Shown here: piece after piece, positions 1 to 64,000 of the stretch | Layout: every line of letters starts with the position of its first letter | Position numbering within the stretch: the stretch's first letter is position 1 | Sequence record: NC_005859.1 | DNA length: 64,000 nucleotides | Origin: Escherichia phage T5 | Strand: one strand, 5' to 3' | The notes under the pieces: model-generated | Databases searched by the model: none | Seen by the model: the letters and a program-made list of their open reading frames with translations, nothing else | Told to the model about the DNA's origin: nothing | Position numbers and translations under genes: made by a program

Positions 1-5
1 CAATA

Positions 6-344
6 ATGATTGTTGGGGTATCTTCATGGTTCTCTGTCAGGAATGAGATGGAGAACGTTCAGATTATGACCGGGTTAGGTCTTATAGACCGTTTTCTTGG
101 TACAACGGATTTTACTGGTGGTGGGCTATCTAGGGGTAATTCTGTTCTTCGCTTCGTTGAAAAGCATAAGCTCAAACATTGGTGTGTGCTGGATGATGCT
201 GGTGCTATGATGTATCAGTATCCAACGGTTATAGTCAATGGTAGAACTGGAATAAATCTTCAAGATTTAAGAGCTGTTAGCTATATGTTAGAATTTAGTC
301 CAGATCTTGAAATGTGTAAAGCCCTACAACAATTTAAGGTGTAA
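6..344 (+). CDS. hypothetical protein (may be 5'-truncated by window edge)
   Basis: 112-aa ORF; tightly packed with downstream gene (stop 344, next ATG 347). Confidence 0.45.
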   Translation: MIVGVSSWFSVRNEMENVQIMTGLGLIDRFLGTTDFTGGGLSRGNSVLRFVEKHKLKHWCVLDDAGAMMYQYPTVIVNGRTGINLQDLRAVSYMLEFSPDLEMCKALQQFKV

Positions 345-346
345 AT

Positions 347-775
347 ATGTTTAATAATGTATTCTCTAAAGAAGCTAATCCAATATTGGTTAATTTTTGG
401 CGTACTCTTCCAGCCAACCTGTACAATGAGGCTATTAATGCTCTAAAAATATGGTGTGAGAATAATGAAATCTCCTTTGCTTTTAAAGGCGAGATTGAAG
501 AAGCTCCCTGTATTGGTTTAATTGTGCAGGTAGAGGATGGTCTTGAAGAGATTGTCGGCTGGAAAGAGTTAGATGAAATGGGCTTGGTTTTTGCATTAAA
601 CTATAAGCTGTTTATGCCTAATAAACACCGTATTGTTGTTAACTATAAAACCAGTGAATCTCCTGGCTTTCAAGTTAATGAACATTACGGTTGGTCTTAC
701 TCACCGGAAGAAGTAAATGATGGTATCCAAAAACTTCGTCGTTTTGGTTATCAAATTCCGGGTTTAACTGCCTAA
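347..775 (+). CDS. hypothetical protein, tandem paralog A
   Basis: 142-aa ORF; shares PCIG...W.EL..MGL..ALN..LF.P...RFGY.IPGL pattern with next ORF. Confidence 0.6.
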   Translation: MFNNVFSKEANPILVNFWRTLPANLYNEAINALKIWCENNEISFAFKGEIEEAPCIGLIVQVEDGLEEIVGWKELDEMGLVFALNYKLFMPNKHRIVVNYKTSESPGFQVNEHYGWSYSPEEVNDGIQKLRRFGYQIPGLTA

Positions 776-784
776 GGAGGCACA

Positions 785-1177
785 ATGGAACAAATATATT
801 GGCGTCAGATTGATCCTAGTTTGGTGAAGTGTGCAGAGAAGCTGCTACAACGTTGGTTGGGGGTAAGACAAGCCTCCTTCACTTTTCCGGAGCAGCAAAT
901 AGACGATCCCTGTATTGGTGTTTTCCTATCAGGCTACGCTGGGGAATGGGAATTGGATTGGAATGAATTGTCTGCTATGGGTTTAATTGTTGCACTAAAT
1001 TTCTCTTTGTTCCATCCACGTGGTTTGGCTATATGTCGTGTGCCTGATGATGGTTGTTCGCCCCATCTTTTACGGGTGGAAGATGATATTTGGGAGTACA
1101 CTCCAGATACTCTCAAAGAAGCTAAAGAACAGTTAAACCGTGTTGGGATCTATGTTCCAGGCCTGAATGATGAATGA
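785..1177 (+). CDS. hypothetical protein, tandem paralog B
   Basis: 130-aa ORF; RBS aaggagg upstream; clear similarity to 347..775 product. Confidence 0.6.
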   Translation: MEQIYWRQIDPSLVKCAEKLLQRWLGVRQASFTFPEQQIDDPCIGVFLSGYAGEWELDWNELSAMGLIVALNFSLFHPRGLAICRVPDDGCSPHLLRVEDDIWEYTPDTLKEAKEQLNRVGIYVPGLNDE

Positions 1178-1200
1178 TTTTTATTAGCTGAACTCTGATT

Positions 1201-1227
1201 ACCGAGTCATTTTGGCTCGGTTTTCTC
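1201..1227 (+). terminator. rho-independent terminator
   Basis: stem accgagtc/ggctcggt with following T-run, just after stop of 785..1177. Confidence 0.55.
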
Positions 1228-1268
1228 TGTACTCAAAGACACTGATAGCACCATCCGGAAAATTTTAC

Positions 1269-1297
1269 TTGCAGGATGCCCAAAATCTTGATATAAT
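1269..1297 (+). promoter_or_regulatory. sigma70-type early promoter
   Basis: -35 TTGCAG, 17-bp spacer, extended -10 TGaTATAAT, followed by T5-early-like ATTTATATTGAATTGAGAGA tract. Confidence 0.5.
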
Positions 1298-1794
1298 ATT
1301 TATATTGAATTGAGAGACATTAGTAAAAATTGATTTTGCTAATTTTTCTTGTTTACAATCCGCGATACGGAACAGTTAGGCTGCCCCATTAAGGGTTGTT
1401 TTAACTGTTACTAGTGTTTATATTGCATTAGTTAATATTCAATTAAGTGATCTGTGTACCCTGAATTCGGAAAGGTAAATCCAAACCGTGCATATTTAGC
1501 TCGTTATATAGGCAGAGTTTTATATGGGGGTGCGAACGAAAAGAGCAGCGAATGGCGGCACGTACAGTAGTCACCTACCAATAGGATAGTGAGGACAAAT
1601 AGAATCGGCTTAGCGGCCAATGACCTAGGTTCTATTCTGTATATGAGCGAAGAGAGCACAGCACTGAGATATGATAACTTATTCATATTGTTTGATGATA
1701 ATTGATGTTTACGTAAATAGTAGTAATAGTTGTTCTATTCTTTCTGAATAGTCCTAAAGAAAAGATTTCGATTAACCAACACAGGAGTATTGTT

Positions 1795-4581
1795 GTGTTT
1801 TCTATCCTCCAAGGTCACGCCGGATTTTCTCGTGATTTAGCAACAGGTATTTGGCGAGAAATCAAAGCGGAAGATTATACCTTTGCCAAGCGATTCTCGA
1901 AAGAGCATCCAGAAGGTAAACCAGCTTCTATGCCCTTCAAATTTGATGTAATAGAAGAGCACGACCCACAAAGCCTTGCCGAAATGTTACCCCTCATGAG
2001 ACGTTTAACGTCTGACCCTCATATCGTTGCGGTGCGAGGTCGATGTCTCGCACCTAAAAATAATGTGCGACGTAAGAAAGGTAACTTTAATGTATCTAAT
2101 CCTAGTAATATTATTGCTATGGACGTGGATGGTATCCTAGATACCGGTGGGTATGACAAATTTAATCTTGTTGGTATGGCCCGCCACATTATTAAGATGT
2201 TGAATAGTATTAGTGAGGATATGTTTCCTCTTGATGCAGGGTTTATTGCTCATGCATCGTCTTCGGCTGGGCTAAAACCAGGTATCCGAATGCACTTAAT
2301 GCTAGAATCTAACGTCAAGGTAACTCAGGGTCAGCTAAAGTTCTTATTTACATCTATCAACGATAGTAGTAAGCAAAAATTTGGTTTTGATATTGCCGAC
2401 CTAGCTTATTATTCATCTGTCCAGCTCCACTATTTTGCCGACCCCTTATTTAGCGATGGTATTGTTGATCCGTTTAAAGCGGAGAGTAAGCCACGTCTGG
2501 TGTATGTTAAAGGTTCGAAAGTAAATTTGCCCAATAATCTGGTTGACTATGAAACAACTAGAGGGGAGTTTAAGGAAGAGTTTTATTCTTTACTTGATCA
2601 AATTAAAGGCAAAAAGATTGCTTCTGATAAAGTAGAAGAAACCATCAGCGAGTTAGAAGAGGCTGATGATGGAGTGTATTTGCGTATTATCCCCAAACTA
2701 TACCATAGAGCATTAGAGGATGGTGTTGATTTTGCATGGCTAGAACGTGAGATTAAACCAGCTTTATCTGAATATATTGCAACTAAAGATAACAGTCGTA
2801 ATATTCAAGATTACTTTAATAACGGTCGTAAGCAGGCTCTCAAAGCGTTTGTTAATAATTCTAAACGTGAGATTCCATTAAATCTGAAAGGTGTTCCACT
2901 TAAGAAATTAGAAGTGGATTCTCCACCAGAAGTTCCATACCTGAAGATTAACATTGTGCCCCCAAAAGGCCATATAACATTTGTTAAGGCAAGTCTTGGT
3001 ACTGGTAAAACTACGGCAGTAACTAAATGGCTGGACGCAGGTGTTCTTCCAGGCAACTTTTTAGCAGTTACAAATACTAGAGCACTGGTATCTTCAAATG
3101 CCAAGAAATTTAGTGCAGGACAATACGATAAGTCTGTAGATATGCTCAACTTTAAACGTGGAGCTATCGATCGTATGTCCACAACTATTCACTCTTTGCA
3201 TAAGTTCAAAAGTTTTATTGGGCAAATAGACACCATTTTTATTGATGAATGTGACGCTGTAATGAATGACCTATTATTCGCCCCTGTTGTTAAACAACGT
3301 CGCGAGTGTATTCAAGTTCTACGTGACATCCTTATGACAGCTAAGACTGTAATCTTATCCGATGGTGATATTAGTGCTGAGACGATTGAAGCATATGGTT
3401 CTCTAATTGATTTTGATAAACCAGTAGCATTTTATAATCATCACCGTAAAATGCTGTCAAAAGCACACGCTTATGAGTTTCCTGATGAATCCAGTATTTG
3501 GGTTGCACTTCAGACTTCTCTAGAGATGGGTGAGAAATCTATTCTAGTATCTGATTGTGGCCCGGATGAGCTGAATGAGAAGGGTATGGCACTGCGTCGT
3601 AATACGGGTGCGTTAGTTAAGGAAATCCATTCAAACTCCACCTCAGATGTGGATATTCGACGTATTCTGGATTATACAACTAATGAGCTAATTGATCAAC
3701 AAATTGATTGCTTATTATGTAGTCCATCCGTAACGAGTGGCGTTGACTTTAACTATTTCGATAATGTGTTTGTTATTACTAGAACCAGTAATCAAGCGCC
3801 AAACATGCGTTTCCAAGCAATCAGGCGCGACCGTGGTGCCCAGAACATCTATTATTTTATTGATAAATCTACGAGTGGATTCTCTGCAGGTTCTGAGCAA
3901 TATAATATTGATGAAGGTTGGCTGGAGTTAGCACAGCAATTATACGCACGTCGTAGAGAGCTGGAATCTAGAAACTATACTAGTACCTTACGTTATTATT
4001 TGCTTGATCAGGGTGCAACTATTGATATTTTCAGCGAAAGCTGGGGAACTATTGAAGGTGCTGGTAAAGAATATACAGAAGAGCGAATCAAAGCTATTCT
4101 GCATTCAACTCCAGATTATTGTGCCCCACGTCATGCAGATGCATATGAAGCTAAACTACTTCTTGTTCGCTATTATCATCTTGAGTCTATTAAAGATGTA
4201 ACAGTTGAGCATGTCGAACAATATATCAAAGATAAACCGAATGATCGAGCTGCATTCTTCCATAAGATGCACGAGATGTTCTGGGAAGATATTAAGAAGT
4301 GTTCAAATGTGACCATTAAACCATTCATAGAGGCTCTGAAAGGTAAGAAGAAAGACTTCTTCCTTAAAACAGGTCAGAGTGCCAACCCAAAATATGCTAG
4401 AATGTATCTTGGTATGATGGGTATTGGTAAGGATATGAACACTGAAAATATTGTAGACTGGTACAGAACCTATTGTAAAATCGAGTGTATGCCAATTCCT
4501 TTCAAATTCATGACAGAGGAAGAGAGGGCTATGGCAGAAGAAGTAATGTCCGAACTTGGAGCAACTAATGAAGATGCATAA
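1795..4581 (+). CDS. large P-loop ATPase, putative replication/origin-binding helicase-like protein
   Basis: 928-aa ORF, GTG start with RBS aggag; Walker A LGTGKTT; Walker-B-like FIDECD. Confidence 0.7.
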   Translation: MFSILQGHAGFSRDLATGIWREIKAEDYTFAKRFSKEHPEGKPASMPFKFDVIEEHDPQSLAEMLPLMRRLTSDPHIVAVRGRCLAPKNNVRRKKGNFNVSNPSNIIAMDVDGILDTGGYDKFNLVGMARHIIKMLNSISEDMFPLDAGFIAHASSSAGLKPGIRMHLMLESNVKVTQGQLKFLFTSINDSSKQKFGFDIADLAYYSSVQLHYFADPLFSDGIVDPFKAESKPRLVYVKGSKVNLPNNLVDYETTRGEFKEEFYSLLDQIKGKKIASDKVEETISELEEADDGVYLRIIPKLYHRALEDGVDFAWLEREIKPALSEYIATKDNSRNIQDYFNNGRKQALKAFVNNSKREIPLNLKGVPLKKLEVDSPPEVPYLKINIVPPKGHITFVKASLGTGKTTAVTKWLDAGVLPGNFLAVTNTRALVSSNAKKFSAGQYDKSVDMLNFKRGAIDRMSTTIHSLHKFKSFIGQIDTIFIDECDAVMNDLLFAPVVKQRRECIQVLRDILMTAKTVILSDGDISAETIEAYGSLIDFDKPVAFYNHHRKMLSKAHAYEFPDESSIWVALQTSLEMGEKSILVSDCGPDELNEKGMALRRNTGALVKEIHSNSTSDVDIRRILDYTTNELIDQQIDCLLCSPSVTSGVDFNYFDNVFVITRTSNQAPNMRFQAIRRDRGAQNIYYFIDKSTSGFSAGSEQYNIDEGWLELAQQLYARRRELESRNYTSTLRYYLLDQGATIDIFSESWGTIEGAGKEYTEERIKAILHSTPDYCAPRHADAYEAKLLLVRYYHLESIKDVTVEHVEQYIKDKPNDRAAFFHKMHEMFWEDIKKCSNVTIKPFIEALKGKKKDFFLKTGQSANPKYARMYLGMMGIGKDMNTENIVDWYRTYCKIECMPIPFKFMTEEERAMAEEVMSELGATNEDA

Positions 4582-5086
4582 ACCAATGCCTCCTATGGCA
4601 TTTATCCTAGAAAAGCTTAGGTATGACGAAAGTACCGGGGACTTAATTTGGTTATCTGGCCCAAGGAAGGGAAAGGTGGCGGGCTCCAAAATGAAAACTG
4701 GAAGACAGTTAGAGTTTACGATAAATGGGGAGCGGACAGCTTACTTAGCCCATAGAATAATCTGGTTTATAAAGACAGGCGAAGATCCTGGGGATAAAAC
4801 TATCGACCACAAAGACGGTGATAGTTTAAACAACTTGTGGGATAATTTACGTAAGGCTACCTATTCCGAAAATGGAAAGAATAAGAAGTGTTCTACTAAT
4901 TCTACCGGATTCACTGGAGTTGTAAAACGAGGTAATAGATATATGGCCTACGCTTACTGCGAGGGAAAGCAGCATATTTTTGGTAGACGAGATACCCCGG
5001 AAGAAGCCCATCAGCTATACCTTAGGGGAGTTAAAGAACTGTTTGGTGAATTTAATCCCTCGGAGAGATATGACAGTGAAGAATAA
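4556..5086 (+). CDS. HNH homing endonuclease with AP2-like DNA-binding domain
   Basis: 176 aa; AHRIIW...IDHKDGDSLNN..NLR.AT..EN HNH motif; C-terminal TGFTGV..RGNRYMAY AP2-like segment; start overlaps preceding gene. Confidence 0.75.
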   Translation: MEQLMKMHKPMPPMAFILEKLRYDESTGDLIWLSGPRKGKVAGSKMKTGRQLEFTINGERTAYLAHRIIWFIKTGEDPGDKTIDHKDGDSLNNLWDNLRKATYSENGKNKKCSTNSTGFTGVVKRGNRYMAYAYCEGKQHIFGRRDTPEEAHQLYLRGVKELFGEFNPSERYDSEE

Positions 5087-5303
5087 AAAATGGGAAACAA
5101 GGAAGTTTCCAGTAAAAGAACGTAAAGTTCCTGTTTATGATACTTCGGAGAAGCTATGTAGGGTGGTACCGCACAGATTAGCTGGCATCCCTAACATATC
5201 CGAATGGTTACTTAAACAACGGAGGACTAGCGTATCCCTTCGCATAGGGTTTGAGTTAGATAAAGTATATGCTGAACTTTCTTCTTTGCTCAAAGAATCA
5301 TAA
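5070..5303 (+). CDS. hypothetical small protein
   Basis: ATG overlapping HNH stop, RBS ggagaga; longer upstream start at 4980 would overlap HNH coding. Confidence 0.3.
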   Translation: MTVKNKKWETRKFPVKERKVPVYDTSEKLCRVVPHRLAGIPNISEWLLKQRRTSVSLRIGFELDKVYAELSSLLKES

Positions 5304-5312
5304 AAAATTTAT

Positions 5313-5341
5313 TTGCTTTCAGGAAAATTTTTCTGTATAAT
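5313..5341 (+). promoter_or_regulatory. T5 early promoter, sequence matches PN25
   Basis: -35 TTGCTT 5313-5318, 17-bp spacer, -10 TATAAT 5336-5341, AT-rich upstream and ATAAATTTGAGAGAGGAG downstream; identical to my memory of PN25. Confidence 0.85.
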
Positions 5342-5371
5342 AGATTCATAAATTTGAGAGAGGAGTTAAAT

Positions 5372-6076
5372 ATGGCTGGTTCTCGCAGAAAGAAACATAT
5401 CCATGAAATCCCGGATGAAGTCTTTAAAAAAGTTATAGAGCATCTGGAAAACGGTGGTACTAAGAAAGCAGCATGTGAAATGCTCGGCGTATCATCCAAT
5501 CCAACTATGGAAAGGATGATTGAAGAGTGGCAAGACCGCCAGATTCAAGTTGCCGAAATGAAGAAAAAGAAACGTGGTACACTCATTGAAGGTATTGAGT
5601 TGGCCAACGTTATTGAACAGTATCTATCTGGCGATTCTTTCGAAGAGATTGCCGATCGTAATTACCGCTCTGTAGCAATGGTTAAATCTGTTCTGGAACG
5701 CTATGGTGCTCTGCTTCGTTTGAACGATATTGTAGATCCATTGAATCCACCAATTATTCCTGATGATGCTGTAGCAGAAGAATTTGAGGTAGGTGAGCTT
5801 GTTTGGGTTCCTGGATACCAGTGTATTGGTGAAATCAAAAAAGCAATGGATAACCCTGTTGGTTGTTACCGTGTTTGGCTTCTATCAGAAGGCAAACAAC
5901 AGAACGTTCATTATATGAATTATGAGCTGGCCTCTGTTAAACACCTGGAAAAGTTAGGGGTTGATGTAAAATCTCTGGGGTATAAATGGACTCGGGAAGA
6001 AGTCATTACGTTGATTAACGAAGCTGTTAAGGCCGCCTTGAAACTTGATAAAGAAAAAGGAAAACGCCGTGAGTAG
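5372..6076 (+). CDS. hypothetical protein with probable N-terminal helix-turn-helix
   Basis: ATG at 5372 sits 6 nt after RBS gagaggag and downstream of the PN25 start site; the track start 5354 lies at the transcription start. Confidence 0.7.
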   Translation: MAGSRRKKHIHEIPDEVFKKVIEHLENGGTKKAACEMLGVSSNPTMERMIEEWQDRQIQVAEMKKKKRGTLIEGIELANVIEQYLSGDSFEEIADRNYRSVAMVKSVLERYGALLRLNDIVDPLNPPIIPDDAVAEEFEVGELVWVPGYQCIGEIKKAMDNPVGCYRVWLLSEGKQQNVHYMNYELASVKHLEKLGVDVKSLGYKWTREEVITLINEAVKAALKLDKEKGKRRE

Positions 6077-6320
6077 ACTAACTGATTTACTTAAAGATGG
6101 GGAAGTAAAAACACTATATCGTAGAAGCTGGGATAACGATAATAACGGCTTAGTGTTACTAACTTTAGATGCTGACTCGGATGTAGCTACTCAGCATACC
6201 TGGGTAGCCGGTAATTATCCATATAGCGAGGTTGTTTCATTAACAGTATGCGAAGCTATTGCAGACGATTGGGAGGTTGCCAGCATTGAGGGTATGCTCG
6301 CTGTTGGCCTGGTGGAGTAA
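6045..6320 (+). CDS. hypothetical protein
   Basis: 91-aa ORF overlapping upstream gene; true start may be GTG near 6070. Confidence 0.45.
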   Translation: MIKKKENAVSRLTDLLKDGEVKTLYRRSWDNDNNGLVLLTLDADSDVATQHTWVAGNYPYSEVVSLTVCEAIADDWEVASIEGMLAVGLVE

Positions 6321-6337
6321 CTACTTAAAAATTTCAG

Positions 6338-6366
6338 TTGCTTAATCCTACAATTCTTGATATAAT
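6338..6366 (+). promoter_or_regulatory. sigma70-type early promoter
   Basis: -35 TTGCTT, 17-bp spacer, -10 TATAAT. Confidence 0.6.
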
Positions 6367-6423
6367 ATTCTCATAGTTTGAAAGAACTATTCTGTTTTAT
6401 TCTTAATTAAGGAAATATAAAAT

Positions 6424-6834
6424 ATGACTACTCCAACTCAGTGGACTGATGAACTGTTCGAAAAAATGTCTTCCGAATACGTTGCTCGTATGGAGCAATT
6501 CCCAGAGGATGAACGTCCGGGTGTTAGCATGGAAATTGTTAGCGAAATTGCCCAGGAAAATGGTGTAACTCCGAACGGTTTTCGTATGAAGCTGACTAAA
6601 GCAGGTTTGTATATTAAGAAAGCTGCTGGTTCTACTTCTAAATCTAGCGCATCTACTGGAGAAAAAGCTTCCGGTGGTTCTCGTACCTCCAAAGCTCAAG
6701 CCCACGCCGACCTTCGCGCAGCATTCTCTGATGCTGGCTTAGCACCAGATTTTCTGGATGATGCAATTATCGACAAACTGACCGGTAAAGCGGCTGCTCA
6801 TCTGGCAGAAGCAATCCGAGCTATCACTAAGTAA
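6424..6834 (+). CDS. hypothetical protein, probably abundant
   Basis: 136-aa ORF with E. coli-preferred codons (ctg, cgt, ggt); promoter plus RBS aaggaaa upstream. Confidence 0.65.
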   Translation: MTTPTQWTDELFEKMSSEYVARMEQFPEDERPGVSMEIVSEIAQENGVTPNGFRMKLTKAGLYIKKAAGSTSKSSASTGEKASGGSRTSKAQAHADLRAAFSDAGLAPDFLDDAIIDKLTGKAAAHLAEAIRAITK

Positions 6835-6870
6835 TTTTAGATAAATCCACCAACAAAAGGAACTATAGCT

Positions 6871-7167
6871 ATGACTAAAGCTGAAATTATTGCACAGTGC
6901 GAAAAATTTGGTGAGTTTTATCTTCATTACGAGAAACTTCGTCAGAAAGGAACCACGTACCTTCAGGGTACAATGGAATTTGATCCGGCCCAAGATAAAT
7001 ATCTGGCTGAGCGTATTAAACGCGAACGTATTCGTAAAGCGAAAGATGATGAAATCCTTGTCTTCTCTCGTACTAATGATAGCTTCCGTTTTATTCCTGT
7101 CGAGAAAGTCCGTCGTGTGACTAGCCTCCAATCAGAGTTAGATCGTGCTTCTCCAGTAGGCCGATAA
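6871..7167 (+). CDS. hypothetical protein
   Basis: 98-aa ORF, RBS aaaggaa. Confidence 0.55.
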   Translation: MTKAEIIAQCEKFGEFYLHYEKLRQKGTTYLQGTMEFDPAQDKYLAERIKRERIRKAKDDEILVFSRTNDSFRFIPVEKVRRVTSLQSELDRASPVGR

Positions 7168-7177
7168 GAAAACAATT

Positions 7178-7199
7178 AGCCCCTATATGGGGCTTTTTG
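7178..7199 (+). terminator. rho-independent terminator
   Basis: agcccc-tatat-ggggct hairpin followed by TTTTT. Confidence 0.7.
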
Positions 7200-7217
7200 T
7201 GTATTTGGGATATGTAA

Positions 7218-7526
7218 ATGAGCGAACAGGTAAATCAAAACTATGAAGGACACGTTGATGACCAGTCCATCATACTTTGGGAGAAGGAGGGGGAACAAGT
7301 AAGATTAACAGTATCTGAATTTCGTGGGAATCTATACATGGGTATTCGTTACTGGCTTCTTGATATTAATGATGAATGGTTTCCAACGAAATCTGGCTTC
7401 TCTTTTCCTTACACCCTAGAAACAACATCACAGCTTTTCTATGCGTTTACACAGATTCTTAGCGAATCTGAGGTTTTACATGAAGTACAGAAACGAGCTG
7501 AAGAACTCAAAGCCAAGAATGCCTAG
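7218..7526 (+). CDS. hypothetical protein
   Basis: 102-aa ORF. Confidence 0.55.
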   Translation: MSEQVNQNYEGHVDDQSIILWEKEGEQVRLTVSEFRGNLYMGIRYWLLDINDEWFPTKSGFSFPYTLETTSQLFYAFTQILSESEVLHEVQKRAEELKAKNA

Positions 7527-7540
7527 TTCTTGGCTTTTTC
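7511..7540 (+). terminator. rho-independent terminator
   Basis: gccaagaa-tgcctag-ttcttggc hairpin overlapping stop codon, then TTTTT. Confidence 0.65.
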
Positions 7541-7553
7541 TTTATAAATGTAT

Positions 7554-7582
7554 TTGCTTTCAACTCAGTTTTGTTATATAAT
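7554..7582 (+). promoter_or_regulatory. sigma70-type early promoter
   Basis: -35 TTGCTT, 17-bp spacer, -10 TATAAT, ATTTATATAAATT downstream. Confidence 0.6.
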
Positions 7583-7613
7583 ATTTATATAAATTAATGA
7601 GAGATATAAATAA

Positions 7614-8585
7614 ATGACTAATGTAAAAGAATTTATTAAACGCTGTCAAGAAGCATATTATCAAGGCATGTCTTTAATCTCTGATGAAGAATATGATCGC
7701 CTGGTAAAACGCTTCCCGTTAGAGGAAGAGATCGGGCCTAAGGGTGATATTCCACATCTATATCGTATGTATTCTTTACAGAAAGTTTACTATAACCGTG
7801 GTGATAAACCACCATTCAATCCTTTAGGTCAGGTGGAAACCGATAAGTTAGATGGTTGTGCAATTTCTCTGCTATATATTAACGGCGAATTTGTTCAAGC
7901 ATTAACCCGCGGTAATGGTATTCTGGGGAATGATGTCACAAGCAACGTAAGATTGCTGAACATTCCTAAAAAGATTTCCCAAAAAGTACCTACTCAAATC
8001 ACTGGTGAAGTTCTAATTACAAAAGAAGTAGAAAATAAACGTAACTTTGCCTCTGGTGCTATTAACCTCAAAGATAGCGATGATTTCGTACAACGTATCG
8101 GGGAAGGTGGTTTAATCTTCGTTGCATACGGTATCCAGTGTTCTGCTGAATCTGTAGGTATTACAGAAGCATATTTAAAAGATATGCTTTGGCTAGAGAA
8201 TGAGAACTTCTTAACAGTTGTTAATGTGCGTTCCTTCTTTAAATGGATTCCGACGGACGGTAAAGTTGTTCGTATTAATGACAACAACAAATTCTTCCGT
8301 GAAGGCTGGACTAATAAATTCCCTCGTGGAGCATTCGCTATTAAAGAGGATGAAGAAGGCGAGATTACAACTCTTACTAAAGTTGAATGGCAGGTAGGGG
8401 CTTCGGGTAAAGTAACTCCAGTTGGTTATTTTGAACCGGTAATTATTGATGATGCTACAATTGTTAAAGCAACTCTTAATAACGTTGATTATATTAACTC
8501 TCTCGATCTAGAGATCGGTTGCCAGATTCGAGTGATTCGTGCTGGTGGTGTAATCCCGTGCATAGTAGAGCGAGTATACGATTAA
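7614..8585 (+). CDS. NAD-dependent DNA ligase, N-terminal part (adenylation and OB domains)
   Basis: 323 aa; LigA-like N-terminus and KLDG adenylation-lysine motif. Confidence 0.8.
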   Translation: MTNVKEFIKRCQEAYYQGMSLISDEEYDRLVKRFPLEEEIGPKGDIPHLYRMYSLQKVYYNRGDKPPFNPLGQVETDKLDGCAISLLYINGEFVQALTRGNGILGNDVTSNVRLLNIPKKISQKVPTQITGEVLITKEVENKRNFASGAINLKDSDDFVQRIGEGGLIFVAYGIQCSAESVGITEAYLKDMLWLENENFLTVVNVRSFFKWIPTDGKVVRINDNNKFFREGWTNKFPRGAFAIKEDEEGEITTLTKVEWQVGASGKVTPVGYFEPVIIDDATIVKATLNNVDYINSLDLEIGCQIRVIRAGGVIPCIVERVYD

Positions 8586-8728
8586 TACATAACCCTTTGC
8601 TACCCATCTACCATATCGGAATTATAAAGTGGTTATTGACATTTTCGCCGCTTAGGTATATACTATTATCATTCAGTTGAGGGATAGAAAGTTATGGCGA
8701 GGGTAAGCAAAGTTAGTTAAAATTGTAG

Positions 8729-8757
8729 TTGCTAAATGCTTAAATACTTGCTATAAT
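8729..8757 (+). promoter_or_regulatory. sigma70-type promoter between ligase halves
   Basis: -35 TTGCTA, 17-bp spacer, extended -10 TGcTATAAT. Confidence 0.55.
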
Positions 8758-8787
8758 ATTTATATAAATTGATAAGGAAGAAATTTG

Positions 8788-9567
8788 ATGAAAATCGAAA
8801 TTCCAACACAATGTCCCTCTTGTGGTTCTAAGCTAGATCTTGTCAACGGACAATTATTCTGTCGTAATAAGTCCAACTGTCCAGCGCAATCAAGTAAGTT
8901 AATTGAGAACTTCTGTACAAAAATGAAGTTAAAGGGCTTTGGCCCGAAAACTATTGAGAAGCTGGAGCTGACGAAGATTTCAGAACTATTTTACCTAACC
9001 GAAGAAGATTTGGTTAGAGCCGTGGGTAGCAAGGTTGCCGCTAAGTTAATTAGCGAATTAAATACTAAAGTTCGCGGAGACATTGACTTTGGTTCAGTTC
9101 TCGGTTCTTTAGGAATCCCTCTAATTGGAGAGGTTGCAGCAAAGAAATTATCCCAAAATTGCACTAGCTTTCAAGATGTGAAGGCTGACGGCAAGGCTGG
9201 AGAAAACTATAAAGCCTGGCTAAATTCCCCACAAGGCAAGGATGTAATCGAATTACCGTGGAAATTCTCAAAGGGTATTAAGGGTGCTAAAGCTGAGGTC
9301 ATCATCACTGATGGTCTAGTAGCCCAGCCAAATGGAATCACGGTGTGTATTACCGGATCTTTGCAAGATTTTGCAAATCGAACGGATGCAACAAACTATT
9401 TAGAAGGTCTAGGATATACGGTTAAGAAATCCGTTACCAAAGACGTCAAATACCTAATCTGTGAGGATGAATCGAAGCGTTCTTCCTCATCTTATAAGAA
9501 AGCCGAAACGAATGGGATAGAAATCCTGTCGATTAAAGAACTATTGGAGAAAAATAATAATGTCTAA
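8788..9567 (+). CDS. NAD-dependent DNA ligase, C-terminal part (Zn finger, HhH, BRCT-like)
   Basis: Cys4 motif CPSCGS...CRNKSNCPAQ typical of LigA zinc finger; separate ORF about 200 bp after the N-terminal part. Confidence 0.75.
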   Translation: MKIEIPTQCPSCGSKLDLVNGQLFCRNKSNCPAQSSKLIENFCTKMKLKGFGPKTIEKLELTKISELFYLTEEDLVRAVGSKVAAKLISELNTKVRGDIDFGSVLGSLGIPLIGEVAAKKLSQNCTSFQDVKADGKAGENYKAWLNSPQGKDVIELPWKFSKGIKGAKAEVIITDGLVAQPNGITVCITGSLQDFANRTDATNYLEGLGYTVKKSVTKDVKYLICEDESKRSSSSYKKAETNGIEILSIKELLEKNNNV

Positions 9568-10327
9568 ACTGAACTGGAACGTAGAAGGTGTAACCGAGTC
9601 TCTGAAAGCAAAAGCCACTGCTCTGGGTGTTGATGTAATCTCTCAAGAACAAGTAGCTGCTATCGCTGCTGAACTGGCTGCTGAAACTGGCAAAGACGTT
9701 ACCGCTCGCTCTGTTGGCTCTAAGCTGCGTAAAGAAGGTTTCGAAGTACAGAAAGCTAACGAAGTACAGAAATCCCCGTGGACTCCTGAGCAGGAAGCTG
9801 AACTGGTTGATTTCCTGAACGCTCATGCTGGTCAGTATACTTATGCTGAAATCGCTGCTGCTGTAGCTGGTGGTCAATTTGGTGCTAAGCAGGTACAGGG
9901 TAAGATCCTGAGTCTGGAAATGACAGCATCTGTTAAGCCGACCGAAAAAGCTGCCGCTGTTCGTTCCTTCACTCCGGATGAAGAAACTGACTTTGTTAAT
10001 CAGGTTGTTGCTGGTGCTACTATTGAAGCTATCGCTGCTCACTTCGGTCGCAATATTAAGCAGATCCGTGGTAAAGCTCTGAGTCTGCTTCGTGAAGGTC
10101 GTATCGCGGCTATGCCGGTACAGGAAACTTCAAGTGCTAAAACTCGTGAAGATCTGCTAGAAGGTCTGGATCTGGTTAACATGACCGTTGCTGAGATCGC
10201 TGAGAAAACTGGTAAGTCTGAGCGTGGTGTTAAATCTATGCTGTCTCGTCGTGGTCTGGTTGCTAAGGACTATGATGGTGCCGCTAAGCGTGCTAAACTG
10301 GATGCAAAAGCTGCGGCTGCTGAATAA
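9560..10327 (+). CDS. hypothetical abundant protein with internal repeated HTH-like modules
   Basis: 255 aa; strongly optimised codon usage; repeated ~45-aa units (TPEQEAELVDF / TPDEETDFVNQ / MTVAEIAEKTGKSERGVKSML). Confidence 0.7.
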   Translation: MSKLNWNVEGVTESLKAKATALGVDVISQEQVAAIAAELAAETGKDVTARSVGSKLRKEGFEVQKANEVQKSPWTPEQEAELVDFLNAHAGQYTYAEIAAAVAGGQFGAKQVQGKILSLEMTASVKPTEKAAAVRSFTPDEETDFVNQVVAGATIEAIAAHFGRNIKQIRGKALSLLREGRIAAMPVQETSSAKTREDLLEGLDLVNMTVAEIAEKTGKSERGVKSMLSRRGLVAKDYDGAAKRAKLDAKAAAAE

Positions 10328-10358
10328 TCTGGTAAATTAAACCTAAGGGGAGGGGGCT

Positions 10359-11867
10359 ATGCTCCTTCCCCTTTTTGCATTTAGAAGGCACGAAAGCGTG
10401 CAAAGGAGAATGACCTTGTTTAACGTGCAAGCTGTAGTGTTGAAGATGCTTCTAGCTTCCGAACAGAAGCAAATAGCATTGGAAACATTCTCAAAACTGC
10501 ATAAAGATCATTTTAATGACGCTTTCTCCTCAATTTACCAAGCCGTCCAGAATTATTATAAAAAATATAACACAATGCCGTCCATTGACGCACTGATGCT
10601 TGAGGCTAATAGGAACGCCCGCCTTTCTCAAGCTCTAGTCGTTTTAGCTAACACTCAAATTCCAGAAGTTAGCATGGAACAGGCACTTGAAGTCCTAGAG
10701 GCCGAGTATACACAGGATTTATTCCTGAAGCTTCTAGAAACAGACGTGCTTCAAGATTTAACAATGCTGGATCAGGGAGAAATTCTTAACCGAGTTGCCT
10801 CCCTTCACTTAAAATTAGAAGAGAAAGTAACGAATACTGGAAAAGTATTCAACGCAGATAACATGCGTATTTTCCAGAGAGAAGAAGATACCAAACTGAA
10901 CTTAATCGCTCTTGGTATTTGTAATGAGTTCGACGCTCAAATTGGTTTAGCTCGCACAGAAACGTTACTGCTTGGTGGTTGGCGTGGTACTGGTAAATCC
11001 ATTATCTGTTCAAACATACAGGTTGGAGATATTGCTCCATACTTCTCAATTGAGATGAAAGAACATGAAGTATTTAGACGTAATCTAGCCATGTTAGCTG
11101 GTGTATCAGCACTAGCAATGCGAAATAATACTCTAGAAGGTGCAGCTCTGTTGAGATTAGCCAGAACTAGAGCTAGAATGTTTAACGGTGGTGAAGAGCT
11201 TTTCGATAACTTCGTTAAACAATACACAATGGCTAAGATGAGTGATTTCTACGATATGGAAAGTAAGCTAATAGAAGGATATGAGCTACATACTCCTATG
11301 ATTATTGTTTATGATCCTGAGCTGTCTATTACAACAGTTGACGTAGAATTAAATAAATTAGTTGCTAGATATGGGGATAAAGTTACAGTAGCTTTACTTG
11401 ACTATATTAACCAAACCCGACTTCCAGATTCTAAAACCATTGATATGTATGACTGGAAAGAACAGATGGTTGTTAGCTCGTCTTTCAAATCCATCTGCCA
11501 GAAACATAACGTGGCTGGTGTAGCTCCTTACCAGATTGATCAAGATGGTAGAACACGTATGTCAAAAGGGATTCTTGATTCCGCAGACATGGCTGCTAAT
11601 CTTAATGCTGCAAAAGCTGATAATGGTCAAGGTGCTATTATGTTTGACTTCGTTAAGACCCGTTCTTCTGATAGCGTGAAGTTTATGCCTAAAATGAACT
11701 GGGAAACCCTGCGGATGGATAACACTACCAACCTAGCAATGGAAGATATATCTCAAATGGAAGCTGAGTTCGTTATCCCTATTGAGAAGGATAAGCCGGC
11801 TCAATCTAAACGTGCTAAGAAAGACAAAGCTGAAAATTCAACAGGTGAACAGGCCAGCGATATATGA
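10359..11867 (+). CDS. DnaB-like replicative helicase
   Basis: Walker A GGWRGTGKS; RecA-like C-terminal half; exact start uncertain (10359 has ggagg RBS, alternatives 10410/10416). Confidence 0.75.
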   Translation: MLLPLFAFRRHESVQRRMTLFNVQAVVLKMLLASEQKQIALETFSKLHKDHFNDAFSSIYQAVQNYYKKYNTMPSIDALMLEANRNARLSQALVVLANTQIPEVSMEQALEVLEAEYTQDLFLKLLETDVLQDLTMLDQGEILNRVASLHLKLEEKVTNTGKVFNADNMRIFQREEDTKLNLIALGICNEFDAQIGLARTETLLLGGWRGTGKSIICSNIQVGDIAPYFSIEMKEHEVFRRNLAMLAGVSALAMRNNTLEGAALLRLARTRARMFNGGEELFDNFVKQYTMAKMSDFYDMESKLIEGYELHTPMIIVYDPELSITTVDVELNKLVARYGDKVTVALLDYINQTRLPDSKTIDMYDWKEQMVVSSSFKSICQKHNVAGVAPYQIDQDGRTRMSKGILDSADMAANLNAAKADNGQGAIMFDFVKTRSSDSVKFMPKMNWETLRMDNTTNLAMEDISQMEAEFVIPIEKDKPAQSKRAKKDKAENSTGEQASDI

Positions 11868-12397
11868 TAACACAGGAAAGGCTAAAAGAGTTATTTGATT
11901 ACTCCCCAGGAACTGGGGAGTTTACTAGAAAAGTATCTAGAGGTAATCAGAAAGCTGGTAGTATAGTAACCAGAAAAGACTCTAACGGTTATATAATTAT
12001 TGGTATAGATGGCAAGGATTACAAAGCCCATCGGATGGCTTTTCTATTTATGGAAAATACATTACCGGAAAAAGTAGACCATGTAAATAGAATACCCTTT
12101 GATAATAGGTGGTGTAATCTAAGAGATGCCACAGCCCAGGAAAATAGTAGAAATAAAACCGCATGTAGTAAGTCTGGATACTTGGGAGTTGCTTGGGATA
12201 TCGAAAAACAAAGATGGAGAGTTCAGGTAAGAGACTCTAATAGCACTCTTAAAAATGGTGGCAGATTTAAGTATGAGGAGCTAGAGCTAGCTGTAAATTC
12301 AGCAAATATACTAAGGACTAAGTTACATGGAGAACGTGCTGTTATAGAAATTTTTGATACATCTAATTATCCTTCACTGGAGGAGTTAAATTCATGA
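11864..12397 (+). CDS. HNH homing endonuclease with AP2-like domain
   Basis: 177 aa; AHRMAF...VDHVNRIPFDNRWCNLR..T..EN HNH motif; YLGVAWD...RWRVQV AP2-like; ATGA overlaps with both neighbours. Confidence 0.75.
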   Translation: MITQERLKELFDYSPGTGEFTRKVSRGNQKAGSIVTRKDSNGYIIIGIDGKDYKAHRMAFLFMENTLPEKVDHVNRIPFDNRWCNLRDATAQENSRNKTACSKSGYLGVAWDIEKQRWRVQVRDSNSTLKNGGRFKYEELELAVNSANILRTKLHGERAVIEIFDTSNYPSLEELNS

Positions 12398-13284
12398 GTC
12401 GAATAACAGAATTACTTGATCTTAAGGGAATTGAGTATAAAGATACTGGTGGAGATATTTTAATCTGTTGTCTCAATCCAGATCATGACGATAAACACCC
12501 AAGTTTGCGTATTGACCCTGAAACAGGTATTATGCACTGCTTGAGTTGTGGCTTCGGTAAAGGTATACCGAGCATTTACCATTATTTTAATGAGACTCAG
12601 TACCGACAGTCCCCAAGGCTATCGCAAGTACGTAAAAAGATTTCAGAGATTAGGAATGGATCAACGAATCTTGCAATTCCTGAATCTGCTTACCTTTTCG
12701 AAGGTGATTTCCGAGGTATAAGTTCTAAGACCTTGAAGAAATATTTTGCTTTCCAACACCAAGCAGACTGGGAAGGCAGAATTGTATTCCCAATCACAGA
12801 TGCTGTTGGACGCAATATCCTATTTTTGGGTCGTTCTATAAACAGTTCTGCCCCTCCTAAATACTTAGTAAAACCAAAACAAGTTTCACCACCAATTTTT
12901 CCTGTACGATATAATACTCCGGTTCTTATTCTAGTTGAAGGCATCTTTGATATGCTGAACCTAGAGGATAATGGTATAGACTATGCTTCTTGCTGCTTTG
13001 GTACACATCAGTTTACTTCGGATAACATTGCAGATAAGTTCAGTCCTTATATTATTGCCGGTGTAAAAGTTGTTGTTATCTTACTAGATAATGATGCTTC
13101 TGGTAATAAAGCTGCACAAGCATTGGCCAAGCTAATTCGTACAAAAACGCGTTTAACACCTGTAGTTGCTAACTTTCTTCTGCCTGAAGGTAAAGACCCG
13201 GGTGACTTAAATAAAGAAGAGATTGATACGTTAGCAAAACGTATTGAAATTTTAGTTGCTGAATCGCTTAAAGATTTGGTATAA
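12394..13284 (+). CDS. DNA primase (CHC2 zinc finger plus Toprim)
   Basis: C..NPDH...H..LSCGFGKG zinc finger; Toprim-like ILVEGIFD and LLDNDASG motifs. Confidence 0.8.
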   Translation: MSRITELLDLKGIEYKDTGGDILICCLNPDHDDKHPSLRIDPETGIMHCLSCGFGKGIPSIYHYFNETQYRQSPRLSQVRKKISEIRNGSTNLAIPESAYLFEGDFRGISSKTLKKYFAFQHQADWEGRIVFPITDAVGRNILFLGRSINSSAPPKYLVKPKQVSPPIFPVRYNTPVLILVEGIFDMLNLEDNGIDYASCCFGTHQFTSDNIADKFSPYIIAGVKVVVILLDNDASGNKAAQALAKLIRTKTRLTPVVANFLLPEGKDPGDLNKEEIDTLAKRIEILVAESLKDLV

Positions 13285-13288
13285 TATA

Positions 13289-13333
13289 TTGGTAAGTTAG
13301 AGAAGAAACACTGAAGTTATACTTACTTACCAA
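13289..13333 (+). promoter_or_regulatory. leader hairpin immediately 5' of DNA polymerase RBS
   Basis: 9-bp stem ttggtaagt / acttaccaa with ~27-nt loop ending 1 nt before SD aggaga; possible extended -10 TGgTATAAT at 13277-13285. Confidence 0.35.
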
Positions 13334-13346
13334 GAGGAGATTAAAT

Positions 13347-15914
13347 TTGAAAATCGCAGTAGTTGATAAAGCTCTAAACAACACTCGTTATGATAAACAT
13401 TTCCAGCTATACGGCGAGGAAGTTGATGTATTCCATATGTGTAACGAGAAGTTGTCCGGTCGTTTGCTCAAAAAGCATATTACTATCGGAACTCCGGAAA
13501 ACCCATTTGACCCGAATGATTATGATTTTGTTATACTGGTAGGTGCCGAACCTTTCCTGTACTTTGCAGGTAAGAAAGGTATTGGTGATTATACCGGTAA
13601 ACGTGTAGAGTATAATGGATATGCTAACTGGATTGCGAGTATCAGCCCAGCCCAGTTACACTTTAAACCTGAAATGAAACCAGTTTTTGATGCAACAGTA
13701 GAGAATATCCACGATATTATCAATGGTCGTGAGAAGATTGCAAAAGCTGGTGATTACCGTCCTATTACTGACCCTGATGAGGCTGAAGAATATATCAAGA
13801 TGGTGTATAATATGGTTATCGGACCCGTCGCATTCGACTCCGAAACCTCAGCACTATACTGTCGAGATGGTTATCTGCTTGGTGTTTCTATTTCTCACCA
13901 AGAGTATCAGGGTGTATATATCGATTCTGATTGTCTCACAGAGGTTGCAGTATATTATCTCCAGAAAATTCTGGATAGTGAAAACCACACTATTGTTTTT
14001 CACAACTTGAAGTTTGATATGCACTTTTATAAGTACCATCTGGGACTTACTTTTGATAAAGCACATAAAGAACGCAGGCTCCATGATACCATGTTGCAGC
14101 ACTATGTTTTAGATGAACGTCGTGGTACTCATGGCTTGAAATCTCTAGCAATGAAGTATACCGATATGGGTGACTATGACTTCGAACTAGATAAGTTCAA
14201 AGATGATTACTGTAAAGCACATAAAATCAAGAAAGAAGATTTCACCTATGATTTAATTCCGTTTGATATTATGTGGCCATATGCTGCGAAAGATACGGAT
14301 GCCACTATACGTTTGCACAACTTCTTTTTACCAAAAATTGAGAAGAATGAAAAACTTTGCAGTCTGTATTACGATGTTTTGATGCCTGGTTGCGTATTCT
14401 TGCAACGTGTTGAGGATCGTGGAGTACCTATCTCTATTGATCGTTTGAAAGAAGCTCAGTATCAGTTGACTCATAATTTGAATAAAGCCCGTGAGAAACT
14501 GTACACTTATCCAGAAGTTAAACAGCTAGAACAAGATCAGAATGAAGCATTTAACCCGAACTCTGTTAAGCAGCTACGTGTTCTTCTGTTTGATTACGTT
14601 GGCTTAACTCCAACAGGTAAACTGACGGATACTGGAGCAGATTCTACGGATGCAGAAGCTCTAAATGAACTGGCTACGCAGCATCCAATTGCTAAAACTC
14701 TGCTAGAGATTCGTAAGCTGACTAAGCTGATCTCTACTTATGTTGAGAAGATTCTACTGAGTATTGATGCAGATGGTTGCATTCGTACTGGTTTCCATGA
14801 ACATATGACTACTTCTGGTCGTCTGAGTTCTTCTGGTAAACTGAACCTGCAACAGTTACCCCGTGATGAATCTATTATCAAGGGTTGTGTAGTAGCTCCT
14901 CCTGGGTATCGTGTAATCGCGTGGGACTTAACAACTGCGGAAGTTTATTATGCTGCTGTTCTATCTGGTGATAGAAATATGCAACAGGTATTTATCAACA
15001 TGAGAAATGAACCCGATAAATACCCAGACTTCCACTCCAACATCGCACACATGGTGTTTAAGCTGCAATGCGAACCCCGTGATGTTAAAAAGCTGTTCCC
15101 AGCTCTGCGTCAGGCTGCTAAAGCAATCACCTTCGGTATTCTGTATGGTTCTGGCCCAGCTAAAGTAGCGCATTCTGTTAACGAAGCATTACTAGAACAA
15201 GCAGCCAAGACGGGCGAACCGTTTGTTGAATGTACTGTTGCAGATGCTAAAGAGTACATTGAGACTTACTTCGGTCAGTTCCCACAGCTTAAGCGTTGGA
15301 TTGATAAGTGCCACGATCAGATCAAGAATCATGGATTTATCTATAGTCACTTTGGTCGTAAACGTCGTCTGCATAATATCCATTCCGAAGACCGTGGTGT
15401 TCAGGGTGAAGAAATTCGTTCTGGATTTAATGCAATCATTCAGTCTGCTTCTTCTGATAGTCTCCTTTTAGGTGCTGTAGATGCAGATAATGAGATCATT
15501 TCTCTTGGTTTAGAACAAGAGATGAAGATTGTTATGTTGGTTCATGACTCCGTAGTTGCTATTGTTCGTGAGGATTTGATCGACCAATACAATGAAATCC
15601 TGATTCGTAATATTCAGAAAGACCGTGGTATCAGTATTCCTGGCTGTCCGATTGGTATTGATTCAGATTCTGAAGCTGGAGGTTCTCGTGACTATTCTTG
15701 TGGTAAGATGAAGAAACAGCACCCATCAATCGCTTGTATTGATGATGATGAATATACTCGTTATGTCAAGGGTGTATTACTTGATGCAGAATTCGAGTAT
15801 AAGAAACTAGCTGCAATGGATAAAGAGCATCCAGATCATAGCAAATACAAGGATGATAAGTTTATTGCTGTATGTAAAGATTTGGATAACGTGAAAAGGA
15901 TTCTCGGTGCTTGA
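13347..15914 (+). CDS. DNA polymerase, family A (PolA-like with 3'-5' exonuclease)
   Basis: 855 aa, TTG start with RBS aggaga; exo motif DSETSALY; motif B KAITFGILYGSG; motif C VHDS; length matches T5 polymerase. Confidence 0.92.
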   Translation: MKIAVVDKALNNTRYDKHFQLYGEEVDVFHMCNEKLSGRLLKKHITIGTPENPFDPNDYDFVILVGAEPFLYFAGKKGIGDYTGKRVEYNGYANWIASISPAQLHFKPEMKPVFDATVENIHDIINGREKIAKAGDYRPITDPDEAEEYIKMVYNMVIGPVAFDSETSALYCRDGYLLGVSISHQEYQGVYIDSDCLTEVAVYYLQKILDSENHTIVFHNLKFDMHFYKYHLGLTFDKAHKERRLHDTMLQHYVLDERRGTHGLKSLAMKYTDMGDYDFELDKFKDDYCKAHKIKKEDFTYDLIPFDIMWPYAAKDTDATIRLHNFFLPKIEKNEKLCSLYYDVLMPGCVFLQRVEDRGVPISIDRLKEAQYQLTHNLNKAREKLYTYPEVKQLEQDQNEAFNPNSVKQLRVLLFDYVGLTPTGKLTDTGADSTDAEALNELATQHPIAKTLLEIRKLTKLISTYVEKILLSIDADGCIRTGFHEHMTTSGRLSSSGKLNLQQLPRDESIIKGCVVAPPGYRVIAWDLTTAEVYYAAVLSGDRNMQQVFINMRNEPDKYPDFHSNIAHMVFKLQCEPRDVKKLFPALRQAAKAITFGILYGSGPAKVAHSVNEALLEQAAKTGEPFVECTVADAKEYIETYFGQFPQLKRWIDKCHDQIKNHGFIYSHFGRKRRLHNIHSEDRGVQGEEIRSGFNAIIQSASSDSLLLGAVDADNEIISLGLEQEMKIVMLVHDSVVAIVREDLIDQYNEILIRNIQKDRGISIPGCPIGIDSDSEAGGSRDYSCGKMKKQHPSIACIDDDEYTRYVKGVLLDAEFEYKKLAAMDKEHPDHSKYKDDKFIAVCKDLDNVKRILGA

Positions 15915-16404
15915 TTTCAAATTGCCCGTCTATGCGTTACGGGCGTTTGTATCAATTGAGCAAGAAGGTGATTATTCCGTAATTACAACAAGATATAATA
16001 AATATGTGCTAGATAACAGGAAGTTGCCTGGCACGTTTTCTCAACGTAGGCTTATTCTATTTGAGAAACGGAAAGAATTACCATACAAGCTCTATCCTAT
16101 TAGGGGTAGAATATCAATGTTGTCTCAATTAGTTGGGTCAAAGCGTAACCAATTTATAGATTCTGATGGAAATCTTATTAATTGGAAGAAAACTACGTTC
16201 TATGATGTTGTCACCTCTAAAGTTTTGCATTCAGCTAGAATTTATAATGGAAAATACCAATGCTATGTGGCTAAAGTCCCTTATCCATTTGTATTATCCT
16301 ATGTTCCAGCTTATATAAGCTATATTCTGGTAAATAATAGCCCTGTTATTTATCAAGTCCATCAAGAGGAGCCTGAAATTCCTAGACTTAGAATAAAATT
16401 ATGA
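15907..16404 (+). CDS. hypothetical protein
   Basis: 165-aa ORF coupled between polymerase and helicase; GTG start overlapping polymerase stop. Confidence 0.5.
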   Translation: MLDFKLPVYALRAFVSIEQEGDYSVITTRYNKYVLDNRKLPGTFSQRRLILFEKRKELPYKLYPIRGRISMLSQLVGSKRNQFIDSDGNLINWKKTTFYDVVTSKVLHSARIYNGKYQCYVAKVPYPFVLSYVPAYISYILVNNSPVIYQVHQEEPEIPRLRIKL

Positions 16405-17753
16405 AGGTTGTTATATCTAATAAAGCCTATTTCAAGCCCGATGATGAACTTTGGGATTATTGTAGTAAGCAAACCACTTATCACATAGAGACAATGACTA
16501 GTAAATACCCTATTATGTATAAGAATAGTGGTGTTGTTGCCAAAGAGATTAAGTGGATTCCTATTACGCGTCTGGACTTATTAGATGCTAAAGGAATAAA
16601 ATACGAATTAGTCGATAAACGCACACTAGCACCGGTAGATATACCAAAACCTAAGTTCAAGCTGCGTGAAGAAGATCAGCTTCCAATATACGAAGAATGC
16701 GATGATACCTGTATTATTAATGGTAAGCCTGGGTTTGGTAAAACTATCCTAGCACTTGCACTTGCGTATAAATTTGGCCAGAAAACTTTAGTAATCTGTA
16801 CGAATACATCCATTCGTGAAATGTGGGCGGCAGAAGTTCGTAAATGGTTTGGGTTTGAACCAGGTATCATAGGTTCTGGGAAATACAATATTGATCCGCC
16901 AATTGTAGTCAGTAATATTCAAACAGTGAATAAACATGCGAATAATCTTTCTAAAGTATTCGGTACTGTTATAGTTGATGAAGTTCACCATTGTGTGGCT
17001 ACAACTTTCACTAACTTCCTAGAAATATCATGTGCTCGCTATAAAATTGGACTATCCGGTACACTAAAACGAAAAGACGGTTTACAAGTTATGTTCAAAG
17101 ATTTCTTTGGATATAAGATATTTAGCCCGCCGGTTAATAATACTGTTGCACCTACAATCCATAGGTACTCCGTGCCTGTTGAGCTATCAGGAAACCAAAA
17201 CGTACCGTGGGCATTACGTGCTAACGATGTGTATAATCATCCTGAATATCGAGAGACTATTATAAACCTAGCACATTTATATGTGAATATGGGACATAAA
17301 GTACTCATTGTAAGTGATAGAACAGAGTTAATCCAAACAATACTAGAAGCTCTTACACAGCGTGGTGTTACAACCTATGAAATTATAGGAGCAACCCACT
17401 TAGATGACCGATTAAAAATTCAGGAAGATATAGCAAAAGGCGGGCCGTGTGTGCTTGCAGCAGCTCAAAGCATCTTCTCTGAAGGTATTTCACTTAACGA
17501 GCTGTCTTGTTTAATAATGGGAAGCCTCATTAATAATGAATCTCTCATTGAACAGCTTGCAGGCCGTGTTCAACGTATTGTCGAGGGTAAACTCGACCCA
17601 ATCGTTGTAGATCTAATTATGAAAGGTGGCACTGGGTTAAGGCAGGCTTCTGGACGTATGGCAGTATATCGTAACAACGGGTGGAAAACTATTACTATGA
17701 CTCCGGAGAAAGCAGTTCAATTAGCTAAAATTGCATTTGGCAACAGCTCATAA
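16401..17753 (+). CDS. SF2 helicase (DEAD/DEAH-like), T5 D10-like
   Basis: 450 aa; Walker A GKPGFGKT; Walker B DEVHH; helicase C-terminal region. Confidence 0.8.
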   Translation: MKVVISNKAYFKPDDELWDYCSKQTTYHIETMTSKYPIMYKNSGVVAKEIKWIPITRLDLLDAKGIKYELVDKRTLAPVDIPKPKFKLREEDQLPIYEECDDTCIINGKPGFGKTILALALAYKFGQKTLVICTNTSIREMWAAEVRKWFGFEPGIIGSGKYNIDPPIVVSNIQTVNKHANNLSKVFGTVIVDEVHHCVATTFTNFLEISCARYKIGLSGTLKRKDGLQVMFKDFFGYKIFSPPVNNTVAPTIHRYSVPVELSGNQNVPWALRANDVYNHPEYRETIINLAHLYVNMGHKVLIVSDRTELIQTILEALTQRGVTTYEIIGATHLDDRLKIQEDIAKGGPCVLAAAQSIFSEGISLNELSCLIMGSLINNESLIEQLAGRVQRIVEGKLDPIVVDLIMKGGTGLRQASGRMAVYRNNGWKTITMTPEKAVQLAKIAFGNSS

Positions 17754-17765
17754 ATGATGTATAAT
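17737..17765 (+). promoter_or_regulatory. sigma70-type early promoter
   Basis: -35 TTGGCA, 17-bp spacer, -10 TATAAT, then ATATACATAAATTTGAGAGAG. Confidence 0.55.
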
Positions 17766-17836
17766 ATATACATAAATTTGAGAGAGAAAGTTTCGGATTG
17801 ATAAGAAAGTCCGAAGCAGAAAAATAAAAATTTTAG

Positions 17837-17866
17837 TTGCTAAATTCTCTCGAAATCTAGTATAAT
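17837..17866 (+). promoter_or_regulatory. sigma70-type early promoter (second of a tandem pair)
   Basis: -35 TTGCTA, ~18-bp spacer, -10 TATAAT, then ATATACATAAATTCGAGGAG; near-duplicate of the promoter 100 bp upstream. Confidence 0.55.
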
Positions 17867-17973
17867 ATATACATAAATTCGAGGAGAAAACAAAAATTAA
17901 ATTCTTCGATTATGAAAAGCTATACTTACTAGCTAGAGGAAATTCCGACCTAATTATTAAGCTATTCAAAAGA

Positions 17974-18258
17974 ATGCTTACAGAGCCTGATGCTCACCAA
18001 TTATTGGTCGGTTCCTCATTCATTTTGAATGAATCAACAATAGTTGATAATCCAAATAAATTGTCTAATAGGCAACTGGCAGAATATCTAGGAATTTTAA
18101 GTCTACGAAATTATGCCGAATACAAGTTTACAAACGATCCTAGTTTGGACATACAATATGTTCCAGTATGGATACCACGTTTAGTAATCGACACTAACCC
18201 ACTAATCGCAATTAACAAATCGAAATTAATCTTTAAAGAGGAAATAAAATATGGCTAA
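17974..18258 (+). CDS. hypothetical protein
   Basis: 94-aa ORF; poor codon usage. Confidence 0.4.
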   Translation: MLTEPDAHQLLVGSSFILNESTIVDNPNKLSNRQLAEYLGILSLRNYAEYKFTNDPSLDIQYVPVWIPRLVIDTNPLIAINKSKLIFKEEIKYG

Positions 18259-19024
18259 GTCTTGGGGCGAAACTACTGGCGGTTCTAACGATAAAATCGA
18301 ATTCCTGAAGTTCAACAACGGTATCACTCGTGTTCGTATCGTTTCTGGTGTTCTTCCACGTTATGTCTATTGGCTGACTAATAAAGAGGGTAGCGTAGCT
18401 CCTTTCGAATGTCTCCGTTTTAACCGTGACAAAGAGAGCTTTGTTCGTGGTAAAGCTGATCCGGTTCATGAGTTGGGCTTCTTTGAGAAAGAGCTGGATA
18501 AAGATGGCAATCGTGTACCGCTGAAACCGAAGAAAAACTATATCGCTTTTGTTATCGACCGTTCTGATAACAAACTGAAAGTAATGGAAGTCAAAGCTAC
18601 TATTCTGAAAGGCATCCAGTCTATCATGAAGCAGTTGAATCTGGCAACTCCGTTTGATATTGATATTTCTATCGAGAAAAAAGGCAAAGGTTTCGATACT
18701 GAGTATGATGTACAGCAGATTGCTGCTATGCAGTTCCAGATTAAGCTGCAAGATCCTAACAGTGCAGAATCTAAGCAATATGCTGCAGATGTAGATCTGA
18801 TTGGTGAAGCTATGTGTGACGAAGATGGCGACATCATTAAGTTCGAGAAAGTTCCTTCTCTGGAACAAACCTATCCGGTTCCTACCTATGAAGAGCAGAA
18901 AGAAGCAATTCAAGCCTTCATGGAAGGTCGTGAGAATAAAGATGACGATGCCAAGTCTGGTAACAGCAATGCTGGTTCTCAGAAAGGTATTGACCAGGAA
19001 GCTGCAAGCGATCTGGATGACTAA
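18251..19024 (+). CDS. abundant acidic-tailed protein, possibly ssDNA-binding
   Basis: 257 aa; strong RBS agagga; optimised codons; acidic C-terminus DQEAASDLDD as in many SSBs; function inferred only. Confidence 0.65.
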   Translation: MAKSWGETTGGSNDKIEFLKFNNGITRVRIVSGVLPRYVYWLTNKEGSVAPFECLRFNRDKESFVRGKADPVHELGFFEKELDKDGNRVPLKPKKNYIAFVIDRSDNKLKVMEVKATILKGIQSIMKQLNLATPFDIDISIEKKGKGFDTEYDVQQIAAMQFQIKLQDPNSAESKQYAADVDLIGEAMCDEDGDIIKFEKVPSLEQTYPVPTYEEQKEAIQAFMEGRENKDDDAKSGNSNAGSQKGIDQEAASDLDD

Positions 19025-19030
19025 TAAATA

Positions 19031-19055
19031 GAGGGGCTTCGGCCCCTTTCTTTTT
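19031..19055 (+). terminator. rho-independent terminator
   Basis: aggggc-ttcg-gcccct hairpin followed by T-run. Confidence 0.75.
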
Positions 19056-19060
19056 AATAT

Positions 19061-20038
19061 ATGAGAATATTATTTAGTGCTGATCATCATATCAAACTAG
19101 GACAAGATAAAGTTCCAAAGGAATGGCAGAAGCGTCGCTTCCTGATGCTAGGAGAACGGTTAAATGATATATTCCATAATCATAACTGTGATCTTCATAT
19201 TGCTGGTGGTGATATACTTGATGTTGCCGACCCGTCGTCAGAAGAAATAGAACTGCTTGAACAGTTCATGTCAAGACTTGACCATCCAGGCAAAATTTTT
19301 ACTGGAAATCATGAAATGTTAACTAAAACCATTTCGTGTCTGTATCATTACGCAGGGGTTATTAATAAAGTAACTAGTGGGAAGTGGGAAGTAATTACCA
19401 AACCATATCGTTCCCCTGAATTTGATATTGTTCCGTATGATGAGATCCATAAAGCTAAGTGGAAACCTCCGGTATCAAAACTATGTTTCACGCATGTTCG
19501 TGGTGAAATCCCTCCACATGTAAAACCAGAAATTGATCTAACTAAGTACAACTGTTATGATACTGTAATTGCTGGCGATTTACATTCTTATACTAATAGC
19601 CAGACTATCGGATCTACTAGACTCCTCTACCCAGGGTCTCCATTAACTACATCGTTCCATAGAGAACGCACAAAAGGTACAAATGGTTGCTTTATTATTG
19701 ATACCGACACATTAAAAGTAGAATGGATTGAACTAGGTGATTTACCACAACTGATTCGTAAAACAATCGGAGCAGGTGAAGAGATGGAACCTAGTGATTA
19801 TGATCGTGTAGTCTACGAAGTTACTGGTGACGTTGTTCAATTAAAGTCTATCAAAGACTCTGATTTATTAGATAAGAAGATTAACCATCGAGTTACTAAA
19901 GACGCTAAGTTAAATCTTGTTGATCTTGATATGTTAGGTGAACTTGAACTTTACTTCCGTGAAGTCGAGAAGCTATCTCAAGGCGACATTGATAGAATCT
20001 TGGCTAGAGCTGCGAAATATGTCAAAGATTACAATTAA
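19061..20038 (+). CDS. SbcD/Mre11-like metallophosphoesterase nuclease (T5 D12-like)
   Basis: 325 aa; N-terminal ILFSADHH and GGDILD calcineurin-like motifs. Confidence 0.8.
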   Translation: MRILFSADHHIKLGQDKVPKEWQKRRFLMLGERLNDIFHNHNCDLHIAGGDILDVADPSSEEIELLEQFMSRLDHPGKIFTGNHEMLTKTISCLYHYAGVINKVTSGKWEVITKPYRSPEFDIVPYDEIHKAKWKPPVSKLCFTHVRGEIPPHVKPEIDLTKYNCYDTVIAGDLHSYTNSQTIGSTRLLYPGSPLTTSFHRERTKGTNGCFIIDTDTLKVEWIELGDLPQLIRKTIGAGEEMEPSDYDRVVYEVTGDVVQLKSIKDSDLLDKKINHRVTKDAKLNLVDLDMLGELELYFREVEKLSQGDIDRILARAAKYVKDYN

Positions 20039-21857
20039 GACACTAAAATTTAGTAACGTTATGTCTTACGGTAAGGACATCGTAATTCATTTCGATAAGA
20101 ATCCAGTTACTCAACTAATTGGGGGCAATGGGCTAGGGAAATCCACCATCGCTACGGTTATCGAGGAGTTGTTTTATAACAAGAACTCTCGAGGTATCAA
20201 GAAGGATGCATTGTTCTCTTGGAATGCCCCTAAGAAAGAATACGATATGCACGCTTACTTCTCAAAAGATGAAGATGAGTATGAATTGCATAAAGTAGTT
20301 AAATCAACTGCTAAAGTTACACTCATTAAGAATGGAGAAGATATTAGTGGGCATACGGCAACCCAAACATATAAGATGATTGAAGAGATTATGGGTGGTG
20401 ACTTTCAAACATTCACCAAACTAATTTATCAATCAGTGGGTTCCAACCTAGATTTTCTAAAAGCAACGGATGCAACACGTAAGGCTTTTCTTGTTAACTT
20501 GTTCAATCAAGAGCAATACAAAGAAATGTCGGAAACTATTAAGGCTGACCGTAAAGAAATAGCAAATACCTTAAATAATTTGCAGGGCCAGATGGCTGTA
20601 ATTACGAAAATCCTTAATGGGAAAAATAATCTAGGAACTTTGCAGGAACCTGTAGAAGTACCGGAGTTTGATGAAGAGCCATTAGCACAAGAACTTACTG
20701 AATCGAAAATTAAGGCGGCATTAGCCAAGTCTCAAGAGGCTAATATTACTAAGTTGCGTAATTTGGACAAAGCTGTACAAGTTGCCGAACAATCTTTCGA
20801 ACCTTTCAAAAATTTGCCCGCGCCCACCGACCAAAATGAAGAGATCTCGAGTGTTACGCGTGACCTAACGATTGTGACCTCACGTGCGAGCGAAGTTAAG
20901 AAACGTTATCAGAAGTTCAAGCAAGAGGCTTCAAATACTGAATGTCCTACTTGCGGTACTCATCTGAATACAACTGCTGCTCAAAAAGCCATGGATATGG
21001 CTAGAGTAGAATATGATCCTCTGTTCAAAGAGAAGCAATCTCTTGAAGCTAAGCTAGAACAGTTGAAGAAAGAACAACTTGAGTACGTTGCGTATACTAG
21101 AGCAAAGGATGCTTTGGATAAAGCAGTGGTAGCTAGAGACGAGTTCAAAAATTCAATGAGTGATGCTTCTTTTGAAGAACTCAATGTGCAAATCCTACAG
21201 GTGCAAATCCGACAATTAGAGCAGGAAATCGCTGATGGCCGTTCTAAGGTTGCAATTGCCAAAGAGCATAATGCAACTGTCGAATTAGCCAATGCAAAAT
21301 ATAAAGCAAAGCTAGAACAGATTGAGAAAGCAGAAGCAGAAATGACTGAGATTACCTCCAAACTGGATGGAGTATCAGAAGCTGTTGCTGATCTCGATAT
21401 TCTAATTGCTGCATTGAAAAATCTGGTGGGGTATAAACTAGAGCATAGTGTGAAAGTATTTGAAGAGCTAATTAATAAATATCTTTCTATTATGACTGGC
21501 GGTAAATTCGCACTTGGATTTGAACTTGATGAAACAAAATTACAAGTAGTAATCTTCAATGATGGAAATCGTACCAGTATGGAGAACTGCTCTACTGGTC
21601 AGCAAAGTCGAATTAATCTAGCAACCCTGTTAGCTATTCGGATGCTGTTAACATCTATTAGTAAAGTTAATATTAATCTTCTATTCCTTGATGAAGTAAT
21701 TAGCTTTATTGATACGAAAGGACTTGATACTCTCGTTGAACTATTAAATGAGGAAGAAAGTCTAAATTCTATCATTGTTTCTCATGGGCATACGCATCCA
21801 TTAGCTCATAAGATTACTGTCAAAAAAGATGCAGAAGGATTTTCCTACTTAGAATAA
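20019..21857 (+). CDS. SbcC/Rad50-like ATPase (T5 D13-like)
   Basis: Walker A GGNGLGKST; long coiled-coil middle; signature/Walker B region LFLDEV; start set at internal ATG 20019 (track start 19938 overlaps D12 by 100 nt). Confidence 0.8.
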   Translation: MSKITIKTLKFSNVMSYGKDIVIHFDKNPVTQLIGGNGLGKSTIATVIEELFYNKNSRGIKKDALFSWNAPKKEYDMHAYFSKDEDEYELHKVVKSTAKVTLIKNGEDISGHTATQTYKMIEEIMGGDFQTFTKLIYQSVGSNLDFLKATDATRKAFLVNLFNQEQYKEMSETIKADRKEIANTLNNLQGQMAVITKILNGKNNLGTLQEPVEVPEFDEEPLAQELTESKIKAALAKSQEANITKLRNLDKAVQVAEQSFEPFKNLPAPTDQNEEISSVTRDLTIVTSRASEVKKRYQKFKQEASNTECPTCGTHLNTTAAQKAMDMARVEYDPLFKEKQSLEAKLEQLKKEQLEYVAYTRAKDALDKAVVARDEFKNSMSDASFEELNVQILQVQIRQLEQEIADGRSKVAIAKEHNATVELANAKYKAKLEQIEKAEAEMTEITSKLDGVSEAVADLDILIAALKNLVGYKLEHSVKVFEELINKYLSIMTGGKFALGFELDETKLQVVIFNDGNRTSMENCSTGQQSRINLATLLAIRMLLTSISKVNINLLFLDEVISFIDTKGLDTLVELLNEEESLNSIIVSHGHTHPLAHKITVKKDAEGFSYLE

Positions 21858-21860
21858 AAC

Positions 21861-22343
21861 ATGGCTGTAGATAGTAGAGAGAAAGGTAAACGTGGAGAAT
21901 ATCAGGTAAGAGATATTCTACGTGAGCGTACAGGTCTTGAGTGGGAACGTGTTCCTGGCTCTGGTGCTTTTGGCCAGAGCCACGGACTGAAAGGTGACAT
22001 CTACCTTCCACCACAAAGTGGACACATTAGTAAATACTGCTTCGAAGTTAAGTGGTATAAAGATGATAATATATCAAGTAATTTATTTAATGTTGGTGAA
22101 TCCACTCTAGAGAAGTGGTGGCAGCAGTGCTCACGTGAAGGTGAGCAGATGAACTCCAAACCTGCATTAATATTCAAAAAAGACAGAGGACAGTGGTTAA
22201 TAGCTTTGGATAGCTCAGACCCGATGGTTGACAACTTAATGAGTCGTACCCATATGGTGTTAAATAAGAAAGACATGGAAATCGTAATTGGTTTATTTGA
22301 GCCGTGGCTACATCATGCATCTGTTGAGGACTTAATTAAATAA
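21861..22343 (+). CDS. hypothetical protein (T5 D14-like position)
   Basis: 160-aa ORF between SbcC-like and FEN genes. Confidence 0.6.
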   Translation: MAVDSREKGKRGEYQVRDILRERTGLEWERVPGSGAFGQSHGLKGDIYLPPQSGHISKYCFEVKWYKDDNISSNLFNVGESTLEKWWQQCSREGEQMNSKPALIFKKDRGQWLIALDSSDPMVDNLMSRTHMVLNKKDMEIVIGLFEPWLHHASVEDLIK

Positions 22344-23218
22344 TGAGTAAATCCTGGGGAAAATTTATTGAAGAAGAGGAAGCTGAAATGGCTTCCCGTC
22401 GTAATCTAATGATTGTCGATGGAACTAACTTAGGCTTTCGCTTCAAACATAACAATAGTAAAAAACCATTTGCCTCAAGTTATGTTTCAACTATTCAATC
22501 TCTGGCAAAATCCTACTCTGCCAGAACTACGATTGTTCTAGGTGATAAGGGAAAATCCGTATTTCGTCTAGAACATCTACCAGAGTATAAAGGTAATCGT
22601 GATGAAAAGTACGCACAACGTACGGAAGAGGAGAAAGCGCTAGATGAGCAGTTCTTTGAGTATTTGAAGGATGCTTTCGAGTTGTGTAAAACTACATTCC
22701 CAACTTTTACCATTCGTGGTGTAGAAGCAGACGATATGGCAGCTTATATTGTTAAGCTCATCGGGCATCTTTATGATCACGTTTGGCTAATATCTACAGA
22801 TGGTGACTGGGATACTTTATTAACGGATAAAGTTTCTCGTTTTTCTTTCACAACACGTCGTGAGTATCATCTTCGTGATATGTATGAACATCATAATGTT
22901 GATGATGTTGAGCAGTTTATCTCCCTGAAAGCAATTATGGGAGATCTAGGAGATAATATTCGTGGTGTTGAAGGAATAGGAGCAAAACGCGGATATAATA
23001 TTATTCGTGAGTTTGGTAACGTACTGGATATTATTGATCAGCTTCCACTGCCTGGAAAGCAGAAATATATACAGAACCTGAATGCATCGGAAGAACTGCT
23101 TTTCCGAAACTTGATTCTGGTTGATTTACCTACCTACTGTGTGGATGCTATTGCTGCTGTAGGTCAAGATGTGTTAGATAAGTTTACAAAAGATATTTTG
23201 GAGATTGCAGAACAATGA
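22343..23218 (+). CDS. D15: flap endonuclease / 5'-3' exonuclease (T5 D15-like)
   Basis: 291 aa, same length as T5 FEN; N-terminal LMIVDGTNLGFR and acidic metal-binding residues. Confidence 0.85.
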   Translation: MSKSWGKFIEEEEAEMASRRNLMIVDGTNLGFRFKHNNSKKPFASSYVSTIQSLAKSYSARTTIVLGDKGKSVFRLEHLPEYKGNRDEKYAQRTEEEKALDEQFFEYLKDAFELCKTTFPTFTIRGVEADDMAAYIVKLIGHLYDHVWLISTDGDWDTLLTDKVSRFSFTTRREYHLRDMYEHHNVDDVEQFISLKAIMGDLGDNIRGVEGIGAKRGYNIIREFGNVLDIIDQLPLPGKQKYIQNLNASEELLFRNLILVDLPTYCVDAIAAVGQDVLDKFTKDILEIAEQ

Positions 23219-23661
23219 TTAAAATTAAGTTAACTCATCCAGATTGTATGCCTAAGATTGGATCTGAAGATGCCGCAGGTATGGATCTGCGAGCATTCTT
23301 TGGTACTAATCCTGCAGCGGATTTACGAGCTATTGCACCAGGCAAATCCCTAATGATTGACACCGGTGTTGCGGTAGAAATTCCGCGAGGTTGGTTCGGT
23401 TTGGTGGTTCCTCGTAGCTCTTTAGGTAAGCGCCATTTGATGATCGCAAACACCGCAGGAGTGATCGACTCAGACTATCGTGGTACTATTAAGATGAACC
23501 TCTATAATTATGGTTCTGAAATGCAAACTCTAGAGAATTTCGAAAGACTTTGTCAGTTGGTAGTGCTACCACATTATTCAACCCATAACTTTAAAATCGT
23601 TGACGAACTAGAGGAGACTATTCGTGGAGAAGGCGGATTTGGAAGTTCAGGAAGCAAATAA
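23215..23661 (+). CDS. dut: dUTPase
   Basis: 148 aa; dUTPase motifs AAGMDL, RSSLGKR, GVIDSDYRG. Confidence 0.85.
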   Translation: MIKIKLTHPDCMPKIGSEDAAGMDLRAFFGTNPAADLRAIAPGKSLMIDTGVAVEIPRGWFGLVVPRSSLGKRHLMIANTAGVIDSDYRGTIKMNLYNYGSEMQTLENFERLCQLVVLPHYSTHNFKIVDELEETIRGEGGFGSSGSK

Positions 23662-23887
23662 TTTTACTGATCCTAATATAGTAGGTACTGATACTAGTAC
23701 ACCAACTTATCAGACTAAAACTACAGAACCAGAAACGTTTGTACTAAAAACAGACAAAGAAGGTAATGTTACTTTCTGGGATCCTGAAGGTTTTGTAGAG
23801 CTTTGTACTAATACAGATAATGATCAGTTAAAATTACTACTAACTATTTATAATCTTGGTATTATAGAAGGTTGTAGAAGTGAATAA
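23624..23887 (+). CDS. hypothetical small protein
   Basis: 87-aa ORF overlapping dUTPase end; followed by terminator. Confidence 0.4.
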   Translation: MEKADLEVQEANNFTDPNIVGTDTSTPTYQTKTTEPETFVLKTDKEGNVTFWDPEGFVELCTNTDNDQLKLLLTIYNLGIIEGCRSE

Positions 23888-23895
23888 TAGAAAAA

Positions 23896-23930
23896 CCCCA
23901 GTGGACAAAATCCACTGGGGTTTCTTTTTT
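23896..23930 (+). terminator. rho-independent terminator ending the plus-strand module
   Basis: 10-bp stem ccccagtgga / tccactgggg, loop caaaa, then 10-nt T-run. Confidence 0.85.
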
Positions 23931-24084
23931 ATTAAACCTTACTAGCAAGTAAAGAATTAACTACTTGGGTTAAGTCTGCTATTTGCTTTTTAAAATCTCT
24001 ATTAGACAATTAGCTGAGTGTTTGTCATATAATATTGCTATTGAATACCTAGCTCGATGATGTTTCCCTGTAAAATGCTATGTG

Positions 24085-24116
24085 AAAATAAAGGGGCCTA
24101 ATGACCCCTCTTTTTT
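24085..24116. terminator. bidirectional terminator-like hairpin at convergent junction
   Basis: aggggcc..gacccct hairpin flanked by A-run on one side and T-run on the other; directly 3' of tail fibre gene. Confidence 0.55.
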
Positions 24117-27100
24117 ACATACCTAATTTATCCTCAATTGCAGATAACCTCGCTTCAAATCCTTTTGCGATAAAAAGGTTTAACTCTTCAAGGCGGAATG
24201 AGTAATGATCGCCAGCCGGGATTGTTTTGTAGATCGGGTTTTCAGTTCCATCTTCATTTGCAGGGCCGTATTCAGAAACAACCGTATGTTCATCCCATTT
24301 GTCATAGCAGATGAAACCATATTTGAACGGATCAAGCCCAAAACTTTCCATGATCTCAATTGCACGCTGCACGGTCAAACCGCAGTGTTCGCGAATATCA
24401 TTCATGTCAGCTTGCTCCTTCCACGTCCAAAACCCAATCTCCTTCGCAATAGCTTTGGCCGCTTCGGTTTCAGGATCGCTCATGGCTCGAACATCGTTCT
24501 TCAATCTAGCATCGGAGGTGTTAATTGTACCATTTACGGCGTAAACCTGCTTAACCCTACCAGATCCCCAGCCTAAGTTATATCTGTTATCTGCCATCGG
24601 CATTAACGTTCCGTTATGGTCAACCCCCCACCGTGGGAGACGAGAGATGCTTCCAGACTCACATGTCTCCAACACAACCTGTGTTGGCGTTGAAGTTGGA
24701 CCCCACCCCCCAGCGGACTTAATTGCTACACTACCACGCATTGAGTCGAACTTCTCTCCATCATGACCAGACGCACCAATATAGAAAGTCGAACCGGGTT
24801 GTGTAGCGCCAATATATCGCGTCGTATCTGCTAGACTACCATCACACCACATAGCTCGAATAGCTGGCGCCGAGGCCCCAGAACCACGTGGCGCAATCAA
24901 GTCAATCTCTGGTGCCTGGGGTGCAACAATTTTCAGCCCTCGTCCATCCTGTATACTCGGGGCGTTAAACCTAGGCACAGCAGCATTTAGTGTTTCAATG
25001 CTACGCACCAACCCAAGATCTGAGTGCATAGCTCCATCTGGAACTAGCCAAAGATCTCCATTATCTGACAGTCTGAATGCCGGAACCCTATCGCTAATCG
25101 TCTTACCTTTAGGAGTGACAAGTAAACGAATCCACCCCCCGTGATTGGTTGCCGATGTATCGCCAGCCCCCAGGAAATGCAATGCTGCATTGCTATGTTC
25201 AGTATATGTAGAACCTAACCACGGGCGTGAACCATAACCACCTAAAAGCTGGTTGTTCTTCGTTACGCTATTGGACGCTCCGCGAGTGTAGTTATGGAAC
25301 ACGGCAGAACCTCCAGCCGTATTCTCAATACCAAAAGAACACTCCGTTGCGCTATCGCCGATAAAGTTAACGCCAATCCCGGTTGTCGCGGTTGTCTCCT
25401 TCAGTGGTAAGCTCTGTGACGCGGTAACATCAATCTCTTTGCTATTGACACCACCCTTAACAACCAAATCACCATTTGGTGAAAGAATCATCTGACCTTC
25501 CGATATCCCATCACCATTTGGTCGAAAATATATCATTTGACCAGCTTTTGCGCTAATGATTGGAGAGCCTGCATTGTTGCAACGAATTGCCGCACCTTGA
25601 CCAAATGAGATTTTTGTGTCTCCAGCGCTGGCCGATGTGCAAGAAATTTCAACCTGGTTATCTAGCGACGTTGCCCCCGCTGGACGAAGCTGCAATAGTC
25701 TATCAGTTCCGCCAGAGGAAGATAAAATCAATCTACCTTCACCACCTTCACGAACTATAGAGCCGCGACCAATTACGATCCCCTTATCAGACGATGGCAT
25801 TTTTGATGTAGCGCCGCCACCAACACCGAGGTTTCCGTTCAGAACGCCAGCGCCACCAACCGAAAGCTCATTACCAGACAGGCGACCTGATACGCTCATT
25901 GACTTAACACTCACATCTTGGTTCATGCCGCTGACAACAGACTCACGCCAGGCTGACCACGTGCCATTGCTACAATAACGTGTAAACTCACGATTTAAGT
26001 CAGTGCCAAAAAGTCGCTGGCGGTTAGTGAAATCAGTGTCACCCACTTTGCGGATTGACTCGACGTAAAGAATGAAGTTACCACCTATTCCGCTTGGCTT
26101 GTTGGTAATGTTGTTGCCGCCACCAGCACTAACGCACTGGTAAACACGAATCGACCCGGGATCGCTTTTCTTAATCATCAAGGAGTTAAGATCAAGTTCC
26201 TGGTCACTAATGTTTTTAGCCTCCCAAGGTCCGGCGAATCCATTAGTAAAATCCATTAGCCCAGCAACAGAGAAACCAGCATCCATCATCTTGCGCGTTA
26301 CAATCTTGCTGTTTTGTTTATGATCAGGATTCTCACCAAAAGCTAGATCTCCATCAATATCAATACCTAGAAGCTTTGCGTTCATGTTATTGAGCTTGAA
26401 TCCAACCGACACATTAGAATCTGAGTCGCGCACTAACATGATGGGCGTATGTTGCTTACCACTGACTCGCAGGTTTGTAGCAGCTGTGTTTGTGTCATCG
26501 TTGGAAAATTCAGCAGTCCGAGATGAGATCTTATAACTGATCTTTGCATCTTTCGCTTCGATTCGCCCATCGTGACGCACGATAAAATCTCCAGTACTGG
26601 TGCCGTCGGAAGTCTTAGCCCTGATGTGGATTTCGCCAAGTGAGCCATTGTTTGGTGGTGACCAAATAACACCGCGCTCGCCTCCGTCGTTGTTCATGAA
26701 CCACAGATGGGCGTTTCCTTGTGTTGATTTTAACCTGATAGACGGCGTTTCTTTCCGTATATCAAGATCACCTGACATAACATCGCCTGCTTTTTTCACC
26801 TGCGCATCGTTAGTTACGTTGCCAAGTCCAACGTCCGATTTCGACGGTTTGTTTGCCGTGCCGTAGAGAGTGTTGGCGTAAACAATGTCACTTGCAAGGT
26901 TGCGGTCAGTGGTTGCTAGCACCTTAACGATTCCAGTGTTGTACTGCACGTTAATTGCAGCATGGGTATCTCCGCAATGAGAGTAAAAGCCAGAACCGTG
27001 ATCGTTAATATCAACGTTTGCACCTGATTCGCGAGCCGCTCGCCAGTATTGACCGCCATTAGCTTTAAGCTTGTTGATCAAGTCTACGTTGCTCTGCACG

Positions 27101-28305
27101 GAGCTATAGGAAAGACCGTTACCGCCAAGACCGAAAGCGCCTACAAGCATAGCATTTTCAAGGCCCAAGTCTGCCTTAGTAGGCTTATTTACCTGGTCGT
27201 AAATCCTTGCGGCTAGGCTTTCAATAAATCCTGATGGTTGAGTATCTTGACTAACAAATCCTTCTGGAATGTATAATTCAGTCCTGCCAGTCTGTGCCAG
27301 TACTGCAACCCTTGTTTCTTTAATAAAGGCTCGCTGATAGCACCAGACTTCGAAATAGCCATCACCTTCTACAAGGCCGTAACGCAGTTGGTTATCCCAG
27401 GCAAGGTTTGGTGAACCGAGTCGGCGAACACTTAAAAATTTAGTTATATTTTCACTGGTTACCCCTCTTGCATCGTTAAGACCGCGAGCAGATATCTCTA
27501 CAAAGTCAATATTACCGTAACTTGAACCGTAGTTACCGCCATTTGTAATCATTAGCGTTAGGTGACAGCTTACTGCACCTGGATCGGTAAGTTTAGCTAT
27601 CTTGACGTAAACGCTATTGTTGTTTGTACCGACGGGCCAGTCGTATTGCGTTACTGGGCTTACGAGTTCACTTGCCATATCGAGATATTCTTTCGCCTTA
27701 TTCTCTGACGTTTTGGCATTGGTTTCGCTTGTTTTTGCTGCTGTCTCGCTTTTCTTTGCATTGGTTTCTGATGTTTTTGCTGCTGTGGCAGAGTTTGCAG
27801 CCGCTGTTTTTGATGCATCCGCCGCCTGAGCGCTATTACCAGCATTTGTTTCAGATGTTTTTGCGGCCCTCGCGGAATTTTCTGCCGCCGTTGCAAAGGA
27901 AGATGCGCTACTAGCACTTGATGCTGCGTTCGTTTCTGAAGTTTTTGCAGCATTTTTACTATTATTGGCGTTAGTCTCGGAAGTTTTTGCAGCTTTAGCA
28001 CTATTAGCAGAAGCAGTAGCAGAGGAGGCAGACTGAGTTGCAGATTGCTGAGAAGATGTTGCGGAAATTTCTGCCTCATTCTCAGAATCTTTGGCATTTA
28101 ACTCTGATTGCTTAGCATTAATTTCAGACTGCTTAGCTGCAGGGCCGGATGCTTTAGAAGACTCTATCGCAGAGGTTACGTCTGCAGCAGTAATAGAGCT
28201 AATGGAATTAGAAAGCACAACTGTATACTTAGGATATTTACTTGCAGTTATACTATTCTGGTCCATAGTGACCATTTGCTGTAGAATTATTTTAGTTATA
28301 GCCAT
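24115..28305 (-). CDS. ltf: L-shaped tail fibre protein (pb1-like) with C-terminal intramolecular chaperone domain
   Basis: 1396 aa, same length as T5 pb1; N-terminal AKTSETNA-type repeats; C-terminal ...AMSDPETEAAKAIAKEIGFWTWKE... chaperone/autoprotease-like segment. Confidence 0.85.
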   Translation of the reverse strand: MAITKIILQQMVTMDQNSITASKYPKYTVVLSNSISSITAADVTSAIESSKASGPAAKQSEINAKQSELNAKDSENEAEISATSSQQSATQSASSATASANSAKAAKTSETNANNSKNAAKTSETNAASSASSASSFATAAENSARAAKTSETNAGNSAQAADASKTAAANSATAAKTSETNAKKSETAAKTSETNAKTSENKAKEYLDMASELVSPVTQYDWPVGTNNNSVYVKIAKLTDPGAVSCHLTLMITNGGNYGSSYGNIDFVEISARGLNDARGVTSENITKFLSVRRLGSPNLAWDNQLRYGLVEGDGYFEVWCYQRAFIKETRVAVLAQTGRTELYIPEGFVSQDTQPSGFIESLAARIYDQVNKPTKADLGLENAMLVGAFGLGGNGLSYSSVQSNVDLINKLKANGGQYWRAARESGANVDINDHGSGFYSHCGDTHAAINVQYNTGIVKVLATTDRNLASDIVYANTLYGTANKPSKSDVGLGNVTNDAQVKKAGDVMSGDLDIRKETPSIRLKSTQGNAHLWFMNNDGGERGVIWSPPNNGSLGEIHIRAKTSDGTSTGDFIVRHDGRIEAKDAKISYKISSRTAEFSNDDTNTAATNLRVSGKQHTPIMLVRDSDSNVSVGFKLNNMNAKLLGIDIDGDLAFGENPDHKQNSKIVTRKMMDAGFSVAGLMDFTNGFAGPWEAKNISDQELDLNSLMIKKSDPGSIRVYQCVSAGGGNNITNKPSGIGGNFILYVESIRKVGDTDFTNRQRLFGTDLNREFTRYCSNGTWSAWRESVVSGMNQDVSVKSMSVSGRLSGNELSVGGAGVLNGNLGVGGGATSKMPSSDKGIVIGRGSIVREGGEGRLILSSSGGTDRLLQLRPAGATSLDNQVEISCTSASAGDTKISFGQGAAIRCNNAGSPIISAKAGQMIYFRPNGDGISEGQMILSPNGDLVVKGGVNSKEIDVTASQSLPLKETTATTGIGVNFIGDSATECSFGIENTAGGSAVFHNYTRGASNSVTKNNQLLGGYGSRPWLGSTYTEHSNAALHFLGAGDTSATNHGGWIRLLVTPKGKTISDRVPAFRLSDNGDLWLVPDGAMHSDLGLVRSIETLNAAVPRFNAPSIQDGRGLKIVAPQAPEIDLIAPRGSGASAPAIRAMWCDGSLADTTRYIGATQPGSTFYIGASGHDGEKFDSMRGSVAIKSAGGWGPTSTPTQVVLETCESGSISRLPRWGVDHNGTLMPMADNRYNLGWGSGRVKQVYAVNGTINTSDARLKNDVRAMSDPETEAAKAIAKEIGFWTWKEQADMNDIREHCGLTVQRAIEIMESFGLDPFKYGFICYDKWDEHTVVSEYGPANEDGTENPIYKTIPAGDHYSFRLEELNLFIAKGFEARLSAIEDKLGM
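27660..28100 (-). repeat. in-frame tandem coding repeats in tail fibre N-terminus
   Basis: reiterated gcattggtttc.gatgtttttgc.gctgt DNA units encoding AAKTSETNA-like peptide repeats. Confidence 0.7.
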
Positions 28306-28568
28306 TATTGAGTTACTCCATCACTAATATAAACCTTGCCTTCCATAATACGGAAAGAACTAGCAGCACTACCAACAGCTGTTCTAGTAATAATTACATC
28401 ATAGTATCCAGCCAATCTCTGTCTAGGGTTATATCTATCTCTTTCTTTGGATGCTTTGGAAGCAATAGTAGTTACAGCACTAACAGGTAGGCTTATAGAT
28501 GCTACACCTTGTGCAGCATCAACAATAGCTGTAGTAAAAGATGCTACAGTTTCAGCCCCATCTTCCAA
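28305..28568 (-). CDS. collar protein-like, C-terminal fragment (frame 2 of an apparently split gene)
   Basis: 87-aa ORF with weak TTG start; overlaps the end of 28544..28729 in a different frame. Confidence 0.4.
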
Positions 28569-28729
28569 GCTGCTTTTAATACTCCCTCTAAGAGAGAGAA
28601 ATCAGTAAGATCTACTGGTTTGGATGTAGATGGGTAAACACTATCATCTACGTCCATAAATTGCATAAGTAAACCATAAGGTACGTTCTCGTCTACCACT
28701 AAATCAATAACTCTATTTTCTGTACTCAT
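28544..28729 (-). CDS. collar protein-like, N-terminal fragment
   Basis: 61-aa ORF with ATG start; with the next ORF would make ~140 aa if fused. Confidence 0.4.
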
Positions 28730-28733
28730 TATT

Positions 28734-30800
28734 TTACCTTATATGGATATACCCGTTTTGCAGGTCTATCTTCATTTTGTAGGATCCCTCTGGGTTAGAG
28801 GATAGTGCTGCTGCACGATCATATATAATATTTACACCAATTTGTGATAAGAAAGCATTGTTAGCAACAATTTTACTAGCAGTTACCGTGCCATTAACTA
28901 TCATATCTCCGTGTAAAACCATTGCAGGGCTAGTCCACGCCGAACCATTCCACTGTCTAGTAAAAGCTGTCCCAGGAGCACCACTCTTATATTCAGTTAA
29001 TACGTCATATTTAACAGGACCACTGCCGAAATTAGATGTAAAAAATGAATTAGCTTGTGAGTCATTCCATGCTGTTAAATTAGCAATAGCAAGAGAATAC
29101 ATTCCAGGACCACGTTGTCCTGTAGCCCCCGGCCTGCCATCAACACCTTCTGTACCACTCCATTGAACTACGTCAGACCAACTAGTTCCCGATACTAATT
29201 GATTAGTAACTGGGTCCAGAGTACCTGTAGAACAGTAAATATTCTGAGTATTAGATGTTCTATTTGGTGGAGTTTTAGACCAACCAGAAGGTGGGTATGC
29301 AGGACTTGTTGGTTTAGCAGGTAATGAAGTACCTATAATATAGATAAATACTGTTTGCTTCCCTTGTATACCCGTCTGTATATCAATATCACCATTTGGG
29401 GTACCAATTACAACCTCACTAGAGATCCTAAGTATATTACCATCATAACGAATATACTGTGTAGCATTACCAATATCTAATTTTGGTTTAGCAGTAACAT
29501 TATCCATGCCCATCCAGATACCGGATTTTGTATCGCCCCAAGTTTTACCCTGTGTATAAATTGCTGGGTTATCTTGACCGGTTAAATTAGTCATGACAAA
29601 GTTAGCAGCATTAATAGTTTTAGTTATTACACTCCCATCAACGTTAACTATCTTTTTAACAGGGTCAAAGGATATTGGTGCTTTTCCTTCTGCGTCTAGA
29701 AGACCTATATTAATAGCACCAGTTGCAGCGTCAATTAAGAAAGTTTGTTTCCAGGTAGATCCATCTTTAATTTTACCCTTAATGTACGCATAGTTTACTT
29801 CGATACCAGTTTCATTAACAAAACTATTGTCTAATGGTGTACTCTCATTTAATATAAATGTCTGTACTGCGGAATCAGTAACATCTTGAGCATCTGGTCC
29901 CCAGGCAATAGATGACACTTTAAATTTATGCTCTACTTTCCACGGGAATGATATAATTGTTGCCGACTGAGCAGCCCCCACGTTGATTTTTTGTGCCTTA
30001 GTCCATCCAGTTCTTACAAACTCTGCCGAATCTATATAAGATAGAACGAACTCACGAACATTAGCACCCGCACCCCTATTCCAGTCCCACTGCACACGTA
30101 AATCATAACGCTCTTTACCGTCTGCTATGCGCGCAGCTTTAAACACAATATTAATAGGAGCCGCAGGAGGTACAAAGTTATATCTAACTTCAAAGACATT
30201 AGGATATTCATAGTATCCTGATGAATCAATAGTAACACCGTCTGGTAGGCTTATTTGACCAGAAATTCTTACCTTATAGGATCCAATTGGCACACCACCA
30301 AACATAATAGTAGGCATTAGTGCACCAACGTAATATTTAACCCATGGATTATTGGCATTAGAATTATCTTTTAATTCTATAGTGCAATAATCGGCCTCCC
30401 CTGTAGTATCTATATAAACTATTGGTGCTCCAACACCAACATCTACTGGTTCTGACTCGCATCGAGCACCAGTGATTCTAGGTGCTGATTTCATTTTAAA
30501 AGTTTGCTTATCAGATAGATTAATTCCTATCTGTGCATTAAGAAGTTCAGAGTCTATTATGGAATCATAAAATGCACCCTGAACTTCATAAGTTGTTGTA
30601 GGTTTTAAGTTATTAATAGTTACAGAGAAAGTATCAATACCCGTGAAATCCCTACGAGTAACGTTGCTGCCTTCTTTAAGCCAAAATGATCTACCTATAA
30701 CGTCGTAATCAGAGTAGATAGAATGCTGGATATACGCCAACGTATATCCAGTTAAGACGCTATTTAGAACCATTTTAGCTGGTGCATTATTTGAAATCAT
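28734..30800 (-). CDS. baseplate/tail tip protein pb4-like
   Basis: 688 aa, same length as T5 pb4; beta-rich, fibronectin/Ig-like repeats. Confidence 0.75.
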
Positions 30801-33650
30801 TTAAATAGTAGCCCAACCAACAGATTGCTCTCCGTTTTCCCCTTCAGCTCGTATTCTAAACCGTAATTTACGATTGATACCTAGAGCCCCCGAGTTTAGT
30901 AAAGCAAAATCCGCCTTATTATATGTTAATAGATAATCATAGGTATAGACATCTTCTATTCTAACACTACGAAGCATTCTATCTTGAGAATCATAAATTT
31001 CCAAAGTATAGTAAATTTCAGGAATTATTTCTTCCTCTGGAATCTTATCCCAAGCAAGTTTAACATCCGGTCCAACAAATTCAGTTACGTCTCCTGAAGC
31101 AGTATTAACAACCCTAAAGTTACTAACTACGCTTAAGTTCTTTGCGGAGTTAAGATCTACAGATAGTGTAACTGGAGAACTACGTCTACCATTAATATCT
31201 ACTGCGCGTAGCTCAAAAATAGCTAAACCAGCAGGCTCCCCTATAATCTCCTGAATCATTCTCTCATTAGGATTATTTTCCAGTTGTTGAACTATGTAGG
31301 GATTAACATGTCCAGAATGTGCAATAGAATAGTATACTACGTTATTTGTAAGACTAGGAAGCCAGGATAGCTCACCATTCTTACCTATAGCACCAACTAC
31401 GCCACCTGGAGTAGGGGTGTACTTAAAGTCTCTAGGCGGTAGAACGTTATTACTAATATCAGGAATATCATTACCACTATTATCTACCTGTTCGGAATTA
31501 ATAAATACATCTTCTCCATACTCTTGGAGGACTAGATTAATTTTACCATCACGAGTATTTTCTACTTCGTCAACCAGGAAGAATTTGTCCTTCCAGCCGT
31601 AACGTTCATATGTGAAAGCAATAGGATCGTTAGGCTCTATACCTATAAATTTATAGGGTACGGAAAAACTTAAAGTACGGGAGTATCTAGATTTCTTAAG
31701 TTCCCTATCTGCGTAACTCCTAGCAGTGTAGTAATTAGTAATATTAGCAAAAGATAACTGAAGTTTCTTGTCAAGACCTTTATCCTGCTCTTTAAACTTC
31801 GAGTTATAGAACGTAATAGAGTTTGTTTTCCAGCTTAGTGCAGGGTCTACTAAGGATGCCTGTACTGAGTTAAACTTATTTCTACCAGTAGTATCAGATA
31901 AGTCTAAATCTCCATAAGTATCTAGAAAATTTATTCTCAGAGGATTCGTAGAATATTTTTCTACTGTTATTCTATACTCACCTGATAGGTTATTTATAGC
32001 TCCACCAAAGGATTCTAATATACCTTGAACGTTTTTAAAAACTGATTCAGAAGTATCCAGTATAGTATTTAGTTGAACTATTTGACGATTCTCAGATAGG
32101 GGGTCATTCCACCCAACGTAACGCCAGTAGGGCTGCCAACTAGTCTGGTAGGACTCGTCAATTATATCAAGTATTTTTGCCTCTGATATTACTTTTTGTA
32201 GCGGGAACTGATCTAAAGTAATATCAGCACCATAACGATCTGAAGTCAGGTAATCCATAAGTTGCCAGATACCATTTAAGCTAGTCTTATCTGCTTTTAT
32301 AGTACCATCAGAGTTGTATACTTTAACTTTCTTACCCTGCACTTCTGCGCTAATTTCAGGAATTTCAGTTCTATTCTCATTAATAGTAAATCTAACTATA
32401 GCATAAGCTGTATCCAATAACTTATAACGAGAATCCCAGTATTCCGGTCCGTTGCCGTTCTGATTCTGTAGATAAAATCCTTTTTTCTTAGCAATGTCTA
32501 CAAGTACTTGTGCAGCAGTCTGGTCTGGTTTTCCATGAAAGGTCCAGATTCTTATATCCCCATTACCATCGTTATACTTATATTCTTGTCCATGAACAGA
32601 AGGTTGAGATGTACTTGTACCAGCAGCTAGACGGTGCATTGTATCACCGACTATCTTTTTACGTCCAAAACAAGTTCTAGTATCGGAGTCTGTTTCATCA
32701 AAACATATCATAGGGCTATCTCCGATATAGAAATCTAGAAATCCATCTATCTCACCTTCTGCAAAAGCATATACTACGTATACTATATTAGGGTTATTTA
32801 GTTCCGTATCTGCAAAAATAGGTATACCAGGAATTTTCTGAACACCATATACTACAGGTATAAATTTAGCTGCTAAGTTAAAGTCTAGGTCAACTTCTTT
32901 AGTTACAGTCTCATAGTATTTTTTAAGGCTGTAGCTTCTAGACAGACCAAATAACTTTTTCTTAGACTGTAATTTATATCGTTCTTCTTTAACTTGGTAT
33001 TTAGCTAGAATAGTTGTACTTTTATTAGAGTGGAAGAATCCATAGTCTTCTTGGTACTCAGGACGTTTAGCCCCATTTGATGGCTGAAGAGTTCCATTAA
33101 CAACTTCAAGACCTCTATGAGATGCATCATCTGTATACCTGCCGTTTACTCTATCAAAATCATAAAATTGATTAGAACAGTTCCAAGTAATAACTGATGT
33201 ACCTATTCCGGAAGTATTAACGTTATCTTTTATTCCGCCTCCGGTAATTCTACCGCGGAAGAATAATAAAGGGCCATCTGTATCAGGATCTACAGGAAGA
33301 ATATTTCCTTCTTCATTGATTATTGCCTGATGGATAGTTATACCCCTATCTAGGAAAGATACTCCATTTTGAACTAGCTTTAGTACCTCATCTTCGGCAG
33401 TACCAGTTATTGTGAAGGATAGACTACCAATAGATAATTGACGGTTCTGTTTATGGGAGCTTATACTTTTTACTTTACCTGATCTGTACAAAATACCATT
33501 ATATGTAACATCTCTAAAATAATCTGTTAAGTAGATATAAGTAGCTGCGGAACCAGATGAACTTGGCAATTCAAGAGCTATAAGACATGCTGTCTTTAAT
33601 TTATCATGGGTATTCAGGTAATTTTTAGCACTATCGAGTATTTTCTTCAT
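30801..33650 (-). CDS. baseplate hub protein pb3-like
   Basis: 949 aa, same length as T5 pb3; directly downstream of Dit-like gene. Confidence 0.75.
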   Translation of the reverse strand: MKKILDSAKNYLNTHDKLKTACLIALELPSSSGSAATYIYLTDYFRDVTYNGILYRSGKVKSISSHKQNRQLSIGSLSFTITGTAEDEVLKLVQNGVSFLDRGITIHQAIINEEGNILPVDPDTDGPLLFFRGRITGGGIKDNVNTSGIGTSVITWNCSNQFYDFDRVNGRYTDDASHRGLEVVNGTLQPSNGAKRPEYQEDYGFFHSNKSTTILAKYQVKEERYKLQSKKKLFGLSRSYSLKKYYETVTKEVDLDFNLAAKFIPVVYGVQKIPGIPIFADTELNNPNIVYVVYAFAEGEIDGFLDFYIGDSPMICFDETDSDTRTCFGRKKIVGDTMHRLAAGTSTSQPSVHGQEYKYNDGNGDIRIWTFHGKPDQTAAQVLVDIAKKKGFYLQNQNGNGPEYWDSRYKLLDTAYAIVRFTINENRTEIPEISAEVQGKKVKVYNSDGTIKADKTSLNGIWQLMDYLTSDRYGADITLDQFPLQKVISEAKILDIIDESYQTSWQPYWRYVGWNDPLSENRQIVQLNTILDTSESVFKNVQGILESFGGAINNLSGEYRITVEKYSTNPLRINFLDTYGDLDLSDTTGRNKFNSVQASLVDPALSWKTNSITFYNSKFKEQDKGLDKKLQLSFANITNYYTARSYADRELKKSRYSRTLSFSVPYKFIGIEPNDPIAFTYERYGWKDKFFLVDEVENTRDGKINLVLQEYGEDVFINSEQVDNSGNDIPDISNNVLPPRDFKYTPTPGGVVGAIGKNGELSWLPSLTNNVVYYSIAHSGHVNPYIVQQLENNPNERMIQEIIGEPAGLAIFELRAVDINGRRSSPVTLSVDLNSAKNLSVVSNFRVVNTASGDVTEFVGPDVKLAWDKIPEEEIIPEIYYTLEIYDSQDRMLRSVRIEDVYTYDYLLTYNKADFALLNSGALGINRKLRFRIRAEGENGEQSVGWATI

Positions 33651-34261
33651 AGACTTTCCCTCAAGGAAAGTGAAATACCAGAGTAAGTACCATTGTTATT
33701 TAGGGTAGAACCGAAGGAATCTCCGTTCATTAGCTTAGTTCTAAATAAGATACCATTAAAAACTGGTTTTTCACTACCCGTAGTAGTAATAAATAGATCA
33801 GGATACAGGGAAATATTCCATACGTTTCCTGAACTACTAAAATTTGTTATTTTATAAACTTTAGGATGAGTAGATAATTTAAATAAATCCCCAGCTTTTG
33901 GCTGCCCAGTTAGGGTTCCATTAGTATTTAGTATAATTTGAGAACCTTTTTGACCGGCGGGTATGGTAACACTCTTGGTATCACCACGTACTCTAAATGC
34001 TTCATACTGAGGCAGGAGTACATCTAAATAATCTCCAGTTCTTTTATACTCTAAAAGCCTAGAGTCTAGAAATGCATATTCATCCGGGAAAAGTTCCGGG
34101 TATGAGATATTAATTCCCCAGTATTGAGCAGATATTTTAACCTCTTTGACTTTACCATTAGGTAATTCATCACGAATCATAGGGTCGTTATCTACTAAAT
34201 TGACGCTTTCAAAACCTAACCCTGGGTACTCTGGGTTCGTGTATGGATCTGGTAGTCTCAT
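33647..34261 (-). CDS. distal tail protein (Dit, pb9-like)
   Basis: 204 aa, same length as T5 pb9; between tape measure and hub genes. Confidence 0.75.
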   Translation of the reverse strand: MRLPDPYTNPEYPGLGFESVNLVDNDPMIRDELPNGKVKEVKISAQYWGINISYPELFPDEYAFLDSRLLEYKRTGDYLDVLLPQYEAFRVRGDTKSVTIPAGQKGSQIILNTNGTLTGQPKAGDLFKLSTHPKVYKITNFSSSGNVWNISLYPDLFITTTGSEKPVFNGILFRTKLMNGDSFGSTLNNNGTYSGISLSLRESL

Positions 34262-34288
34262 AGTTAATTTCTCCTCTTTAATAACAAT

Positions 34289-34317
34289 ATTATAATAGTA
34301 TTGGAAAATTTTATCAA
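34289..34317 (-). promoter_or_regulatory. sigma70-like promoter upstream of Dit gene
   Basis: minus strand -35 TTGATA, 17-bp spacer, -10 TATAAT, then RBS gaggag. Confidence 0.35.
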
Positions 34318-34332
34318 GAAATTTTTATTTTT

Positions 34333-34363
34333 CCATAAAGAAAAGGAGGACATAAAGTCCTCC
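34333..34363 (-). terminator. rho-independent terminator after tape measure gene
   Basis: minus-strand hairpin ggaggac-tttat-gtcctcc followed by TTTTCTTT. Confidence 0.6.
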
Positions 34364-34370
34364 TCCAATA

Positions 34371-37300
34371 TTAAGAATTACCAAGAGATTTCAGGGTGGT
34401 TCCATTCTCATTAAGAGCCAGTTCCACGGCATCTCTGAAAGCAGTACTGTTATTCGATGCAAAATCTCTGAAGCTTGCCGCATCCATAGTGCTGATATTC
34501 AGGATAATAGGTCTTCCAGAGGTAGTCTTTGATCCATCGGAAAGCTGATCATTAGGTGTAGCTTTCATAGGAACCATAGGAGTTACTACTTCGGTACCAT
34601 GCTCACCCATTTGATAACTAACTCCAGGGTACATCATACCGCCCTCAGCACGCGGAACAAATGAGTTGGCATTACCAATACCTTTATCACCGCGTAGGTA
34701 GGATAGTTCTCCTGAACTAGCTTGCATAGATACATCAACATTTTTCTGTCGCTCACCTAGAGTTAAGTACTGAGTAGTATCTGCCCCAGAATCCGCAATA
34801 GAAGACATGCCAGATGCAGAAGATGCTTGAGCAAGAGCTAACGCACCTGCTAAACCTGCCGCCACCATCAAAGGAATAGAGAACGGGTATGGTACAGCTG
34901 TTGCTGCTTGCATTACTGCTACTGCTGTCTGAATGATGATCTGTTTCTTAGCTGCATCTTGCTGAATCTTCAGCTTTTCAGCTTCTAATTTTTTCAGCTT
35001 AGCTTTAGATGCCTCAGATTTGCCATCACGCTTCTGTTCTGCTGCAATAGCCTGATCAATTGCACTAACCTGCTGACTAGTACTGTATTGAATCATAGAA
35101 GCTACAGTCTGCATACCGGAAGCAATCATAGACGTAGTATCTAAAGATCCCTGAGAGAACTGAATCATAGCATTAGTTAAATTACCCATGCTTTGAGCCA
35201 CAGCGGTTGCTTCGGAATTTAATTCAGACAACTTAGAGATCGCCTGGTCATAAGAAGCCATTCTATTTTGCATATCAGCAAAATCTTTATCTTCTCCGAT
35301 TAACCCAGTAGTAGGAGTATAAGTAGCCCCAACAGAAGATCCTACCTGTTGCTGCATTTGACTTTCTCGCTGCTTTTTAAGCTGCTCTAAAGCTGCTGAA
35401 GTTTTATAAATCTCATTACGATACTTAAGCTCCTCTTCCGTATTACCCTTAGATAGTTCCAGCTGTTGCTGGAGAATGGATAATCTCTCCGTAAGAATTT
35501 GAGATTGACCAGTAACATTTCTCTGCGTTTGACTGACCTCTAGTGCATCCATGAGGGCTGATACATGTGAGGCTGTTCCCTGTTTCTCCGCTTCCCATAT
35601 TTCTCTACTTATTTGTGCTTGAGCACGTCTAGACTGCTCTACTTTAGCTTGACCATCCGCTTGTTTAGAGTATAATTCCGTTTTTTCCTGCTCTAACTGC
35701 AGCTCTAGTCTTAACTGCGCCAAACGATACTGAGTACTCGTCATAGTGCGGTCATTCAGAAGAGCTATTTCTCTATCAACACCAAGAATCTTATCAGTAT
35801 AGTCTTTAGTCTTCTTAGCATTTTCGAATCCCTGGGCTTTAGTATTAAGAATTTCTGTCTCTATCTTAGCTACTTGTTTTAATGCTTCGGGATCATTAGG
35901 GTTAATAGCTAGCAACGCTTTTGCCGCCGTAAGCTGTTCCTGCTGTTGTCGTAGTAACACCTCTCTAGCTGCTGCTTCTGCCTTGGCCTTATCCTTAGTC
36001 TGGTTGTAAACCTCATCTTTACGCTTAGCTACTTCCAGTGCATTTTGCTCACTCTTATCCATAGCAGTTACATATTCTGATAGACCTTTCTGTGCAGCCT
36101 TCATTTGGTCTAGGCTTGAGAAACCTAGATTTAGGTTCTTAACTAGAGTATCCGCACTTTGCCCGGTTACTTTAGAAGTATCTTCTACTGCTTTTACAAC
36201 ACTATTTAGGTCACTAGAGGCTTTTTTAGCGTTAGTAATACTACTTGCCGCCATTCTTATGTTATTTGCAGTATCACTAGAGCTTTTCTTCAGGAAATCA
36301 AAGTTCTTCTGTATCTCTGATACAGCTTTGAGGTTATTAGGATCAACTTCGAATACTCCTTTGTCTCCTGGAACAGCAGTATCAGCATACTTCATCTTAG
36401 CGCCTAACTGCTCAGCTAGTTTGCCATTACGTAACAGAGCTTCTCCAGTATCCTGTACCGCTTGTCTTAGAACCTTCTCAGTTTTAGTGCGTTCTTCTAT
36501 CTCTTTGTTTTGACGAGCCAATTCATTAGTGAGTTGTACTACTAACTTATTACTCTCATCACCACCAATACCGCCAGCAGTAAGGGCATTGGCGATAGGA
36601 GCAGTAGCCGCCTGTTTTGCCTTAAGATCATCCAATTGCTGCTTAAGCTCTTGAGCTTTCTTAACACGTTCTTCGCTTTCTTTAAGATATGTATCTAGAT
36701 CTTCTCGCGCCCCTACAGCATTCTCTATTAAAGCTGTAACGTTTTCAGCTGGAGTAGTTTTAGCGGATGCACTACGTGCCATTGCGGAAACTCTCATCTG
36801 GGAAGATTTAGTTTGGTATAAGAAAGTATTAAGGGTATCCATAACAGGATTTAAGTATGTAGCAGCACTTTGTTGTAAACTTCTTAGAGCTGAGTTAGCA
36901 TTGGCAGCAAATTGTTCCCAAGAGGTTGCCTTAAGAGCATCATCTAGGTATCCAAATCTACGAGTAGACTCTGCAATAACTTCATTTGCATACGCTTGTT
37001 GTTTCTGGTATGTAGTTAAACTATCTACAGTATATTTAATACCTGTACTGGTAGCATTTAATTGTTTAACGTAATTTTCATACGCATCGTTAAGACGAAT
37101 AGTAACACCAAGTTCATCCAGAAGTTCGATTTCTTGTTTTGATACACCCTTAATTACACGGTTAAGTGCATCAGTCATATCAACACCAAGAACAGCAGCC
37201 GCACGACGTGCTACTAAACCGAACTGCTCTAGTTGTTCGCTGTCAAATCCATAAGCGGAAGCAGAGGATGCTTGACGCATAGCCTCTTCAAAGGATATAG

Positions 37301-38030
37301 CACCATTAGTAGCGTTTTGTAGTGATAAAGCTAGTGTCTGTACCGGTGTACCTGTCATGGTGCCGACAATAGTACCGAACTGTTCCAGCCTATTTAGCTG
37401 GTCACCTACTTTTAGGCTCTCAAAAGCAGTCTGTAGGACGAATACGTTAGAAGCAAGAGCTGCGTACATAATAGGTAACCTACCGCCGATCTTAGCCATT
37501 GCTGCAAAGTCACGAGTAGCTCCGCGTGCGGAACCGGAAGTATTACCTAAAGCTCTAGAAGCCCTACCAGCAGCACCAGCAGTGTCATTAAAACCCTTAG
37601 ATGTACCACCTAAAGCTCTATTGGTGTCATACAATCTATCTTGAACTTTCTCTGTTGCAGCTGCAACATCATTACCCATTGCTTTAACAGATCTAGAAAC
37701 CCCATCGAATCCAATTTCTAGTTTATCTGTTACTTCAATAAGTTGGATAGCCAGGTAATCTAGCTTATCACCAATACCATCAATGGATTTAGTGATACCA
37801 GCCATACCCCTACTAGCCTGCATTTTAGTAAGACTTTTTGCTGCTCTATCTGCTGCCCTCTCAATGGAGTATAGAGTTCTGGGCATTTTACCTAACTGTT
37901 CATTTGTCAGTTCGGAAGCAGCAGCAGCATTTTCTAATGCATCAGATACGTTTTCAATAGACTTTGCAGTACGGGTTGCCCCCTTCTGTTTAACGTCTAT
38001 TAGTAATTCTCGTATTAGCTTATCAGTCAT
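34371..38030 (-). CDS. tape measure protein (pb2-like)
   Basis: 1219 aa, same length as T5 pb2; long coiled-coil; hydrophobic segment near C-terminus. Confidence 0.85.
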   Translation of the reverse strand: MTDKLIRELLIDVKQKGATRTAKSIENVSDALENAAAASELTNEQLGKMPRTLYSIERAADRAAKSLTKMQASRGMAGITKSIDGIGDKLDYLAIQLIEVTDKLEIGFDGVSRSVKAMGNDVAAATEKVQDRLYDTNRALGGTSKGFNDTAGAAGRASRALGNTSGSARGATRDFAAMAKIGGRLPIMYAALASNVFVLQTAFESLKVGDQLNRLEQFGTIVGTMTGTPVQTLALSLQNATNGAISFEEAMRQASSASAYGFDSEQLEQFGLVARRAAAVLGVDMTDALNRVIKGVSKQEIELLDELGVTIRLNDAYENYVKQLNATSTGIKYTVDSLTTYQKQQAYANEVIAESTRRFGYLDDALKATSWEQFAANANSALRSLQQSAATYLNPVMDTLNTFLYQTKSSQMRVSAMARSASAKTTPAENVTALIENAVGAREDLDTYLKESEERVKKAQELKQQLDDLKAKQAATAPIANALTAGGIGGDESNKLVVQLTNELARQNKEIEERTKTEKVLRQAVQDTGEALLRNGKLAEQLGAKMKYADTAVPGDKGVFEVDPNNLKAVSEIQKNFDFLKKSSSDTANNIRMAASSITNAKKASSDLNSVVKAVEDTSKVTGQSADTLVKNLNLGFSSLDQMKAAQKGLSEYVTAMDKSEQNALEVAKRKDEVYNQTKDKAKAEAAAREVLLRQQQEQLTAAKALLAINPNDPEALKQVAKIETEILNTKAQGFENAKKTKDYTDKILGVDREIALLNDRTMTSTQYRLAQLRLELQLEQEKTELYSKQADGQAKVEQSRRAQAQISREIWEAEKQGTASHVSALMDALEVSQTQRNVTGQSQILTERLSILQQQLELSKGNTEEELKYRNEIYKTSAALEQLKKQRESQMQQQVGSSVGATYTPTTGLIGEDKDFADMQNRMASYDQAISKLSELNSEATAVAQSMGNLTNAMIQFSQGSLDTTSMIASGMQTVASMIQYSTSQQVSAIDQAIAAEQKRDGKSEASKAKLKKLEAEKLKIQQDAAKKQIIIQTAVAVMQAATAVPYPFSIPLMVAAGLAGALALAQASSASGMSSIADSGADTTQYLTLGERQKNVDVSMQASSGELSYLRGDKGIGNANSFVPRAEGGMMYPGVSYQMGEHGTEVVTPMVPMKATPNDQLSDGSKTTSGRPIILNISTMDAASFRDFASNNSTAFRDAVELALNENGTTLKSLGNS

Positions 38031-38839
38031 CTAATGTTTTCCTGTATAAAACTATTAGTTAAAGATAGTATAGTTTCTAGCTCAGAGTAGTGACAAGTTT
38101 CGGTGTACCCATCTGGAAGGATACGTTTATCTAATACTCCTGTGTTTACTGAGTCCTTTACTACTTTTTCTAGCCCCCTAGCCATAGAACCATAAGAAAA
38201 AGTATGAGAAAAAATTACCGAGTGCTCGCATAGTGATTTATTGCTCTGCTGCCTCATTCTCTCTAGTACATCCTTACCAGTGATCCCAAATTTTAGAAAG
38301 TGAGTCCCTTGATACGTTAATTTCTGTATATAAAAAGTAGCTGGTATATTAGGATTAAATCCTCCTGAAGCACAATCAGGACACCCTGTATCGTGATTAA
38401 TAAAATGGTGTATAGACACATCCCAGATACAACCATCTTTTAAACACTTAAGTATAATCTTAGAATCTTTATTAATATAGGTGGAAGACCAAGATAGAAA
38501 GTTATATCCTTTCTCGGCACACTTACTTTTTATTTGTTCTTCTCTTTCTTCCTTCGTCCATCTAGCTTTGCCTGCGCATGCAGGGCATTTTTGGGCAGTA
38601 ATCCGTAAAAAGTTATCCAACCTAGGAGACCAGGTGTAATAACATTTATTACACTTAAGTGTAAGGGTGCTTTTAATATTAGTGTACTCACCTATCCAGC
38701 CAACAAAGGATAAATTTTTATCATTGCAAATGTTGCTTATCTGAGACTCTCTATCCTGTTTAGTAATCTTCTTTCCCATACTATACCAACCTATATGTTT
38801 ATAAATAAAAAAGGCTCTGGGCATATCACCCAGAGCCAA
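38027..38839 (-). CDS. putative homing endonuclease-like protein (two zinc-ribbon modules, T5orf172/GIY-YIG-like C-terminus)
   Basis: 270 aa; two CxxC...CPxC modules; paralog of 48023..48856. Confidence 0.55.
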   Translation of the reverse strand: MALGDMPRAFFIYKHIGWYSMGKKITKQDRESQISNICNDKNLSFVGWIGEYTNIKSTLTLKCNKCYYTWSPRLDNFLRITAQKCPACAGKARWTKEEREEQIKSKCAEKGYNFLSWSSTYINKDSKIILKCLKDGCIWDVSIHHFINHDTGCPDCASGGFNPNIPATFYIQKLTYQGTHFLKFGITGKDVLERMRQQSNKSLCEHSVIFSHTFSYGSMARGLEKVVKDSVNTGVLDKRILPDGYTETCHYSELETILSLTNSFIQENIR

Positions 38840-38873
38840 GCCTCATCGTGGAACGCCCCATTGGAGGAAACTT

Positions 38874-39242
38874 TTACCGTGCTCGAGATTTGGCATGTGG
38901 CTTAACGTTAGGTATTCTACCGTTTTGCGGCTTATGCTTCTCAGCACGTTTACGTGCAGCGTCTACAGCTTTAGCATCAAATATATTGATAATGTGTAGA
39001 ACAAATTCTTTCTCTATAGGATCTGTAATCCCATAAATATCAAATAAAACACCTAAAGCAGCCTTGTCTTTACCTATAAAGATAGGGAAGTCACCAGGTA
39101 TGAAACAGTCAACTAGACTATTATAAATATTCATACTAATAGCTACAATAGGTGGAAAGTCTTCAAGTTCAACAGGCATGGCCTTAGGATCAGGCTCTAT
39201 ACCCATTGATTCACAAAGTATTAAATATTGTTGTTTAGTCAT
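38874..39242 (-). CDS. putative tail assembly chaperone
   Basis: 122-aa acidic ORF upstream of tape measure region; position-based. Confidence 0.4.
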   Translation of the reverse strand: MTKQQYLILCESMGIEPDPKAMPVELEDFPPIVAISMNIYNSLVDCFIPGDFPIFIGKDKAALGVLFDIYGITDPIEKEFVLHIINIFDAKAVDAARKRAEKHKPQNGRIPNVKPHAKSRAR

Positions 39243-39303
39243 TTTAGATGCTGAGCTTTTAATACACTTATCTGCAAAATCAGCAACAGCATCTAGTAAT
39301 TCT

Positions 39304-39708
39304 TTACGCTTTTGAGCTACGAAAAGTATCTAGGTGGAACACTGTCTGGTTGATCCAAGAATCAAACGCAGCAGAGTTCTGCATAAGCATTACAGCATTA
39401 TCACGACTAAATGGAACTTCAGTAGCAGGATCAGCATCTGTTTCAATCAGCATCAGTTTTTCAACGTCACCTACAGTCAAACCAGTCCAACCTTTAATCG
39501 CAGCATCAACGAAAGCTTCAATAAACTTATCATCATCCTGTACCTGAATCAAAGTACCATTAACCCACTCGTCACGCTTAGCAGAGGTGATAACTCGTTT
39601 AGAAGTAGCACGAGACATATAATTAAGCTCTAGCTTAAAGTTTGGCATACCTGGGTATGAAAGAGTGACAGTACGAGTTTCTAAAGTAATATCTTTTAAG
39701 TTAATCAT
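39304..39708 (-). CDS. hypothetical tail-associated protein
   Basis: 134-aa ORF between tail tube and chaperone genes. Confidence 0.5.
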   Translation of the reverse strand: MINLKDITLETRTVTLSYPGMPNFKLELNYMSRATSKRVITSAKRDEWVNGTLIQVQDDDKFIEAFVDAAIKGWTGLTVGDVEKLMLIETDADPATEVPFSRDNAVMLMQNSAAFDSWINQTVFHLDTFRSSKA

Positions 39709-40604
39709 TATTTTCTTTCTCCAAAGAAGTTTATTTCTACAGGGTCTGAATCAGCAGTAGGGATTACGTCATACTCTACCTGATACAAATCTGAGAAGTT
39801 TAGGCGTTTTGAAATACGTGCTAAAGGGAATGTTATAGAAACATATTTATTTTTAATAATTAGTGGAGTTCTTGTTTCAGGATCTAGATTCAAGAACTTA
39901 TCTCCTACCAATCTCTTAACATAATAGAAAGCTAGCGTTGCGGAAGCATTCATCTCATTGACATAAGCTCGTTTATTAGTATAAATTTTATTTATATCAA
40001 ATATATTTCTATCTTCTCTCCAAGAACATTGTTGCTGGAAAGACATAGATGCTGAAATTAGCGCTGGCAACGGAGAGCTATTAGTGTACACAGCAGGAGC
40101 GCTATATGGAAGAACTTCACCCTGTGTAATTGTATATCCATCTCGGAAAGTAGATACTTCAGAGAATTTTCCAGACTCAATACCAACATTTAGGATCGGT
40201 ATACTCTTATCTAGAGAAAAATCAACTGTTGATACATAACAGTTTTCGAAATAAATACAGCTATTATTATGATTAATAATATACATATTGAACATAATAG
40301 GTTCAATATTGGGAGTATTTCTTGGCAAAAATAAAGAATTTCCCTCACGCGTGAATCCCATCCAATCAAAGAAGTTAGATTCAATAAGCGTAGTACTGAA
40401 ATTTATTGCCAATGAAATAGATGAAGGATCTTGAGCATTAATAATAGAGTCTGCATAGTTTGTACGATTATGAATAGTACGTCTAAGAGTTTTAAACTCT
40501 TGAAAAGACGTACTAGCGTCATAGTTAGAGAGGGCATCGAAATGATACCCTCTACCGTCATACTCAATAACTATTTTAGACTCTCGCATGAGAGAATAAA
40601 ACAT
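39708..40604 (-). CDS. hypothetical structural protein
   Basis: 298-aa ORF coupled downstream of tail tube gene. Confidence 0.55.
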   Translation of the reverse strand: MFYSLMRESKIVIEYDGRGYHFDALSNYDASTSFQEFKTLRRTIHNRTNYADSIINAQDPSSISLAINFSTTLIESNFFDWMGFTREGNSLFLPRNTPNIEPIMFNMYIINHNNSCIYFENCYVSTVDFSLDKSIPILNVGIESGKFSEVSTFRDGYTITQGEVLPYSAPAVYTNSSPLPALISASMSFQQQCSWREDRNIFDINKIYTNKRAYVNEMNASATLAFYYVKRLVGDKFLNLDPETRTPLIIKNKYVSITFPLARISKRLNFSDLYQVEYDVIPTADSDPVEINFFGERK

Positions 40605-40608
40605 TTAA

Positions 40609-42003
40609 TTAACCACCTGCTGTTACAGTAATAACTTTAGTGCCTTTAACACCAGAGCCGTCTTTAGCCGTGGCTTCAACAGTTACCGCACCGGTTTTAC
40701 TAGCATCTGCTCTTAGTAACCCTGTTGCATTGATAGTAGCTGCATCACCGGCAGTGATAGCCCAAGTAACTTCCTTATTCCTTGCGGAAGAAGGAGTAAC
40801 TTCAACACTCATCTGAAGAGTAGCTGATCGATTTAATGTAGTAACATTTCCAGCAGACTTAACAGTAATTGCGGTTACAGCATCAGTAGCACCGTCACCA
40901 TTAACAATTAGATTATTAATAGTTGTTCTAGTATACTTACTAGAGAAGCCTAAGTAACCTTCGTCACCAGCATCCAGATCTGACGGAATAGCCTTAAATT
41001 CTACTGAAGTACCAAGTACATCATCAGTCTCAATAGTAGGAATATTAACGTGCGCCTGTTTAGCTACTAGAATAGCTGCAGGACGTTCATCATCATACTC
41101 GCCACCAAGTACTAGGGCGATTTCAAAGCGGTTAACTACCTTCAGAGTTTTGATAAGATCTTTATACAGTTCCATAGAACCAAGAGATTTATCATTCAGG
41201 TAAGCAGTTAATGAACCAGTTAATTCAAAAGCACCAGTAAAGGAACCAATTGGAATAGTAACACGGGACATTACATTAGGTGTTAGGTAAGTAATGTTGT
41301 TGTTAATAGTAAAAGTACCACCGGTAATTGGTATATCATAAGACTTATTGGTATCCATGTCCTTGATCTTCAAGATCGTTAGTTTGTTCTTAATGTAAGA
41401 ACCCTGGATAGTCATATAAGTTTCATCATCAATACCTATTTGATCTGGATCAAATGGTTGCTCATCCAGTGGGATTAGCTGGTTACCATTACCAGACCAA
41501 GTTACACGACCAATATCTTCAATATCAACGTTAACTTCTGCCTGATTAATCTGACAGGAATCGATATAACTCCACGTTTTATCAGTCAGAATGTAAATAT
41601 GTAGCATTGCTAACTCATGATAGGAATTATCTTTAAAGTTAACCATGAAGTTAGTAGCATTATTATGTGCTCCAGTAGTTCCTTCAAGATTAATAGCTCT
41701 ACCACTAGAAAGTGCATGCCATAACATATAGTCAGGAACAATTTGTTTGCTAGTATTTTTATCTTTATACGGCAGGATATAAGTAGAGAAACTCCACTCA
41801 GCTGCGTTTAAAGAGTCGTTAAAACGTTTAGAACCACGAGTTGGACGCGGACCAGCTTCATTAACAGTAATATCTGTTGAGTTACTGTCCTGACCCCAAG
41901 AAATATCATCCTGAACTAGAATCTCTTGCGTGTTGGTCTTATTATGACCAGTCTTAACCGTAGACACGAAGATTCGAGTATTACGTAATAGTTGTAAAGA
42001 CAT
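40609..42003 (-). CDS. major tail tube protein (pb6-like) with C-terminal Ig-like domain
   Basis: 464 aa, same length as T5 pb6; C-terminal Big_2-like ...VTVEATAKDGSGVKGTKVITVTAGG. Confidence 0.8.
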   Translation of the reverse strand: MSLQLLRNTRIFVSTVKTGHNKTNTQEILVQDDISWGQDSNSTDITVNEAGPRPTRGSKRFNDSLNAAEWSFSTYILPYKDKNTSKQIVPDYMLWHALSSGRAINLEGTTGAHNNATNFMVNFKDNSYHELAMLHIYILTDKTWSYIDSCQINQAEVNVDIEDIGRVTWSGNGNQLIPLDEQPFDPDQIGIDDETYMTIQGSYIKNKLTILKIKDMDTNKSYDIPITGGTFTINNNITYLTPNVMSRVTIPIGSFTGAFELTGSLTAYLNDKSLGSMELYKDLIKTLKVVNRFEIALVLGGEYDDERPAAILVAKQAHVNIPTIETDDVLGTSVEFKAIPSDLDAGDEGYLGFSSKYTRTTINNLIVNGDGATDAVTAITVKSAGNVTTLNRSATLQMSVEVTPSSARNKEVTWAITAGDAATINATGLLRADASKTGAVTVEATAKDGSGVKGTKVITVTAGG

Positions 42004-42029
42004 TTAATTATTTTCTCCTAATCTGTAAC

Positions 42030-42515
42030 TTATCTGCGAAGTGACCTACGTGGAGGCTGATACCTCACTGTTACATTTATTTCTGCTAAACCATATGGGG
42101 CCAGTAGACCCTCATCTGTACTAACTGATGTAATGATCATATCAGTTGCCTCACATGGGAAGGTCGATCCATTAGGTTTACTAACAGTATATTCTAAATT
42201 TCCACCTGTGTCAATAACGGTTTTTATATCCGCTACGAGTTTTTCAAGTTGCTCTTGAATGTCTGTTTTCTCTTTATCGTACACCAGGATTGGAAGTTCT
42301 AAAAACATCCACTGTTGGCCTGAAGGAAGATACTGCCCAGTTTCAGTTCCGATATGAACTGCTACATAAGGAAACTCTCGTATTTCCTCAAATTTATAAG
42401 TTTGACGAGAAACGTTTCCATATAGGTTATTAAAATATTCGTCAGGTTGAGAACCATCCATTTGTTTAGAGATTCGGTCAACCATAGCTTGTGCAATACT
42501 TGTTCTATGATCCAT
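42030..42515 (-). CDS. tail terminator-like protein
   Basis: 161-aa ORF directly upstream of tail tube gene. Confidence 0.55.
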   Translation of the reverse strand: MDHRTSIAQAMVDRISKQMDGSQPDEYFNNLYGNVSRQTYKFEEIREFPYVAVHIGTETGQYLPSGQQWMFLELPILVYDKEKTDIQEQLEKLVADIKTVIDTGGNLEYTVSKPNGSTFPCEATDMIITSVSTDEGLLAPYGLAEINVTVRYQPPRRSLRR

Positions 42516-42518
42516 TTA

Positions 42519-43286
42519 TTAGGTTCCTTGATTAACCTTAATTTTATATCTGGAGTGAATCAGGTCTCTTGCAGCTTTTGCTATAGCCTCACCAATAAGT
42601 TTTTGTGGGTTTCTAGCGCCAGGATAAGGTCGTAGGGATAATCTTCTATATGTAGATACTGCCGGATTGAACACAGAATATGGACGAGTCATATAGTTAT
42701 ATGTTACGTTTAATTCAGGAGAGCCTTTACTAGTTTCAGAATCACGAAGCATAACATCTTTAATTTTTAAAGAGTTTGCAAAGCGACCAGTTCTAAACTT
42801 TAATGGTGCTCCAGCTTTTTTCATATCCTTTATTAAGTATTCTTTAGCAACTATTTCTAGTATAATCTTCATATTGCTGTTAGACACAAAACGTCCAGAA
42901 GCACCTGTTACTGCACCAGAATATCCATCTTCAACATCACTAGGATCACCAAAGTTTACCTGTACCCTACCAGTAGAACGTTTTTTACCTACTGAGGATT
43001 TTTTACCGGCGGTTGCTTGTATTAGATTCTCCAGAGCACCTAAATCTCCAGAAAGATCTAAACTAGAGGATACAGCTTTTAGTATAGAAGCTGTCCTAAT
43101 GTTAAGGAGATCTTGTGATACAGGTTTTGAAAACTTAAAGGATACTTGAGCAACAGTACCATCTCTGGTAGGATCTTTTAACCCTGTTTCAACAGAGTAT
43201 ACAACAGTATTCTTATTGTTTTCAGATCGGCTTGCAGTATCTAGCTGCTCTTTAATAATTTGTCTAGCTAGATCAGAAAGAGACAT
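42519..43286 (-). CDS. tail completion / neck protein
   Basis: 255-aa ORF in head-tail joining position. Confidence 0.5.
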   Translation of the reverse strand: MSLSDLARQIIKEQLDTASRSENNKNTVVYSVETGLKDPTRDGTVAQVSFKFSKPVSQDLLNIRTASILKAVSSSLDLSGDLGALENLIQATAGKKSSVGKKRSTGRVQVNFGDPSDVEDGYSGAVTGASGRFVSNSNMKIILEIVAKEYLIKDMKKAGAPLKFRTGRFANSLKIKDVMLRDSETSKGSPELNVTYNYMTRPYSVFNPAVSTYRRLSLRPYPGARNPQKLIGEAIAKAARDLIHSRYKIKVNQGT

Positions 43287-43798
43287 TATACTCTCCTATA
43301 CACTTCAATAATAGTACGAATATGCTCTGGAATACCAGATTTAGTGTTATTGAAGGTTACTGTTTCACCACCAATTGTTCTAGCTTGGCGATAATCTTGT
43401 TTGTGCCAATGATCTACTAGCATACATGCTGCAAGTTTGAGATCCTCAGGCATTGGGTTAAACCCACCCTGTGTATATTCTACGTCCATATAACCTTCTG
43501 GAGGATTAAATTTAAGAAGTATAACCCCATCAGAATACAACTTATACTGTTCAGGATCTATCTCCTTATCATTAATAGTCATTTTGGTTACTGAAGTAGC
43601 TGAGGGAGAACTTAAAAAGTATTTTTTACGAGTAGGTTTTGTAGTGATTAACTGGTCTACTGCGTCAGCATCATCCATACCTAAAAGGCTAGTAATCAGC
43701 GCATTGGCAGCAGTAATCATCACCTCTACTCCAGATTCTAGTTCCGGTCGTTTTAAACCACCATATAATCTATAGTCTTCAGCTGTGATTATTTGCAT
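43286..43798 (-). CDS. head completion / head-tail connector protein
   Basis: 170-aa ORF; first gene after the post-capsid terminator. Confidence 0.5.
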   Translation of the reverse strand: MQIITAEDYRLYGGLKRPELESGVEVMITAANALITSLLGMDDADAVDQLITTKPTRKKYFLSSPSATSVTKMTINDKEIDPEQYKLYSDGVILLKFNPPEGYMDVEYTQGGFNPMPEDLKLAACMLVDHWHKQDYRQARTIGGETVTFNNTKSGIPEHIRTIIEVYRRV

Positions 43799-43810
43799 TT
43801 ATTTTTCCCA

Positions 43811-43838
43811 ATAAAAAAGGAGAGCCGAAGCTCTCCTT
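43811..43838 (-). terminator. rho-independent terminator after major capsid gene
   Basis: minus-strand hairpin aaggagagc-ttcg-gctctcctt followed by TTTTTTATT. Confidence 0.8.
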
Positions 43839-43857
43839 ATCGGCTGAAAAGCCTGTA

Positions 43858-45234
43858 TTAAGACGCAGCGTAAGTACCAGATACAACGCCATTTGCAAAG
43901 TAACGTTGCAGGTTAACACGCTGAGTAACGTAGTACGCATCACGCTGTTTACCAGCTTGGCGCTCACGTTCAACAGTAACAGCGCGCTGACGTGGCATTA
44001 CGAAGTTATCTTTATAAACAATAACTGCGAACTCTGCTGAGTTAGCTTTAGCTGGGAAATACTCGGAAACTACAACCGGCAGACCATAAATACGACCAAC
44101 CTGACCTTGCAGTTTAACAGAATCGTTACCAACCTGGGCAACATCCTGCCATTCTTCATCTTCCAGCAGATCGTAGTAAGCATCCATAGATACGATCAGT
44201 ACCAGTTTGCTCAGTTTCAGACCATGACGACCCAGTTTACGACGCAGTTTGGAGATAGTTTTAGCAGTTACTAGAACAGAACCATCAGCTTTAGCCTCAG
44301 TAACAACCTTAGCACTATCTTCACTAGCAAGGGTCAGCAGACCTTTCGGCTTACCAGAACCATCACCAGTCATGAAAGCTTCTTCGATAGAAACAGCGTG
44401 TGCTTCAATCAGACGCTTACGCAACAGCGGCAGCAGGGAGAAGATTGCATCTTCTTCAGTTTCATCAGTAATAAAGGACTTGGCAGCCAGTTTGTAAGTA
44501 CTGAAGTGGATTTCTTTAAGAGCTCCTTTAACTTCCTCACCAGTAGTTGTATCGGTACCATAAGTAGAAGCAGCAACCCAAGTAGCTTTACCAGCATCCG
44601 GTTCAACCAGCATAGTAAGAATCTTACTGGACATCGGCAGTTCTTCGAACAGTGCGCCAACTACCAGCTCTTTCTGCAGGTCGCGGATAATACGCTGAGA
44701 GAAAATAGTTTCATAGCTTTCACTAGAAACTTCTACGGAAGAAGACTGATTCACTGCTTTCAGGTGTCTCTGACCATGCTCGGTCTCGAATACGCCTTTT
44801 TCCATTACATAAGATAACAGAACCAGTTTTTCTACTTCGTCTTCAAAGTTTTCCTGAGTACCATACAGTGCTTTAGCTACGCTATCACCGACGAAGGAAC
44901 GACCTTCACGAGCTGTCAGCAGAGATTTGATTTCATCCTGAAGACCAACAATAGTTTCCTGCTGTTTTTCTACTGTCTGCGCAAACAGTTCATTACTCTT
45001 CTTAGATTTCTCATCCAGCGACTTAACCAGTTCCAGAGCCTCTTCCAGACGCTTACGGTCTTCGCCAACTGCTTTAGAAACCAGGTCATTCATACGAGCC
45101 AGTTCTTTTTCTTCCTGCTCTTTACGCATACGTTCAGCTTCCTGAGCTTTCTGAGCAGCGGTCAGACCTTCCAGAGATTTAGCCAGATCACCCAGACCAA
45201 GTTCTTCTTTCAGCTTATTAATATCAATAGTCAT
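43858..45234 (-). CDS. major capsid protein (pb8-like, HK97 fold expected)
   Basis: 458 aa, same length as T5 pb8; optimised codons; strong terminator downstream. Confidence 0.85.
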   Translation of the reverse strand: MTIDINKLKEELGLGDLAKSLEGLTAAQKAQEAERMRKEQEEKELARMNDLVSKAVGEDRKRLEEALELVKSLDEKSKKSNELFAQTVEKQQETIVGLQDEIKSLLTAREGRSFVGDSVAKALYGTQENFEDEVEKLVLLSYVMEKGVFETEHGQRHLKAVNQSSSVEVSSESYETIFSQRIIRDLQKELVVGALFEELPMSSKILTMLVEPDAGKATWVAASTYGTDTTTGEEVKGALKEIHFSTYKLAAKSFITDETEEDAIFSLLPLLRKRLIEAHAVSIEEAFMTGDGSGKPKGLLTLASEDSAKVVTEAKADGSVLVTAKTISKLRRKLGRHGLKLSKLVLIVSMDAYYDLLEDEEWQDVAQVGNDSVKLQGQVGRIYGLPVVVSEYFPAKANSAEFAVIVYKDNFVMPRQRAVTVERERQAGKQRDAYYVTQRVNLQRYFANGVVSGTYAAS

Positions 45235-45251
45235 TTTTAAATAATTCTCCG

Positions 45252-45884
45252 TTATTCTTTAACGTAGCCTAAAGCTATCGCAAGTTTTTCTAGTTCAGAA
45301 AGATTACGTTCTTGAGCTGGGACAGCTTTAGAACTTATTGCAGTAAAAGATTTACGCCATTCAGTATAATCATGACCATTCATGCTCTTAGCGAGATTGA
45401 ATGTTGAGTCCTGATTACAAGGTACAGAAACTACCGAAACTTCGTATAGTTCTAAATCTTTAATAATAAATATATCAGTAGCTTCATCCCACTCTGCATC
45501 TAGGCAGCGGAATCCGATACTAAAAGTTTTCAGTACACCGTTTTTAATTAGTGAAAAGATAGCCGGGTCAGAACTTTCATTGATCTCACATTCGATTTCG
45601 AGACCCATTTCAGTAGGGTTAAGATCAATACACTTACCGATTGGACGACGATGATCGTGTCCGAAAAGAATAATCGGGTTTTTCATGTAGTTAGTAAGTG
45701 CATTAGACGTTTTCCACGCAGAAGCAGGAATTACATCACCAGCGCGATCTTTACTAATTGTGTTAGCGAATCCACGGATTTTTACAACACCTTCTTTGGA
45801 TTCGCTATCAATAGATTTAATATAAGCATCTAAATGAACGGGTGCTGATTTTAACTTGTTATAGTCAATAGCAGCTTGTGTCAT
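45252..45884 (-). CDS. prohead maturation protease (pb11-like)
   Basis: 210 aa, same length as T5 pb11; adjacent to capsid gene. Confidence 0.75.
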   Translation of the reverse strand: MTQAAIDYNKLKSAPVHLDAYIKSIDSESKEGVVKIRGFANTISKDRAGDVIPASAWKTSNALTNYMKNPIILFGHDHRRPIGKCIDLNPTEMGLEIECEINESSDPAIFSLIKNGVLKTFSIGFRCLDAEWDEATDIFIIKDLELYEVSVVSVPCNQDSTFNLAKSMNGHDYTEWRKSFTAISSKAVPAQERNLSELEKLAIALGYVKE

Positions 45885-45887
45885 TTA

Positions 45888-46382
45888 TTAGCCTCCAGGA
45901 ACAGTAGGATTAACTGTCACAGCACATGTAGTAGAATCCTTACTTACTTGCTTACTATCTGTTACAGTTACTTTATAAGAGCCGGCATCCTCAGCTGCTG
46001 CTGTAGGCTTAGTATAGGTAGCTCCTGAAGCATCCGGAATAGGAGAACCATCTTTAGTCCATGCATAAGTATATGGACCAGTACCACCAGTTGCAGTAAC
46101 AGAAAGTGTTAATGCTGCTCCCTCTTCAACTGACATGCTAGCAGTTAAATCTTTAGAAAGAGTTAATGGTGGAGCCGGTGGGGCCGGAGGAATTGCTTTA
46201 CCATAAGCCTCTACAAATTTCTTCCATACTTTACGGTTAGTATGCGCAGATGAAAGCCCTAGTTCTCTACGCAGAAAAGCATAGCTAGGAACATATTTAT
46301 GCGCAGCAACCGTAGCAAAGAAGATATGAGATTCTGGTAGTTTTTCACCAAAAATGGTCCTTAGACCACTATAATCAATCAT
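45888..46382 (-). CDS. capsid decoration protein (pb10-like) with Ig-like domain
   Basis: 164 aa; C-terminal TLSVTATGGTGPYTYAWTKDG Ig-like segment. Confidence 0.7.
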   Translation of the reverse strand: MIDYSGLRTIFGEKLPESHIFFATVAAHKYVPSYAFLRRELGLSSAHTNRKVWKKFVEAYGKAIPPAPPAPPLTLSKDLTASMSVEEGAALTLSVTATGGTGPYTYAWTKDGSPIPDASGATYTKPTAAAEDAGSYKVTVTDSKQVSKDSTTCAVTVNPTVPGG

Positions 46383-46384
46383 TC

Positions 46385-47596
46385 TTAATCTCCCTCGGTG
46401 GAACCTTTAGGTCTACCACCTTCTTGACCAGATACACCTGTTGCAGAACCAGCGACGTTAGCAGGAATACGGATCTTATTCATCTGCTCATCATCTAAAG
46501 GCTCCAGGTTCAGCTCTGAACGAGCTTCGTTACCGGTTATAATACCATTATTAACCAATGAGGTTAAATGTTTAGCCTCTGCTTCTTTATCTGGTGTTAA
46601 TGCTGCGACTTCCTTAGTATTAGGAGTGATCTTATAACCAAAAAAGAAAGTAAGAGAACTAGTCAGTTTGTTCAGCATAGGAATGATAGTCATATAATAG
46701 AACAATTCGATGTTTGGTCGAATATTCGCATTATTACCACCATCAAGCAGTACTTGCGGAACTCCAAAGGCTAGACAAATAGATTTATTAAACCCTTCTA
46801 TGTCTTCCTTAAAGTCTAGATCTTTAAAAGAGGATATTTGGGAGTACGGTTTAGCTTTCATACCACCATCTAGAATCAGGACAGAGGACTGACCCGTACT
46901 AGGATTATAATCGAGTTGTAATTCTTCTTGTTTACGCTCACGCAATTTCTTGTTCAGGATTTCATCCGTCTCAAGAATAAGACCAATCACGGTTCCGTTA
47001 TCGAGGAATTTCTCTTTAAAGTTAAGCATCTTAGAACGCTTCTCAAGAGAATCAATAACAGTAGCAACACGAGATTGGCCAGAAATTTGAGAGTTTGTGC
47101 CACACACGTAACTGTTATCCTTTATAAAGATAATCTCATCTACGCGATAGTTTATCTGATTATTAAATATAAATTTTTTGATAAACTTATTGGCATCTGC
47201 CTCGACCTGCATAAGAGCGGCCGGGACATGGTAAAGCGATGTGCCATCCCAATAGATGTATGCACAACCTTCAAAAAGTAGGTCAGTGACTACAAGTCTA
47301 CGGAATGTGCTTATATCCATGAATGGATTAGGTCGTACATTTAAGAGAGTGTCTAGAGTCTTTGTTTTGACGCCATTAGCGTACGTAACAATATTATATT
47401 TATCTCCGACAGTATAAGAACACTCCGCCGCACTATCTATAACCATATTAGCAGTTCTATTGAGAATCTCAATTTTACTGTAGGCTTGTCCAGTGGTAAA
47501 AGGCTTACGGTTAGTGCGATGACTAACTGGTTCCATGTCTCTTATAATACGTTGACCCGGATTTAGCTTTTCAGTAATCCAGCTTTTAAAACCCAT
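46385..47596 (-). CDS. portal protein (pb7-like)
   Basis: 403 aa, same length as T5 pb7; between terminase and protease. Confidence 0.8.
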   Translation of the reverse strand: MGFKSWITEKLNPGQRIIRDMEPVSHRTNRKPFTTGQAYSKIEILNRTANMVIDSAAECSYTVGDKYNIVTYANGVKTKTLDTLLNVRPNPFMDISTFRRLVVTDLLFEGCAYIYWDGTSLYHVPAALMQVEADANKFIKKFIFNNQINYRVDEIIFIKDNSYVCGTNSQISGQSRVATVIDSLEKRSKMLNFKEKFLDNGTVIGLILETDEILNKKLRERKQEELQLDYNPSTGQSSVLILDGGMKAKPYSQISSFKDLDFKEDIEGFNKSICLAFGVPQVLLDGGNNANIRPNIELFYYMTIIPMLNKLTSSLTFFFGYKITPNTKEVAALTPDKEAEAKHLTSLVNNGIITGNEARSELNLEPLDDEQMNKIRIPANVAGSATGVSGQEGGRPKGSTEGD

Positions 47597-48048
47597 TATA
47601 AGAACCTTGCGAATCCTGATTTTGTTTCAGTCTTGACTTGTGTCTTTTCTTGAGGATTCTGTATTTTGTCTTTCTGCTTTTGAACCCATGCTTTCTGTTT
47701 ATTAGCAGAAAATAATGGAGGTTCTTTCGTGTAAACCTTATGTAATAATTGGTGATGGTGCTGGCACAATGTTACCACGTCCCTAACTAACTCATGCTCA
47801 TATTTCTTGTAGAATGCTTCCCTATTTGAAAGGACGATATTCTCATCAGTGAAATCCAGCTGGAGTTCTTTAGCAAATTTTTTTATTAGCTGAGATATAG
47901 TATGATAGTGATGAAGTTCTAGGTCTTCACTACTACCACATATAGCACAGCAACCATCCTTACTATACCTAGATTTTATACCATCCCTCATTATGGAAAT
48001 GGCATCACGTTTGTACTTAGTATTAGTGGCCATACTCCTCCAATCCAA
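47596..48048 (-). CDS. HNH endonuclease
   Basis: 150 aa; CxxC...HHYH...HHHQLLH zinc/HNH motifs. Confidence 0.7.
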   Translation of the reverse strand: MDWRSMATNTKYKRDAISIMRDGIKSRYSKDGCCAICGSSEDLELHHYHTISQLIKKFAKELQLDFTDENIVLSNREAFYKKYEHELVRDVVTLCQHHHQLLHKVYTKEPPLFSANKQKAWVQKQKDKIQNPQEKTQVKTETKSGFARFL

Positions 48049-48856
48049 AGCTATTTAGAAAGATTACTATATCCTCAGGAGCAACATTAAAAAATTCCGT
48101 GCTTCCTGTAAAATTAGAAAACCCACAGTTTTTATTATAATATTCTCTGTGAACTTCCTTTTCTAAATCTAAAGCAGTCTCTCTATCTGGCAGATGATAC
48201 ATGGTGAACAAGTACAGGTCAGAAAATCCAGATTCTCTTTTAACTTCATTCAACCGTTTCTCGGGATATAAGCTTATGCCTACTTTAGTACCGCTAGAGA
48301 AGGACATGATATAGAGGAATCCACCATTCTCCCACTTAAGAGAACAATAAGGACATCTCTTACCTTGAGTCAATCCATCTAAGGTAATGAAACAGTCATG
48401 CCCATTATTGCAGCGTAGATGTAGTTTTGTTTTAGCATTAGTATAGCTGCTTAACAGAGTATACCCTATATTAGATATTCTGTTACTAACTTCATCTAAC
48501 GATATTGTATTATTGGAGCAGTGTGGACAACCTCTCCTCATATGGAGTATAGAATGTGGTGTTGCTTCCCAAACGTGTGCTCTCTGGCATTTAAATACTG
48601 TTTTTGTACGTTGGTTTACATATTCACCGACAATTTGGATTCCACGATCAGCTAATCTAATATTTATATCTTTTATTGTTAGCTTTTGTCGACCCATAGA
48701 ATCTCCTACACCCATGTAGAGCATTAATTTTTCTTGTTTACGTTCTATTATGGGAGAAGTTCTCCCGATCAATGAATATAGTATACATAATCGTATCGAA
48801 TTTGTAAAGGGGATTTTAAAATACAGGAATGGGATACCAACTGAGTAGTATCCCAT
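48023..48856 (-). CDS. putative homing endonuclease-like protein (two zinc-ribbon modules, T5orf172/GIY-YIG-like C-terminus)
   Basis: 277 aa; KCQRAHVW...GCPHCS and RCNNGH...RCPYCS modules; paralog of 38027..38839. Confidence 0.55.
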   Translation of the reverse strand: MGYYSVGIPFLYFKIPFTNSIRLCILYSLIGRTSPIIERKQEKLMLYMGVGDSMGRQKLTIKDINIRLADRGIQIVGEYVNQRTKTVFKCQRAHVWEATPHSILHMRRGCPHCSNNTISLDEVSNRISNIGYTLLSSYTNAKTKLHLRCNNGHDCFITLDGLTQGKRCPYCSLKWENGGFLYIMSFSSGTKVGISLYPEKRLNEVKRESGFSDLYLFTMYHLPDRETALDLEKEVHREYYNKNCGFSNFTGSTEFFNVAPEDIVIFLNSFGLEEYGH

Positions 48857-48867
48857 CCTATACTTAT

Positions 48868-50184
48868 TTATTTACCACGGGAAATAGAGTAAATTCCATA
48901 GCGGAGCGCATCACAAAGGTGAGAGTTAGCATCATGACGTGGTTTTTCACGTGATAATTTCTCTTCGCCTTCTTGGAAGTCCCACTTATAGTTCTGCAAT
49001 GCATGAATTAAGGAGGAACATGAAGCATCTACAATAATCTTGCCCTGCTGGAATAGCGCTTGCAGGCATGCTAGACCATCTAGGACAGACTTTTTAGCTG
49101 GAGCAGATGCAATTTCATGCTCATATGCTAAATCCTGGCGGAACTGAGCTGCTGCAGAGTCAACAAAAATACGATCAACTTTATAACGATCTATACAGTG
49201 CTGAATATAAGCAGCATGCTGAGCTGTAGTTTTCTCCGCCTGCTGGTACTCTTCTAATACATAGTAAGTATCCGTATCGTAATGATATTTAATAGTAAGA
49301 ACTGCTGTAGGATCACGATAACCAACGTCAATACCAAGCAACGTTTCGAATGCTTCATCATCTTTAAAGAAGTGACGCATACCTTTGAGGTCTTTAACAT
49401 GATCGATAGCATTAAAGGTATCAAAGATCTGGCCCTCGAATACAGAGAAGTCAGCCTCGTATTCTTGGCGGAAGTAGTTTTTACTAACTGTACGGCGTGC
49501 TTCCTCAATATCATTCAAGTCAGCACGTGGGTTATCACGATATGTACCATGAATAGATACCCAGTTAGGCAACGTATCATCAAATCCGTAGGCGTAAAAC
49601 TCTTTAAACCAGTTACCTCCACGAGGGGTGGAAATAAATAGAGCCTTAGAATTAGGTTTATCCAGAGTAGGACGCAGCTGAACCCTGAAAGCATCACCAC
49701 CCACATCGGAAATTGCCGCTTCGTCAAAGATGATAAAATCATATGAACGTCCAACTGCGGAGTCAGCCTGCGCCGCAGAAGCTAGTTTGAAGAGCGAGCC
49801 GTTTGCCAGCTCAATCTCTTTATCTTTGGCGTTTTCACGTTCGGTTTGTAGGCCATACTTCTTGATAAGACCACGAATCTGTGACCAACCAATGTTAGCC
49901 AGTGAGTAGTTAGGGGCAACTACTAGTACCTTCACATTAGGTTCCAGCAATTTTAGGAACCCAAGTGTGTATGCGATGAAGGATTTGCCTACACGACGTG
50001 ACACACACGCTGTTACAAAACGATGTCTAGGGTCCTCTAGGGCATTAATAATCGCTATTTGAGGACCATTAGGTGTAATACCTTCTTGTGCTAGTATTCC
50101 TGAAACAGGTAGACGAAAGAAACGTTTATCTATCCCGAAATCGATAACATCTACTGTATTAACGTAGGGTCTTGATACTTCCAT
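48868..50184 (-). CDS. terminase large subunit
   Basis: 438 aa; Walker A CVSRRVGKS; Walker B IIFDEAA; C-terminal RNaseH-like nuclease region. Confidence 0.85.
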   Translation of the reverse strand: MEVSRPYVNTVDVIDFGIDKRFFRLPVSGILAQEGITPNGPQIAIINALEDPRHRFVTACVSRRVGKSFIAYTLGFLKLLEPNVKVLVVAPNYSLANIGWSQIRGLIKKYGLQTERENAKDKEIELANGSLFKLASAAQADSAVGRSYDFIIFDEAAISDVGGDAFRVQLRPTLDKPNSKALFISTPRGGNWFKEFYAYGFDDTLPNWVSIHGTYRDNPRADLNDIEEARRTVSKNYFRQEYEADFSVFEGQIFDTFNAIDHVKDLKGMRHFFKDDEAFETLLGIDVGYRDPTAVLTIKYHYDTDTYYVLEEYQQAEKTTAQHAAYIQHCIDRYKVDRIFVDSAAAQFRQDLAYEHEIASAPAKKSVLDGLACLQALFQQGKIIVDASCSSLIHALQNYKWDFQEGEEKLSREKPRHDANSHLCDALRYGIYSISRGK

Positions 50185-50666
50185 TACTTCTTACCTCCAG
50201 TAGCTAGGGAAGTAATTAAGTCCATGTAGTTTTGATCCCCAGCTCCAGCAATAATATTATTCTGGATGTTGGTCTGGTTAGCTGGAGTACGGGCTGCTGC
50301 CTTCACTTTCTCCAGTTCTACCATCATTTTCATTTCTTCCATTTTCATTTTATGTGCTTTCCAGAGAATATCCATAATATCTTGGTCAGAACCCATGCCA
50401 GTTTCTTCCAGTTCCTCTAGTTTACGCTTGATAACTTCATCCAGAACACCAAATAAACGATCTCTGTTACGGAAACCACTCTCCATAAAAATATCATTTA
50501 AGTAGTTCTTAACTTCACTACGATTCATAATATCTCGAAAAGCAATTTCGGACATTCCAAGACTACGTGCGGCAGAAGGCACGTCGCTGCCACACTGTAA
50601 ATAAGCTTCAATCACATCCATCCCTTCAGGGGACATAAGATCTGGTACTAATACATCATTTGCCAT
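50184..50666 (-). CDS. putative terminase small subunit
   Basis: 160-aa ORF coupled upstream of terminase large subunit. Confidence 0.5.
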
Positions 50667-50676
50667 ATTTCCTCCT

Positions 50677-52599
50677 TTAGGTAAGGCGTTGAATTATAAG
50701 TTTAATATTAGGTAAGCATGCTTTCATGCCAATTATATTACTCATGGAAGAATCTAACCAAATAGAGATATTATTATTTCCATCATTTCTCATATAGTAA
50801 GTTAGAGTATAGTATCCTGTTTGCCCAACAGATCCAGGCAACCCAGATACCCAATATGGTGTTGGATTATACGCAGCAGCCTGCAATTTACAAGCGTTTA
50901 CAACTGTACCTTTTATAGTAAAGAATGGAACGTATTCTCCGGCTGGTAGAGATAGTATTTGATGCAGTTTTTTATTTATGGTATTCCCCCCTATCCTAAA
51001 TCTACTATCACCGTATTCTGCCCCTTGGGATAACATTTCTGTAGGATTGAAGCAACCAATACCGCCTGCGGATAGCCATGTATCATCTATAAACTCCATA
51101 GTACATACAATAGCACCATTTCTACTGCTATTAAGATCTAACCCCACAGTACCAACATGTACAGATCCATTACCCTGGAATACTATGTTTCCAGATAATA
51201 TAGTGCTACCACTACCTCCCAGGAGTCTTAATGGTAATAAATTCTCACTCCAAACGTCGCCATAGTTATTACCTATTTTTGGTGGATTACTAGATACATA
51301 CCAAGATGCTGAAGGTAAAAAATTATAAATACTAACAACATTAGCATGTAAGCCACCAACATTACCACCTTTAATACTAGGAGCATTATTGCTCTCTGTG
51401 GTTGGTAGCCCAAATGTTGCTATACCTGATATTCCTGTTGAGGGAGAATCTTTACTTAGATTACAACCAACATCACGAAAATCAGCTCTGTTACCAACGT
51501 TGAAATTTTTCTCTATAAAATTAATAAATTTCCAAGATGTATTATTAACATTAACCCCTTTAATAATAAATTCTCTTGGGCTGAGCTTAATGTCATTACC
51601 GTTAAATAACCCACCGTCTATATTATACCCAGAACCATTGTATACTAGGTTAGTAACATACCATGTAATTTTAGATGGATAAATGCCTAAATGTTCGCTG
51701 TAGATACCTATAGGTCCATTGGCAGAATCATTAGGATCTCCCATACTTTCCCAGTAAGCATAGTTAGTAGGATCAGCACGTGCGAAACCTACGGAATACT
51801 TTGGTGATTCTGGATTACTGGGGTTATACGTAAAGTTAAGGGCTCCAGAGCTCGAAGCTCCCTGCACAGCCCCACCGGTAGTATAGTTTGGTCCTTCCAT
51901 ACCATAAAGAACCCTATTACAAGACCTACCACGAACGTATATAGCATTAAAACCAAAGTTCCTAGCTCCTGGGTGTCTAACATAATCACTAGGGATAGTT
52001 AAGGTTCCTGCATCAGCCACCACATAACCGGAACCACTCCACGCAGATTTGTAAAGAGCAGCACCACCTAAGTACATTGCACTTGATGCAAACCCCCTTC
52101 TCCCACTAAAAGCACCGAACATATGTTGACATCCTGTGCCATCTCTTAACTTTTGTGGTATAGTGCCACTAGTACCCGTATTAAAATAACCTACATCAAG
52201 TGAAAGATCGGCACTAGCTGTTATTTGTGTTTTTAATCCACCCTGAGACATAATCTGAGGATTTATAATACCATAGGCTTTTGCACCTACTCCCATAGAC
52301 ATGCCAGATAGCATATGTCTAGAGCCATCAGAAAACTCAATCTCTGTTAATACAACTCTATTAGGGTCATTATTATGTAGCTGTGTAACTCTACTAGGCA
52401 TTTCAGACCAGTAATAGTCACCAGCCCCCTGATCCAATCTTAATCCAGTAGAATGAGTTTCCGTTATAATTACGTGCGACATATCTGAATGAAAGATGGT
52501 TTGGGAATCAGGGTTGATATGTTGGTTAGTATCTCCACCACTACCCCTTCGCAGTGAGAGTATAGATTTGTTATTTAGCTTGCCAGCGAAAAAACTCAT
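50677..52599 (-). CDS. oad: receptor-binding tail protein (pb5-like, FhuA-binding)
   Basis: 640 aa, same length as T5 pb5; Gly/Asn-rich beta protein; adjacent to llp. Confidence 0.75.
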
Positions 52600-52618
52600 A
52601 AGTTCTCCAAAAATTTAG

Positions 52619-52647
52619 TTGCTTATACTGCCATAATTCTGTATAAT
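52619..52647 (+). promoter_or_regulatory. sigma70-type early promoter for llp
   Basis: -35 TTGCTT, 17-bp spacer, -10 TATAAT, PN25-like TAGTATTATAAATT downstream. Confidence 0.6.
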
Positions 52648-52678
52648 AGTATTATAAATTAAATAGGGGAGAATGTAA

Positions 52679-52912
52679 ATGAAAAAATTATTTTTAGCTA
52701 TGGCAGTGGTACTTCTTTCGGCTTGCTCTACTTTTGGACCTAAAGATATTAAATGTGAGGCATACTATATGCAGGATCATGTGAAATATAAGGCTAATGT
52801 TTTTGATAGGAAAGGGGATATGTTTTTGGTGTCACCAATTATGGCCTATGGATCTTTCTGGGCCCCCGTAAGCTACTTTACCGAAGGAAATACATGCGAG
52901 GGAGTTTTCTAA
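52679..52912 (+). CDS. llp: lytic-conversion lipoprotein Llp (receptor-blocking superinfection exclusion)
   Basis: 77 aa; signal peptide with lipobox LLSAC; same length and position as T5 Llp. Confidence 0.8.
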   Translation: MKKLFLAMAVVLLSACSTFGPKDIKCEAYYMQDHVKYKANVFDRKGDMFLVSPIMAYGSFWAPVSYFTEGNTCEGVF

Positions 52913-53075
52913 GTAAAAACCACCTTAGTAACCATCACCACTTAAGATGAACCTAGTGCAGAATTAGTTCAGGATACCACACAAGACACTATGGAAGGTG
53001 TGATGGGAATATTTACACTAATCACTGCAATTGCTAGAGTATTTTAAATACCACACTTATAGGAGCATGAAAGAT

Positions 53076-53204
53076 ATGTCAAACAAAAGAAAGAGCAGAC
53101 GTGGAGAAGTGTACGATAGCTGGATTAATAGCTTTGGATTAGGAACTATTTTATTCTTTATTTTCGTAGGTTTTTGGTTAGCAGCTATGGCGGGGTGGAT
53201 TTAA
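53076..53204 (+). CDS. small membrane protein (42 aa)
   Basis: hand-translated; RBS aggag 10 nt upstream; basic N-terminus then hydrophobic helix; not in ORF track (<60 aa). Confidence 0.45.
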   Translation: MSNKRKSRRGEVYDSWINSFGLGTILFFIFVGFWLAAMAGWI

Positions 53205-53311
53205 TGGAATGGGTAATTATTGCGTTGCTAGGGGTTGTGATTATTGGACAATGTATTTTAGATAATCACTTAGCTAGAATTGAAACTTTATTAACGGAGA
53301 AGCGTAAATGA
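53204..53311 (+). CDS. small membrane protein (35 aa)
   Basis: hand-translated MEWVIIALLGVVIIGQ...; ATG overlaps upstream stop (TAATG). Confidence 0.4.
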   Translation: MEWVIIALLGVVIIGQCILDNHLARIETLLTEKRK

Positions 53312-53502
53312 TGGAAGTAGTAGCTATAATAACAGTAATACTAGTCTGGGCAATTTTCATTGCTTCTTGCACCGTGTACGTTCGCCTAAAAACTCTAGAA
53401 GCTCAAGTAAAACAACAACAATTTGCTATAGAAAAATTAGTAGAACTCCAACGTTGTGATAGCATTCGTATTCTGCAAATTGAGAGGGAATTAGATGTTT
53501 AG
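53308..53502 (+). CDS. small membrane protein (64 aa)
   Basis: N-terminal transmembrane helix then coiled region; start overlaps upstream stop. Confidence 0.5.
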   Translation: MMEVVAIITVILVWAIFIASCTVYVRLKTLEAQVKQQQFAIEKLVELQRCDSIRILQIERELDV

Positions 53503-53740
53503 CATTATAGTTGCTTTTATTATCGGAATAATCGCGGGAGTTTTCGGAATGACTGCGGCTATTAACAAGCATCGTAAATACATTGCGGAAGTATCGCGGG
53601 AGATTGCGGAAAGGGAGCGGAAGTTTGACGAAAAACGTGCGGAGTTTGAGCGGGAGTGGTCGGACGGTTCTCGGGCGTCGCGGAAGAGATTCCGTGAGTT
53701 CAGACCAAAATACGGAGTTGATGACCATTCTATGCGCTAA
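53495..53740 (+). CDS. small membrane protein (81 aa)
   Basis: N-terminal transmembrane helix then charged ER-rich tail; start overlaps upstream stop. Confidence 0.5.
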   Translation: MFSIIVAFIIGIIAGVFGMTAAINKHRKYIAEVSREIAERERKFDEKRAEFEREWSDGSRASRKRFREFRPKYGVDDHSMR

Positions 53741-53850
53741 TTGGGAAATCTCGAAATTTCATAAGATTACACATGAAGGTGTGTCCACTGCCTCCGGCGA
53801 AAATACTTAGTCTGCTAACCGCCACCCCCGTTACTATTACCATGCTAACT

Positions 53851-53887
53851 GTTTCACCCTGCAACCATTTTAATTGCAGGGTGAAAC
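53851..53887. other. perfect 14-bp-stem hairpin at late / pre-early junction
   Basis: gtttcaccctgcaa - ccattttaa - ttgcagggtgaaac; no adjacent U-tract. Confidence 0.6.
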
Positions 53888-53904
53888 AATTTCAACTTTA
53901 ATTA

Positions 53905-54639
53905 TTACGCAACTTTTAATTTCTCAATATATTGTTGCGGGCTGCAACTATATTCTGCGCGTTCTTCTTCGGTCATACCTTCCCAACATAATTGCAGGCG
54001 GTCGGCTAGGAACTGATAATCATTATCATCCTCAAGAGATTCATCAATAAAGGTTTCACCTATCAATGTCACGCCGATTGATAGAATATCATTAACGGCT
54101 TGTGCGTCCAGCGTTTTAAATCCGTATGACGCTGCCGCTGATAGCACGCCTTTATGATCATCAATCATTGTAAAATCAGCGTTCGGATATAATTGTTTGA
54201 ATAGCCCAAAATAGTAACTTTTATAAACTGCGTCTTTGCTGTGGTATATCTCGCTAACTTTATCAGCCTCAAAATATTTGTGTAGTGTATCGCGGGAAAA
54301 TACACGGATATTACTATCACCACGACCGCGCAACCCTTGTTTACGCAAATAATAATAGTCCGACTTGCTCATTAGTCGAGCGGTGCAAATAATGTTTAAA
54401 GTATTTGCGTCATTCATGCACTGGCGCATATATGTAACAAGGGGCAATAGTGTATCTTGCATTATTAAATCATGTTTGCAGGCTTCATTTTTATACTTAT
54501 TTAAATCTAAATTGCCCTCGCTATCAAAGCAAGGCGCTACACGATGAAACGAATTAATGATAGTGCCGTCCAGATCCCAAATCATGACGCGGGAAATATG
54601 CGGGAAATTACGGGTAATATTCGTTTTAACTTGATTCAT
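53905..54639 (-). CDS. dmp: 5'-deoxyribonucleotidase (HAD family), Dmp-like
   Basis: 244 aa; HAD motif I IWDLDGT; terminal-repeat-like position next to A1. Confidence 0.75.
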   Translation of the reverse strand: MNQVKTNITRNFPHISRVMIWDLDGTIINSFHRVAPCFDSEGNLDLNKYKNEACKHDLIMQDTLLPLVTYMRQCMNDANTLNIICTARLMSKSDYYYLRKQGLRGRGDSNIRVFSRDTLHKYFEADKVSEIYHSKDAVYKSYYFGLFKQLYPNADFTMIDDHKGVLSAAASYGFKTLDAQAVNDILSIGVTLIGETFIDESLEDDNDYQFLADRLQLCWEGMTEEERAEYSCSPQQYIEKLKVA

Positions 54640-54719
54640 TTTGTTACGTTCTCCATTTGAGGGATTAGATTAATTCAGCATTACCCGCTATTAAATAGCG
54701 GGTAATAATAAATTAACTA

Positions 54720-55115
54720 TTAAAGGCCATACGCTAGCGCATCAGCGATAAAACTAACATCCTCGCCCGATACGCTGGAACGAATGCCAGCGCATGTATA
54801 CACCTTTGCGCTCATTAGCTGATCATCAAGGCAAGCGGGGCAAGGTGCGACTACTGCGAAAGCTAAACCGGATTTTACCGCGTCAATAATGATTGTTTCC
54901 TGTTTCATAGTGTCAACATAAACACCTTTTGCTTTAATATGGCTTGTTAGTTTGCCCTGCATATATGCAAACGTTGTAACTTGCATCGCGTCATTGAAAT
55001 CTAATAGCTCATCAATAACGTGACCGGCCTCGACGTGATAACGCTGACCATTAGAATAAACCAGAACAATAGAAGACTGAGCGCGATCGAATGGGATACG
55101 GTTAGATTTAGCCAT
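54720..55115 (-). CDS. hypothetical pre-early protein
   Basis: 131-aa ORF between dmp and A1. Confidence 0.55.
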   Translation of the reverse strand: MAKSNRIPFDRAQSSIVLVYSNGQRYHVEAGHVIDELLDFNDAMQVTTFAYMQGKLTSHIKAKGVYVDTMKQETIIIDAVKSGLAFAVVAPCPACLDDQLMSAKVYTCAGIRSSVSGEDVSFIADALAYGL

Positions 55116-55151
55116 GTTTATAACTCCAATTAGTTTAATAAGGGATTTAAT

Positions 55152-55430
55152 TTATTTGCTAGCTTCAAGACTTACAACAAAAGCGAGATTTGTTTCTTTC
55201 CATACGTCAGGAATATCATTTTCCTGTAAATGGTCTTTCGCTTCATACTCATTTTCAAAAGAATAAAAATCGCCGGACTCAATTATATAAATATGCCCGT
55301 TTAGTTCATTTTGATAAATATAACAATTATTATCTTTTAAATTGCGGTATACAGTACCATGCCGTAAAACATCAAGCGACCATGTATCAGCGGTGTTTTT
55401 CATGCTGGGAAGATTAATTTTAATAGCCAT
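55152..55430 (-). CDS. hypothetical pre-early protein
   Basis: 92-aa ORF. Confidence 0.5.
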   Translation of the reverse strand: MAIKINLPSMKNTADTWSLDVLRHGTVYRNLKDNNCYIYQNELNGHIYIIESGDFYSFENEYEAKDHLQENDIPDVWKETNLAFVVSLEASK

Positions 55431-55486
55431 TTAATTTAGCTCCTGTAATAGCGGCTATATCTCAAGCCGCTAGGGGAATAATTTAA

Positions 55487-57157
55487 TTACGCAAAGAATT
55501 TACCATTCTTAAAGTCAATCAAAGTGCGTTGACCGTTTGCATAGGTAATAATATGCGTTTGAGTCCAGCTAGACGCGCCAACGTTGTAACCCATGTCCAG
55601 ACTACCAGTCACGCCAGCGGTATAAACGCCGCCGTAAATGCTGGCGGTGTGGGTGTGTCCGGTGTTTAATTTGCCCAATTTCTTAAACTGTTTCGGGTTG
55701 CCACGGCTCCCGTTAATGCCGTTGTGACCGTGTACGCCGCATTCAATGCCTGCAATCTTGAAAGATTGGTCAGTGGTCAGGAAAATGGCGTTAAATTCAC
55801 AGCCTGCAACCTTGCGCAGCGCATAATCAAGCACGTTAAAAGTATCGTCTTTTTCTGCAATAGCTCCATAAATCGCAGCATTCAGGCGGTGATATAGTTC
55901 CGCGTTTGCTGGGTCGTCTTTAATGTTAGCATTACGATCATCTAACCAGCGGGATAGCGCCAGATCATGATTAGATTCAACAATGATTGTTTGAGAAAAA
56001 TCACGCTCCATTGATTCCAGTACGCGCCCCGTATCGATAAGATCATCTAATACCTTATCACGTCCGGCGGCATATTGTTTCGCTAGGAATACGCCAGATG
56101 CGCGGTTGTGATGGTTGCGTGATGTAAAATCATGCACGTCGTGTACAAACTGATATTTTGGTTTAAGAATATCAACAAGCCCGTAGGTGTCACCATGCCC
56201 CCAAGACGCAGCGGCGCACTCCTCATCTAATTTTTCAGCGTGAATGTCGCCATATTGTAAACCTAAAACGTGCCCCGTTGTTTCATAACATCCGGCAGGA
56301 GTGGCGCAAGTATTCAAATCATAAAACACGCCGCTCTCGTCCATCGTTTCAAGCTGGCGCACAAAAAACTCACCGTCCTCGTCAAACTCAACAATAAGCG
56401 CACCGAAGTTATGCAGCGCCTCGGCCTTTTGTCCTGCTTTCTGCTGGATGTAATTTTTTAGCGTTGCCGTTCCGGTTGAATACATACGGCGCACAATTTC
56501 ACCTTTTAAAGCTGGCACGCTTTCGGCGGTGATTTTAGCCGCTCCAATTGCTAGACCTTCAAGATTCAGCGCGGTTGCAGTTTCAGCGAATCCAGAAAGC
56601 GGATAATCTGCGGTGGGTAAAACGTTAATTTCAGCCATGAAAGCAAATCGGCGATTATTTAAAAACACGTTTTTATTGCAGATATATTTGTCAAATGCGG
56701 AATCGTATCTGATACCGTCGGCGCCCTCGCCATTTTGAAAACCGTTTTTGTTATAGATAAACTTGCTAACCAGCAAATCAGCGCCGATAAATTGGGCGTA
56801 TTGTTCAAGTGAGGCTAAAAAGTTTTTATGCGGGAACGTATTATTCTGAATCGATGTAATAATAAAGCGTTTACCTTGTTTTACTTCCCATTGCTCAACC
56901 GTGCTAGAAACAATCCCCGCCGCTTCTGGGCGCTCATCGTTTTTAATGGCTTTTGCTACTTTCGCCGCTTTCGGTTTCGCTGGTTTATTTGCTTCCAGCC
57001 AGTCACAAATTGCGGTAGAGTGTTTTGTTGTATCGTAAACCATTTTTGAAATATCGTCGCAAACTTCCAATTTAGTAGCGCGCAGACGTTTACCGTAGAA
57101 ATTAAAGTCAGCGGCCATTTTCAGGATAACGGTTTGTTTTTCTGCGGAAATAACCAT
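55487..57157 (-). CDS. A1: A1-like pre-early protein with metallophosphoesterase domain
   Basis: 556 aa, same length as T5 A1; calcineurin-like motifs GDIH, GDTYG, ESNHD, GHNG, HTHT in C-terminal half. Confidence 0.75.
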   Translation of the reverse strand: MVISAEKQTVILKMAADFNFYGKRLRATKLEVCDDISKMVYDTTKHSTAICDWLEANKPAKPKAAKVAKAIKNDERPEAAGIVSSTVEQWEVKQGKRFIITSIQNNTFPHKNFLASLEQYAQFIGADLLVSKFIYNKNGFQNGEGADGIRYDSAFDKYICNKNVFLNNRRFAFMAEINVLPTADYPLSGFAETATALNLEGLAIGAAKITAESVPALKGEIVRRMYSTGTATLKNYIQQKAGQKAEALHNFGALIVEFDEDGEFFVRQLETMDESGVFYDLNTCATPAGCYETTGHVLGLQYGDIHAEKLDEECAAASWGHGDTYGLVDILKPKYQFVHDVHDFTSRNHHNRASGVFLAKQYAAGRDKVLDDLIDTGRVLESMERDFSQTIIVESNHDLALSRWLDDRNANIKDDPANAELYHRLNAAIYGAIAEKDDTFNVLDYALRKVAGCEFNAIFLTTDQSFKIAGIECGVHGHNGINGSRGNPKQFKKLGKLNTGHTHTASIYGGVYTAGVTGSLDMGYNVGASSWTQTHIITYANGQRTLIDFKNGKFFA

Positions 57158-57253
57158 AATAATAAAACTCCATTAAAGGGATTAAAAAACGTTTGTTATT
57201 GGCAATATTGCCAAATATAACGCCTTGAATAATAGGCGTTATAATTTGCAACA

Positions 57254-57451
57254 TTAATTTAAAGGCATAAGGCTAGAACTAACACCACAAGCAACGGCGG
57301 CAATAAAACAAATCAGACCTAAACGCTTTGCTAACTTAGATTTACGTTTAAAATAATACGAATCTAAATCATTTTGAAAATAAGCGAACAATAACGAGGC
57401 CGCCATAATAAACAAGCCTAGAATGAGGGATTCAGTAGGGTAAAAGATCAT
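57254..57451 (-). CDS. small membrane protein
   Basis: 65 aa with two hydrophobic helices. Confidence 0.45.
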   Translation of the reverse strand: MIFYPTESLILGLFIMAASLLFAYFQNDLDSYYFKRKSKLAKRLGLICFIAAVACGVSSSLMPLN

Positions 57452-57507
57452 TTTAAAACTCCAGTCAAAGGGAAATTATAGTGGGGAATATTCCCCACTA
57501 ATTAAAT

Positions 57508-57915
57508 TTATTCGCCTGCGGCTTGTTTTACTTCATCGGCAACGCCTAACAGTTGCGCCACGGCGTCCAGCGTTTCCAATTTTGCACTTTCCAGTGATGC
57601 CAGATCGTCAGCGTCTTTGATAATACCGGAATCGATGGCATGTTTTGCAATCACACGCACGTAGTGCGCTTTGCGGATAGAACTGCCGCCGCCAACCTTG
57701 CGAGGTTTATCGCTTTTCTGATACGCTTTCGCGCTGGTCAATTTTGAGCGAACAGACACGGGAGAAGCCGCGCCAACTGCTTTTGCAATCTCTTTTAAAC
57801 CGTCGCTATTTGCGAAATCTAAACCGTTTTCATTAATTAACTGCTGGTACATGGAAACAGCTTTCTGAGTGTTTTCTTCATTCCAAGCGAATTTTGCGGT
57901 TTTAGCGTTAGTCAT
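57508..57915 (-). CDS. A2: A2-like pre-early DNA-binding protein
   Basis: 135-aa ORF immediately after A1 in transcription order; size and position match T5 A2. Confidence 0.65.
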   Translation of the reverse strand: MTNAKTAKFAWNEENTQKAVSMYQQLINENGLDFANSDGLKEIAKAVGAASPVSVRSKLTSAKAYQKSDKPRKVGGGSSIRKAHYVRVIAKHAIDSGIIKDADDLASLESAKLETLDAVAQLLGVADEVKQAAGE

Positions 57916-58010
57916 GATGTAACTCCTGTTTATTTAATTTAAGGGATAAGATTAACATAATGTTAATCGTTATATCCCCCGAACTACTGGGGGATATAAA
58001 AGTAACACTA

Positions 58011-58262
58011 TTACGCTACGGCTTCCCATTTTTCGTTACGCTGGGCAACCTTTACAACGTCGCCGGATTTAACCCGAACGTTGTAAACAGTTTTTCCGTT
58101 GTTACTCCGTTCCGTTTCAGCGTATACCGCATCAATTACATCAAACGGCATAAGCGCCGCGCCTTTAATGCGTTCGGTTTTTCCGGTTACCTCATCCGTT
58201 TTAGTAACGAAAGGGATAAAAACGGATTGACCAATTTTTGGCGCAGTAGTAACGTTTTGCAT
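58011..58262 (-). CDS. hypothetical protein
   Basis: 83-aa ORF; GC-richer codon usage like the A1/A2 block. Confidence 0.5.
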   Translation of the reverse strand: MQNVTTAPKIGQSVFIPFVTKTDEVTGKTERIKGAALMPFDVIDAVYAETERSNNGKTVYNVRVKSGDVVKVAQRNEKWEAVA

Positions 58263-58495
58263 AATATAAACTCCAGTTTATTAAGGGGGATTGTTCCGCA
58301 TTACCTGCTGTAAAAGTAGTGGCAGGTAATAAGCAACAATCCGCTCGCCAATATAATCAATTTAAAGAACTCCACTCAGGCCGCTATATCCCAGTTAGGG
58401 GGCGGGACACATTATGGTAAGTGCCGACCGTCATATTTTATCAAGTTATCGCTCTCATCGAACTGGGTACATCTTAAAGCCTATCGGCTAGGGTG

Positions 58496-58699
58496 TCAAA
58501 CTATTTTTTGCAGTTTTTTATGATTTTCTTTCAAGTCAATCATAATGTTTCGCCAGATCATTTCCAGACCTTGCTGGCGGCCTTTCTTGTACTGCCTAAA
58601 TCGATATTTTACCGATTGCTGGGCTATTGTCAACAATTTTTTAGTAGTACCATCTAATTTTTTAGCTGGTTTACCAGTGATCAATAAAGTTTGTTTCAT
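58496..58699 (-). CDS. hypothetical basic small protein
   Basis: 67-aa Lys/Arg-rich ORF in an otherwise non-coding stretch. Confidence 0.3.
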   Translation of the reverse strand: MKQTLLITGKPAKKLDGTTKKLLTIAQQSVKYRFRQYKKGRQQGLEMIWRNIMIDLKENHKKLQKIV

Positions 58700-59191
58700 A
58701 TCGTCGATTCCTTATAATATATAAGTTTACCGCCGATAGACTTTAAGATGTACCCAATTTTTAAAGAGCGTGGCGGTAAACTTCCCGCCGTGTAGTTCGT
58801 CATTGCCGCCCTACGAGATAAATAATAGGGGATACCCAAAAATGGCGCAACCTTATTTTTGTAAAGAAACGTAAAGAAGGCAACACGTCCGGCGCTCACC
58901 TAAGTTTAAAGGAAACGGGCGCGCGAATACCATAAAACCTAGCAGGTTGGCAAGTAATTTTTTCCTTTATATTTGCCTTGCCCTAGTTGACAAATCTTAG
59001 AAAGCTCGTGGTGACGATAAACGGGTTATCCCCTTATGATGGGATGCCTGAAAAATTTACCGCGTCAGAAAGCGTTTTAGGCGGCTTATTTTCGATTTAA
59101 CAAATATTTAACAAAAGCAAAATTGAAAAATAGTTGGAAAAGATATTGACTTTTAAAAATCAAGACTAAACGAGTTATTTTATAAAATTAA

Positions 59192-59710
59192 TTAATTGAC
59201 AATTCCAAATTCAGCTTTTTTAGTTTCTACCCATAATAATAACTCTTGTAAATCATAACCTGATTTACTAACACTTTTGTTACTAGTAGGATCTTTAACT
59301 ATAGCGCGCAAATAGTTTCTTCCGTTATTATCAACTCTAGAACCATTATAATAGATATGCTTAGGCAACTTATTAGCACGCTTATAATCTTTCTTGTTAT
59401 TCATATTCTGCTTATGGTCTACTAAGCGAAGATTATTAATGTTATTATTAGCACGGTTACGATCATTATGATCGATTGTTAGATTGCTATCAATCTCACC
59501 ATTAAATAATACCCATATTATTCTATGCACTGCGTATTGTTCGCCTGCTAACTTTACTCGATAGTAACCTGTGTTACTATAATGCCCTGCAATATCACCC
59601 ACCTTACTATTACCTTTCTGTACTTTCCATCTTAGAAATGATGGGGATGTTTCATCATAATAAAAGTTATCATTAGCAAGCGAATAATCTATATCTTTAA
59701 ATAGACCCAT
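59192..59710 (-). CDS. HNH homing endonuclease with AP2-like domain
   Basis: 172 aa; AVHRIIW...IDHNDRNRANNNINNLR...HKQN HNH motif; third member of the family at 4556 and 11864. Confidence 0.7.
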   Translation of the reverse strand: MGLFKDIDYSLANDNFYYDETSPSFLRWKVQKGNSKVGDIAGHYSNTGYYRVKLAGEQYAVHRIIWVLFNGEIDSNLTIDHNDRNRANNNINNLRLVDHKQNMNNKKDYKRANKLPKHIYYNGSRVDNNGRNYLRAIVKDPTSNKSVSKSGYDLQELLLWVETKKAEFGIVN

Positions 59711-59876
59711 TGTTATAGTTTCCTTATGTTATTAATTTAATCTCTATTATATTATATCAAAACCATTAGCAAACTACCTAATGAGTTTTTCAGGTTTAAT
59801 TAGCAGACTCATAATCACTTTAAAATCCTATTAGCCAACTAACTATATTTTGTTATATAATAACTGCATAAATTAG

Positions 59877-60010
59877 TTAGTGAGAAACACTATCATTTAA
59901 GTTATCCACAGCCTTATACATTTTGTAAATTAACTTGACACAATAGGAAGGCTTTATAGCACTTTTACACAGACTTATCCACAGGTTATTCCACTGTATA
60001 AATATACAGG
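59877..60010. repeat. left arm of ~130-bp imperfect inverted repeat, with DnaA boxes and 16-bp palindrome
   Basis: TTATCCACA at 59903-59911 and 59975-59983; palindrome ctgtataaatatacag 59994-60009; reverse complement aligns by eye with 63192-63320. Confidence 0.65.
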
Positions 60011-60275
60011 GTAAATGGAAAACATATTATAATGATGCCCAAAATAAGCGGCCTAAAACGCTTTCTAACGAGCAAAACGCTATAGGGTAATATTAAAGTA
60101 AAGCCTCAACGCGTCGCCCTGGTGGCTTCGCCGTGTTTTGCTCTTTACTATACCGCTGCGCGGTTAGCATAAAACTAGGCGCTAGGCAAGGAAAATAAAA
60201 AGGTAAAATAATATTTGCCTATGCTAGAAAATTACCTTTATCATTCACTCACCGATTAACGAGGGAGGCCAACAA

Positions 60276-61286
60276 ATGCGGCTATATAAACCAGATAACG
60301 CAACCGTCTTAAAGGGCGCCTTGCGCAACCTGCTGGATGGTAGCAGGACAACCAGCATTAAACATTTTATTAACAAGGCTGAAACTATTCACCAAAACTT
60401 TTTTAATGATTATGATGCCTATGATATGGATAGTTTTCTACCCCTATATAAGCAGGGGGCAACGATTATCTTATATAATCGTGATTGCCATATCTTTACG
60501 GGCAGGGGAGCGGGGCCGGATACTGATTTTATTGTTGCGCAGGGTAATAATATCGTTGCGTATCATAGCAATTCAGGCCGTCAATCATTTAATATAAATA
60601 ATTTTGAGCTTGTTGGGCTTGAATTAATAAACGGACTTTCTAGCCTTGAGGGATTTTTAGATGTTATCTGGAAGTATTTATCTGCTGGATGGCATAGACC
60701 TGATAGTGATGGATCTCAATATACGGCTGTAATGGCTTTTGATGGCGACGGTAATTTTTTATTACCATCGGAATTATATCCGTATGTATATAATGAGCTA
60801 GTACAAGAAGCGGGTTTTATTTTCTGGAAAGATGAGAATCAGATCATTGACAACACGGAAAAACATGCTGTAAATTCTAACACTCAAAGCGTTAACACTC
60901 AAATCACTGAAAACAAAGGAAAAAATGCCATGACCAAGATCGCTAATATCGTTGCCGCTAATAAATCCGCCGTTGTAAATGCTGCAAAACTGGAAGCGGG
61001 CAAAATTGCATTAACTCAAATCACGAAAGTAGCGGCTAAAAAAGCACCATTTATGATTAAAGGTTATATTGATACGCCTATTGGTCGGGTAGTTATTGCT
61101 AACCTGCTGAGCGTAGCGGTTGACCAGTACGCCCCTAGCAACCAAAAGGCGAAAGCGGTAGCGGGTGCAGCTATGGAAGCGGCTATGCTAGAAATGGTGC
61201 AAAGTTTTAACATCGCTGAAATGATTGATGAAATGGTGAAAGGTATTGATATTTCTACTTTTACCGTTAACACCGAAAGCGAGTAA
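60276..61286 (+). CDS. hypothetical protein (336 aa), first gene of inverted-repeat-bounded cassette
   Basis: RBS gagggagg; mixed alpha/beta N-terminal domain, Ala-rich helical C-terminus. Confidence 0.65.
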   Translation: MRLYKPDNATVLKGALRNLLDGSRTTSIKHFINKAETIHQNFFNDYDAYDMDSFLPLYKQGATIILYNRDCHIFTGRGAGPDTDFIVAQGNNIVAYHSNSGRQSFNINNFELVGLELINGLSSLEGFLDVIWKYLSAGWHRPDSDGSQYTAVMAFDGDGNFLLPSELYPYVYNELVQEAGFIFWKDENQIIDNTEKHAVNSNTQSVNTQITENKGKNAMTKIANIVAANKSAVVNAAKLEAGKIALTQITKVAAKKAPFMIKGYIDTPIGRVVIANLLSVAVDQYAPSNQKAKAVAGAAMEAAMLEMVQSFNIAEMIDEMVKGIDISTFTVNTESE

Positions 61287-61314
61287 TAATTAACCTAATG
61301 TAAAGTTTTGTAAA

Positions 61315-61340
61315 GGTCGCCATAATCGGCGGCCTTTTTT
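61315..61340 (+). terminator. possible terminator/attenuator
   Basis: short GC stem (tcgcc/ggcgg) followed by CCTTTTTTG. Confidence 0.35.
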
Positions 61341-61404
61341 GTTATAATGCCTTTACACCGTTTGAGGACGGTTGAAAATTTTCCCAAAATTTTGGAGGCT
61401 TAAA

Positions 61405-61635
61405 ATGGTTGCTTATTCTTCTTCTGACGCTCTTTTCACTGGAAAAGGCTGGGTATCAAATCGCTGGATCATTCAAGAAATGGTGCAGGAGTTCGGCATT
61501 GCTAAAACTTACACTACCATTCAGGCGCTTTATGATAATGATCAAATCGATCAGCAAACGGCGGGCTTTTTGCTGGATACCCTGAAAGCGGAACACTGTA
61601 CTAAAAAACAAGCCGCCAAAATTGTTTTAATGTAA
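61405..61635 (+). CDS. hypothetical protein
   Basis: 76 aa from ATG with RBS ggagg 6 nt upstream (track start 61372 is TTG). Confidence 0.55.
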   Translation: MVAYSSSDALFTGKGWVSNRWIIQEMVQEFGIAKTYTTIQALYDNDQIDQQTAGFLLDTLKAEHCTKKQAAKIVLM

Positions 61636-61684
61636 TTAATAACGGGGCGTTACTTTCGCCCCACTAACTAGGGGAGTATTACAA

Positions 61685-61849
61685 ATGGTTATTTTTCGAG
61701 CTATTCTGGCAGGTATCTTGGGCGCTATTCTGACCCTTTTTGCTACCGCTTACGGTATTCAAGATTCTTATTGTGGTTTAGTAAATACTAAACCTATGGT
61801 TATTATTGGCGCGGGTATCGCTGTATTTTCTTATCTGCTGGGCTGCATG
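61685..61849 (+). CDS. small membrane protein (54 aa)
   Basis: hand-translated MVIFRAILAGILGAILTLFATAYG...; RBS gggag; not in ORF track. Confidence 0.35.
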
Positions 61850-61866
61850 AATAAAGGAGAATAAAA

Positions 61867-62079
61867 ATGATCCGCAACGTTTCTCTTGCTCGTTCAAAGG
61901 GTTTTAAGCTGGTGGATGTTAACACATTCGAGCGGGAAGATTGTAAAATCGAATATGTAGCACGTAATAAAAACGCCTTTCGTGTTACAGAAAAGAAATT
62001 TGATAAGCGCGGCAACGTGATAGCTGAAACGGTTAAACATTTTGCCACCTTTTACGCGGCTTTTCGTGGAGTGTTATAA
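61867..62079 (+). CDS. hypothetical protein
   Basis: 70-aa ORF, RBS aaaggaga. Confidence 0.55.
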   Translation: MIRNVSLARSKGFKLVDVNTFEREDCKIEYVARNKNAFRVTEKKFDKRGNVIAETVKHFATFYAAFRGVL

Positions 62080-62080
62080 A

Positions 62081-62425
62081 ATGGTAATTTATGAAGGCAA
62101 TCGCTTTGTTGCTATTTGCCGACCGGGATTATTAGCAAACTACTTAAATCAGGTGTCACCTGAATATAAAGGCGTCATTAATATTTATGAGGGCAAGGCG
62201 CATTATAAGATTAATGCGGTCGTTGCCCGTGAATTAGCATTTCAATTTTTGACTTTCGCATCTTGTGATATTCAGGTCATGGGTGAAGCGTTAATTGCAG
62301 AAAATGAAGATGATTTTATTAATATCTTCCGCAAGGTATACACCGAGCGCCTGATAATGAAAGGCGCATATATTCAGTCAACTGCGGAAAGTATTGAAAC
62401 AGCTTTCAGAAAGGTGGCGCAATGA
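62081..62425 (+). CDS. hypothetical protein
   Basis: 114 aa from ATG 62081 (RBS ggag), 1 nt after upstream stop. Confidence 0.55.
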   Translation: MVIYEGNRFVAICRPGLLANYLNQVSPEYKGVINIYEGKAHYKINAVVARELAFQFLTFASCDIQVMGEALIAENEDDFINIFRKVYTERLIMKGAYIQSTAESIETAFRKVAQ

Positions 62426-62440
62426 AGCTATATATTTTCG

Positions 62441-62719
62441 TTGGTAATGTTGAGGCTGCGAATGATTCCGCTGGTGGCGATAACGTTCGCCACTATTGGC
62501 AAAAATATATTTACTAGGGTTATTATGATTACACTGATTTGCGTTAAAGCCGAAGGCGACACGATAGCGCGAGAAGGGCAAAAATATAAAGCCCAAAAAG
62601 ATCAATTACTCAAAACAATTGAGCGTTACAAAATACCCGATCTCAAGTATTCCGTAGTAGGACGCGATGGGATTCTAAGGGCGACACTTGAGAACGCTAT
62701 CTTTGAGATAGTCAACTAA
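62441..62719 (+). CDS. hypothetical protein (start uncertain)
   Basis: track ORF begins with TTG; internal ATG at 62525 would give 64 aa. Confidence 0.35.
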   Translation: MVMLRLRMIPLVAITFATIGKNIFTRVIMITLICVKAEGDTIAREGQKYKAQKDQLLKTIERYKIPDLKYSVVGRDGILRATLENAIFEIVN

Positions 62720-62734
62720 TAACGGGGCGTTATT

Positions 62735-62938
62735 ATGAGCAATAAAATTATTGTGACCAAAACTACCACAATGGTAGACGTTTTTTATGTGCCCGATACG
62801 CCGGAGAATCGGGGAGCGGTCGAGCGGGGCGAGTATGATAGCGTTATTTATGATGCCGATGGTTATTATCAGCATTTGGTCGATTCCTACGGGGAAGAGG
62901 AGAAGATCACGCATCGATTACCCGAGGGGGATTTATGA
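62735..62938 (+). CDS. hypothetical acidic small protein
   Basis: 67-aa ORF. Confidence 0.5.
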   Translation: MSNKIIVTKTTTMVDVFYVPDTPENRGAVERGEYDSVIYDADGYYQHLVDSYGEEEKITHRLPEGDL

Positions 62939-63048
62939 AACGATGGTTTAATCACTGGTATAAACGGTTTTTAGTACGGCATCGCAAGTCTAGACAGCAA
63001 GATGATTGGCGGGAAATGGCAAAGCGTAACAATTGCCCACTTCTCTGA
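62935..63048 (+). CDS. small basic protein (37 aa)
   Basis: hand-translated MKRWFNHWYKRFLVRHRKSRQQDDWREMAKRNNCPLL; ATGA overlap with upstream stop; followed by terminator. Confidence 0.35.
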   Translation: MKRWFNHWYKRFLVRHRKSRQQDDWREMAKRNNCPLL

Positions 63049-63055
63049 TAACCGA

Positions 63056-63077
63056 CGGGGATCAGCTCCCCGTTTTT
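63056..63077 (+). terminator. rho-independent terminator closing the plus-strand cassette
   Basis: cgggga-tcagc-tccccg hairpin followed by TTTTT. Confidence 0.7.
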
Positions 63078-63191
63078 CACGCCTCCAGTTAAATCCCCCT
63101 TTGTTTTAGTATCCCCATCAAAATTAAACGCGTTAGAATGCGATCTAGGACGTTTTAGGCATATATTAGAATTATTCACTGCGTAGGAATA

Positions 63192-63320
63192 CTGTATAAA
63201 TATACAGTAGGATAACCTGGGGATAAGTCTGTTGATAACGCTTCAAAATGGCTAGGATTTTGTCAAGGCGAATCGTGCTGTTGATAAGTCTGTGGATAAC
63301 TTAAATAACAGTGTTTCTCA
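63192..63320. repeat. right arm of inverted repeat, with DnaA-box cluster and 16-bp palindrome
   Basis: palindrome ctgtataaatatacag 63192-63207; DnaA-box-like 9-mers (rc TTATCCACA at 63291-63299; variants at 63209-63239 and 63279-63287); tail cttaaataacagtgtttctcac mirrors the left arm. Confidence 0.65.
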
Positions 63321-63323
63321 CTT

Positions 63324-63480
63324 CCGTTTTTAAATACGAATCATTATCATTCGTATTCCGCTTTTTAAATGAGAATCATTCCGCTTTTTAAATGAGAATC
63401 ATTTCACTTCCTGAATAGTTCTCATTCCCTTTCTTAAATGAGAATCATTATCATTTGCATTTCACTTTTTAAATGAGATT
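63324..63480. repeat. array of ~22-bp direct repeats (CCGCTTTTTAAATGAGAATCATT)
   Basis: two perfect tandem copies 63358-63403 plus three degenerate copies; each holds the small dyad AATGA-n3-TCATT. Confidence 0.75.
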
Positions 63481-63509
63481 GATTCTCATTATCATTCGCA
63501 TTCAGGCGA

Positions 63510-63527
63510 GCAGGGCAATTGCCCTGC
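63510..63527. other. perfect 18-bp palindrome
   Basis: gcagggcaattgccctgc followed by gcttttg. Confidence 0.7.
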
Positions 63528-63533
63528 GCTTTT

Positions 63534-63756
63534 GTGCAAATCCGACATTTGCCCCCATGGATTACGCGTGGGCGTGTATGTGCAAATCCGACAATTTTTG
63601 GTAGTGTGCGAATCCGACCCGAAAAATTTTTATAGTGTGCAAATCCGACAATGAATTTTCCCAAAAACTCCAGCAATCACGAACTGCGTTCGAATCCTGT
63701 GGAATTAGCTAGAGTATGTGCAAATCCGACATGTGTTGAGATGTGCGAATCCGACA
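63534..63756. repeat. iteron-like array: six copies of 14-bp GTGC(A/G)AATCCGAC(A/C)
   Basis: copies at 63534, 63580, 63606, 63646, 63718, 63743 with irregular 25-72 bp spacing, all same orientation, non-coding. Confidence 0.8.
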
Positions 63757-63892
63757 AGATTTTTGTGACTTCGATGGGAGGGTGTGTGATTGTATGGGTT
63801 TGAGGGGAAGATGAGAGAGCGAGAGAAATTTGGGAGGCTAGAAGGATATGGGCGCAGGATTGGTGCGGAGCACCTGATTTGCGGGGATTTTG

Positions 63893-63936
63893 GGGAAGAG
63901 TTGAGATAATTTGGGAAGATTTGAGATAGGTGCAGA
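63893..63936. repeat. purine-rich tandem repeat (TTTGGGGAAGAGTTGAGATA-like, 2 copies)
   Basis: within a strongly G+A-skewed plus-strand tract 63770-63940. Confidence 0.5.
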
Positions 63937-64000
63937 AAAAGTAAAATTTTATTAGCTAAAGGGGGCAAAATAGCTTGACAAGTGAAAATTTCTGTGGCTC

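Follow-up and report, generated by a model that had tools for sequence, protein, structure and literature searches.

Two perfect palindromes lie just upstream of A2, an essential pre-early gene of Escherichia phage T5, and their role is the question raised by this locus. The initial annotation had offered two answers, operator sites for autoregulation by a DNA-binding protein or an RNA hairpin in the pre-early leader. Here, both are weighed against the sequences of T5-like relatives.

The palindromes and their genomic setting

All positions refer to the window, that is, the whole 64-kb stretch of DNA that was analysed. The 1.1 kb around the palindromes is that of Escherichia phage T5, with 100% identity to positions 3618-4718 of AY587007, and a window position equals the AY587007 position plus 53782. 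In AY587007 the palindrome region belongs to the left terminal repeat, and the minus-strand genes found here are ORF007, A2, a 65-aa membrane protein, ORF005, A1, ORF003, ORF002 and dmp. Promoters about 0.5-0.7 kb upstream of the palindromes drive minus-strand transcription of the leftward pre-early operon, and both palindromes sit within this operon, between ORF007 and A2 (Table 1). The product of A2 is assigned to phrog_1725 and annotated as a “DNA binding protein”, and no RNA-binding domain could be detected in it. ORF007 is listed in AY587007 as a “hypothetical 9.2 kDa protein”. Its published deletion was tolerated, with the last ten ORF007 codons retained, so that the hairpins upstream of A2 were not removed.

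T5 position 1 corresponds to window position 53783 and T5 sequence runs on at both sides of it; the two terminal repeats therefore seem to be collapsed or permuted in the window, unlike the linear layout of AY587007. A 172-aa HNH-type homing endonuclease ORF (59192-59710, minus strand) splits the untranslated repeat region. AY587007 instead calls two short ORFs (009 and 010) at 59192-59710, which suggests frameshift differences between T5 records. The HNH insertion is absent from most T5-like phages (Davison's preprint).

Both palindromes exist and are perfect in T5. Counted from the A2 start codon (57915, minus strand), they occupy the stretch 35-84 nt upstream, within the 90 bp originally given. 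Their coordinates had to be corrected. The first palindrome, TTAACATAATGTTAA, is found at 57952-57966, 6 nt away from the 57946-57960 first assigned to it, and is part of a longer AU-rich repeat, hereafter named palindrome 1. The second had been described as a 10-nt stem; this stem is present, and the full perfect arms are 11 nt long, with five G-C pairs among the 11 bp. It is hereafter named the GC-cored hairpin.

Inverted repeats of this length are scarce by chance. For perfect repeats with 3-10 nt loops and arms of 11 nt or more, nine nested matches at six loci were found in the 64-kb window, while 20 dinucleotide shuffles gave a mean of 0.15. When arms of at least 10 nt were considered, seven loci were found in the window, four of them within 53.8-58.0 kb, the approximately 4 kb of the leftward pre-early operon. 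Four palindromes of 9+9 nt (centre of 0-1 nt) were observed versus 0.85 expected, all at 54.6-63.6 kb. Shorter ones are more common (20 palindromes of 7+7 nt versus 11 expected in the window). The palindrome-1 15-mer has no other copy with fewer than two mismatches in the window. A 131-nt segment in mRNA sense folds with a z-score of -3.57 against shuffles. Neither palindrome of the ORF007-A2 junction is listed in the AY587007 annotation, no Rfam 15 covariance model matched the site even at E <= 1, and the literature searched yielded nothing on T5 transcript processing, on hairpins upstream of A2 or on T5 and boxA.

Table 1. Positions in the window of the A2-upstream element and of related features of the pre-early operon.
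Feature	Position	Strand	Description
T5P1 and T5P2	~58445-58662	minus	putative pre-early promoters (AY587007 annotation)
GGCGG/CCGCC hairpin	58772-58789	minus	directly before the T5 boxA-like element
boxA-like element, CGCUCUUUAAAAAUUGGG / CGCTCTTTAAAAATTGGG	58753-58770	minus	0.8 kb upstream of the palindromes
Inverted repeat of the ORF007 leader	58288-58342		21-nt arms, 86% complementary; just upstream of the ORF007 Shine-Dalgarno
ORF007	58011-58262	minus	83 aa, DUF7177; upstream cistron in T5
Segment A, AUAGUGUUA	58003-58011	minus	begins at last base of ORF007 stop codon
GC-cored hairpin, arms TTATATCCCCC and GGGGGATATAA	57970-57980 and 57989-57999		11-nt arms, 8-nt loop
10-nt arms of the initial annotation, TATATCCCCC and GGGGGATATA	57971-57980 and 57989-57998
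GC-cored hairpin in mRNA sense, UUAUAUCCCCC-AGUAGUUC-GGGGGAUAUAA	57970-57999	minus	11 bp, 8-nt loop
Palindrome 1, GATTAACAT-A-ATGTTAATC	57950-57968		full perfect palindrome from the inverted-repeat search; AU-rich
Palindrome 1 in mRNA sense, GAUUAACAU-U-AUGUUAAUC	57950-57968	minus
Segment B	57960-57968	minus	5' arm of palindrome 1
Segment C	57950-57958	minus	3' arm of palindrome 1
AUCCCUUAA block	57939-57947	minus	between hairpins and Shine-Dalgarno; invariant columns in alignment A3
A2 Shine-Dalgarno GGAG and AUG	57923-57926 and 57913-57915	minus
A2	57508-57915	minus	135 aa, essential pre-early gene; 100% identical to A2 of AY587007
Motif AAUCCCUU(A)A, starts	58291, 57947, 57475, 57182, 55146, 54665	minus
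Palindrome B (palB)	57479-57500		between A2 and ORF006 (AY587007 annotation)
Palindrome A (palA)	54681-54707		before dmp (AY587007 annotation)

Conservation of pairing among T5-like phages

Regions upstream of A2 were collected from 40 IMG/VR loci and 20 GenBank phages, yielding 42 distinct sequences, 31 of which make up the alignment used below (A3). RNAalifold, applied to A3 without guidance, returned precisely two elements, the 11-bp hairpin and, in palindrome 1, the outer 5 bp. Across the 31 sequences, 97.3% of the cells counted were paired, versus 33-61% with slid partners, and seven pairs had changed on both sides. The covariation score reached 0.244 versus 0.107 in shuffles and was matched by none of 500 shuffles, although the rows of A3 are related, so that shuffle controls overstate significance and the cells stand for perhaps six to seven independent events.

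In the GC-cored hairpin, 99.4% of the cells of its 11 pairs are paired, five pairs show two-sided changes, and alignment columns 43:65 hold A-U (10), C-G (7), U-A (7) and G-C (6). A compensated one-pair insertion lengthens the stem in one lineage, and elsewhere the stem has been replaced outright with a hairpin kept at the same place (UAUAUAUUCUAG/CUAGAAUAUAUA; CGUUAUAUAUUUCG.../...CGGAAUAUAUAGCG). In Eos, an 18-bp stem occupies this position. The loop varies in both sequence and length (AGUAGUUC, UUAUUUCA, UGAAAUAU, CUAAU and others). One natural phage (L036) retains palindrome 1 and lacks the GC-cored hairpin, which is therefore dispensable. Changes on one side only, read in mRNA sense, gave G·U in 13 cells and A·C in one. 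This bias argues for selection on the minus-strand RNA, since a double-stranded protein site offers no cause for it.

In palindrome 1, the outer 5 bp are 99.4% paired in A3, with two-sided changes at two pairs in the GGCUA/UAGCC lineages. The arms GAUUAAC/GUUAAUC are near-invariant in Tequintavirus and Epseptimavirus, the outermost pair being lost in one sequence, and the centre between them is 4, 5 or 6 nt long. Klebsiella phages and Salmonella phage 2-3 carry GGCUA/UAGCC at this place, with one variant, GGCUA/UGGCC, that forms a G·U in mRNA sense; Eos carries GAAUAAC/GUUAUUC and Proteus phage Stubb AUAACACA/UGUGUUAU. Because the spacing varies and the arms covary, palindrome 1 is probably an RNA hairpin rather than a dimer-binding site.

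Covariation thus establishes the GC-cored hairpin as a conserved RNA structure, and the alignment shows selection acting upstream of A2 on a structure of the sense-strand RNA. As judged from these comparisons, T5-like phages conserve the palindromes as structure, not as sequence, in the form of RNA hairpins of the pre-early mRNA. The proposed RNA hairpin is accordingly supported by compensatory changes, by the G·U bias and by RNAalifold, whereas its placement in a leader does not hold for T5, where the site is intercistronic.

Assignment of the element to A2

In every lineage with the GC-cored hairpin, the 3' end of this hairpin and the A2 AUG are 44-64 nt apart. The gap to the upstream gene, in contrast, is 95 nt in T5, 224 in SuperGirl, 232 in Eos, 255 in phage 2-3 and 339 in a Klebsiella phage. 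In the relatives from Proteus and Vibrio, A2 has no annotated upstream neighbour, and the 240 nt before it contain a consensus promoter together with a leader that bears hairpins. The element is therefore a promoter-proximal leader in distant relatives only, and part of the ORF007-A2 intercistronic junction in T5. Because the distance to A2 stays within 44-64 nt while the gap to the upstream gene varies much more, comparative evidence assigns the element to A2 as a 5'-UTR feature and not to ORF007 as a 3' feature.

An alternative pairing partner for palindrome 1

A third segment can take part in the fold. Segment A is complementary to UAACAUUAU, which comprises segment B and the centre of palindrome 1, and the A:B pairing stacks below the GC-cored hairpin. 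In the minimum free energy (MFE) structure of T5, this gives about 22 bp of helix interrupted by two 1-nt bulges, the GC-cored hairpin being the upper stem and A:B the lower stem. The A:B pairing and the B:C hairpin are mutually exclusive. For T5, the MFE structure uses A:B and the centroid structure consists of two separate hairpins, with B:C. Predicted folds thus show that the alternative A:B pairing is available in the RNA. The A2 Shine-Dalgarno in the ribosome-binding site is unpaired in both forms, so no simple translational switch is visible.

In relatives, the choice between A:B and B:C was judged from unconstrained MFE structures, in which the long helix measures 22 bp in T5, 27 bp in L002, 25 bp in SuperGirl and 28 bp in Eos; it is also the MFE structure of L007, and these four relatives range from 24 to 28 bp. 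A helix of 20-21 bp was obtained for the lineages of the Klebsiella phages, of phage 2-3 and of L035. Proteus phage Stubb shows the same fold, with internal loops interrupting a shorter helix of about 17 bp.

Segment A, AGUGUUA(A)C, is nearly invariant in A3 though non-coding, and its distance to segment B varies among relatives. The A:B helix is 96.3% paired in A3, with eight unpaired cells in total and one pair with a two-sided change, in segments that are AU-rich and hence have a high chance complementarity. The recurrent variant GUGCUAAC leaves a C·A without compensation in 3 of the 31 rows of A3, and two more carriers lie outside the alignment. Between T5 and Eos, one position has changed concordantly in all three segments (A to U in A, U to A in B and A to U in C). 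Support for the A:B lower stem is therefore weaker than that for the upper stem, and the lower stem is a plausible but unproven functional alternative.

A ribosome-coupled switch, in which termination on ORF007 would unmask segment A, was ruled out as a conserved logic, because segment A is kept in phages that lack ORF007 or have its end more than 100 nt distant.

Known signals sought at the site

A promoter scan of the minus strand listed nothing promoter-like between 57916 and 58010. The combination of a TTAACA -35 with a TTAAAT or TAAATT -10 was not in the scan, and a promoter is also contradicted by the distance that separates TTAACA from TTAAAT and from the conserved CCCTTAAAT block, which differs among relatives over a range of 18 to 23 nt. 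An intrinsic terminator was rejected as well: a GC-rich stem-loop is present, but no U-tract follows on either strand (the sequence after the GC stem is CGAUUAACAUUAUG in mRNA sense and AAGTAACA on the plus strand), and the site is absent from the terminator scan. Palindrome 1 does not qualify as a degenerate boxA, with which it shares only UUAACA-UU; it lacks the GCUCU core and has more than three mismatches to the consensus GCUCUUUAACAA. The varying loop sequence and length of the GC-cored hairpin leave no conserved boxB loop. The DnaA-box-like site TTATCCCTT is not conserved, most relatives carrying TAATCCCTT. Two further pairings were discarded, that of the downstream UAUCCC with the 3' arm of the hairpin, where the motif is invariant while the arm covaries, and that of segment C with the A2 translation start region, where the spacer from Shine-Dalgarno to AUG varies freely.

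Other signals of the pre-early operon

The AUCCCUUAA block belongs to a motif, AAUCCCUU(A)A, of which the operon has several copies. The motif stands 5-17 nt upstream of the Shine-Dalgarno of ORF007, A2, ORF006, A1, ORF002 and dmp. A variant is seen before ORF003, and all other gene starts of the 64-kb window lack the motif. The same genes are preceded by it in Epseptimavirus, Klebsiella (Sugarlandvirus), Eos and Proteus (Novosibvirus) phages and in L042-L048. From this distribution, the motif could be a pre-early-specific translation or shut-off signal.

All T5-like loci examined have the boxA-like element in syntenic position; in L002-L041 its distance to A2, which lies downstream, is about 830-1210 nt. 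Epseptimavirus and Klebsiella phages have a second copy, which in Epseptimavirus comes just after a TAAGAT -10-like hexamer, and in T5-like phages of Proteus and Vibrio (L048-L051) the A2 leader carries ACGCUCUUUAACAAUUUGG between the consensus promoter and A2. The 15-nt core GCUCUUUAACAAUUU / GCTCTTTAACAATTT is identical to a stretch with a median of seven copies per E. coli genome, which we take to be the rrn leader boxA region, as the copy number fits the seven rrn operons. Nothing linking T5 to boxA or Nus factors was found in the literature searched. A degenerate boxA-like sequence, GAGTTCTTTAAATTGATTA, is present at ~58355-58375, before the inverted repeat of the ORF007 leader.

Covarying hairpins also precede ORF007 and ORF006 (palB). 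The ORF007-leader repeat shows compensatory changes among relatives (ACCUGC/GCAGGU versus AUCUGC/GCAGAU). Both palA and palB are intercistronic hairpins of the same operon, and palB covaries (UAGUGGGG/CCCCACUA versus UAGCGGGG/CCCCGCUA, that is, GUGGGG/CCCCAC versus GCGGGG/CCCCGC) and is followed by the CCC motif that recurs in the operon; some relatives have unrelated hairpins in its place. Two perfect hairpins were also seen inside the short ORF005 on the minus strand (TATAACGCC...GGCGTTATA at 57216-57243 and TTGGCAATATTGCCAA at 57200-57213), just upstream of the A1 ribosome-binding site; they are kept upstream of A1 in CitS1, SuperGirl, Klebsiella and Eos phages.

Proposed function and rival explanations

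A post-transcriptional function of the element is most likely, and we infer cleavage, the nuclease and an effect on A2 expression. We propose a cis-acting RNA structure in the A2 5' UTR that would most likely be an RNase III-type processing or stability site, a proposal on which our judgement is about evenly balanced. In T7 early mRNA, RNase III sites have a helix of about two turns with small bulges and lie between cistrons of an early operon transcribed by the host polymerase. The T5 element has a matching anatomy. The transcript could adopt two forms: in form (i), segments A and B would pair as a lower stem under the GC-cored hairpin to give one irregular helix of 20-28 bp, and in form (ii), the GC-cored hairpin and the self-folded palindrome 1 (B:C) would stand in tandem. 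Host RNase III would cut the lower stem of the long helix, leaving the upstream RNA with the GC-cored hairpin at its 3' end, where it would block 3' exonucleases. The freed segment B would refold with C, so that the palindrome-1 hairpin would become a 5' stabiliser of the A2 message, and the A2 ribosome-binding site would stay open. Refolding after the cut is suggested by the extra segment C. A plain decay barrier is also a possible role of the element.

Several other explanations were weighed against RNase III-type processing. The element could be a translational operator, an RNA bound by A2, A1 or a host factor that sets or shuts off A2 synthesis, which we regard as unlikely. It accompanies A2 across genera, and the GAUUAAC/GUUAAUC arms and the AUCCCUUAA block are invariant in Tequintavirus and Epseptimavirus while their surroundings drift. 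A2 is annotated as nucleic-acid-binding, and the A1-dependent shut-off of T5 pre-early protein synthesis a few minutes after infection, known from the classical literature, would suit such an operator too. However, the loop and most of the stem of the hairpin vary, unlike those of a sequence-specific operator, the hairpins stand well away from the AUG and leave the Shine-Dalgarno uncovered, A2 lacks a detectable RNA-binding domain, and the similar hairpin modules before other genes of the operon leave nothing specific to A2. These modules also count against the operators for autoregulation initially suggested, a proposal that we found poorly supported. As duplex sites for a dimeric protein such as A2, acting on pre-early transcription or on first-step-transfer DNA, the palindromes would have to be read as DNA, which is quite improbable even though both are perfect in T5 and A2 is annotated as DNA-binding. 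Segments A, B and C do resemble three half-sites (A/G)TGTTAA(T)C that change together in Eos, as would also be expected of half-sites of a co-evolving binding protein. Half-sites of fixed spacing were not found: the palindrome-1 arms are separated by 4-6 nt and differ in other genera, and the A-to-B distance is variable. No promoter overlaps or adjoins the site, the arms of the GC-cored repeat vary with compensation and so preserve complementarity rather than sequence, the one-sided changes favour G·U on one strand by 13 cells to one, and the 15-mer has no second copy in the window.

A transcriptional pause, attenuator or partial terminator before A2 and A1, possibly overridden by boxA-dependent antitermination, would account for the stable stem with its GC core, for the boxA-like element upstream in the same transcription unit and for the A:B and B:C alternatives, which resemble an attenuator layout. 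We nevertheless consider it very improbable, as neither alternative structure makes a terminator, both hairpins lack a following U-tract on both strands, the site is missing from the terminator scan, and the genes downstream are the essential A2 and A1. It is hardly credible that the palindromes have no specific function and are chance features of AT-rich intergenic DNA or recombination relics. Short AT-rich palindromes are indeed common, as the 7+7 nt count indicates, and one phage (L036) does without the GC-cored hairpin, but the pairing survives at least five kinds of compensatory change and wholesale stem replacement, long perfect repeats are rare in shuffles, and the position relative to A2 is conserved across genera. 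Covariation has largely refuted this explanation.

A wider conjecture, rather doubtful but worth stating, is that segments A, B and C would form an RNA switch or a processing-coupled refolding device that sets A2 dosage, as one module of an operon-wide programme; that programme, taken jointly with the switch and in the same low degree of likelihood, would combine rrn-type boxA antitermination where the leftward operon begins, a conserved hairpin at nearly every junction between cistrons and a pre-early-specific signal, AAUCCCUUAA, upstream of each Shine-Dalgarno. The shut-off of pre-early protein synthesis, long known, could have the AAUCCCUUAA signal as its target. Taken with the CCC motif and boxA, the element suggests a greater dependence of T5 pre-early expression on host RNA machinery (Nus factors, RNases) than hitherto described. 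A conserved RNA structure attached to A2 across several genera also offers a mutable target for studies of post-transcriptional control, and this intergenic sequence is worth preserving when minimal T5 genomes are engineered.

Comparison with known RNA elements

The closest comparison is with the RNase III sites of T7 and T3 early mRNA (R0.3, R0.5, R1.1, R1.3), which like the T5 element are intercistronic and belong to an early operon transcribed by the host polymerase. The predicted T5 fold shares with them an irregular hairpin of about 50 nt with upper and lower stems, small bulges and about two helical turns, conserved in structure rather than in sequence. With 22 bp, the predicted T5 helix reaches the length of about 20 bp or more expected in the transcript at an RNase III site. 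Support for maintenance of the whole helix is uneven, with strong covariation in the upper stem and, in the lower stem, 96% pairing, one two-sided pair and uncompensated C·A variants. RNase III cleavage in T7 provides the upstream message with a protective hairpin at its 3' end. The T5 element differs from the T7 sites in having no sequence similarity to them, in a third segment (C) that permits a second hairpin and in the weak covariation of its lower stem.

The lambda pL leader comprises a promoter, nutL boxA and boxB, an RNase III-sensitive hairpin and the gene N. A comparable order is seen in the Proteus and Vibrio T5-like phages (sigma-70 promoter, boxA, hairpins, Shine-Dalgarno, A2), and T5 itself has a boxA-like element earlier in the same transcription unit. 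Unlike in lambda, the T5 hairpin loops vary and are not boxB-like, and hdi and ORF007 lie between boxA and the hairpins; we know of no N-like protein in T5.

The ompA 5' stem-loop, REP sequences and the malE-malF hairpins share with the T5 element a stable stem-loop with no U-tract, located between a stop codon and the next ribosome-binding site, and like such stabilisers the T5 hairpins occur several times in one operon. Simple stabilisers lack the three-segment alternative pairing found upstream of A2. Closest at hand are palA and palB of T5 itself, objects of the same kind in the same operon which, unlike the A2-upstream palindromes, are annotated in AY587007. By these comparisons, the A2-upstream element is an as yet unannotated conserved RNA structure of a familiar general kind.

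Follow-up and report, generated by a model that had tools for sequence, protein, structure and literature searches.

The 64,000-nt stretch of DNA analyzed here (hereafter, the window) belongs to phage T5 (100% identity to AY692264). Window positions 58263-59190, which correspond to T5 st0 4482-5409 inside the first-step-transfer terminal repeat, occupy exactly the interval that separates the gene 007 start codon (58262) from the stop of an HNH gene (59192), and constitute the control region of the leftward pre-early operon, an identity that is already known. The record AY587007 (4682-5310, window 58464-59092) spans the inverted repeats IRA, IRA', and IRB and two pre-early promoters, P-H22 and P-D/E20. 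The region matches "Repeat Region 1" of Davison, which the accessible portions of its descriptions present as untranslated and of unassigned function (Wang 2005 annotation; Davison 2015/2020); these portions contain no mention of a BoxA, of leader hairpins, or of a promoter upstream of the gene hdi (Wang 2005; Davison).

Both known promoters overlap hdi on the minus strand, and their positions and sequences are as given in the T5 records. P-H22 (58591-58648; annotated in AY692264) lies inside hdi and has the hexamers TTGACA-16-TAAAAT (-35 at 58633-58628, -10 at 58611-58606), which score 11/12 in our consensus scan; its activity was established by in vivo primer extension (PMC7472727). P-D/E20 (58445-58519; GenBank annotation) overlaps the 3' end of hdi and has the hexamers TTGACA-17-TAAGAT (-35 at 58499-58494, -10 at 58476-58471; 10/12 in the scan), which are kept in relatives. 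The literature, including a 2026 preprint, describes these two promoters of the Bujard laboratory as experimentally characterized and strong in pre-early transcription; it is already known that these sigma-70 promoters transcribe 007-A2-005-A1-003-002-dmp. No T5 transcriptome at transcription-start resolution was found in the literature. An earlier note on this DNA had pointed to AT-rich promoter-like tracts in the region and suggested that it may hold pre-early promoters. The promoters are indeed there and had been annotated before. The region is not notably AT-rich: the GC content is 0.34-0.445 over 58200-59099, falling to 0.23-0.31 only at the right edge, from about 59000.

Only two ORFs of at least 60 aa occur inside the region. 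Both run on the minus strand (58496-58699 and 58696-58899) and are 67 aa long; the note had called both dubious and had credited the region with almost no convincing coding capacity. The former ORF is hdi (T5.008; annotated CDS T5p008), an exact match to AAU05161/AAS77055, which encodes an experimentally characterized and toxic host division (FtsZ) inhibitor (PMC10714956). The Hdi protein is kept as far as Sugarlandvirus, its gene diverges with a third-position excess (15.4/12.0/24.8 by codon position), and it matches phrog_4718 over its full length (E=4.8e-39). Thus, hdi is a real gene, for which the verdict of little coding capacity was mistaken, whereas the doubt about the second ORF was probably justified, as discussed below. 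By comparison with relatives, the remainder of the region appears to be regulatory DNA and structured mRNA leader rather than protein-coding sequence.

Conserved putative leader upstream of hdi

The region was compared across 44 loci, representing 34 distinct sequences from Tequintavirus, Epseptimavirus, Eos, and Sugarlandvirus, and additionally in Pectobacterium phage My1; a scan of IMG/VR with the core 27-mer yielded 21 stretches on 103-122 kb contigs and little extra diversity. Across the 34 relatives, conservation is stronger in the unannotated DNA preceding hdi than in the hdi coding sequence. Over the whole region it peaks at GCTCTTTAAAA (58769-58759, minus strand), which shows 100% column identity in the 34 sequences and agrees at 11/11 positions, C4 included, with the gamma-proteobacterial BoxA consensus GYTCTTTAANA of Baniulyte et al. 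This site, named BoxA-1, is perfect, co-oriented, and in the homologous place in 44/44 loci. The 64-kb window contains two perfect BoxA matches against 0.72 expected; the other one, at 43247, is antisense within an ORF and was rejected.

Two hairpins precede BoxA-1 on the minus strand. Leader hairpin B, GGCGG-GAAGTTTA-CCGCC (58772-58789), is located 2 nt upstream of BoxA-1 and shows compensatory variants (GGTAAGG/CCTTACC, GGCAGG/CCTGCC, and GGCGGGG/CCCTGCC, plus loop insertions); in one relative (L018) it is flipped. Leader hairpin A, GTAG...CTAC, occupies 58792-58814, and its outer stem (GTAGGGCGG/CCGCCCTAC; GTAGG/CCTAC) closes a larger insert in the Sugarland locus L042 and in My1. Compared with shuffled sequence, the leader gives a better fold (z = -2.3 to -2.6). 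The minimum-energy fold of T5 is a 12-bp alternative helix AAGTTTACCGCC/GGCGGTAAACTT around BoxA-1, which is not retained in Sugarlandvirus or L018.

Upstream of the hairpins lies a candidate hdi promoter (58822-58850, minus strand) with -35 TTGCGC (58850-58845), a 17-nt spacer, and -10 TATTAT (58827-58822). It is predicted by its conserved hexamers, which are nearly invariant while the spacer varies in sequence and stays 16-17 nt long, and My1 repeats the layout as TTGCAG-17-TAATAT. The -35 is weak, the overall score of 8/12 falls under our scan threshold, and the site is absent from the promoters of earlier workers; BoxA-1 could also be reached by read-through from the HNH promoter. Immediately upstream is the conserved block CTTCTTTACGTTTCTTTACAAAAATAAGG (58851-58878, minus strand), in which TTTGTAAAGAA is invariant among relatives. 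Its A-tract at about -38 to -46 and its two TTCTTTAC repeats, one helical turn apart, make it a candidate UP-like element or regulator site. A possible further promoter, weakly suggested by conserved hexamers around a variable spacer, is TTGTCA-16-TATAAA (58966-58993, minus strand), which resembles the rrnB P1 hexamers TTGTCA-16-TATAAT; on the plus strand, TTGACAAA is invariant and TTTATA is conserved. The invariant plus-strand TTGACA at 58988-58993 was also tried as a rightward -35; no -10-like hexamer lies at 16-18 nt in T5 or its relatives, and the site reads better as part of the minus-strand TTGTCA-16-TATAAA. Thus, a conserved promoter-like element followed by two hairpins and a perfect BoxA appears to precede hdi, an arrangement that is new here.

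BoxA-2, the long hairpin, and phage My1

A second site, BoxA-2 (GTTCTTTAAAT; 58360-58370, minus strand), matches GYTCTTTAANA at 10/11 positions with C4 kept. It is located in the 5' UTR of gene 007, downstream of the characterized P-H22 and P-D/E20 and upstream of 007-A2-A1-dmp. Its homologue is perfect and co-oriented in 15 loci, from an Epseptimavirus subset, Eos, and Sugarlandvirus, where about 20 nt separate it from the preceding -10 of the P-D/E20 homologue; L034 and L036 have an 18-mer there, ACTGCTCTTTAACAATTT, that is also present in the rrnB leader of E. coli. Since the T5 copy departs from the consensus at one position and that of several Tequintaviruses at two (GTTCCTTAAAT), BoxA-2 is perhaps decaying in Tequintavirus. 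A plus-strand BoxA-like site before gene 011 (60140-60150) is perfect nowhere and missing in many relatives, and was rejected.

Between BoxA-2 and the 007 ribosome-binding site (GGAG, 58274-58271) lies a long conserved hairpin (58288-58342, minus strand). Its 21-nt arms (58288-58308 and 58322-58342) are 86% complementary and enclose a 13-nt loop, and it is part of the minimum-energy fold of the UTR. RNAalifold recovered only seven pairs, with compensatory changes in five, because divergent rows were out of register; pairs were therefore counted on the stated structure. The resulting covariation score is 0.331 versus 0.146 +/- 0.022 in shuffles (0/500), with seven pairs and 26 cells changed on both sides. 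The hairpin that the earlier note placed near 58305 is genuine and larger than described there; both this hairpin and leader hairpin B covary across relatives. The finding, as it appears from these alignments, that P-D/E20 is followed by a second BoxA and then by this hairpin, close to the ribosome-binding site of 007, is likewise new.

Phage My1, which belongs to another subfamily, has four perfect BoxAs in the 14 kb of its left end against 0.08 expected; all four are intergenic and on the gene strand, and none of 200 shuffles reaches four. Three of them closely follow a promoter-like site; in one of these cases promoter, GTAGG...CCTAC stem, and BoxA are arranged as in T5. The fourth comes after an intrinsic terminator.

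Comparison with known antitermination systems

The hdi leader is most readily compared with the E. coli rrnB P2 leader, in which -10 TATTAT, a GC-rich hairpin, 'AC', and GCTCTTTAA follow one another in the same order as in T5. The shared features include the perfect consensus match of BoxA-1, the rrn 15-18-mer GCTCTTTAACAATTT carried by some T5 relatives, and independence, as far as is known, from a phage N protein; hairpin B is analogous to the rrn boxB hairpin. Just as the rrn leader-trailer helix brackets 16S rRNA, a long-range inverted repeat of T5, IRA/IRA', brackets hdi; an rrn-like role of the IRA/IRA' helix is a speculation. In contrast to rrn, the cargo of the T5 leaders is protein-coding mRNA rather than rRNA, no boxC-like GU-rich element is seen in the T5 leader, and 52 nt separate the -10 from BoxA, versus 38 nt in rrnB P2.

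Among phage elements, the nutL site of lambda is similar: the BoxA-1 context CGCTCTTTAAAAATT equals the nutL boxA and spacer (CGCTCTTAAAAATT) with one extra T, and the lambda nut site is likewise a phage element just downstream of an early promoter. However, the covarying hairpins of T5 are on the 5' side, preceding BoxA-1, and what follows BoxA-1 is IRA' and not a boxB of 15 nt with a GNRA-like loop. BoxA-2 is followed, from about 18 nt downstream, by an imperfect stem of 55 nt with a 13-nt loop, and thus neither BoxA has the hairpin a few nt 3' of boxA that characterizes a lambda-type nut site. T5 is also a virulent phage unrelated to the lambdoid phages and has no known N homologue, and the literature consulted on pre-early genes names no N-like antiterminator among their products.

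A parallel for a stand-alone leader BoxA that is conserved across genera is provided by the suhB 5' UTR and the leaders of CRISPR arrays, where BoxA acts on Rho-dependent termination of poorly translated RNA (Baniulyte 2017; Stringer 2020). Those are host loci, unlike T5, and the effect at suhB is repression and not read-through. The literature searched describes no BoxA of the suhB/CRISPR kind in a virulent phage and contains no paper linking T5 to BoxA; the latter search did not cover the older subscription literature, including Davison 2015.

Functional interpretation of the BoxA leaders

Taken together, these comparisons suggest that this control region carries host-type BoxA leaders that, through NusB/S10 loading, probably confer Rho resistance on pre-early transcription. 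The nascent BoxA RNA would bind host NusB-S10, as in E. coli rrn leaders, and NusB-S10 together with NusA, NusG, and SuhB would render RNA polymerase Rho-resistant and processive. This would allow long pre-early transcripts with untranslated stretches of about 100-230 nt to be finished within the few minutes that precede second-step transfer. Several observations count against this explanation: the weak -35 of the candidate hdi promoter, which earlier workers did not list, the mismatches of BoxA-2 in T5 and several other Tequintaviruses, and the overlap of BoxA-1 with the repeat IRA', treated below. In addition, the covariation of hairpin B comprises few independent events (three pairs), the rightward pre-early operon has no conserved BoxA, and rrn-type complexes act mainly against Rho and not against intrinsic terminators, of which the palindrome between A2 and 005 is an example.

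A bolder version of this proposal, which we advance only tentatively, is that T5-like phages (Demerecviridae) copy the whole leader logic of rrn operons, with tandem promoters, a boxB-like hairpin, BoxA, and an IRA'/IRA helix bracketing hdi. The first polymerases on the injected DNA might in that case become fast, Rho-resistant, rrn-type complexes in the absence of a phage antiterminator protein, and the IRA'/IRA helix and the long hairpin before 007 might be RNase III-type processing or stabilizing sites.

The BoxAs might also be real NusB/S10 sites that repress, as in suhB, where Nus factors bound close to the ribosome-binding site would lower translation of the toxic hdi and of 007 so that Rho terminates and expression is limited. 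Baniulyte et al. found that BoxA represses suhB and a ParE-like toxin gene when no more than about 50 nt separate it from the start codon; in T5 some 60 nt separate BoxA-1 from the hdi ATG downstream of it, and the fourth BoxA of My1 is about 15 nt before a start codon. We nevertheless regard repression as rather unlikely: the perfect BoxA-2 of distant relatives is separated from the 007 ATG by 117-124 nt that include a large hairpin, several phages have another gene between BoxA-1 and hdi, and the arrangement that recurs, like that of rrn operons and CRISPR leaders, places BoxA a short way after a promoter.

Another explanation is that the invariant motif acts as DNA, for instance in an IRA/IRA' cruciform, as a site for a phage or host protein such as A2, or as a copy of the P-D/E20 core, and that its likeness to BoxA is coincidental. 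IRA (58450-58488), which overlaps the spacer, -10, and start region of P-D/E20, is 39 nt long and 82% complementary to IRA' (58732-58770), which overlaps BoxA-1 and lies immediately 3' of it on the transcript. The repeats of T5-like phages are reported as conserved with no assigned function (Davison), and the two arms co-vary in every lineage, even where the -10 changes from TAAGAT to TAATAT. L031 and L033 carry the exact complement of BoxA in the partner arm of IRA'; because of this and of the overlap with IRA', BoxA-1 may owe part of its conservation to the repeat. By contrast, the partner arm mismatches the AAAAAT part in T5 and most relatives, and the motif is still invariant. Furthermore, BoxA-2 and the four My1 BoxAs lie outside that repeat and yet are perfect (BoxA-2 in relatives) and all on the transcribed strand, and some copies reproduce 15-18 nt of the rrnB leader exactly; a DNA-level function with a fortuitous BoxA is thus an unlikely account. 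A plus-strand promoter in IRA' mirroring P-D/E20 was also considered and rejected, as the -10 TAAGAT is present with no -35 at any 12-18-nt spacing. A separate repeat, IRB (59056-59092; 37 nt), is 86% complementary to IRB' (60041-60077), beyond the inserted HNH gene.

The earlier note had further suggested a non-coding RNA or binding sites controlling first-step transfer, and either one is very improbable as an explanation of the region. The conserved, covarying structures, the better-than-shuffled fold of the leader, and the conservation of the repeats among T5-like phages would suit such functions. However, a free-standing small RNA would be expected to have its own promoter and terminator or to match a curated RNA family, and no terminator-like site was found by scanning 58263-59190; a search of Rfam with 57000-64000 (E<=1) returned nothing in the region, only a weak STnc320 match elsewhere. 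The structures lie instead between the mapped promoters and the downstream ribosome-binding sites, and thus what stands of the non-coding RNA idea is the structured, covarying mRNA leaders with their BoxA motifs. For transfer control we found no evidence. The injection stop signal would be expected near the 7.9% nick, where the terminal repeat ends on the right; its annotated position is T5 st0 9140-10144 (window 62921-63925), about 4 kb to the right, and Davison considered the repeat region too far left for it.

Finally, it is hardly credible that the upstream conservation reflects a small protein or leader peptide ATGA-coupled to hdi, namely T5.009 or one of the longer 52-87-aa ORFs called by some annotators. 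T5.009 (58696-58803, minus strand; 35 aa) lies within the second 67-aa ORF, is annotated in AY543070 and in some relatives, exactly matches YP_006837, and has a stop codon overlapping the hdi ATG; an ORF of similar length in Sugarlandvirus pzk-kv7 ends over the start of the next gene, and part of the 67-aa ORF matches phrog_17446. However, T5.009 is not conserved as an ORF, its ATG being absent in three lineages: an Epseptimavirus subset (L034/L044/L035/L043/L037), Eos, and the Sugarland loci L041/L042. Its divergence by codon position (5.1/3.2/5.4) has no third-position excess, and the synonymous sites of the first 16 codons are frozen (97% identity across genera with unalignable flanks). Insertions of 14-87 nt, several not a multiple of three, break the frame and spare the hairpins, and indels of 9-12 nt in the upstream part disrupt any longer frame. 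Because of the lost start codon, the missing codon-position signal, and the frame-breaking indels, T5.009 and the longer GTG ORF were rejected as genes; T5.009 is probably not a gene. It is listed among the '17 pre-early genes' without good support, and many genome records carry spurious small ORFs over the conserved leader.

T5 has been a model phage for 70 years; its pre-early genes are expressed rapidly from only 8% of the genome and are then shut off. If the proposed NusB/S10-dependent function of the BoxA leaders is correct, T5 would depend on the Nus/SuhB antitermination machinery of its host already in the first minute after infection, and BoxA regulation, as described for rRNA operons, lambdoid phages, suhB, and CRISPR arrays, would extend to a family of virulent phages.

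Identity of the region and its genes

The studied DNA (58263-59190) is exactly the interval separating gene 007 (start codon, 58262) from the HNH endonuclease gene (stop codon, 59192). The window is bacteriophage T5 DNA, and its positions 57900-60300 are 100% identical to positions 4119-6519 of AY692264 (T5 st0), whose coordinates are converted by adding 53781; thus, the region corresponds to T5 st0 4482-5409, within the terminal repeat making up the first-step-transfer (FST) DNA. The GenBank annotation places here, on the minus strand, promoter P-D/E20 (58445-58519), CDS T5p008 (58496-58699) and promoter P-H22 (58591-58648), together with inverted repeats A/A' (~58464-58488 and ~58732-58756) and B (~59067-59092). 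The promoter-like tracts pointed out in an earlier note coincide with these two promoters, which are strong, experimentally characterised and overlap hdi (T5.008), and whose strength prevented cloning of the locus (bioRxiv 10.64898/2026.04.02.716235). Primer extension has shown that P-H22 transcripts are pre-early in behaviour (PMC7472727), and both promoters are known to drive the leftward pre-early operon. Davison gave the name 'Repeat Region 1' to AY587007 4682-5310 (window 58464-59092), which is parted from Repeat Region 2 by the HNH gene insertion (bioRxiv 10.1101/866236). The region, its repeats, hdi and both promoters are already known. The terminal repeat ends at T5 st0 9749 (window 63530), yet the window continues into the annotated injection-stop region (62921-64000) and holds ~53.8 kb of other sequence before the repeat; therefore the repeat seems to be internal or collapsed in the assembly.

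Two 67-aa ORFs, regarded in the earlier note as dubious, do exist in the region; however, the first of them is the real gene hdi, identical to AAU05161 and encoding the host division inhibitor, which destabilises FtsZ rings (PMC10714956). Its product matches phrog_4718 over the full length and is kept as a protein out to Sugarlandvirus, with the common core motif QQGL-MIW-N-M and summed divergence of 15.4/12.0/24.8 at codon positions 1/2/3. The second ORF (58696-58899, GTG start), the last 35 codons of which are annotated as T5.009 (YP_006837), has no entry in the protein collection. T5.009 is not conserved as an ORF: a subset of Epseptimavirus, Eos and Sugarland phages have another codon in place of its ATG, its divergence lacks a third-position excess (5.1/3.2/5.4), relatives carry insertions of 14-87 nt within it, several of them not multiples of 3, and the longer frames called by some annotators are broken by 9-12 nt indels.

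A conserved BoxA leader upstream of hdi

The studied region has matches in 458 phage records. Its deepest-conserved piece (58753-58827) is still 97% identical along its 75 nt in those Sugarlandvirus phages that can no longer be aligned on either side of it, and a 141-nt query around it matched 533 records, most without annotation there. We collected 44 loci, including same-genome duplicates, and aligned the 34 distinct sequences with gene 007 as the anchor. In 20-nt steps, the identity to T5 amounts to 0.81-0.95 over 58691-58830 and 0.90 at 58851-58870, with 0.57-0.83 over hdi. On the plus strand, the blocks AATTTTTAAAGAGC (58756-58769), TTTGTAAAGAA (58858-58868) and TTGACAAA (58987-58994) are invariant in this alignment, and GATAAATAATA (58817-58827) is mostly so.

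Read as it is transcribed (minus strand), the leader comprises CTTCTTTACGTTTCTTTACAAAAATAAGG, a predicted -35 element (TTGCGC, 58850-58845), a spacer of 17 nt in T5 that varies in sequence and is held at 16-17 nt in length, a predicted -10 element (TATTAT, 58827-58822), TTATCTCGTAGGGCGGCA..., hairpin A (GTAG/CTAC), hairpin B (GGCGG-GAAGTTTA-CCGCC), the dinucleotide AC, and GCTCTTTAAAAATT. Conserved hexamers with a variable spacer between them are characteristic of sigma-70 promoters, and UP elements lie where the leader A-tract sits, a position at which T5 promoters carry an A-tract. On this pattern we predict a sigma-70 promoter upstream of hdi, which scores 8/12 and is under the threshold of the consensus promoter scan; a possible further promoter is predicted at 58993-58966 (minus strand; TTGTCA-16-TATAAA).

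The site GCTCTTTAAAA (58769-58759, minus strand; BoxA-1) perfectly matches GYTCTTTAANA, the gamma-proteobacterial BoxA consensus, in which the C at position 4 is critical (Baniulyte et al.). The 64-kb window contains two perfect matches (vs. 0.72 expected), the other being antisense within an ORF. The BoxA-1 homologue is perfect, in the same place and on the same strand, in 44 of 44 loci (34 distinct sequences). We read the E. coli rrnB P2 leader as TATTAT-gcacacccc-GCCGCtgagaaaaagcgaaGCGGC-AC-TGCTCTTTAACAATTTATCA, and lambda nutL as CGCTCTTAAAAATTAAGCCCTGAAGAAGGGC; thus, T5 combines the rrn order (hairpin, 'AC', BoxA) and an rrn-type core with the nutL-type spacer AAAAATT.

Several relatives (L029, L014, L031, L037, L038 and L003/L004/L039-L042) have one more small gene of ~52-63 aa (e.g., MQTIYNDHPATHDTIEKIEQW...), located after the BoxA leader and before hdi, and in DT57C (L030) hdi is replaced by a different small gene. 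Therefore, the leader is tied to the operon head rather than to hdi.

RNA structures and inverted repeats

Leader hairpins A and B are paired in 86.7% of alignment cells, with three pairs changed on both sides, compensatory variants such as GGTAAGG/CCTTACC, GGCAGG/CCTGCC and GGCGGGG/CCCTGCC, and tolerance of inserts as long as 36 nt in the loops; their covariation score, behind which stand few independent events, is 0.094 vs. 0.059 shuffled (1/500). An outer stem GTAGGGCGG/CCGCCCTAC closes a larger insert in Sugarland L042 and Pectobacterium phage My1. In the L018 leader (IMGVR_UViG_2974579171), hairpin B is the exact reverse complement (GGCGGTAAACTTCCCGCC for GGCGGGAAGTTTACCGCC), flipped with its stem kept. 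A 12-bp perfect complementarity AAGTTTACCGCC/GGCGGTAAACTT (58723-58734 and 58772-58783) encloses BoxA-1 and competes with hairpin B; it is the minimum-energy fold in T5 and is not conserved in Sugarlandvirus or L018. Folding of both leaders is more stable than that of shuffled sequence (z = -2.6 and -2.3).

The hairpin seen earlier near 58305 is real, with arms of 21 nt each, and the covariance check against related phages proposed at that time strongly supports it (58342-58288, before 007): changes to both partners occur in seven pairs and 26 cells, and the covariation score is 0.331 vs. 0.146 +/- 0.022 shuffled (0/500), slid controls reaching at most 0.175. We would guess that it is a processing or stabilising element.

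The inverted-repeat arms IRA' and IRA bracket hdi; on the transcript IRA' starts at BoxA-1, and IRA coincides with P-D/E20 from its spacer through the -10 to the start region. The arms change together in every lineage, including a -10 change from TAAGAT to TAATAT (L037, Eos) and, in Sugarlandvirus, a wholly different sequence in both arms. The cause may be selection for an RNA helix in transcripts that read through, which would formally resemble the leader-trailer helix of rRNA, a function at the DNA level, or gene conversion between the arms. A second pair, IRB/IRB' (59056-59092 and 60041-60077; 37 nt, 86% complementary), brackets the HNH gene and DnaA-box repeats. The HNH endonuclease gene hegG (59192-59710, minus strand) is an insertion, and many relatives, e.g., HildyBeyeler (L027), have ~1.1 kb of unbroken non-coding DNA at its location. 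Two direct repeats (59902-59930 and 59975-60003, 73 nt apart) each begin with TTATCCACA, the DnaA box consensus; these are the IRC/IRD repeats tied to the injection stop by Davison. A weak Rfam match to Salmonella sRNA STnc320 at 61303-61355 (minus strand; E=0.081, with 27.1 bits where the gathering score is 50) is probably due to chance.

Further BoxA sites and a proposed role

A second perfect co-oriented BoxA occurs between hdi and 007 in 15 of the 44 loci, all from the more divergent ones, ~20 nt past the -10 of the P-D/E20 homologue, as in the Sugarlandvirus arrangement TTGACA-17-TATTAT-agaatctcaataagcaacacc-GCTCTTTAAAAATTTGG. L034 and L036 share the 18-mer ACTGCTCTTTAACAATTT, and Eos the 15-mer GCTCTTTAACAATTT, with the E. 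coli rrnB leader. The positional homologue in T5, BoxA-2 (GTTCTTTAAAT, 58370-58360, minus strand), matches at 10 of 11 positions and is pushed away from P-D/E20 by a ~80-nt structured insert (58380-58465, minus strand), and in some Tequintaviruses the site reads GTTCCTTAAAT; thus, BoxA-2 may be weaker or decaying in Tequintavirus. The insert is present in Tequintaviruses, whereas some of Epseptimavirus, Eos and Sugarlandvirus lack it; by eye, a compensatory change is seen in its stems between T5 (GGCAC/GTGTC) and L019 (AGGTGATT/AATCATCCT).

The 14-kb left end of My1 (subfamily Mccorquodalevirinae) contains four perfect matches to BoxA (vs. 0.08 expected; 0/200 shuffles reached four), all of them gene-strand and intergenic. 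One has the T5 layout, CTTACAAATCTTTACAAATATGAGG-TTGCAG-17-TAATAT-TTATCCCGTAGG...CCTACACC-GCTCTTTAACA, and two more lie downstream of the promoter-like sites TTGACA-17-TATGAT and TTGCAA...TACTAT. The fourth (9451-9461, minus strand), directly 3' of an intrinsic terminator (agcccctaattggggcttttttt) and with the My1_018 start codon ~15 nt downstream, is more like a suhB-type repressive BoxA than a leader antiterminator. The rightward pre-early operon has no conserved BoxA. A BoxA-like site upstream of gene 011 (GCTCTTTACTA, 10/11; 60140-60150, plus strand), after a small hairpin (60120-60134), varies at position 9 (C/G/T) and is absent in many relatives, and is therefore probably non-functional.

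Genes A2 and 005 have between them a perfect palindrome of 22 nt, TAGTGGGGAATATTCCCCACTA (57479-57500), followed by TAATTTCCCTTT on the gene strand. It resembles a weak terminator of intrinsic type, or an attenuator, inside the pre-early operon; phage Stitch has a terminator annotation there. Such sites are not known to be read through by rrn-type complexes.

The literature searched, to which older subscription papers and Davison 2015 did not belong, does not link T5 or its relatives to BoxA, Nus factors or pre-early antitermination. We propose that nascent BoxA RNAs would load NusB-S10 on RNA polymerase just past the pre-early promoters, as happens in rrn operons and CRISPR leaders, and that this loading would bring NusA, NusG and SuhB. 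Long, partly untranslated pre-early transcripts, with stretches such as the 233-nt hdi-007 gap, would in this way be shielded from Rho.

Follow-up and report, generated by a model that had tools for sequence, protein, structure and literature searches.

The Terminal Repeat of T5 and Its Pre-Early Cassette

The DNA analyzed here (the window) is the final 64 kb of Escherichia phage T5. The window matches AY692264 at 100% and AY587007 at 99.8%, and the final 16,490 bp of the 121,750-bp T5 sequence are identical to it. The right terminal repeat occupies window positions 53782-64000 and contains two inverted arms, which are the two copies of a 131-bp IRC-spacer-IRD element of the 10.2-kb T5 terminal repeat. 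The left arm (59879-60009), the IRC-spacer-IRD of T5 Repeat Region 2, was located by repeat search, alignment, the AY587007 annotation, and the description of Davison (bioRxiv 10.1101/866236). It lies between leftward pre-early genes (HNH, then A2 and A1) and a rightward accessory cassette, at the head of this dispensable pre-early cassette and ~3.3 kb before the right arm. The right arm (63192-63322), with the order IRD'-spacer-IRC', was located by the same four sources. The annotated injection stop signal encloses it, and the major 7.9% nick (~63529) is ~207 bp to its right.

The cassette between the arms is a plus-strand operon. An earlier sequence-only reading had placed this operon at 60276-63048 and ended it in a terminator, and both the open reading frame list and the AY587007 annotation confirm this. 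A putative pre-early promoter, T5P4, is annotated at 60188-60277 on the plus strand (AY587007, AY692264), and a promoter scan over it returns weak consensus matches only. The first gene (60276-61286, plus strand) encodes T5p010, a 37-kDa pre-early protein with a DUF7566 domain according to the open reading frame list, annotation, and domain searches. T5p010 is non-essential and lies within the del1 region. Seven small accessory pre-early open reading frames follow on the plus strand between 61405 and 63048, as given by the open reading frame list and annotation (61405-61635, 61685-61864, 61867-62079, 62081-62425, 62441-62719, 62735-62938, and 62935-63048). Their presence or absence varies among relatives. 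One of them, 61867-62079, matches phrog_4227, an endonuclease that nicks the abasic sites made by host Ung. The cassette closes with palindrome C, a hairpin and T-run at 63054-63075 (plus strand; sequence, AY587007) that is a putative rho-independent terminator; a simple scan does not call it because its tail has only 4 T in an 8-base window. Searches of Pfam and PHROGs found no recombinase, invertase, or transposase among the cassette open reading frames or in the flanking HNH gene.

The arms are already known. They coincide, with matching published coordinates, with the features named 'inverted repeat C, D, D', C'' and 'palindrome D' in AY587007. In a set of 25 phages, Davison (bioRxiv 10.1101/866236) reported them with paired DnaA boxes and a constant spacer, counted eight boxes in pairs, the eighth being lost in T5, and proposed a DnaA-based model for the injection stop. 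The object is identical in sequence, 131-bp extent, 3-bp spacing of the paired boxes, and palindrome D; the repeats reported in the sequence-only reading add nothing to the published description. Four additions are made here: a quantitative test against co-evolution of the arms; a proposed reading of palindrome D as a LexA box, a modest new lead; evidence at the protein level that the cassette described as 'replaced' in Type 2 and Type 3 phages is a homologous operon in inverted orientation; and the observation that Vibrio phages retain the module. The assignment to a T5-like lytic phage was correct. The sequence-only reading did not recognize the region as a terminal repeat or injection stop signal, nor the palindrome as LexA-form.

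Architecture of the Arms

Each arm is 131 bp long, and 59879-60009 aligns with the reverse complement of 63192-63322 at 71-74% identity (MAFFT, blastn). The blastn match has E = 2e-14 against a small database of collected loci, and the ~130-bp inverted arms noted in the sequence-only reading are real and significantly similar. Repeat searches resolve two conserved block pairs, 59879-59917 with 63284-63322 (39 nt, 92%) and 59969-60009 with 63192-63232 (41 nt, 88%).

The arm is a fixed array. From the outside inward, it is composed of a 23-bp outer block, a pair of DnaA boxes separated by 3 bp, a TTGAC-containing spacer, a second such pair, and a CTGT-N8-ACAG palindrome. The comparison covered 29 collected T5-like genomes, 27 of them type-1. 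Both arms are 131 bp in all 27 type-1 genomes, and two Sugarland-type left arms lack the outer part. The left outer block, AGTGAGAAACACTATCATTTAAG (59879-59901, plus strand), and the right outer block, the reverse complement of AGTGAGAAACACTGTTATTTAAG (63300-63322, minus strand; alignment, conservation), show conservation of 95% or more at most alignment columns of either arm across the 27 genomes. The DRC/DRE repeat unit, on the right-hand side of the right arm, is related to the left block, and a repeat pair links this block to 63433-63453. In the left-arm spacer, TTGACA (59935-59940, plus strand) has no matching -10 element and no promoter was called; TTGAC is kept in nearly all left and right arms examined.

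In database searches, the arms are confined to this locus of the Demerecviridae and are found in no plasmids. A transposon or MITE was considered and rejected. Comparison of the outer flanks, TAAATTAGTT and TCCGTTTTTA, gives no direct repeat that would mark a target-site duplication, the cassette searches gave no transposase, and the distribution is not that of a mobile element.

DnaA Boxes

The 64 kb contain three copies of the perfect DnaA box TTATCCACA, every one of them in the 262 bp of the arms (59902 and 59975 on the plus strand, 63291-63299 on the minus strand). Shuffled sequences give 0.65 per whole window. The broader consensus TTWTNCACA has eight matches in the window, half of them in the arms, and no enrichment of DnaA boxes was seen elsewhere in the 64 kb.

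In the left arm, all boxes are on the plus strand. Box L1 (59902-59910) is a perfect TTATCCACA, and the consensus is matched there in 25/29 left arms. Position L2 (59914-59922) reads TTATACATT in T5, a degenerate form with two mismatches, and 15/29 relatives have TTATCCACA there; this is the eighth box that T5 lacks in Davison's count. Box L3, TTTTACACA (59963-59971), fits TTWTNCACA and is followed after 3 bp by the perfect L4 (59975-59983). The two perfect left-arm boxes named in the sequence-only reading are thus both present, with the first starting at 59902 rather than 59903. In the right arm, the boxes are on the minus strand. The R4/R3 pair (63218-63238) consists of TTATCCCCA (63218-63226) and TTATCAACA (63230-63238), each with one mismatch and 3 bp apart. 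The R2/R1 pair (63279-63299) consists of TTATCAACA with one mismatch (63279-63287) and the perfect box (63291-63299). Box positions are conserved across the 29 genomes and in distant genera.

Recruitment of DnaA by the arms is a reasonable reading of these sites. Escherichia coli oriC, datA, and DARS are likewise clusters of TTWTNCACA 9-mers in fixed register; in T5, each arm keeps its boxes in one orientation. The T5 arms differ from these loci in having tandem pairs at a 12-bp register with no IHF consensus found, in lying off the mapped T5 origin, and in being coupled to a LexA-type palindrome. The resemblance to oriC and datA could suggest a DnaA-dependent replication origin or a sink that titrates DnaA or LexA, and this appears very improbable. 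The mapped T5 origins lie close to the center of the genome, and first-step-transfer (FST) DNA carries no replication genes (Davison, bioRxiv 10.1101/866236). The window has no second region rich in DnaA boxes, and the host chromosome is degraded within minutes according to the literature, which would make titration pointless. Neither titration nor promoter control by DnaA, both raised in the sequence-only reading, gained positive support. The scan called no sigma-70-like promoter in the arm spacers, and the annotated cassette promoter starts ~180 bp inside the left arm.

The LexA-Type Palindrome

The inner end of each arm is the palindrome CTGTATAAATATACAG, found at exactly the positions first given for it, 59994-60009 and 63192-63207. 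On the left, the 20-bp site is CACTGTATAAATATACAGGG (59992-60011, core 59994-60009), which agrees with the SOS-box consensus at 16/20 positions and has a heterology index of 4.86 (4.9). On the right, TACTGTATAAATATACAGTA (63190-63209) agrees at 19/20 positions with the consensus TACTGTATATATATACAGTA and has a heterology index of 0.87, making it the best site in the 64 kb. The next-best site outside the arms scores 8.9, and the minimum in random 64-kb sequence averages ~9.4. These indices are approximate, as the matrix was built from 24 E. coli SOS boxes with a range of their own of 0.7-9.5; the consensus string itself was checked and confirmed.

The palindrome is conserved in 29 left arms and 29 right arms. 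In distant relatives, even in Vibrio phages, the CTGTAT/ATACAG half-sites are kept beside DnaA boxes and the central 4 nt vary, and a varying center between fixed half-sites is the pattern expected of LexA sites. No mention of a LexA reading of this palindrome was found in the searchable papers. The LexA boxes of the umuDC, dinD, and colicin promoters have the same CTGT-N8-ACAG form with an AT-rich center, and the right-arm index is as low as those of the best chromosomal LexA boxes. The T5 site is unlike these boxes in that it overlaps no recognized promoter, belongs to a virulent phage, occurs twice in inverted context, and always adjoins DnaA boxes. The usual role of LexA would not apply to a box that overlaps no recognized promoter, which counts against a part for LexA in the injection stop.

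DnaA-box complexes and LexA are known blocks to transcription. The arms might be control elements or insulators of pre-early transcription, with DnaA and LexA at both cassette ends acting as operators or roadblocks that confine host RNA polymerase to the cassette and prevent it from running into uninjected DNA or drawing that DNA in. The left arm lies in a divergent control region, the right arm directly follows the cassette terminator, and weak inward promoter-like matches overlap both palindromes (TATACA-16-TATTAT at 60003-60030; minus strand 63198-63171). Such control is rather unlikely. Those matches reach only 9/12, a score no more frequent than in shuffled sequence (22 observed vs. 16.8 +/- 4.0 expected), the inner flank at the putative -10 is not well conserved in left arms, and the annotated promoter is ~180 bp away. 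Moreover, host DNA is destroyed early in infection, leaving little obvious purpose for SOS-type regulation.

Evolution of the Arms and Inversion of the Cassette

Across the 27 type-1 genomes, arms show 87% and 93% identity to their orthologs and ~77% identity to their partners. Partner arms of the same genome are no more alike than those of different genomes (76.8% vs. 76.5%; permutation p = 0.07). Complementarity is not under selection, because partner identity within genomes equals that between genomes while orthologs stand at 87% and 93%; the arms do not co-evolve and look like protein-site arrays selected as such, not as a stem. The idea that the arms stabilize a stem, one of the first suggestions for this region, is therefore not supported. 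In its fullest form, the arms would pair as a cruciform or as a single-stranded DNA or RNA stem, blocking transfer or priming duplication of the terminal repeat. The repeats are inverted, their surroundings are rich in palindromes, and secondary structure is mentioned as a possibility in the literature. Even so, such pairing is hardly credible: besides the identities above, the T5 arms are only 71% complementary with differing spacers, they are 1.6-4.1 kb apart at a variable distance, and they match no Rfam family.

The module is kept in Slocum, My1, Sugarland-type phages, PR1, and two lineages of Vibrio phages, in which A1 is ~35% identical. PR1-type phages have one arm only. Between the invariant arms, the cassette ranges from 1590 to 4060 bp with gain and loss of genes. 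In Sugarland-type phages and My1, the whole operon is inverted, with the gene order reversed, and the A1 neighbor-joining tree requires at least two inversions. The inverted repeat extends ~90 bp further inward in exactly these two lineages. It is partly shown that the inverted arms made it possible for the cassette to turn around two or more times as the family evolved.

The suggestion of a recombination module survives in part. Length variation, gene gain and loss, and inversion over evolutionary time agree with it, but all 27 type-1 genomes have the cassette in one orientation and no recombinase is present. A stronger version, in which the arms serve as crossover sites of an invertible or exchangeable module for accessory pre-early genes, draws on the same variation and on the longer repeats of the inverted lineages, and is improbable. 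No invertase or recombinase lies in or beside the cassette, arm sequences are not homogenized, the inversion breakpoints could not be placed within the arms, and the conservation of specific protein-site motifs would be left unexplained. Inversion is more simply a by-product of inverted repeats.

Mu G, P1 C, and Salmonella Hin are likewise cassettes bracketed by inverted repeats, with both orientations found among relatives. The T5 cassette differs in lacking both an invertase gene and a short, enhancer-associated crossover site, and in that inversion is seen only between genera. A Gin/Cin/Hin-type invertible segment was rejected, as no serine invertase is adjacent and the close relatives all share one orientation.

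A Candidate Platform for Host Proteins

How T5 stops after 8% of its genome and later resumes has been a question for >50 years. Among candidates for the cis-acting stop signal, the arms are the best conserved. [quoted passage not shown] The arms may be cis-acting platforms for host DnaA and, as proposed here, LexA, forming part of the pause in DNA transfer at 8%; we consider this tentatively, at somewhat less than even confidence. DnaA and LexA, already in the host, would load onto the entering first-step-transfer DNA without phage protein synthesis. The nucleoprotein complex would take part in the pause, to be undone afterwards by the A1/A2 step. Bridging between the two mirror-image arrays may also enclose the cassette in a loop.

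Several points stand against the platform. It is not obvious how a protein bound to DNA that has already entered would halt the rest, and membrane anchoring is speculative. The distance of the left arm from the stop point is too great for this arm to be the stop, the single arm of PR1-type phages does not fit, and one-mismatch variants make up half of the right-arm boxes. Some blocks could in truth be read by phage A2, a DNA-binding protein with 42% identity between T5 and a Vibrio phage.

Taken further, this last point makes the arms recognition sites for A2 and/or A1, which would bind or cut them to restart transfer or process the repeat, with the likeness to host sites secondary. Davison (bioRxiv 10.1101/866236) proposes A1/A2 cleavage at a palindrome in this region, A2 conservation extends as far as the Vibrio phages in which the module persists, and the outer block and TTGAC fit no host-factor consensus among those tested. 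Such a role is possible yet doubtful. The motifs fit two independent host consensus sequences far above chance and across genera, the palindrome center varies as LexA sites do, and phage recognition cannot explain a stop that needs no phage protein synthesis.

Within the host-protein platform, LexA would be a second host factor, with predicted very-high-affinity binding. Palindrome D might be a true high-affinity LexA operator, at which LexA and DnaA hold first-step-transfer DNA in a complex. As host DNA is destroyed in an A1-dependent manner, RecA should become active and LexA should cleave itself, so the loss of LexA is a possible signal that could time or license second-step transfer. This specific proposal is unlikely, though if true it would tie two-step injection to the host SOS switch. 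In that case, the Demerecviridae, Vibrio phages included, would share a host-sensing module across the family, namely the DnaA and LexA composite on both sides of the cassette.

As the arms are selected as protein-site arrays, mutation of single sites, rather than disruption of complementarity, is the right test. Natural cassettes may be inverted or only 1.6 kb long, and arm spacing and cassette orientation are thus not critical.

Arm structure and placement

The arms are composed of two inverted 131-bp elements, located at 59879-60009 (left) and 63192-63322 (right). They are real and far beyond chance, but already published. A repeat search of the window returned two block pairs, 59879-59917 with 63284-63322 (39 nt, 92%) and 59969-60009 with 63192-63232 (41 nt, 88%), and alignment identified these as the ends of one 131-bp unit whose middle is less alike. 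Over the full 131 bp, the arms are 71% identical (blastn E = 2e-14, small database of collected loci). The inverted arms proposed in the sequence-only reading are thus borne out, as are the other elements it named. [quoted passage not shown]

All three copies of the DnaA box TTATCCACA in the 64 kb lie within the arms; 0.65 copies are expected for the whole window. A fourth consensus box, TTTTACACA, is located at 59963, and the remaining right-arm DnaA-type 9-mers have one mismatch each. That these boxes mark a replication origin or a titration sink is very improbable. Between the arms lies the predicted plus-strand operon, an accessory pre-early gene cassette with ORFs from 60276 to 63048 that ends at a hairpin annotated as a terminator in AY587007. 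The arms bracket this cassette and could be its transcriptional operators or roadblocks, which we consider rather unlikely.

Several other features were sought. A promoter in the arm spacer was rejected: in neither arm is the invariant TTGACA followed by a -10 element at 16-18 bp, and nothing there is called by the promoter scan. By eye, the arms contain no convincing match to the IHF consensus WATCAANNNNTTR. An Rfam search of 58500-64000 matched no RNA family. A transposon was rejected, there being no target-site duplication and no transposase.

By megablast, 59700-63600 is 100% identical to AY692264 and 99.8% identical to AY587007, both Escherichia phage T5. Locus L006, which comprises the final 16,490 bp of a 121,750-bp T5 contig (IMG/VR), is identical in reverse complement to the window end, and 53782-64000 is identical to the first 10,219 bp of the T5 contig. 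Because the contig start and the window end are identical, the arms are located in the right-hand copy of the T5 long terminal repeat. The DNA that enters the cell first, the first-step-transfer (FST) DNA, is the left-hand copy.

The AY587007 annotation covers exactly these features: inverted repeats C, D, D', and C', palindrome D, and direct repeat B. In AY692264, the right arm is within the "injection stop signal" feature, and the major 7.9% nick is ~207 bp to the right of the arm. Davison (10.1101/866236) described the 131-bp "IRC-spacer-IRD" and "IRD'-spacer-IRC'" elements as conserved in 25 phages, with eight DnaA or DnaA-like boxes paired 3 bp apart, a constant spacer length, and a variable arm-to-arm distance. 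In that proposal, these boxes are where membrane-bound DnaA would hold the DNA, and the first sighting of the boxes is credited to a 1987 paper. The DnaA idea of the sequence-only reading agrees with the literature, where the role of the boxes is still a hypothesis in papers from 2023 and 2026. The additions made here are modest, namely that the palindrome is a candidate LexA box and that the cassette has been inverted in some relatives, and they make the old question of the injection stop easier to test.

Comparison among T5-like genomes

A search with the A2 protein yielded 40 loci, which represent 29 distinct T5-like genomes, and both arms were then located in each. Orthologous arms of the 27 type-1 genomes have mean identities of 86.7% (left) and 93.1% (right). 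Left and right arms are 76.8% identical within a genome and 76.5% identical between genomes, which is no difference (permutation p = 0.07). Neither concerted evolution of the arms nor selection for complementarity was seen in these genomes. The suggestion that the arms pair as a stabilized stem is contradicted by these data, and such a stem is scarcely credible.

The blocks common to both arms are an outer block, AGTGAGAA-CACT...ATTTAAG, the four DnaA-box positions, TTGAC in the spacer, and GGTTATCCTA followed by the palindrome. The sequence between these blocks is also conserved, but separately for each arm. Common blocks with arm-specific conserved sequence between them are the signature expected of protein-binding arrays.

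The palindrome as a candidate LexA box

The right-arm 20-mer TACTGTATAAATATACAGTA is one position off the LexA consensus TACTGTATATATATACAGTA, a string confirmed in PMC13203515. Heterology indices were calculated with a matrix based on 24 E. coli SOS boxes, and all values are approximate. The right-arm palindrome has an index of 0.87 and the left-arm palindrome 4.86, within the 0.7-9.5 of those E. coli boxes. The next-best site in the window has an index of 8.9, and the mean minimum for random 64-kb sequence is about 9.4. Across 58 arms the half-sites are nearly invariant, with variants such as CTGG and CCAG, which natural LexA boxes tolerate. Like a LexA box in form, the palindrome is a candidate host site, a modest lead drawn from sequence. 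LexA and SOS are absent from the Davison text (10.1101/866236). A search for T5 or Tequintavirus together with LexA or SOS box returned no title or abstract on this site; older papers may mention LexA.

In the arms of loci L004-L043, the palindrome center is either ATAAATAT or its reverse complement ATATTTAT, and the form differs both from one close relative to another and between the arms. In T5, the plus strand reads the same at both copies despite the inversion of the arms. The perfect consensus ATATATAT, one substitution from either form, was never seen in the arms of these loci. Three more CTGT-N8-ACAG sites occur at 11006, 11322, and 44973, giving five in the window against 0.69 expected; these three have poor indices (8.9-10.9), and two are 316 bp apart.

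More distant relatives also carry the module, which is kept in both arms of Slocum, My1, and Sugarland-type phages and in the single arm of PR1. In two Vibrio-phage lineages with ~35% A1 identity, exact TTATCCACA boxes adjoin CTGTAT-N4-ATACAG palindromes, and the modules are found on both sides of a ~3-kb cassette of small genes. The central four bases vary in distant phages (AAAT, ATTT, AGAT, ATCT, ATCC), and LexA sites vary in this same way. A homologous module outside Demerecviridae was rejected: a plasmid search found none, and of the 532 phage records matched, those listed are all T5-like by name plus one Vibrio phage.

In Vibrio phage D21 (L048), the modules are at 2050-2150 and 5150-5300, with a similar arrangement in Vibrio phage Cilsick (L047). 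The cassette of tiny genes between them lies in the pre-early region of both phages. The Vibrio-phage palindrome TACTGTATATCCATACAGCG is very close to what we take to be the E. coli sulA box.

Cassette content and inversion

The first cassette gene encodes a 336-aa, 37-kDa pre-early protein (DUF7566). Among the other ORFs, a small one matches the PHROG family of a nickase acting on the abasic sites that host Ung creates, and Pfam and PHROGs assigned no function to the rest. In the 27 type-1 genomes, genes are gained and lost and the arm-to-arm distance ranges from 1590 to 4060 bp, with cassette orientation and gene order constant.

In Sugarland-type genomes, the first gene has a full-length homolog (36% identity, E = 8e-44) and the fifth a weak one, both encoded on the opposite strand and in reversed order. 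The cassette of My1 is reversed likewise, and those of Slocum and PR1 have the T5 orientation. At least two inversions are required to explain these orientations on an A1 neighbor-joining tree; support is modest because the tree rests on a single gene. In the description by Davison (10.1101/866236), such cassettes had been "replaced" by other sequences with the opposite reading direction. The protein-level homology argues for an inverted homologous operon instead of a replacement.

The inverted repeat reaches ~90 bp further inward in My1 and Sugarland-type phages (z = 16.5 and 8.6), and their inner flanks are therefore alike. T5 has almost no such extension (z = 1.6). An inner-flank swap test in the inverted-cassette phages found that the two flanks resemble each other, with breakpoints not placed. 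The proposed recombination module is supported by length variation and inversions on an evolutionary time scale only, and the 27 type-1 genomes share one orientation. Arms dedicated to recombination are improbable.

A possible role in the transfer pause

The T5 injection stop, a pause at ~8% of the genome, needs no phage protein synthesis. DnaA and LexA are abundant host proteins, already present at DNA entry. The arms carry very good predicted sites for both, and the right arm is just before the halt point. Because of these points, the best-supported reading, tentatively held, is that the arms may be a cis-acting platform where host DnaA and LexA would take part in the pause. The alternative, in which the phage's own A2/A1 proteins recognize the arms, is unlikely. 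The host-factor platform extends the Davison DnaA idea by LexA. We infer the step from protein binding to stopping and the step from A1/A2 to release.

Neighboring repeats and genes

The DRC/DRE repeats at 63320-63505, to whose family the outer block of both arms also belongs, comprise five copies of a ~23-nt unit, ATTCCGCTTTTTAAATGAGAATC, and contain nested palindromes. The repeats match the Fur-box consensus GATAATGATAATCATTATC at 15-16/19 positions at 63434, 63440, and 63475, and random sequence also reaches 16/19. Fur-type sites of at least 14/19 number 12 in the window against 3.75 expected, with 10 of the 12 in the terminal repeat. Two overlapping 16/19 matches (GGAACTGATAATCATTATCATCCTC) are at 54009-54033, ~230 bp inside the terminal-repeat start. 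Some of the TonB-dependent receptors used by T5-like phages are under Fur control. A possible Fur-box reading of the DRC/DRE repeats is a weak lead.

Six copies of TGTGC(A/G)AATCCGAC, annotated as "direct repeat D" in AY587007, are found at 63530-63763, just right of the 7.9% nick (~63529), and are irregularly spaced at 46, 26, 31, 81, and 25 bp.

The motif CCTAAAACG...TTCTAACG occurs three times, at 59056-59092, 60041-60077, and about 63110-63150. Two of them, which form inverted repeat B/B' (37 nt, 86%), lie on either side of the left arm and an HNH endonuclease gene immediately to its left (59192-59710, minus strand; Pfam HNH_3, E = 1.5e-15). Davison (10.1101/866236) describes this gene as an insertion in a few T5-like phages that split a once-single repeat region. 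The third copy is just inside the right arm, and the ~90-bp extension of My1 and Sugarland-type phages falls in this inner region.

Follow-up and report, generated by a model that had tools for sequence, protein, structure and literature searches.

The injection stop signal (iss) of bacteriophage T5 contains an array of repeated dyads that, judged by their sequence scores, are statistically indistinguishable from strong operators of the host metal sensor Fur. The array lies at positions 63323–63502 of the window (the whole 64,000-nt stretch of T5 DNA analysed here) and is the block known as direct repeat C or DRE, in repeat region 3 of the stop signal. The block had already been catalogued but not explained, and the novelty would lie in reading it as a Fur-operator-type element. 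We put at roughly even chances the proposal that the array is a Fur-operator-like protein platform at the injection stop, where Fur and DnaA would form a complex.

Position in the T5 terminal repeat

Positions 63050–63997 match AY692264 9269–10216 at 100% identity and AY587007 9190–10136 at 99.9%, which makes the final 10.1 kb of the window a terminal-repeat copy (window coordinate = terminal-repeat coordinate + 53860). The array is present in both terminal repeats. It occupies AT-rich, non-coding DNA (63300–63510) between paired DnaA boxes on one side and the 7.9% nick and the direct repeat D iterons on the other, and sits just left of the nick (Table 1). Within the 10.1-kb terminal repeat the iss lies toward the inner end, and the nick is where DNA transfer pauses once the first 8% of the genome is inside the cell. 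In AY587007 the array is annotated as "direct repeat C copies 1-4" together with palindromes E, F, G, H, and I, while AY692264 labels the whole block "injection stop signal". The sequence-only reading was right to assume a T5-like phage, and had interpreted the neighboring repeat families as a composite regulatory locus. The families do stand side by side, but the locus is a catalogued injection stop signal with no evident regulated gene or promoter.

The block is described in a preprint by Davison as repeat region 3, with 66-bp DRE1/DRE2 repeats that are conserved in 25 T5-like phages, and the position, conservation, and neighbors given there agree with those of the array, which has the same sequence. 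Only the DnaA boxes of this region are discussed in that account, the function of the repeats is called "impossible to guess", and Fur is absent. Published descriptions of the block consist of lists of repeats and palindromes. Papers from 2023 and 2026 state that functional studies of the stop signal are lacking and that its mechanism is poorly understood, and in papers up to June 2026 its contents are given only as "repeats, palindromes and DnaA boxes". No paper linking T5 to Fur was found in the searchable literature; older subscription papers on the region fall outside that search.

Architecture of the array

The array consists of six head-to-tail units of 35, 23, 23, 23, 35, and 41 bp (Table 1). 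Each unit is composed of an 11-nt T-rich leader (Y-C-N-Y-T-T-Y-Y-T-A-A), the sequence ATGAGA-ATCATT, and zero to three further hexamers (ATCATT, CGYATT), giving two to five hexamers per unit in a strict 6-bp register. Every unit carries the dyad AATGAGAATCATT. The long form of the unit is the 19-bp palindrome AATGAGAAT-C-ATTCTCATT, which includes the 7-1-7 dyad TGAGAAT-n-ATTCTCA, and the array contains overlapping 19-bp dyads (7-1-7 or 9-1-9) of the type AATGAGAAT-C-ATTMTCATT. With Tandem Repeats Finder, an array of period 23 is called at 63355–63449 (4.1 copies, 74% matches, score 109). A repeat search returned a 23-nt unit present five times, with two copies identical and adjacent, as well as a 67-nt duplication (63315–63381 versus 63419–63485, 82%) and many inverted repeats.

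Table 1. Coordinates of features in the terminal-repeat copy of T5, with Fur-matrix scores where available.
Feature	Position	Strand	Sequence	Remarks
dmp	53905–54639			pre-early gene
A1	55487–57157			pre-early gene
A2	57508–57915			pre-early gene
DnaA-box pair 1	63218–63238	+	TGGGGATAA + TGTTGATAA	DnaA-box-like 9-mers, 3 bp apart; direct repeat B copy 1 / IRD'
DnaA-box pair 2	63279–63299	+	TGTTGATAA + TGTGGATAA	second box is consensus; direct repeat B copy 2 / IRC'
Unit 1, 35 bp	63323–63357	+	leader TCCGTTTTTAA + ATACGAATCATT + ATCATT + CGTATT	holds palindrome E
Fur-like 19-mer, unit 1	63333–63351			17.9 bits
Unit 2, 23 bp	63358–63380	+	CCGCTTTTTAAATGAGAATCATT	first of the two perfect copies; core limited to two hexamers, 10.4 bits
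Unit 3, 23 bp	63381–63403	+	CCGCTTTTTAAATGAGAATCATT	identical to unit 2; core 11.2 bits
Unit 4, 23 bp	63404–63426	+	TCACTTCCTGAATAGTTCTCATT	core is a degenerate dyad, reverse-oriented
Unit 5, 35 bp	63427–63461	+	CCCTTTCTTAA + ATGAGAATCATT + ATCATT + TGCATT
Fur-like 19-mer, unit 5	63437–63455		AATGAGAATCATTATCATT	26.1 bits, top site of the array
Second Fur-like site, unit 5	from 63443			10.0 bits; overlaps the 63437 site, 6 bp on
Unit 6, 41 bp	63462–63502	+	TCACTTTTTAA + five hexamers
Fur-like 19-mer, unit 6	63472–63490			19.0 bits
Fur-like 19-mer, unit 6	63478–63496			18.2 bits; overlaps the 63472 site, 6 bp apart
GC-rich hairpin, palindrome J	63510–63527	+	GCAGGGCAATTGCCCTGC, then GCTTTTG	annotated; terminator-like pattern
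Major single-stranded nick 1, 7.9%	63521–63528			annotated; overlapped by palindrome J
Iterons, six of 13/14 bp	63534–63755	+	GTGCAAATCCGAC(A)	annotated direct repeat D copies 1–6; starts 63534, 63580, 63606, 63637, 63718, 63743
Purine-rich direct repeats	63805–63928		GGGAAGATGAGAGA + TTGGGGAAGAGTTGAGATA	near terminal-repeat end; annotated direct repeat A copies 2–3

The sequence-only reading had described units of about 22 bp at 63324–63480, with two perfect tandem copies accompanied by degenerate ones. The array and both kinds of copies are present, but the unit is 23 bp long and the array runs about 22 bp farther, to 63502. The dyad that had been noted, AATGA-n3-TCATT, is real: AATGAGAATCATT with at most two mismatches occurs 13 times in the 64-kb window versus 3.4 times expected, a count reached in 0 of 100 shuffles, and nine of the 13 dyads fall within 63333–63490. 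The 14-bp iterons (GTGCAAATCCGACA, from 63534) adjoin the array and, as proposed, form a separate family.

The array does not lie in a real gene. The 80-aa and 43-aa open reading frames that run across it have no Pfam match, and the T5 records annotate no gene there; moreover, the 23-bp insertions and deletions that distinguish phages are incompatible with a reading frame. Short "hypothetical protein" genes have been annotated across the repeat region of several relatives (L009 940–1470, L010 800–1726, and L019 6032–8244), and these GenBank calls are very likely false. An RNA element was also considered and rejected, as an Rfam scan of 62900–64000 gave sub-threshold chance matches only.

Resemblance to Fur-binding sites

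The dyad appears to be the core of a Fur box, a point beyond the sequence-only reading. The E. coli Fur consensus GATAATGATAATCATTATC has three matches with up to three mismatches in the window, versus 0.05 expected, and with up to four mismatches all matches fall within the terminal repeat, most of them within the array. Identity to the consensus is 16/19 at 63475–63493 (minus strand) and 15/19 at 63434–63452 and 63440–63458 (minus strand). The Fur motif of Baichoo and Helmann is reportedly the 7-1-7 dyad TGATAAT-n-ATTATCA, from which the phage 7-1-7 dyad differs by a symmetric T-to-G / A-to-C change. A 52-nt sequence located 20 bp upstream of iucA, which we take to be the footprinted aerobactin Fur operator, is matched in full (52/52 bases) by more than 640 E. 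coli plasmids. This sequence and T5 unit 5 have the 15-mer AATGAGAATCATTAT in common. The iucA promoter is among the footprinted Fur sites (Chen 2007).

The literal dyad AATGAGAATCATT is found in iron papers, which account for five of the six papers containing it in the literature searched. The Fur box consensus of Xanthomonas campestris, AATGAgAATcATTctCATT (Blanvillain 2007), is letter for letter the 19-bp palindrome of the phage arrays, and also the lone site of phage S130 described below; it differs in being a promoter operator from another organism, and shows only that Fur accepts the variant. The Acinetobacter baumannii Fur sites TTAAATGAGAATCATTTTCATTTAT (Eijkelkamp 2011) agree with T5 63434–63458 at 23/25 positions, and a Listeria review lists GAcAATGAgAATCATTATC.

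To score the resemblance, a symmetric 19-bp weight matrix was built from 21 distinct A. baumannii sites (Eijkelkamp 2011), which are computationally refined and themselves score 14.3–26 bits; E. coli operators served to validate the matrix. Across the 40 kb of E. coli K-12 scanned, seven matches reach 9 bits or more, all of them in Fur-controlled enterobactin intergenic regions: fepA-fes (12.5 bits), fepD-entS (15.4 and 10.4 bits), and fepB-entC (14.0, 11.9, 16.1, and 20.7 bits). This shows the matrix to be specific when applied to E. coli. The iucA control scores 18.2 and 14.2 bits at two sites 6 bp apart. The four best T5 sites (63437, 63472, 63478, and 63333; Table 1) score equal to or above these Fur-controlled E. 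coli regions, three sites in the two-hexamer units and overlaps reach 10–11 bits, and no non-coding site in the rest of the T5 genome exceeds 12.3 bits. In dinucleotide shuffles of the window, sites of at least 17 bits number 0.07 on average, and shuffles of the array contain any site of at least 14.3 bits in just 0.8% of trials. The copies are descended from one amplified unit, and the many sites therefore amount to approximately one independent coincidence.

A further Fur-like 19-mer, ACTGATAATCATTATCATC (54012–54030, 17.5 bits), is found some 150 bp in from the left terminal-repeat end. Here it forms part of the 3′ portion of dmp and codes for DDNDYQ. IME260 and Stitch, in which this peptide is kept, share the site, whereas Slocum and AAS21, in which the peptide is not kept, lack it. 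This site is probably a coding by-product.

The arrangement of the sites also has a counterpart in E. coli, where Fur clusters are made up of overlapping sites at 6-bp (or 3-bp) offsets and extend up to about 140 bp (Chen 2007). The site pairs 63437/63443 and 63472/63478, together with the rule for unit length given below, fit this cluster signature. The iucA, fepB-entC, fepD-entS, and fepA-fes operators are like the array in having 19-bp Fur-consensus dyads with 6-bp-offset overlaps, and extended Fur operators in E. coli, like the array, cover tens to more than 100 bp by means of overlapping sites. Unlike these operators, the array has units placed head to tail with an 11-nt T-rich leader between them, is located on the terminal repeat of a lytic phage, and has Fur binding as a prediction. 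It also differs in having no recognizable promoter or controlled gene: 83% of E. coli Fur clusters overlap a sigma-70 promoter (Chen 2007), whereas no sigma-70 promoter of a regulated gene was found at the array. The possibility that the block is itself a promoter array was rejected, since promoter-like matches do not outnumber those in shuffles (three versus 2.3 expected across the scanned region), and the lone weak match in the array, at 63468–63495, has no downstream gene.

Conservation and variation in T5-like phages

Positions 63200–63560 are matched by 539 phage records, 429 of which match over at least 80% of the length. We compared 14 relatives plus five more distant ones. The order DnaA-box pairs, array, GC-rich hairpin, and iterons is conserved in 14 of 15 enterobacterial relatives (the Pantoea phage counted in), so that the repeats, for which the sequence-only reading had suggested a motif search across T5-like genomes, are indeed conserved. 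The order is constant in Tequintavirus, Epseptimavirus, Sugarlandvirus, and Hongcheonvirus, as well as in Enterobacter phage KKP_3711 and Pantoea phage AAS21. The exception among the 15 is Serratia phage Slocum, which keeps the order and has other repeats in the middle.

From isolate to isolate the copy number ranges from 2 to 10 units; such variation was another of the checks that had been suggested. KKP_3711 has approximately two units, the Sugarland-type Klebsiella phages three, BF23 and SPC35 five, T5 six, S130 eight, YJin-2024a approximately nine, and Gostya9 ten, five of which are tandem copies of CCACTTCTTGAATAGTTCTCATT. The length of the unit, measured from start to start, equals 23+6n in all 53 of 53 units from 12 phages (23, 29, 35, 41, or 47 bp). 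Every relative that bears the array contains between one and eight sites of at least 14 bits.

The stem of palindrome J is kept in relatives, with another loop in Epseptimavirus, and in KKP_3711 it shows a compensatory C-to-G / G-to-C change (GCAGGGGG...CCCCCTGC). This suggests that the palindrome J hairpin is a conserved structure.

The Fur-like module is absent from Slocum, Proteus phage 1, and the Vibrio phages, and it is therefore dispensable for the architecture of the family. In repeat region 3 of Slocum (L027) there is no site of 10 bits or more between the DnaA boxes and the iterons, and the slot (2137–2310) contains two copies of AATAACGTAAGGTGAYTAATGATT. The slot of Proteus phage 1 (L020 8117–8270) has three 46-bp repeats with TAATGATAATCAC, scoring at most 11 bits, and that of Vibrio phage GRLPWR (L022 370–460) has 15-bp ATTAGTGATCCCTAT repeats. 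The DnaA-box pairs, about 50–61 bp apart, are conserved in Slocum, Proteus phage 1, JSF12, and GRLPWR. The iteron GTGCAAAWCCGA is conserved in most distant relatives and was not found in Proteus phage 1; its presence in the Vibrio relatives means that the iteron family extends as far as the Vibrio phages. Since the DnaA boxes and iterons are mostly kept while the repeats in the slot differ, the middle block is a variable cassette.

In Vibrio phage JSF12 the slot (L021 9471–9630) is filled by 20 tandem 8-bp units (AGACGTCT, AGCCTTCT, ATCCGTCT, and similar) that are GC-richer than the AT-rich array whose place they take. The met-box consensus of MetJ is AGACGTCT. In a single phase, the JSF12 8-mers agree with this consensus at 5.75 of 8 positions on average, a hint that the middle module could be an exchangeable array to which a cooperative repressor of the host binds.

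Lone palindromes are found elsewhere in the relatives. A near-perfect 19-bp Fur-type palindrome is present about 350–520 bp upstream of the DnaA boxes, directly after the last pre-early open reading frame, in many relatives and not in T5. Examples are AATGATAATCATTCTCATT in SPC35 (26.1 bits, L004 476–494) and AATGAGAATCATTCTCATT in S130 (25.4 bits, L008 477–495), and other sites are located at L009 476–494, L007 476–494, L016 451–469, L005 308–332, L006 267–291, and L015 273–291. A related palindrome, ATGAGAAY-N-AGTCTCAT, also not in T5, is found in the non-coding stretch that separates dmp from the left genome terminus of Salmonella phage Stitch (L025 17–35) and of Vibrio phages JSF12 (about 103 nt past the dmp stop, reverse complement of L021) and GRLPWR (about 73 and about 37 nt past the stop, reverse complement of L022).

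Probable protein recognition and alternative functions

The sequence-only reading had regarded the dyad as a plausible binding site for a dimer, and its pattern of variation is what such a site would be expected to show, with half-sites that vary independently and spacing that is quantized in hexamers. Among 37 unique high-scoring 19-mers from 15 phages, which were chosen by the matrix and are phylogenetically related, position 6 (G/T) and position 14 (C/A) vary independently (Fisher p = 0.74). The alternatives at these two positions are either the Fur-consensus base or the G/C variant of the iucA-upstream, Xanthomonas, and Acinetobacter Fur sites. Independent variation of the half-sites fits recognition by a dimeric protein, as opposed to the upkeep of base pairing.

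The protein in question could be one made by the phage. The dyads might serve as operators of a pre-early protein (for instance A2 or the A1/A2 complex) that binds or cuts there to end the pause, in which case the likeness to Fur sites would be coincidental or convergent, both being AT-rich 7-1-7 palindromes. It is established in the literature that A1 and A2 are needed for second-step transfer and that A2 binds DNA, and Davison proposes cleavage at one of palindromes D–J. The restriction of the motif to the terminal repeat is consistent with this proposal, as are the extra isolated perfect palindrome upstream in many relatives, which would be expected of a dedicated factor, and the switching of the middle module between phage genera, as under co-evolution with a phage protein. 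However, no DNA-binding domain is recognizable by Pfam in A2 or the other small pre-early proteins. The match of the array to real Fur operators equals that among bona fide Fur sites, which would otherwise be a notable coincidence, and the bases permitted at positions 6 and 14 are exactly those of the Fur consensus or of the known G/C variant. We consider a phage-encoded binder unlikely, if far from negligible.

The array could also act through its own structure, and the region 63300–63530 does fold strongly as single-stranded DNA (−39.6 kcal/mol versus −16 for shuffles, z = −8.5), as would be expected of nested palindromes. Such palindromes, aided by the nick immediately to the right of the array, could extrude as hairpins or cruciforms that obstruct the tail or the membrane channel, or that bring translocation to a stall; palindromes E–J are annotated at the locus, and secondary structure is among the options offered in recent reviews. 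On the other hand, no hairpin covariation between the arms of the dyad was found across the 37 unique sites, the long palindromes are by-products of the direct repetition of a short dyad, and hairpins would give no reason for a unit length quantized in 6-bp steps. As summarized by Davison, ejection of T5 DNA through FhuA goes to completion in vitro, and the DNA alone is therefore no block to passage. A purely structural stop seems to us improbable.

A role in DNA processing is given a similarly small chance. Both terminal repeats carry the array, which lies near the nick and not far from the terminal-repeat end (near 63999), and which could be recognized by the enzyme that makes the 7.9% nick, or by the terminase that makes the terminal-repeat ends about 500 bp away. 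Yet the annotation shows no such array at the other major nicks (18.3% and 32.6%), the motif occurs nowhere else in the genome, and how far the array lies from the repeat end varies between phages.

Least probable, and close to the composite regulatory locus of the sequence-only reading, is a replication origin or partition-like site, in which DnaA-box pairs, AT-rich repeats, and iterons stand side by side as in oriC or iteron plasmids: all three kinds of element are present at the T5 locus, and the DnaA boxes and iterons are conserved out to the Vibrio phages, but electron-microscopy mapping places the T5 origins near the genome center and replication genes are silent while only the first-step DNA is inside (both from Davison), the T5 annotation has no initiator gene next to the locus, unlike such origins, and the AT-rich block is not kept AT-rich in the Vibrio relatives, being swapped for GC-richer 8-bp repeats in JSF12.

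A possible Fur–DnaA complex at the injection stop

The sequence of the array, its conservation, and its Fur-likeness are established. We infer that Fur would occupy the array, and consider it highly probable that Fur binds it in vitro. In the mechanism we propose, iron-loaded host Fur dimers would first bind the strong sites in units 1, 5, and 6, and Fur would then spread along the hexamer register over units 2–4. Together with DnaA on the adjoining box pairs and any factor that binds the 14-bp iterons, Fur could form a nucleoprotein complex, which would assemble on the final stretch of DNA to come in during the first step. Speculatively, this complex might help to hold or time the pause before second-step transfer, or might mark the site at which A1/A2 act.

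The later steps are held with less assurance than binding itself. That Fur binding has a functional role in infection is doubtful, although possible, and a direct role of Fur in the stop is speculative and rated lower again. A protein bound to DNA in the cytoplasm does not obviously explain how a pressurized capsid is stopped, which weighs against the Fur reading.

Implications

How T5 stops after 8% of its DNA has entered, and how it restarts, has been a question since the 1960s. Reading the array as a set of Fur-type hexamers turns an uninterpretable repeat block into a specific, testable hypothesis. As a tentative generalization, which we hold to be possible but on balance improbable, enterobacterial T5-like phages would carry high-affinity Fur operators at the pause boundary, Fur and DnaA would work together in the stop complex, and the two-step transfer would be coupled to the iron state of the host; relatives that infect other hosts may swap in other arrays, such as the met-box-like repeats of JSF12. 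If Fur does not bind, the array would most likely serve a pre-early protein of the phage, for instance A2; that outcome would be informative as well. If Fur does bind and the binding matters, a lytic phage would be using a metal sensor of its host to structure or time the delivery of its genome.
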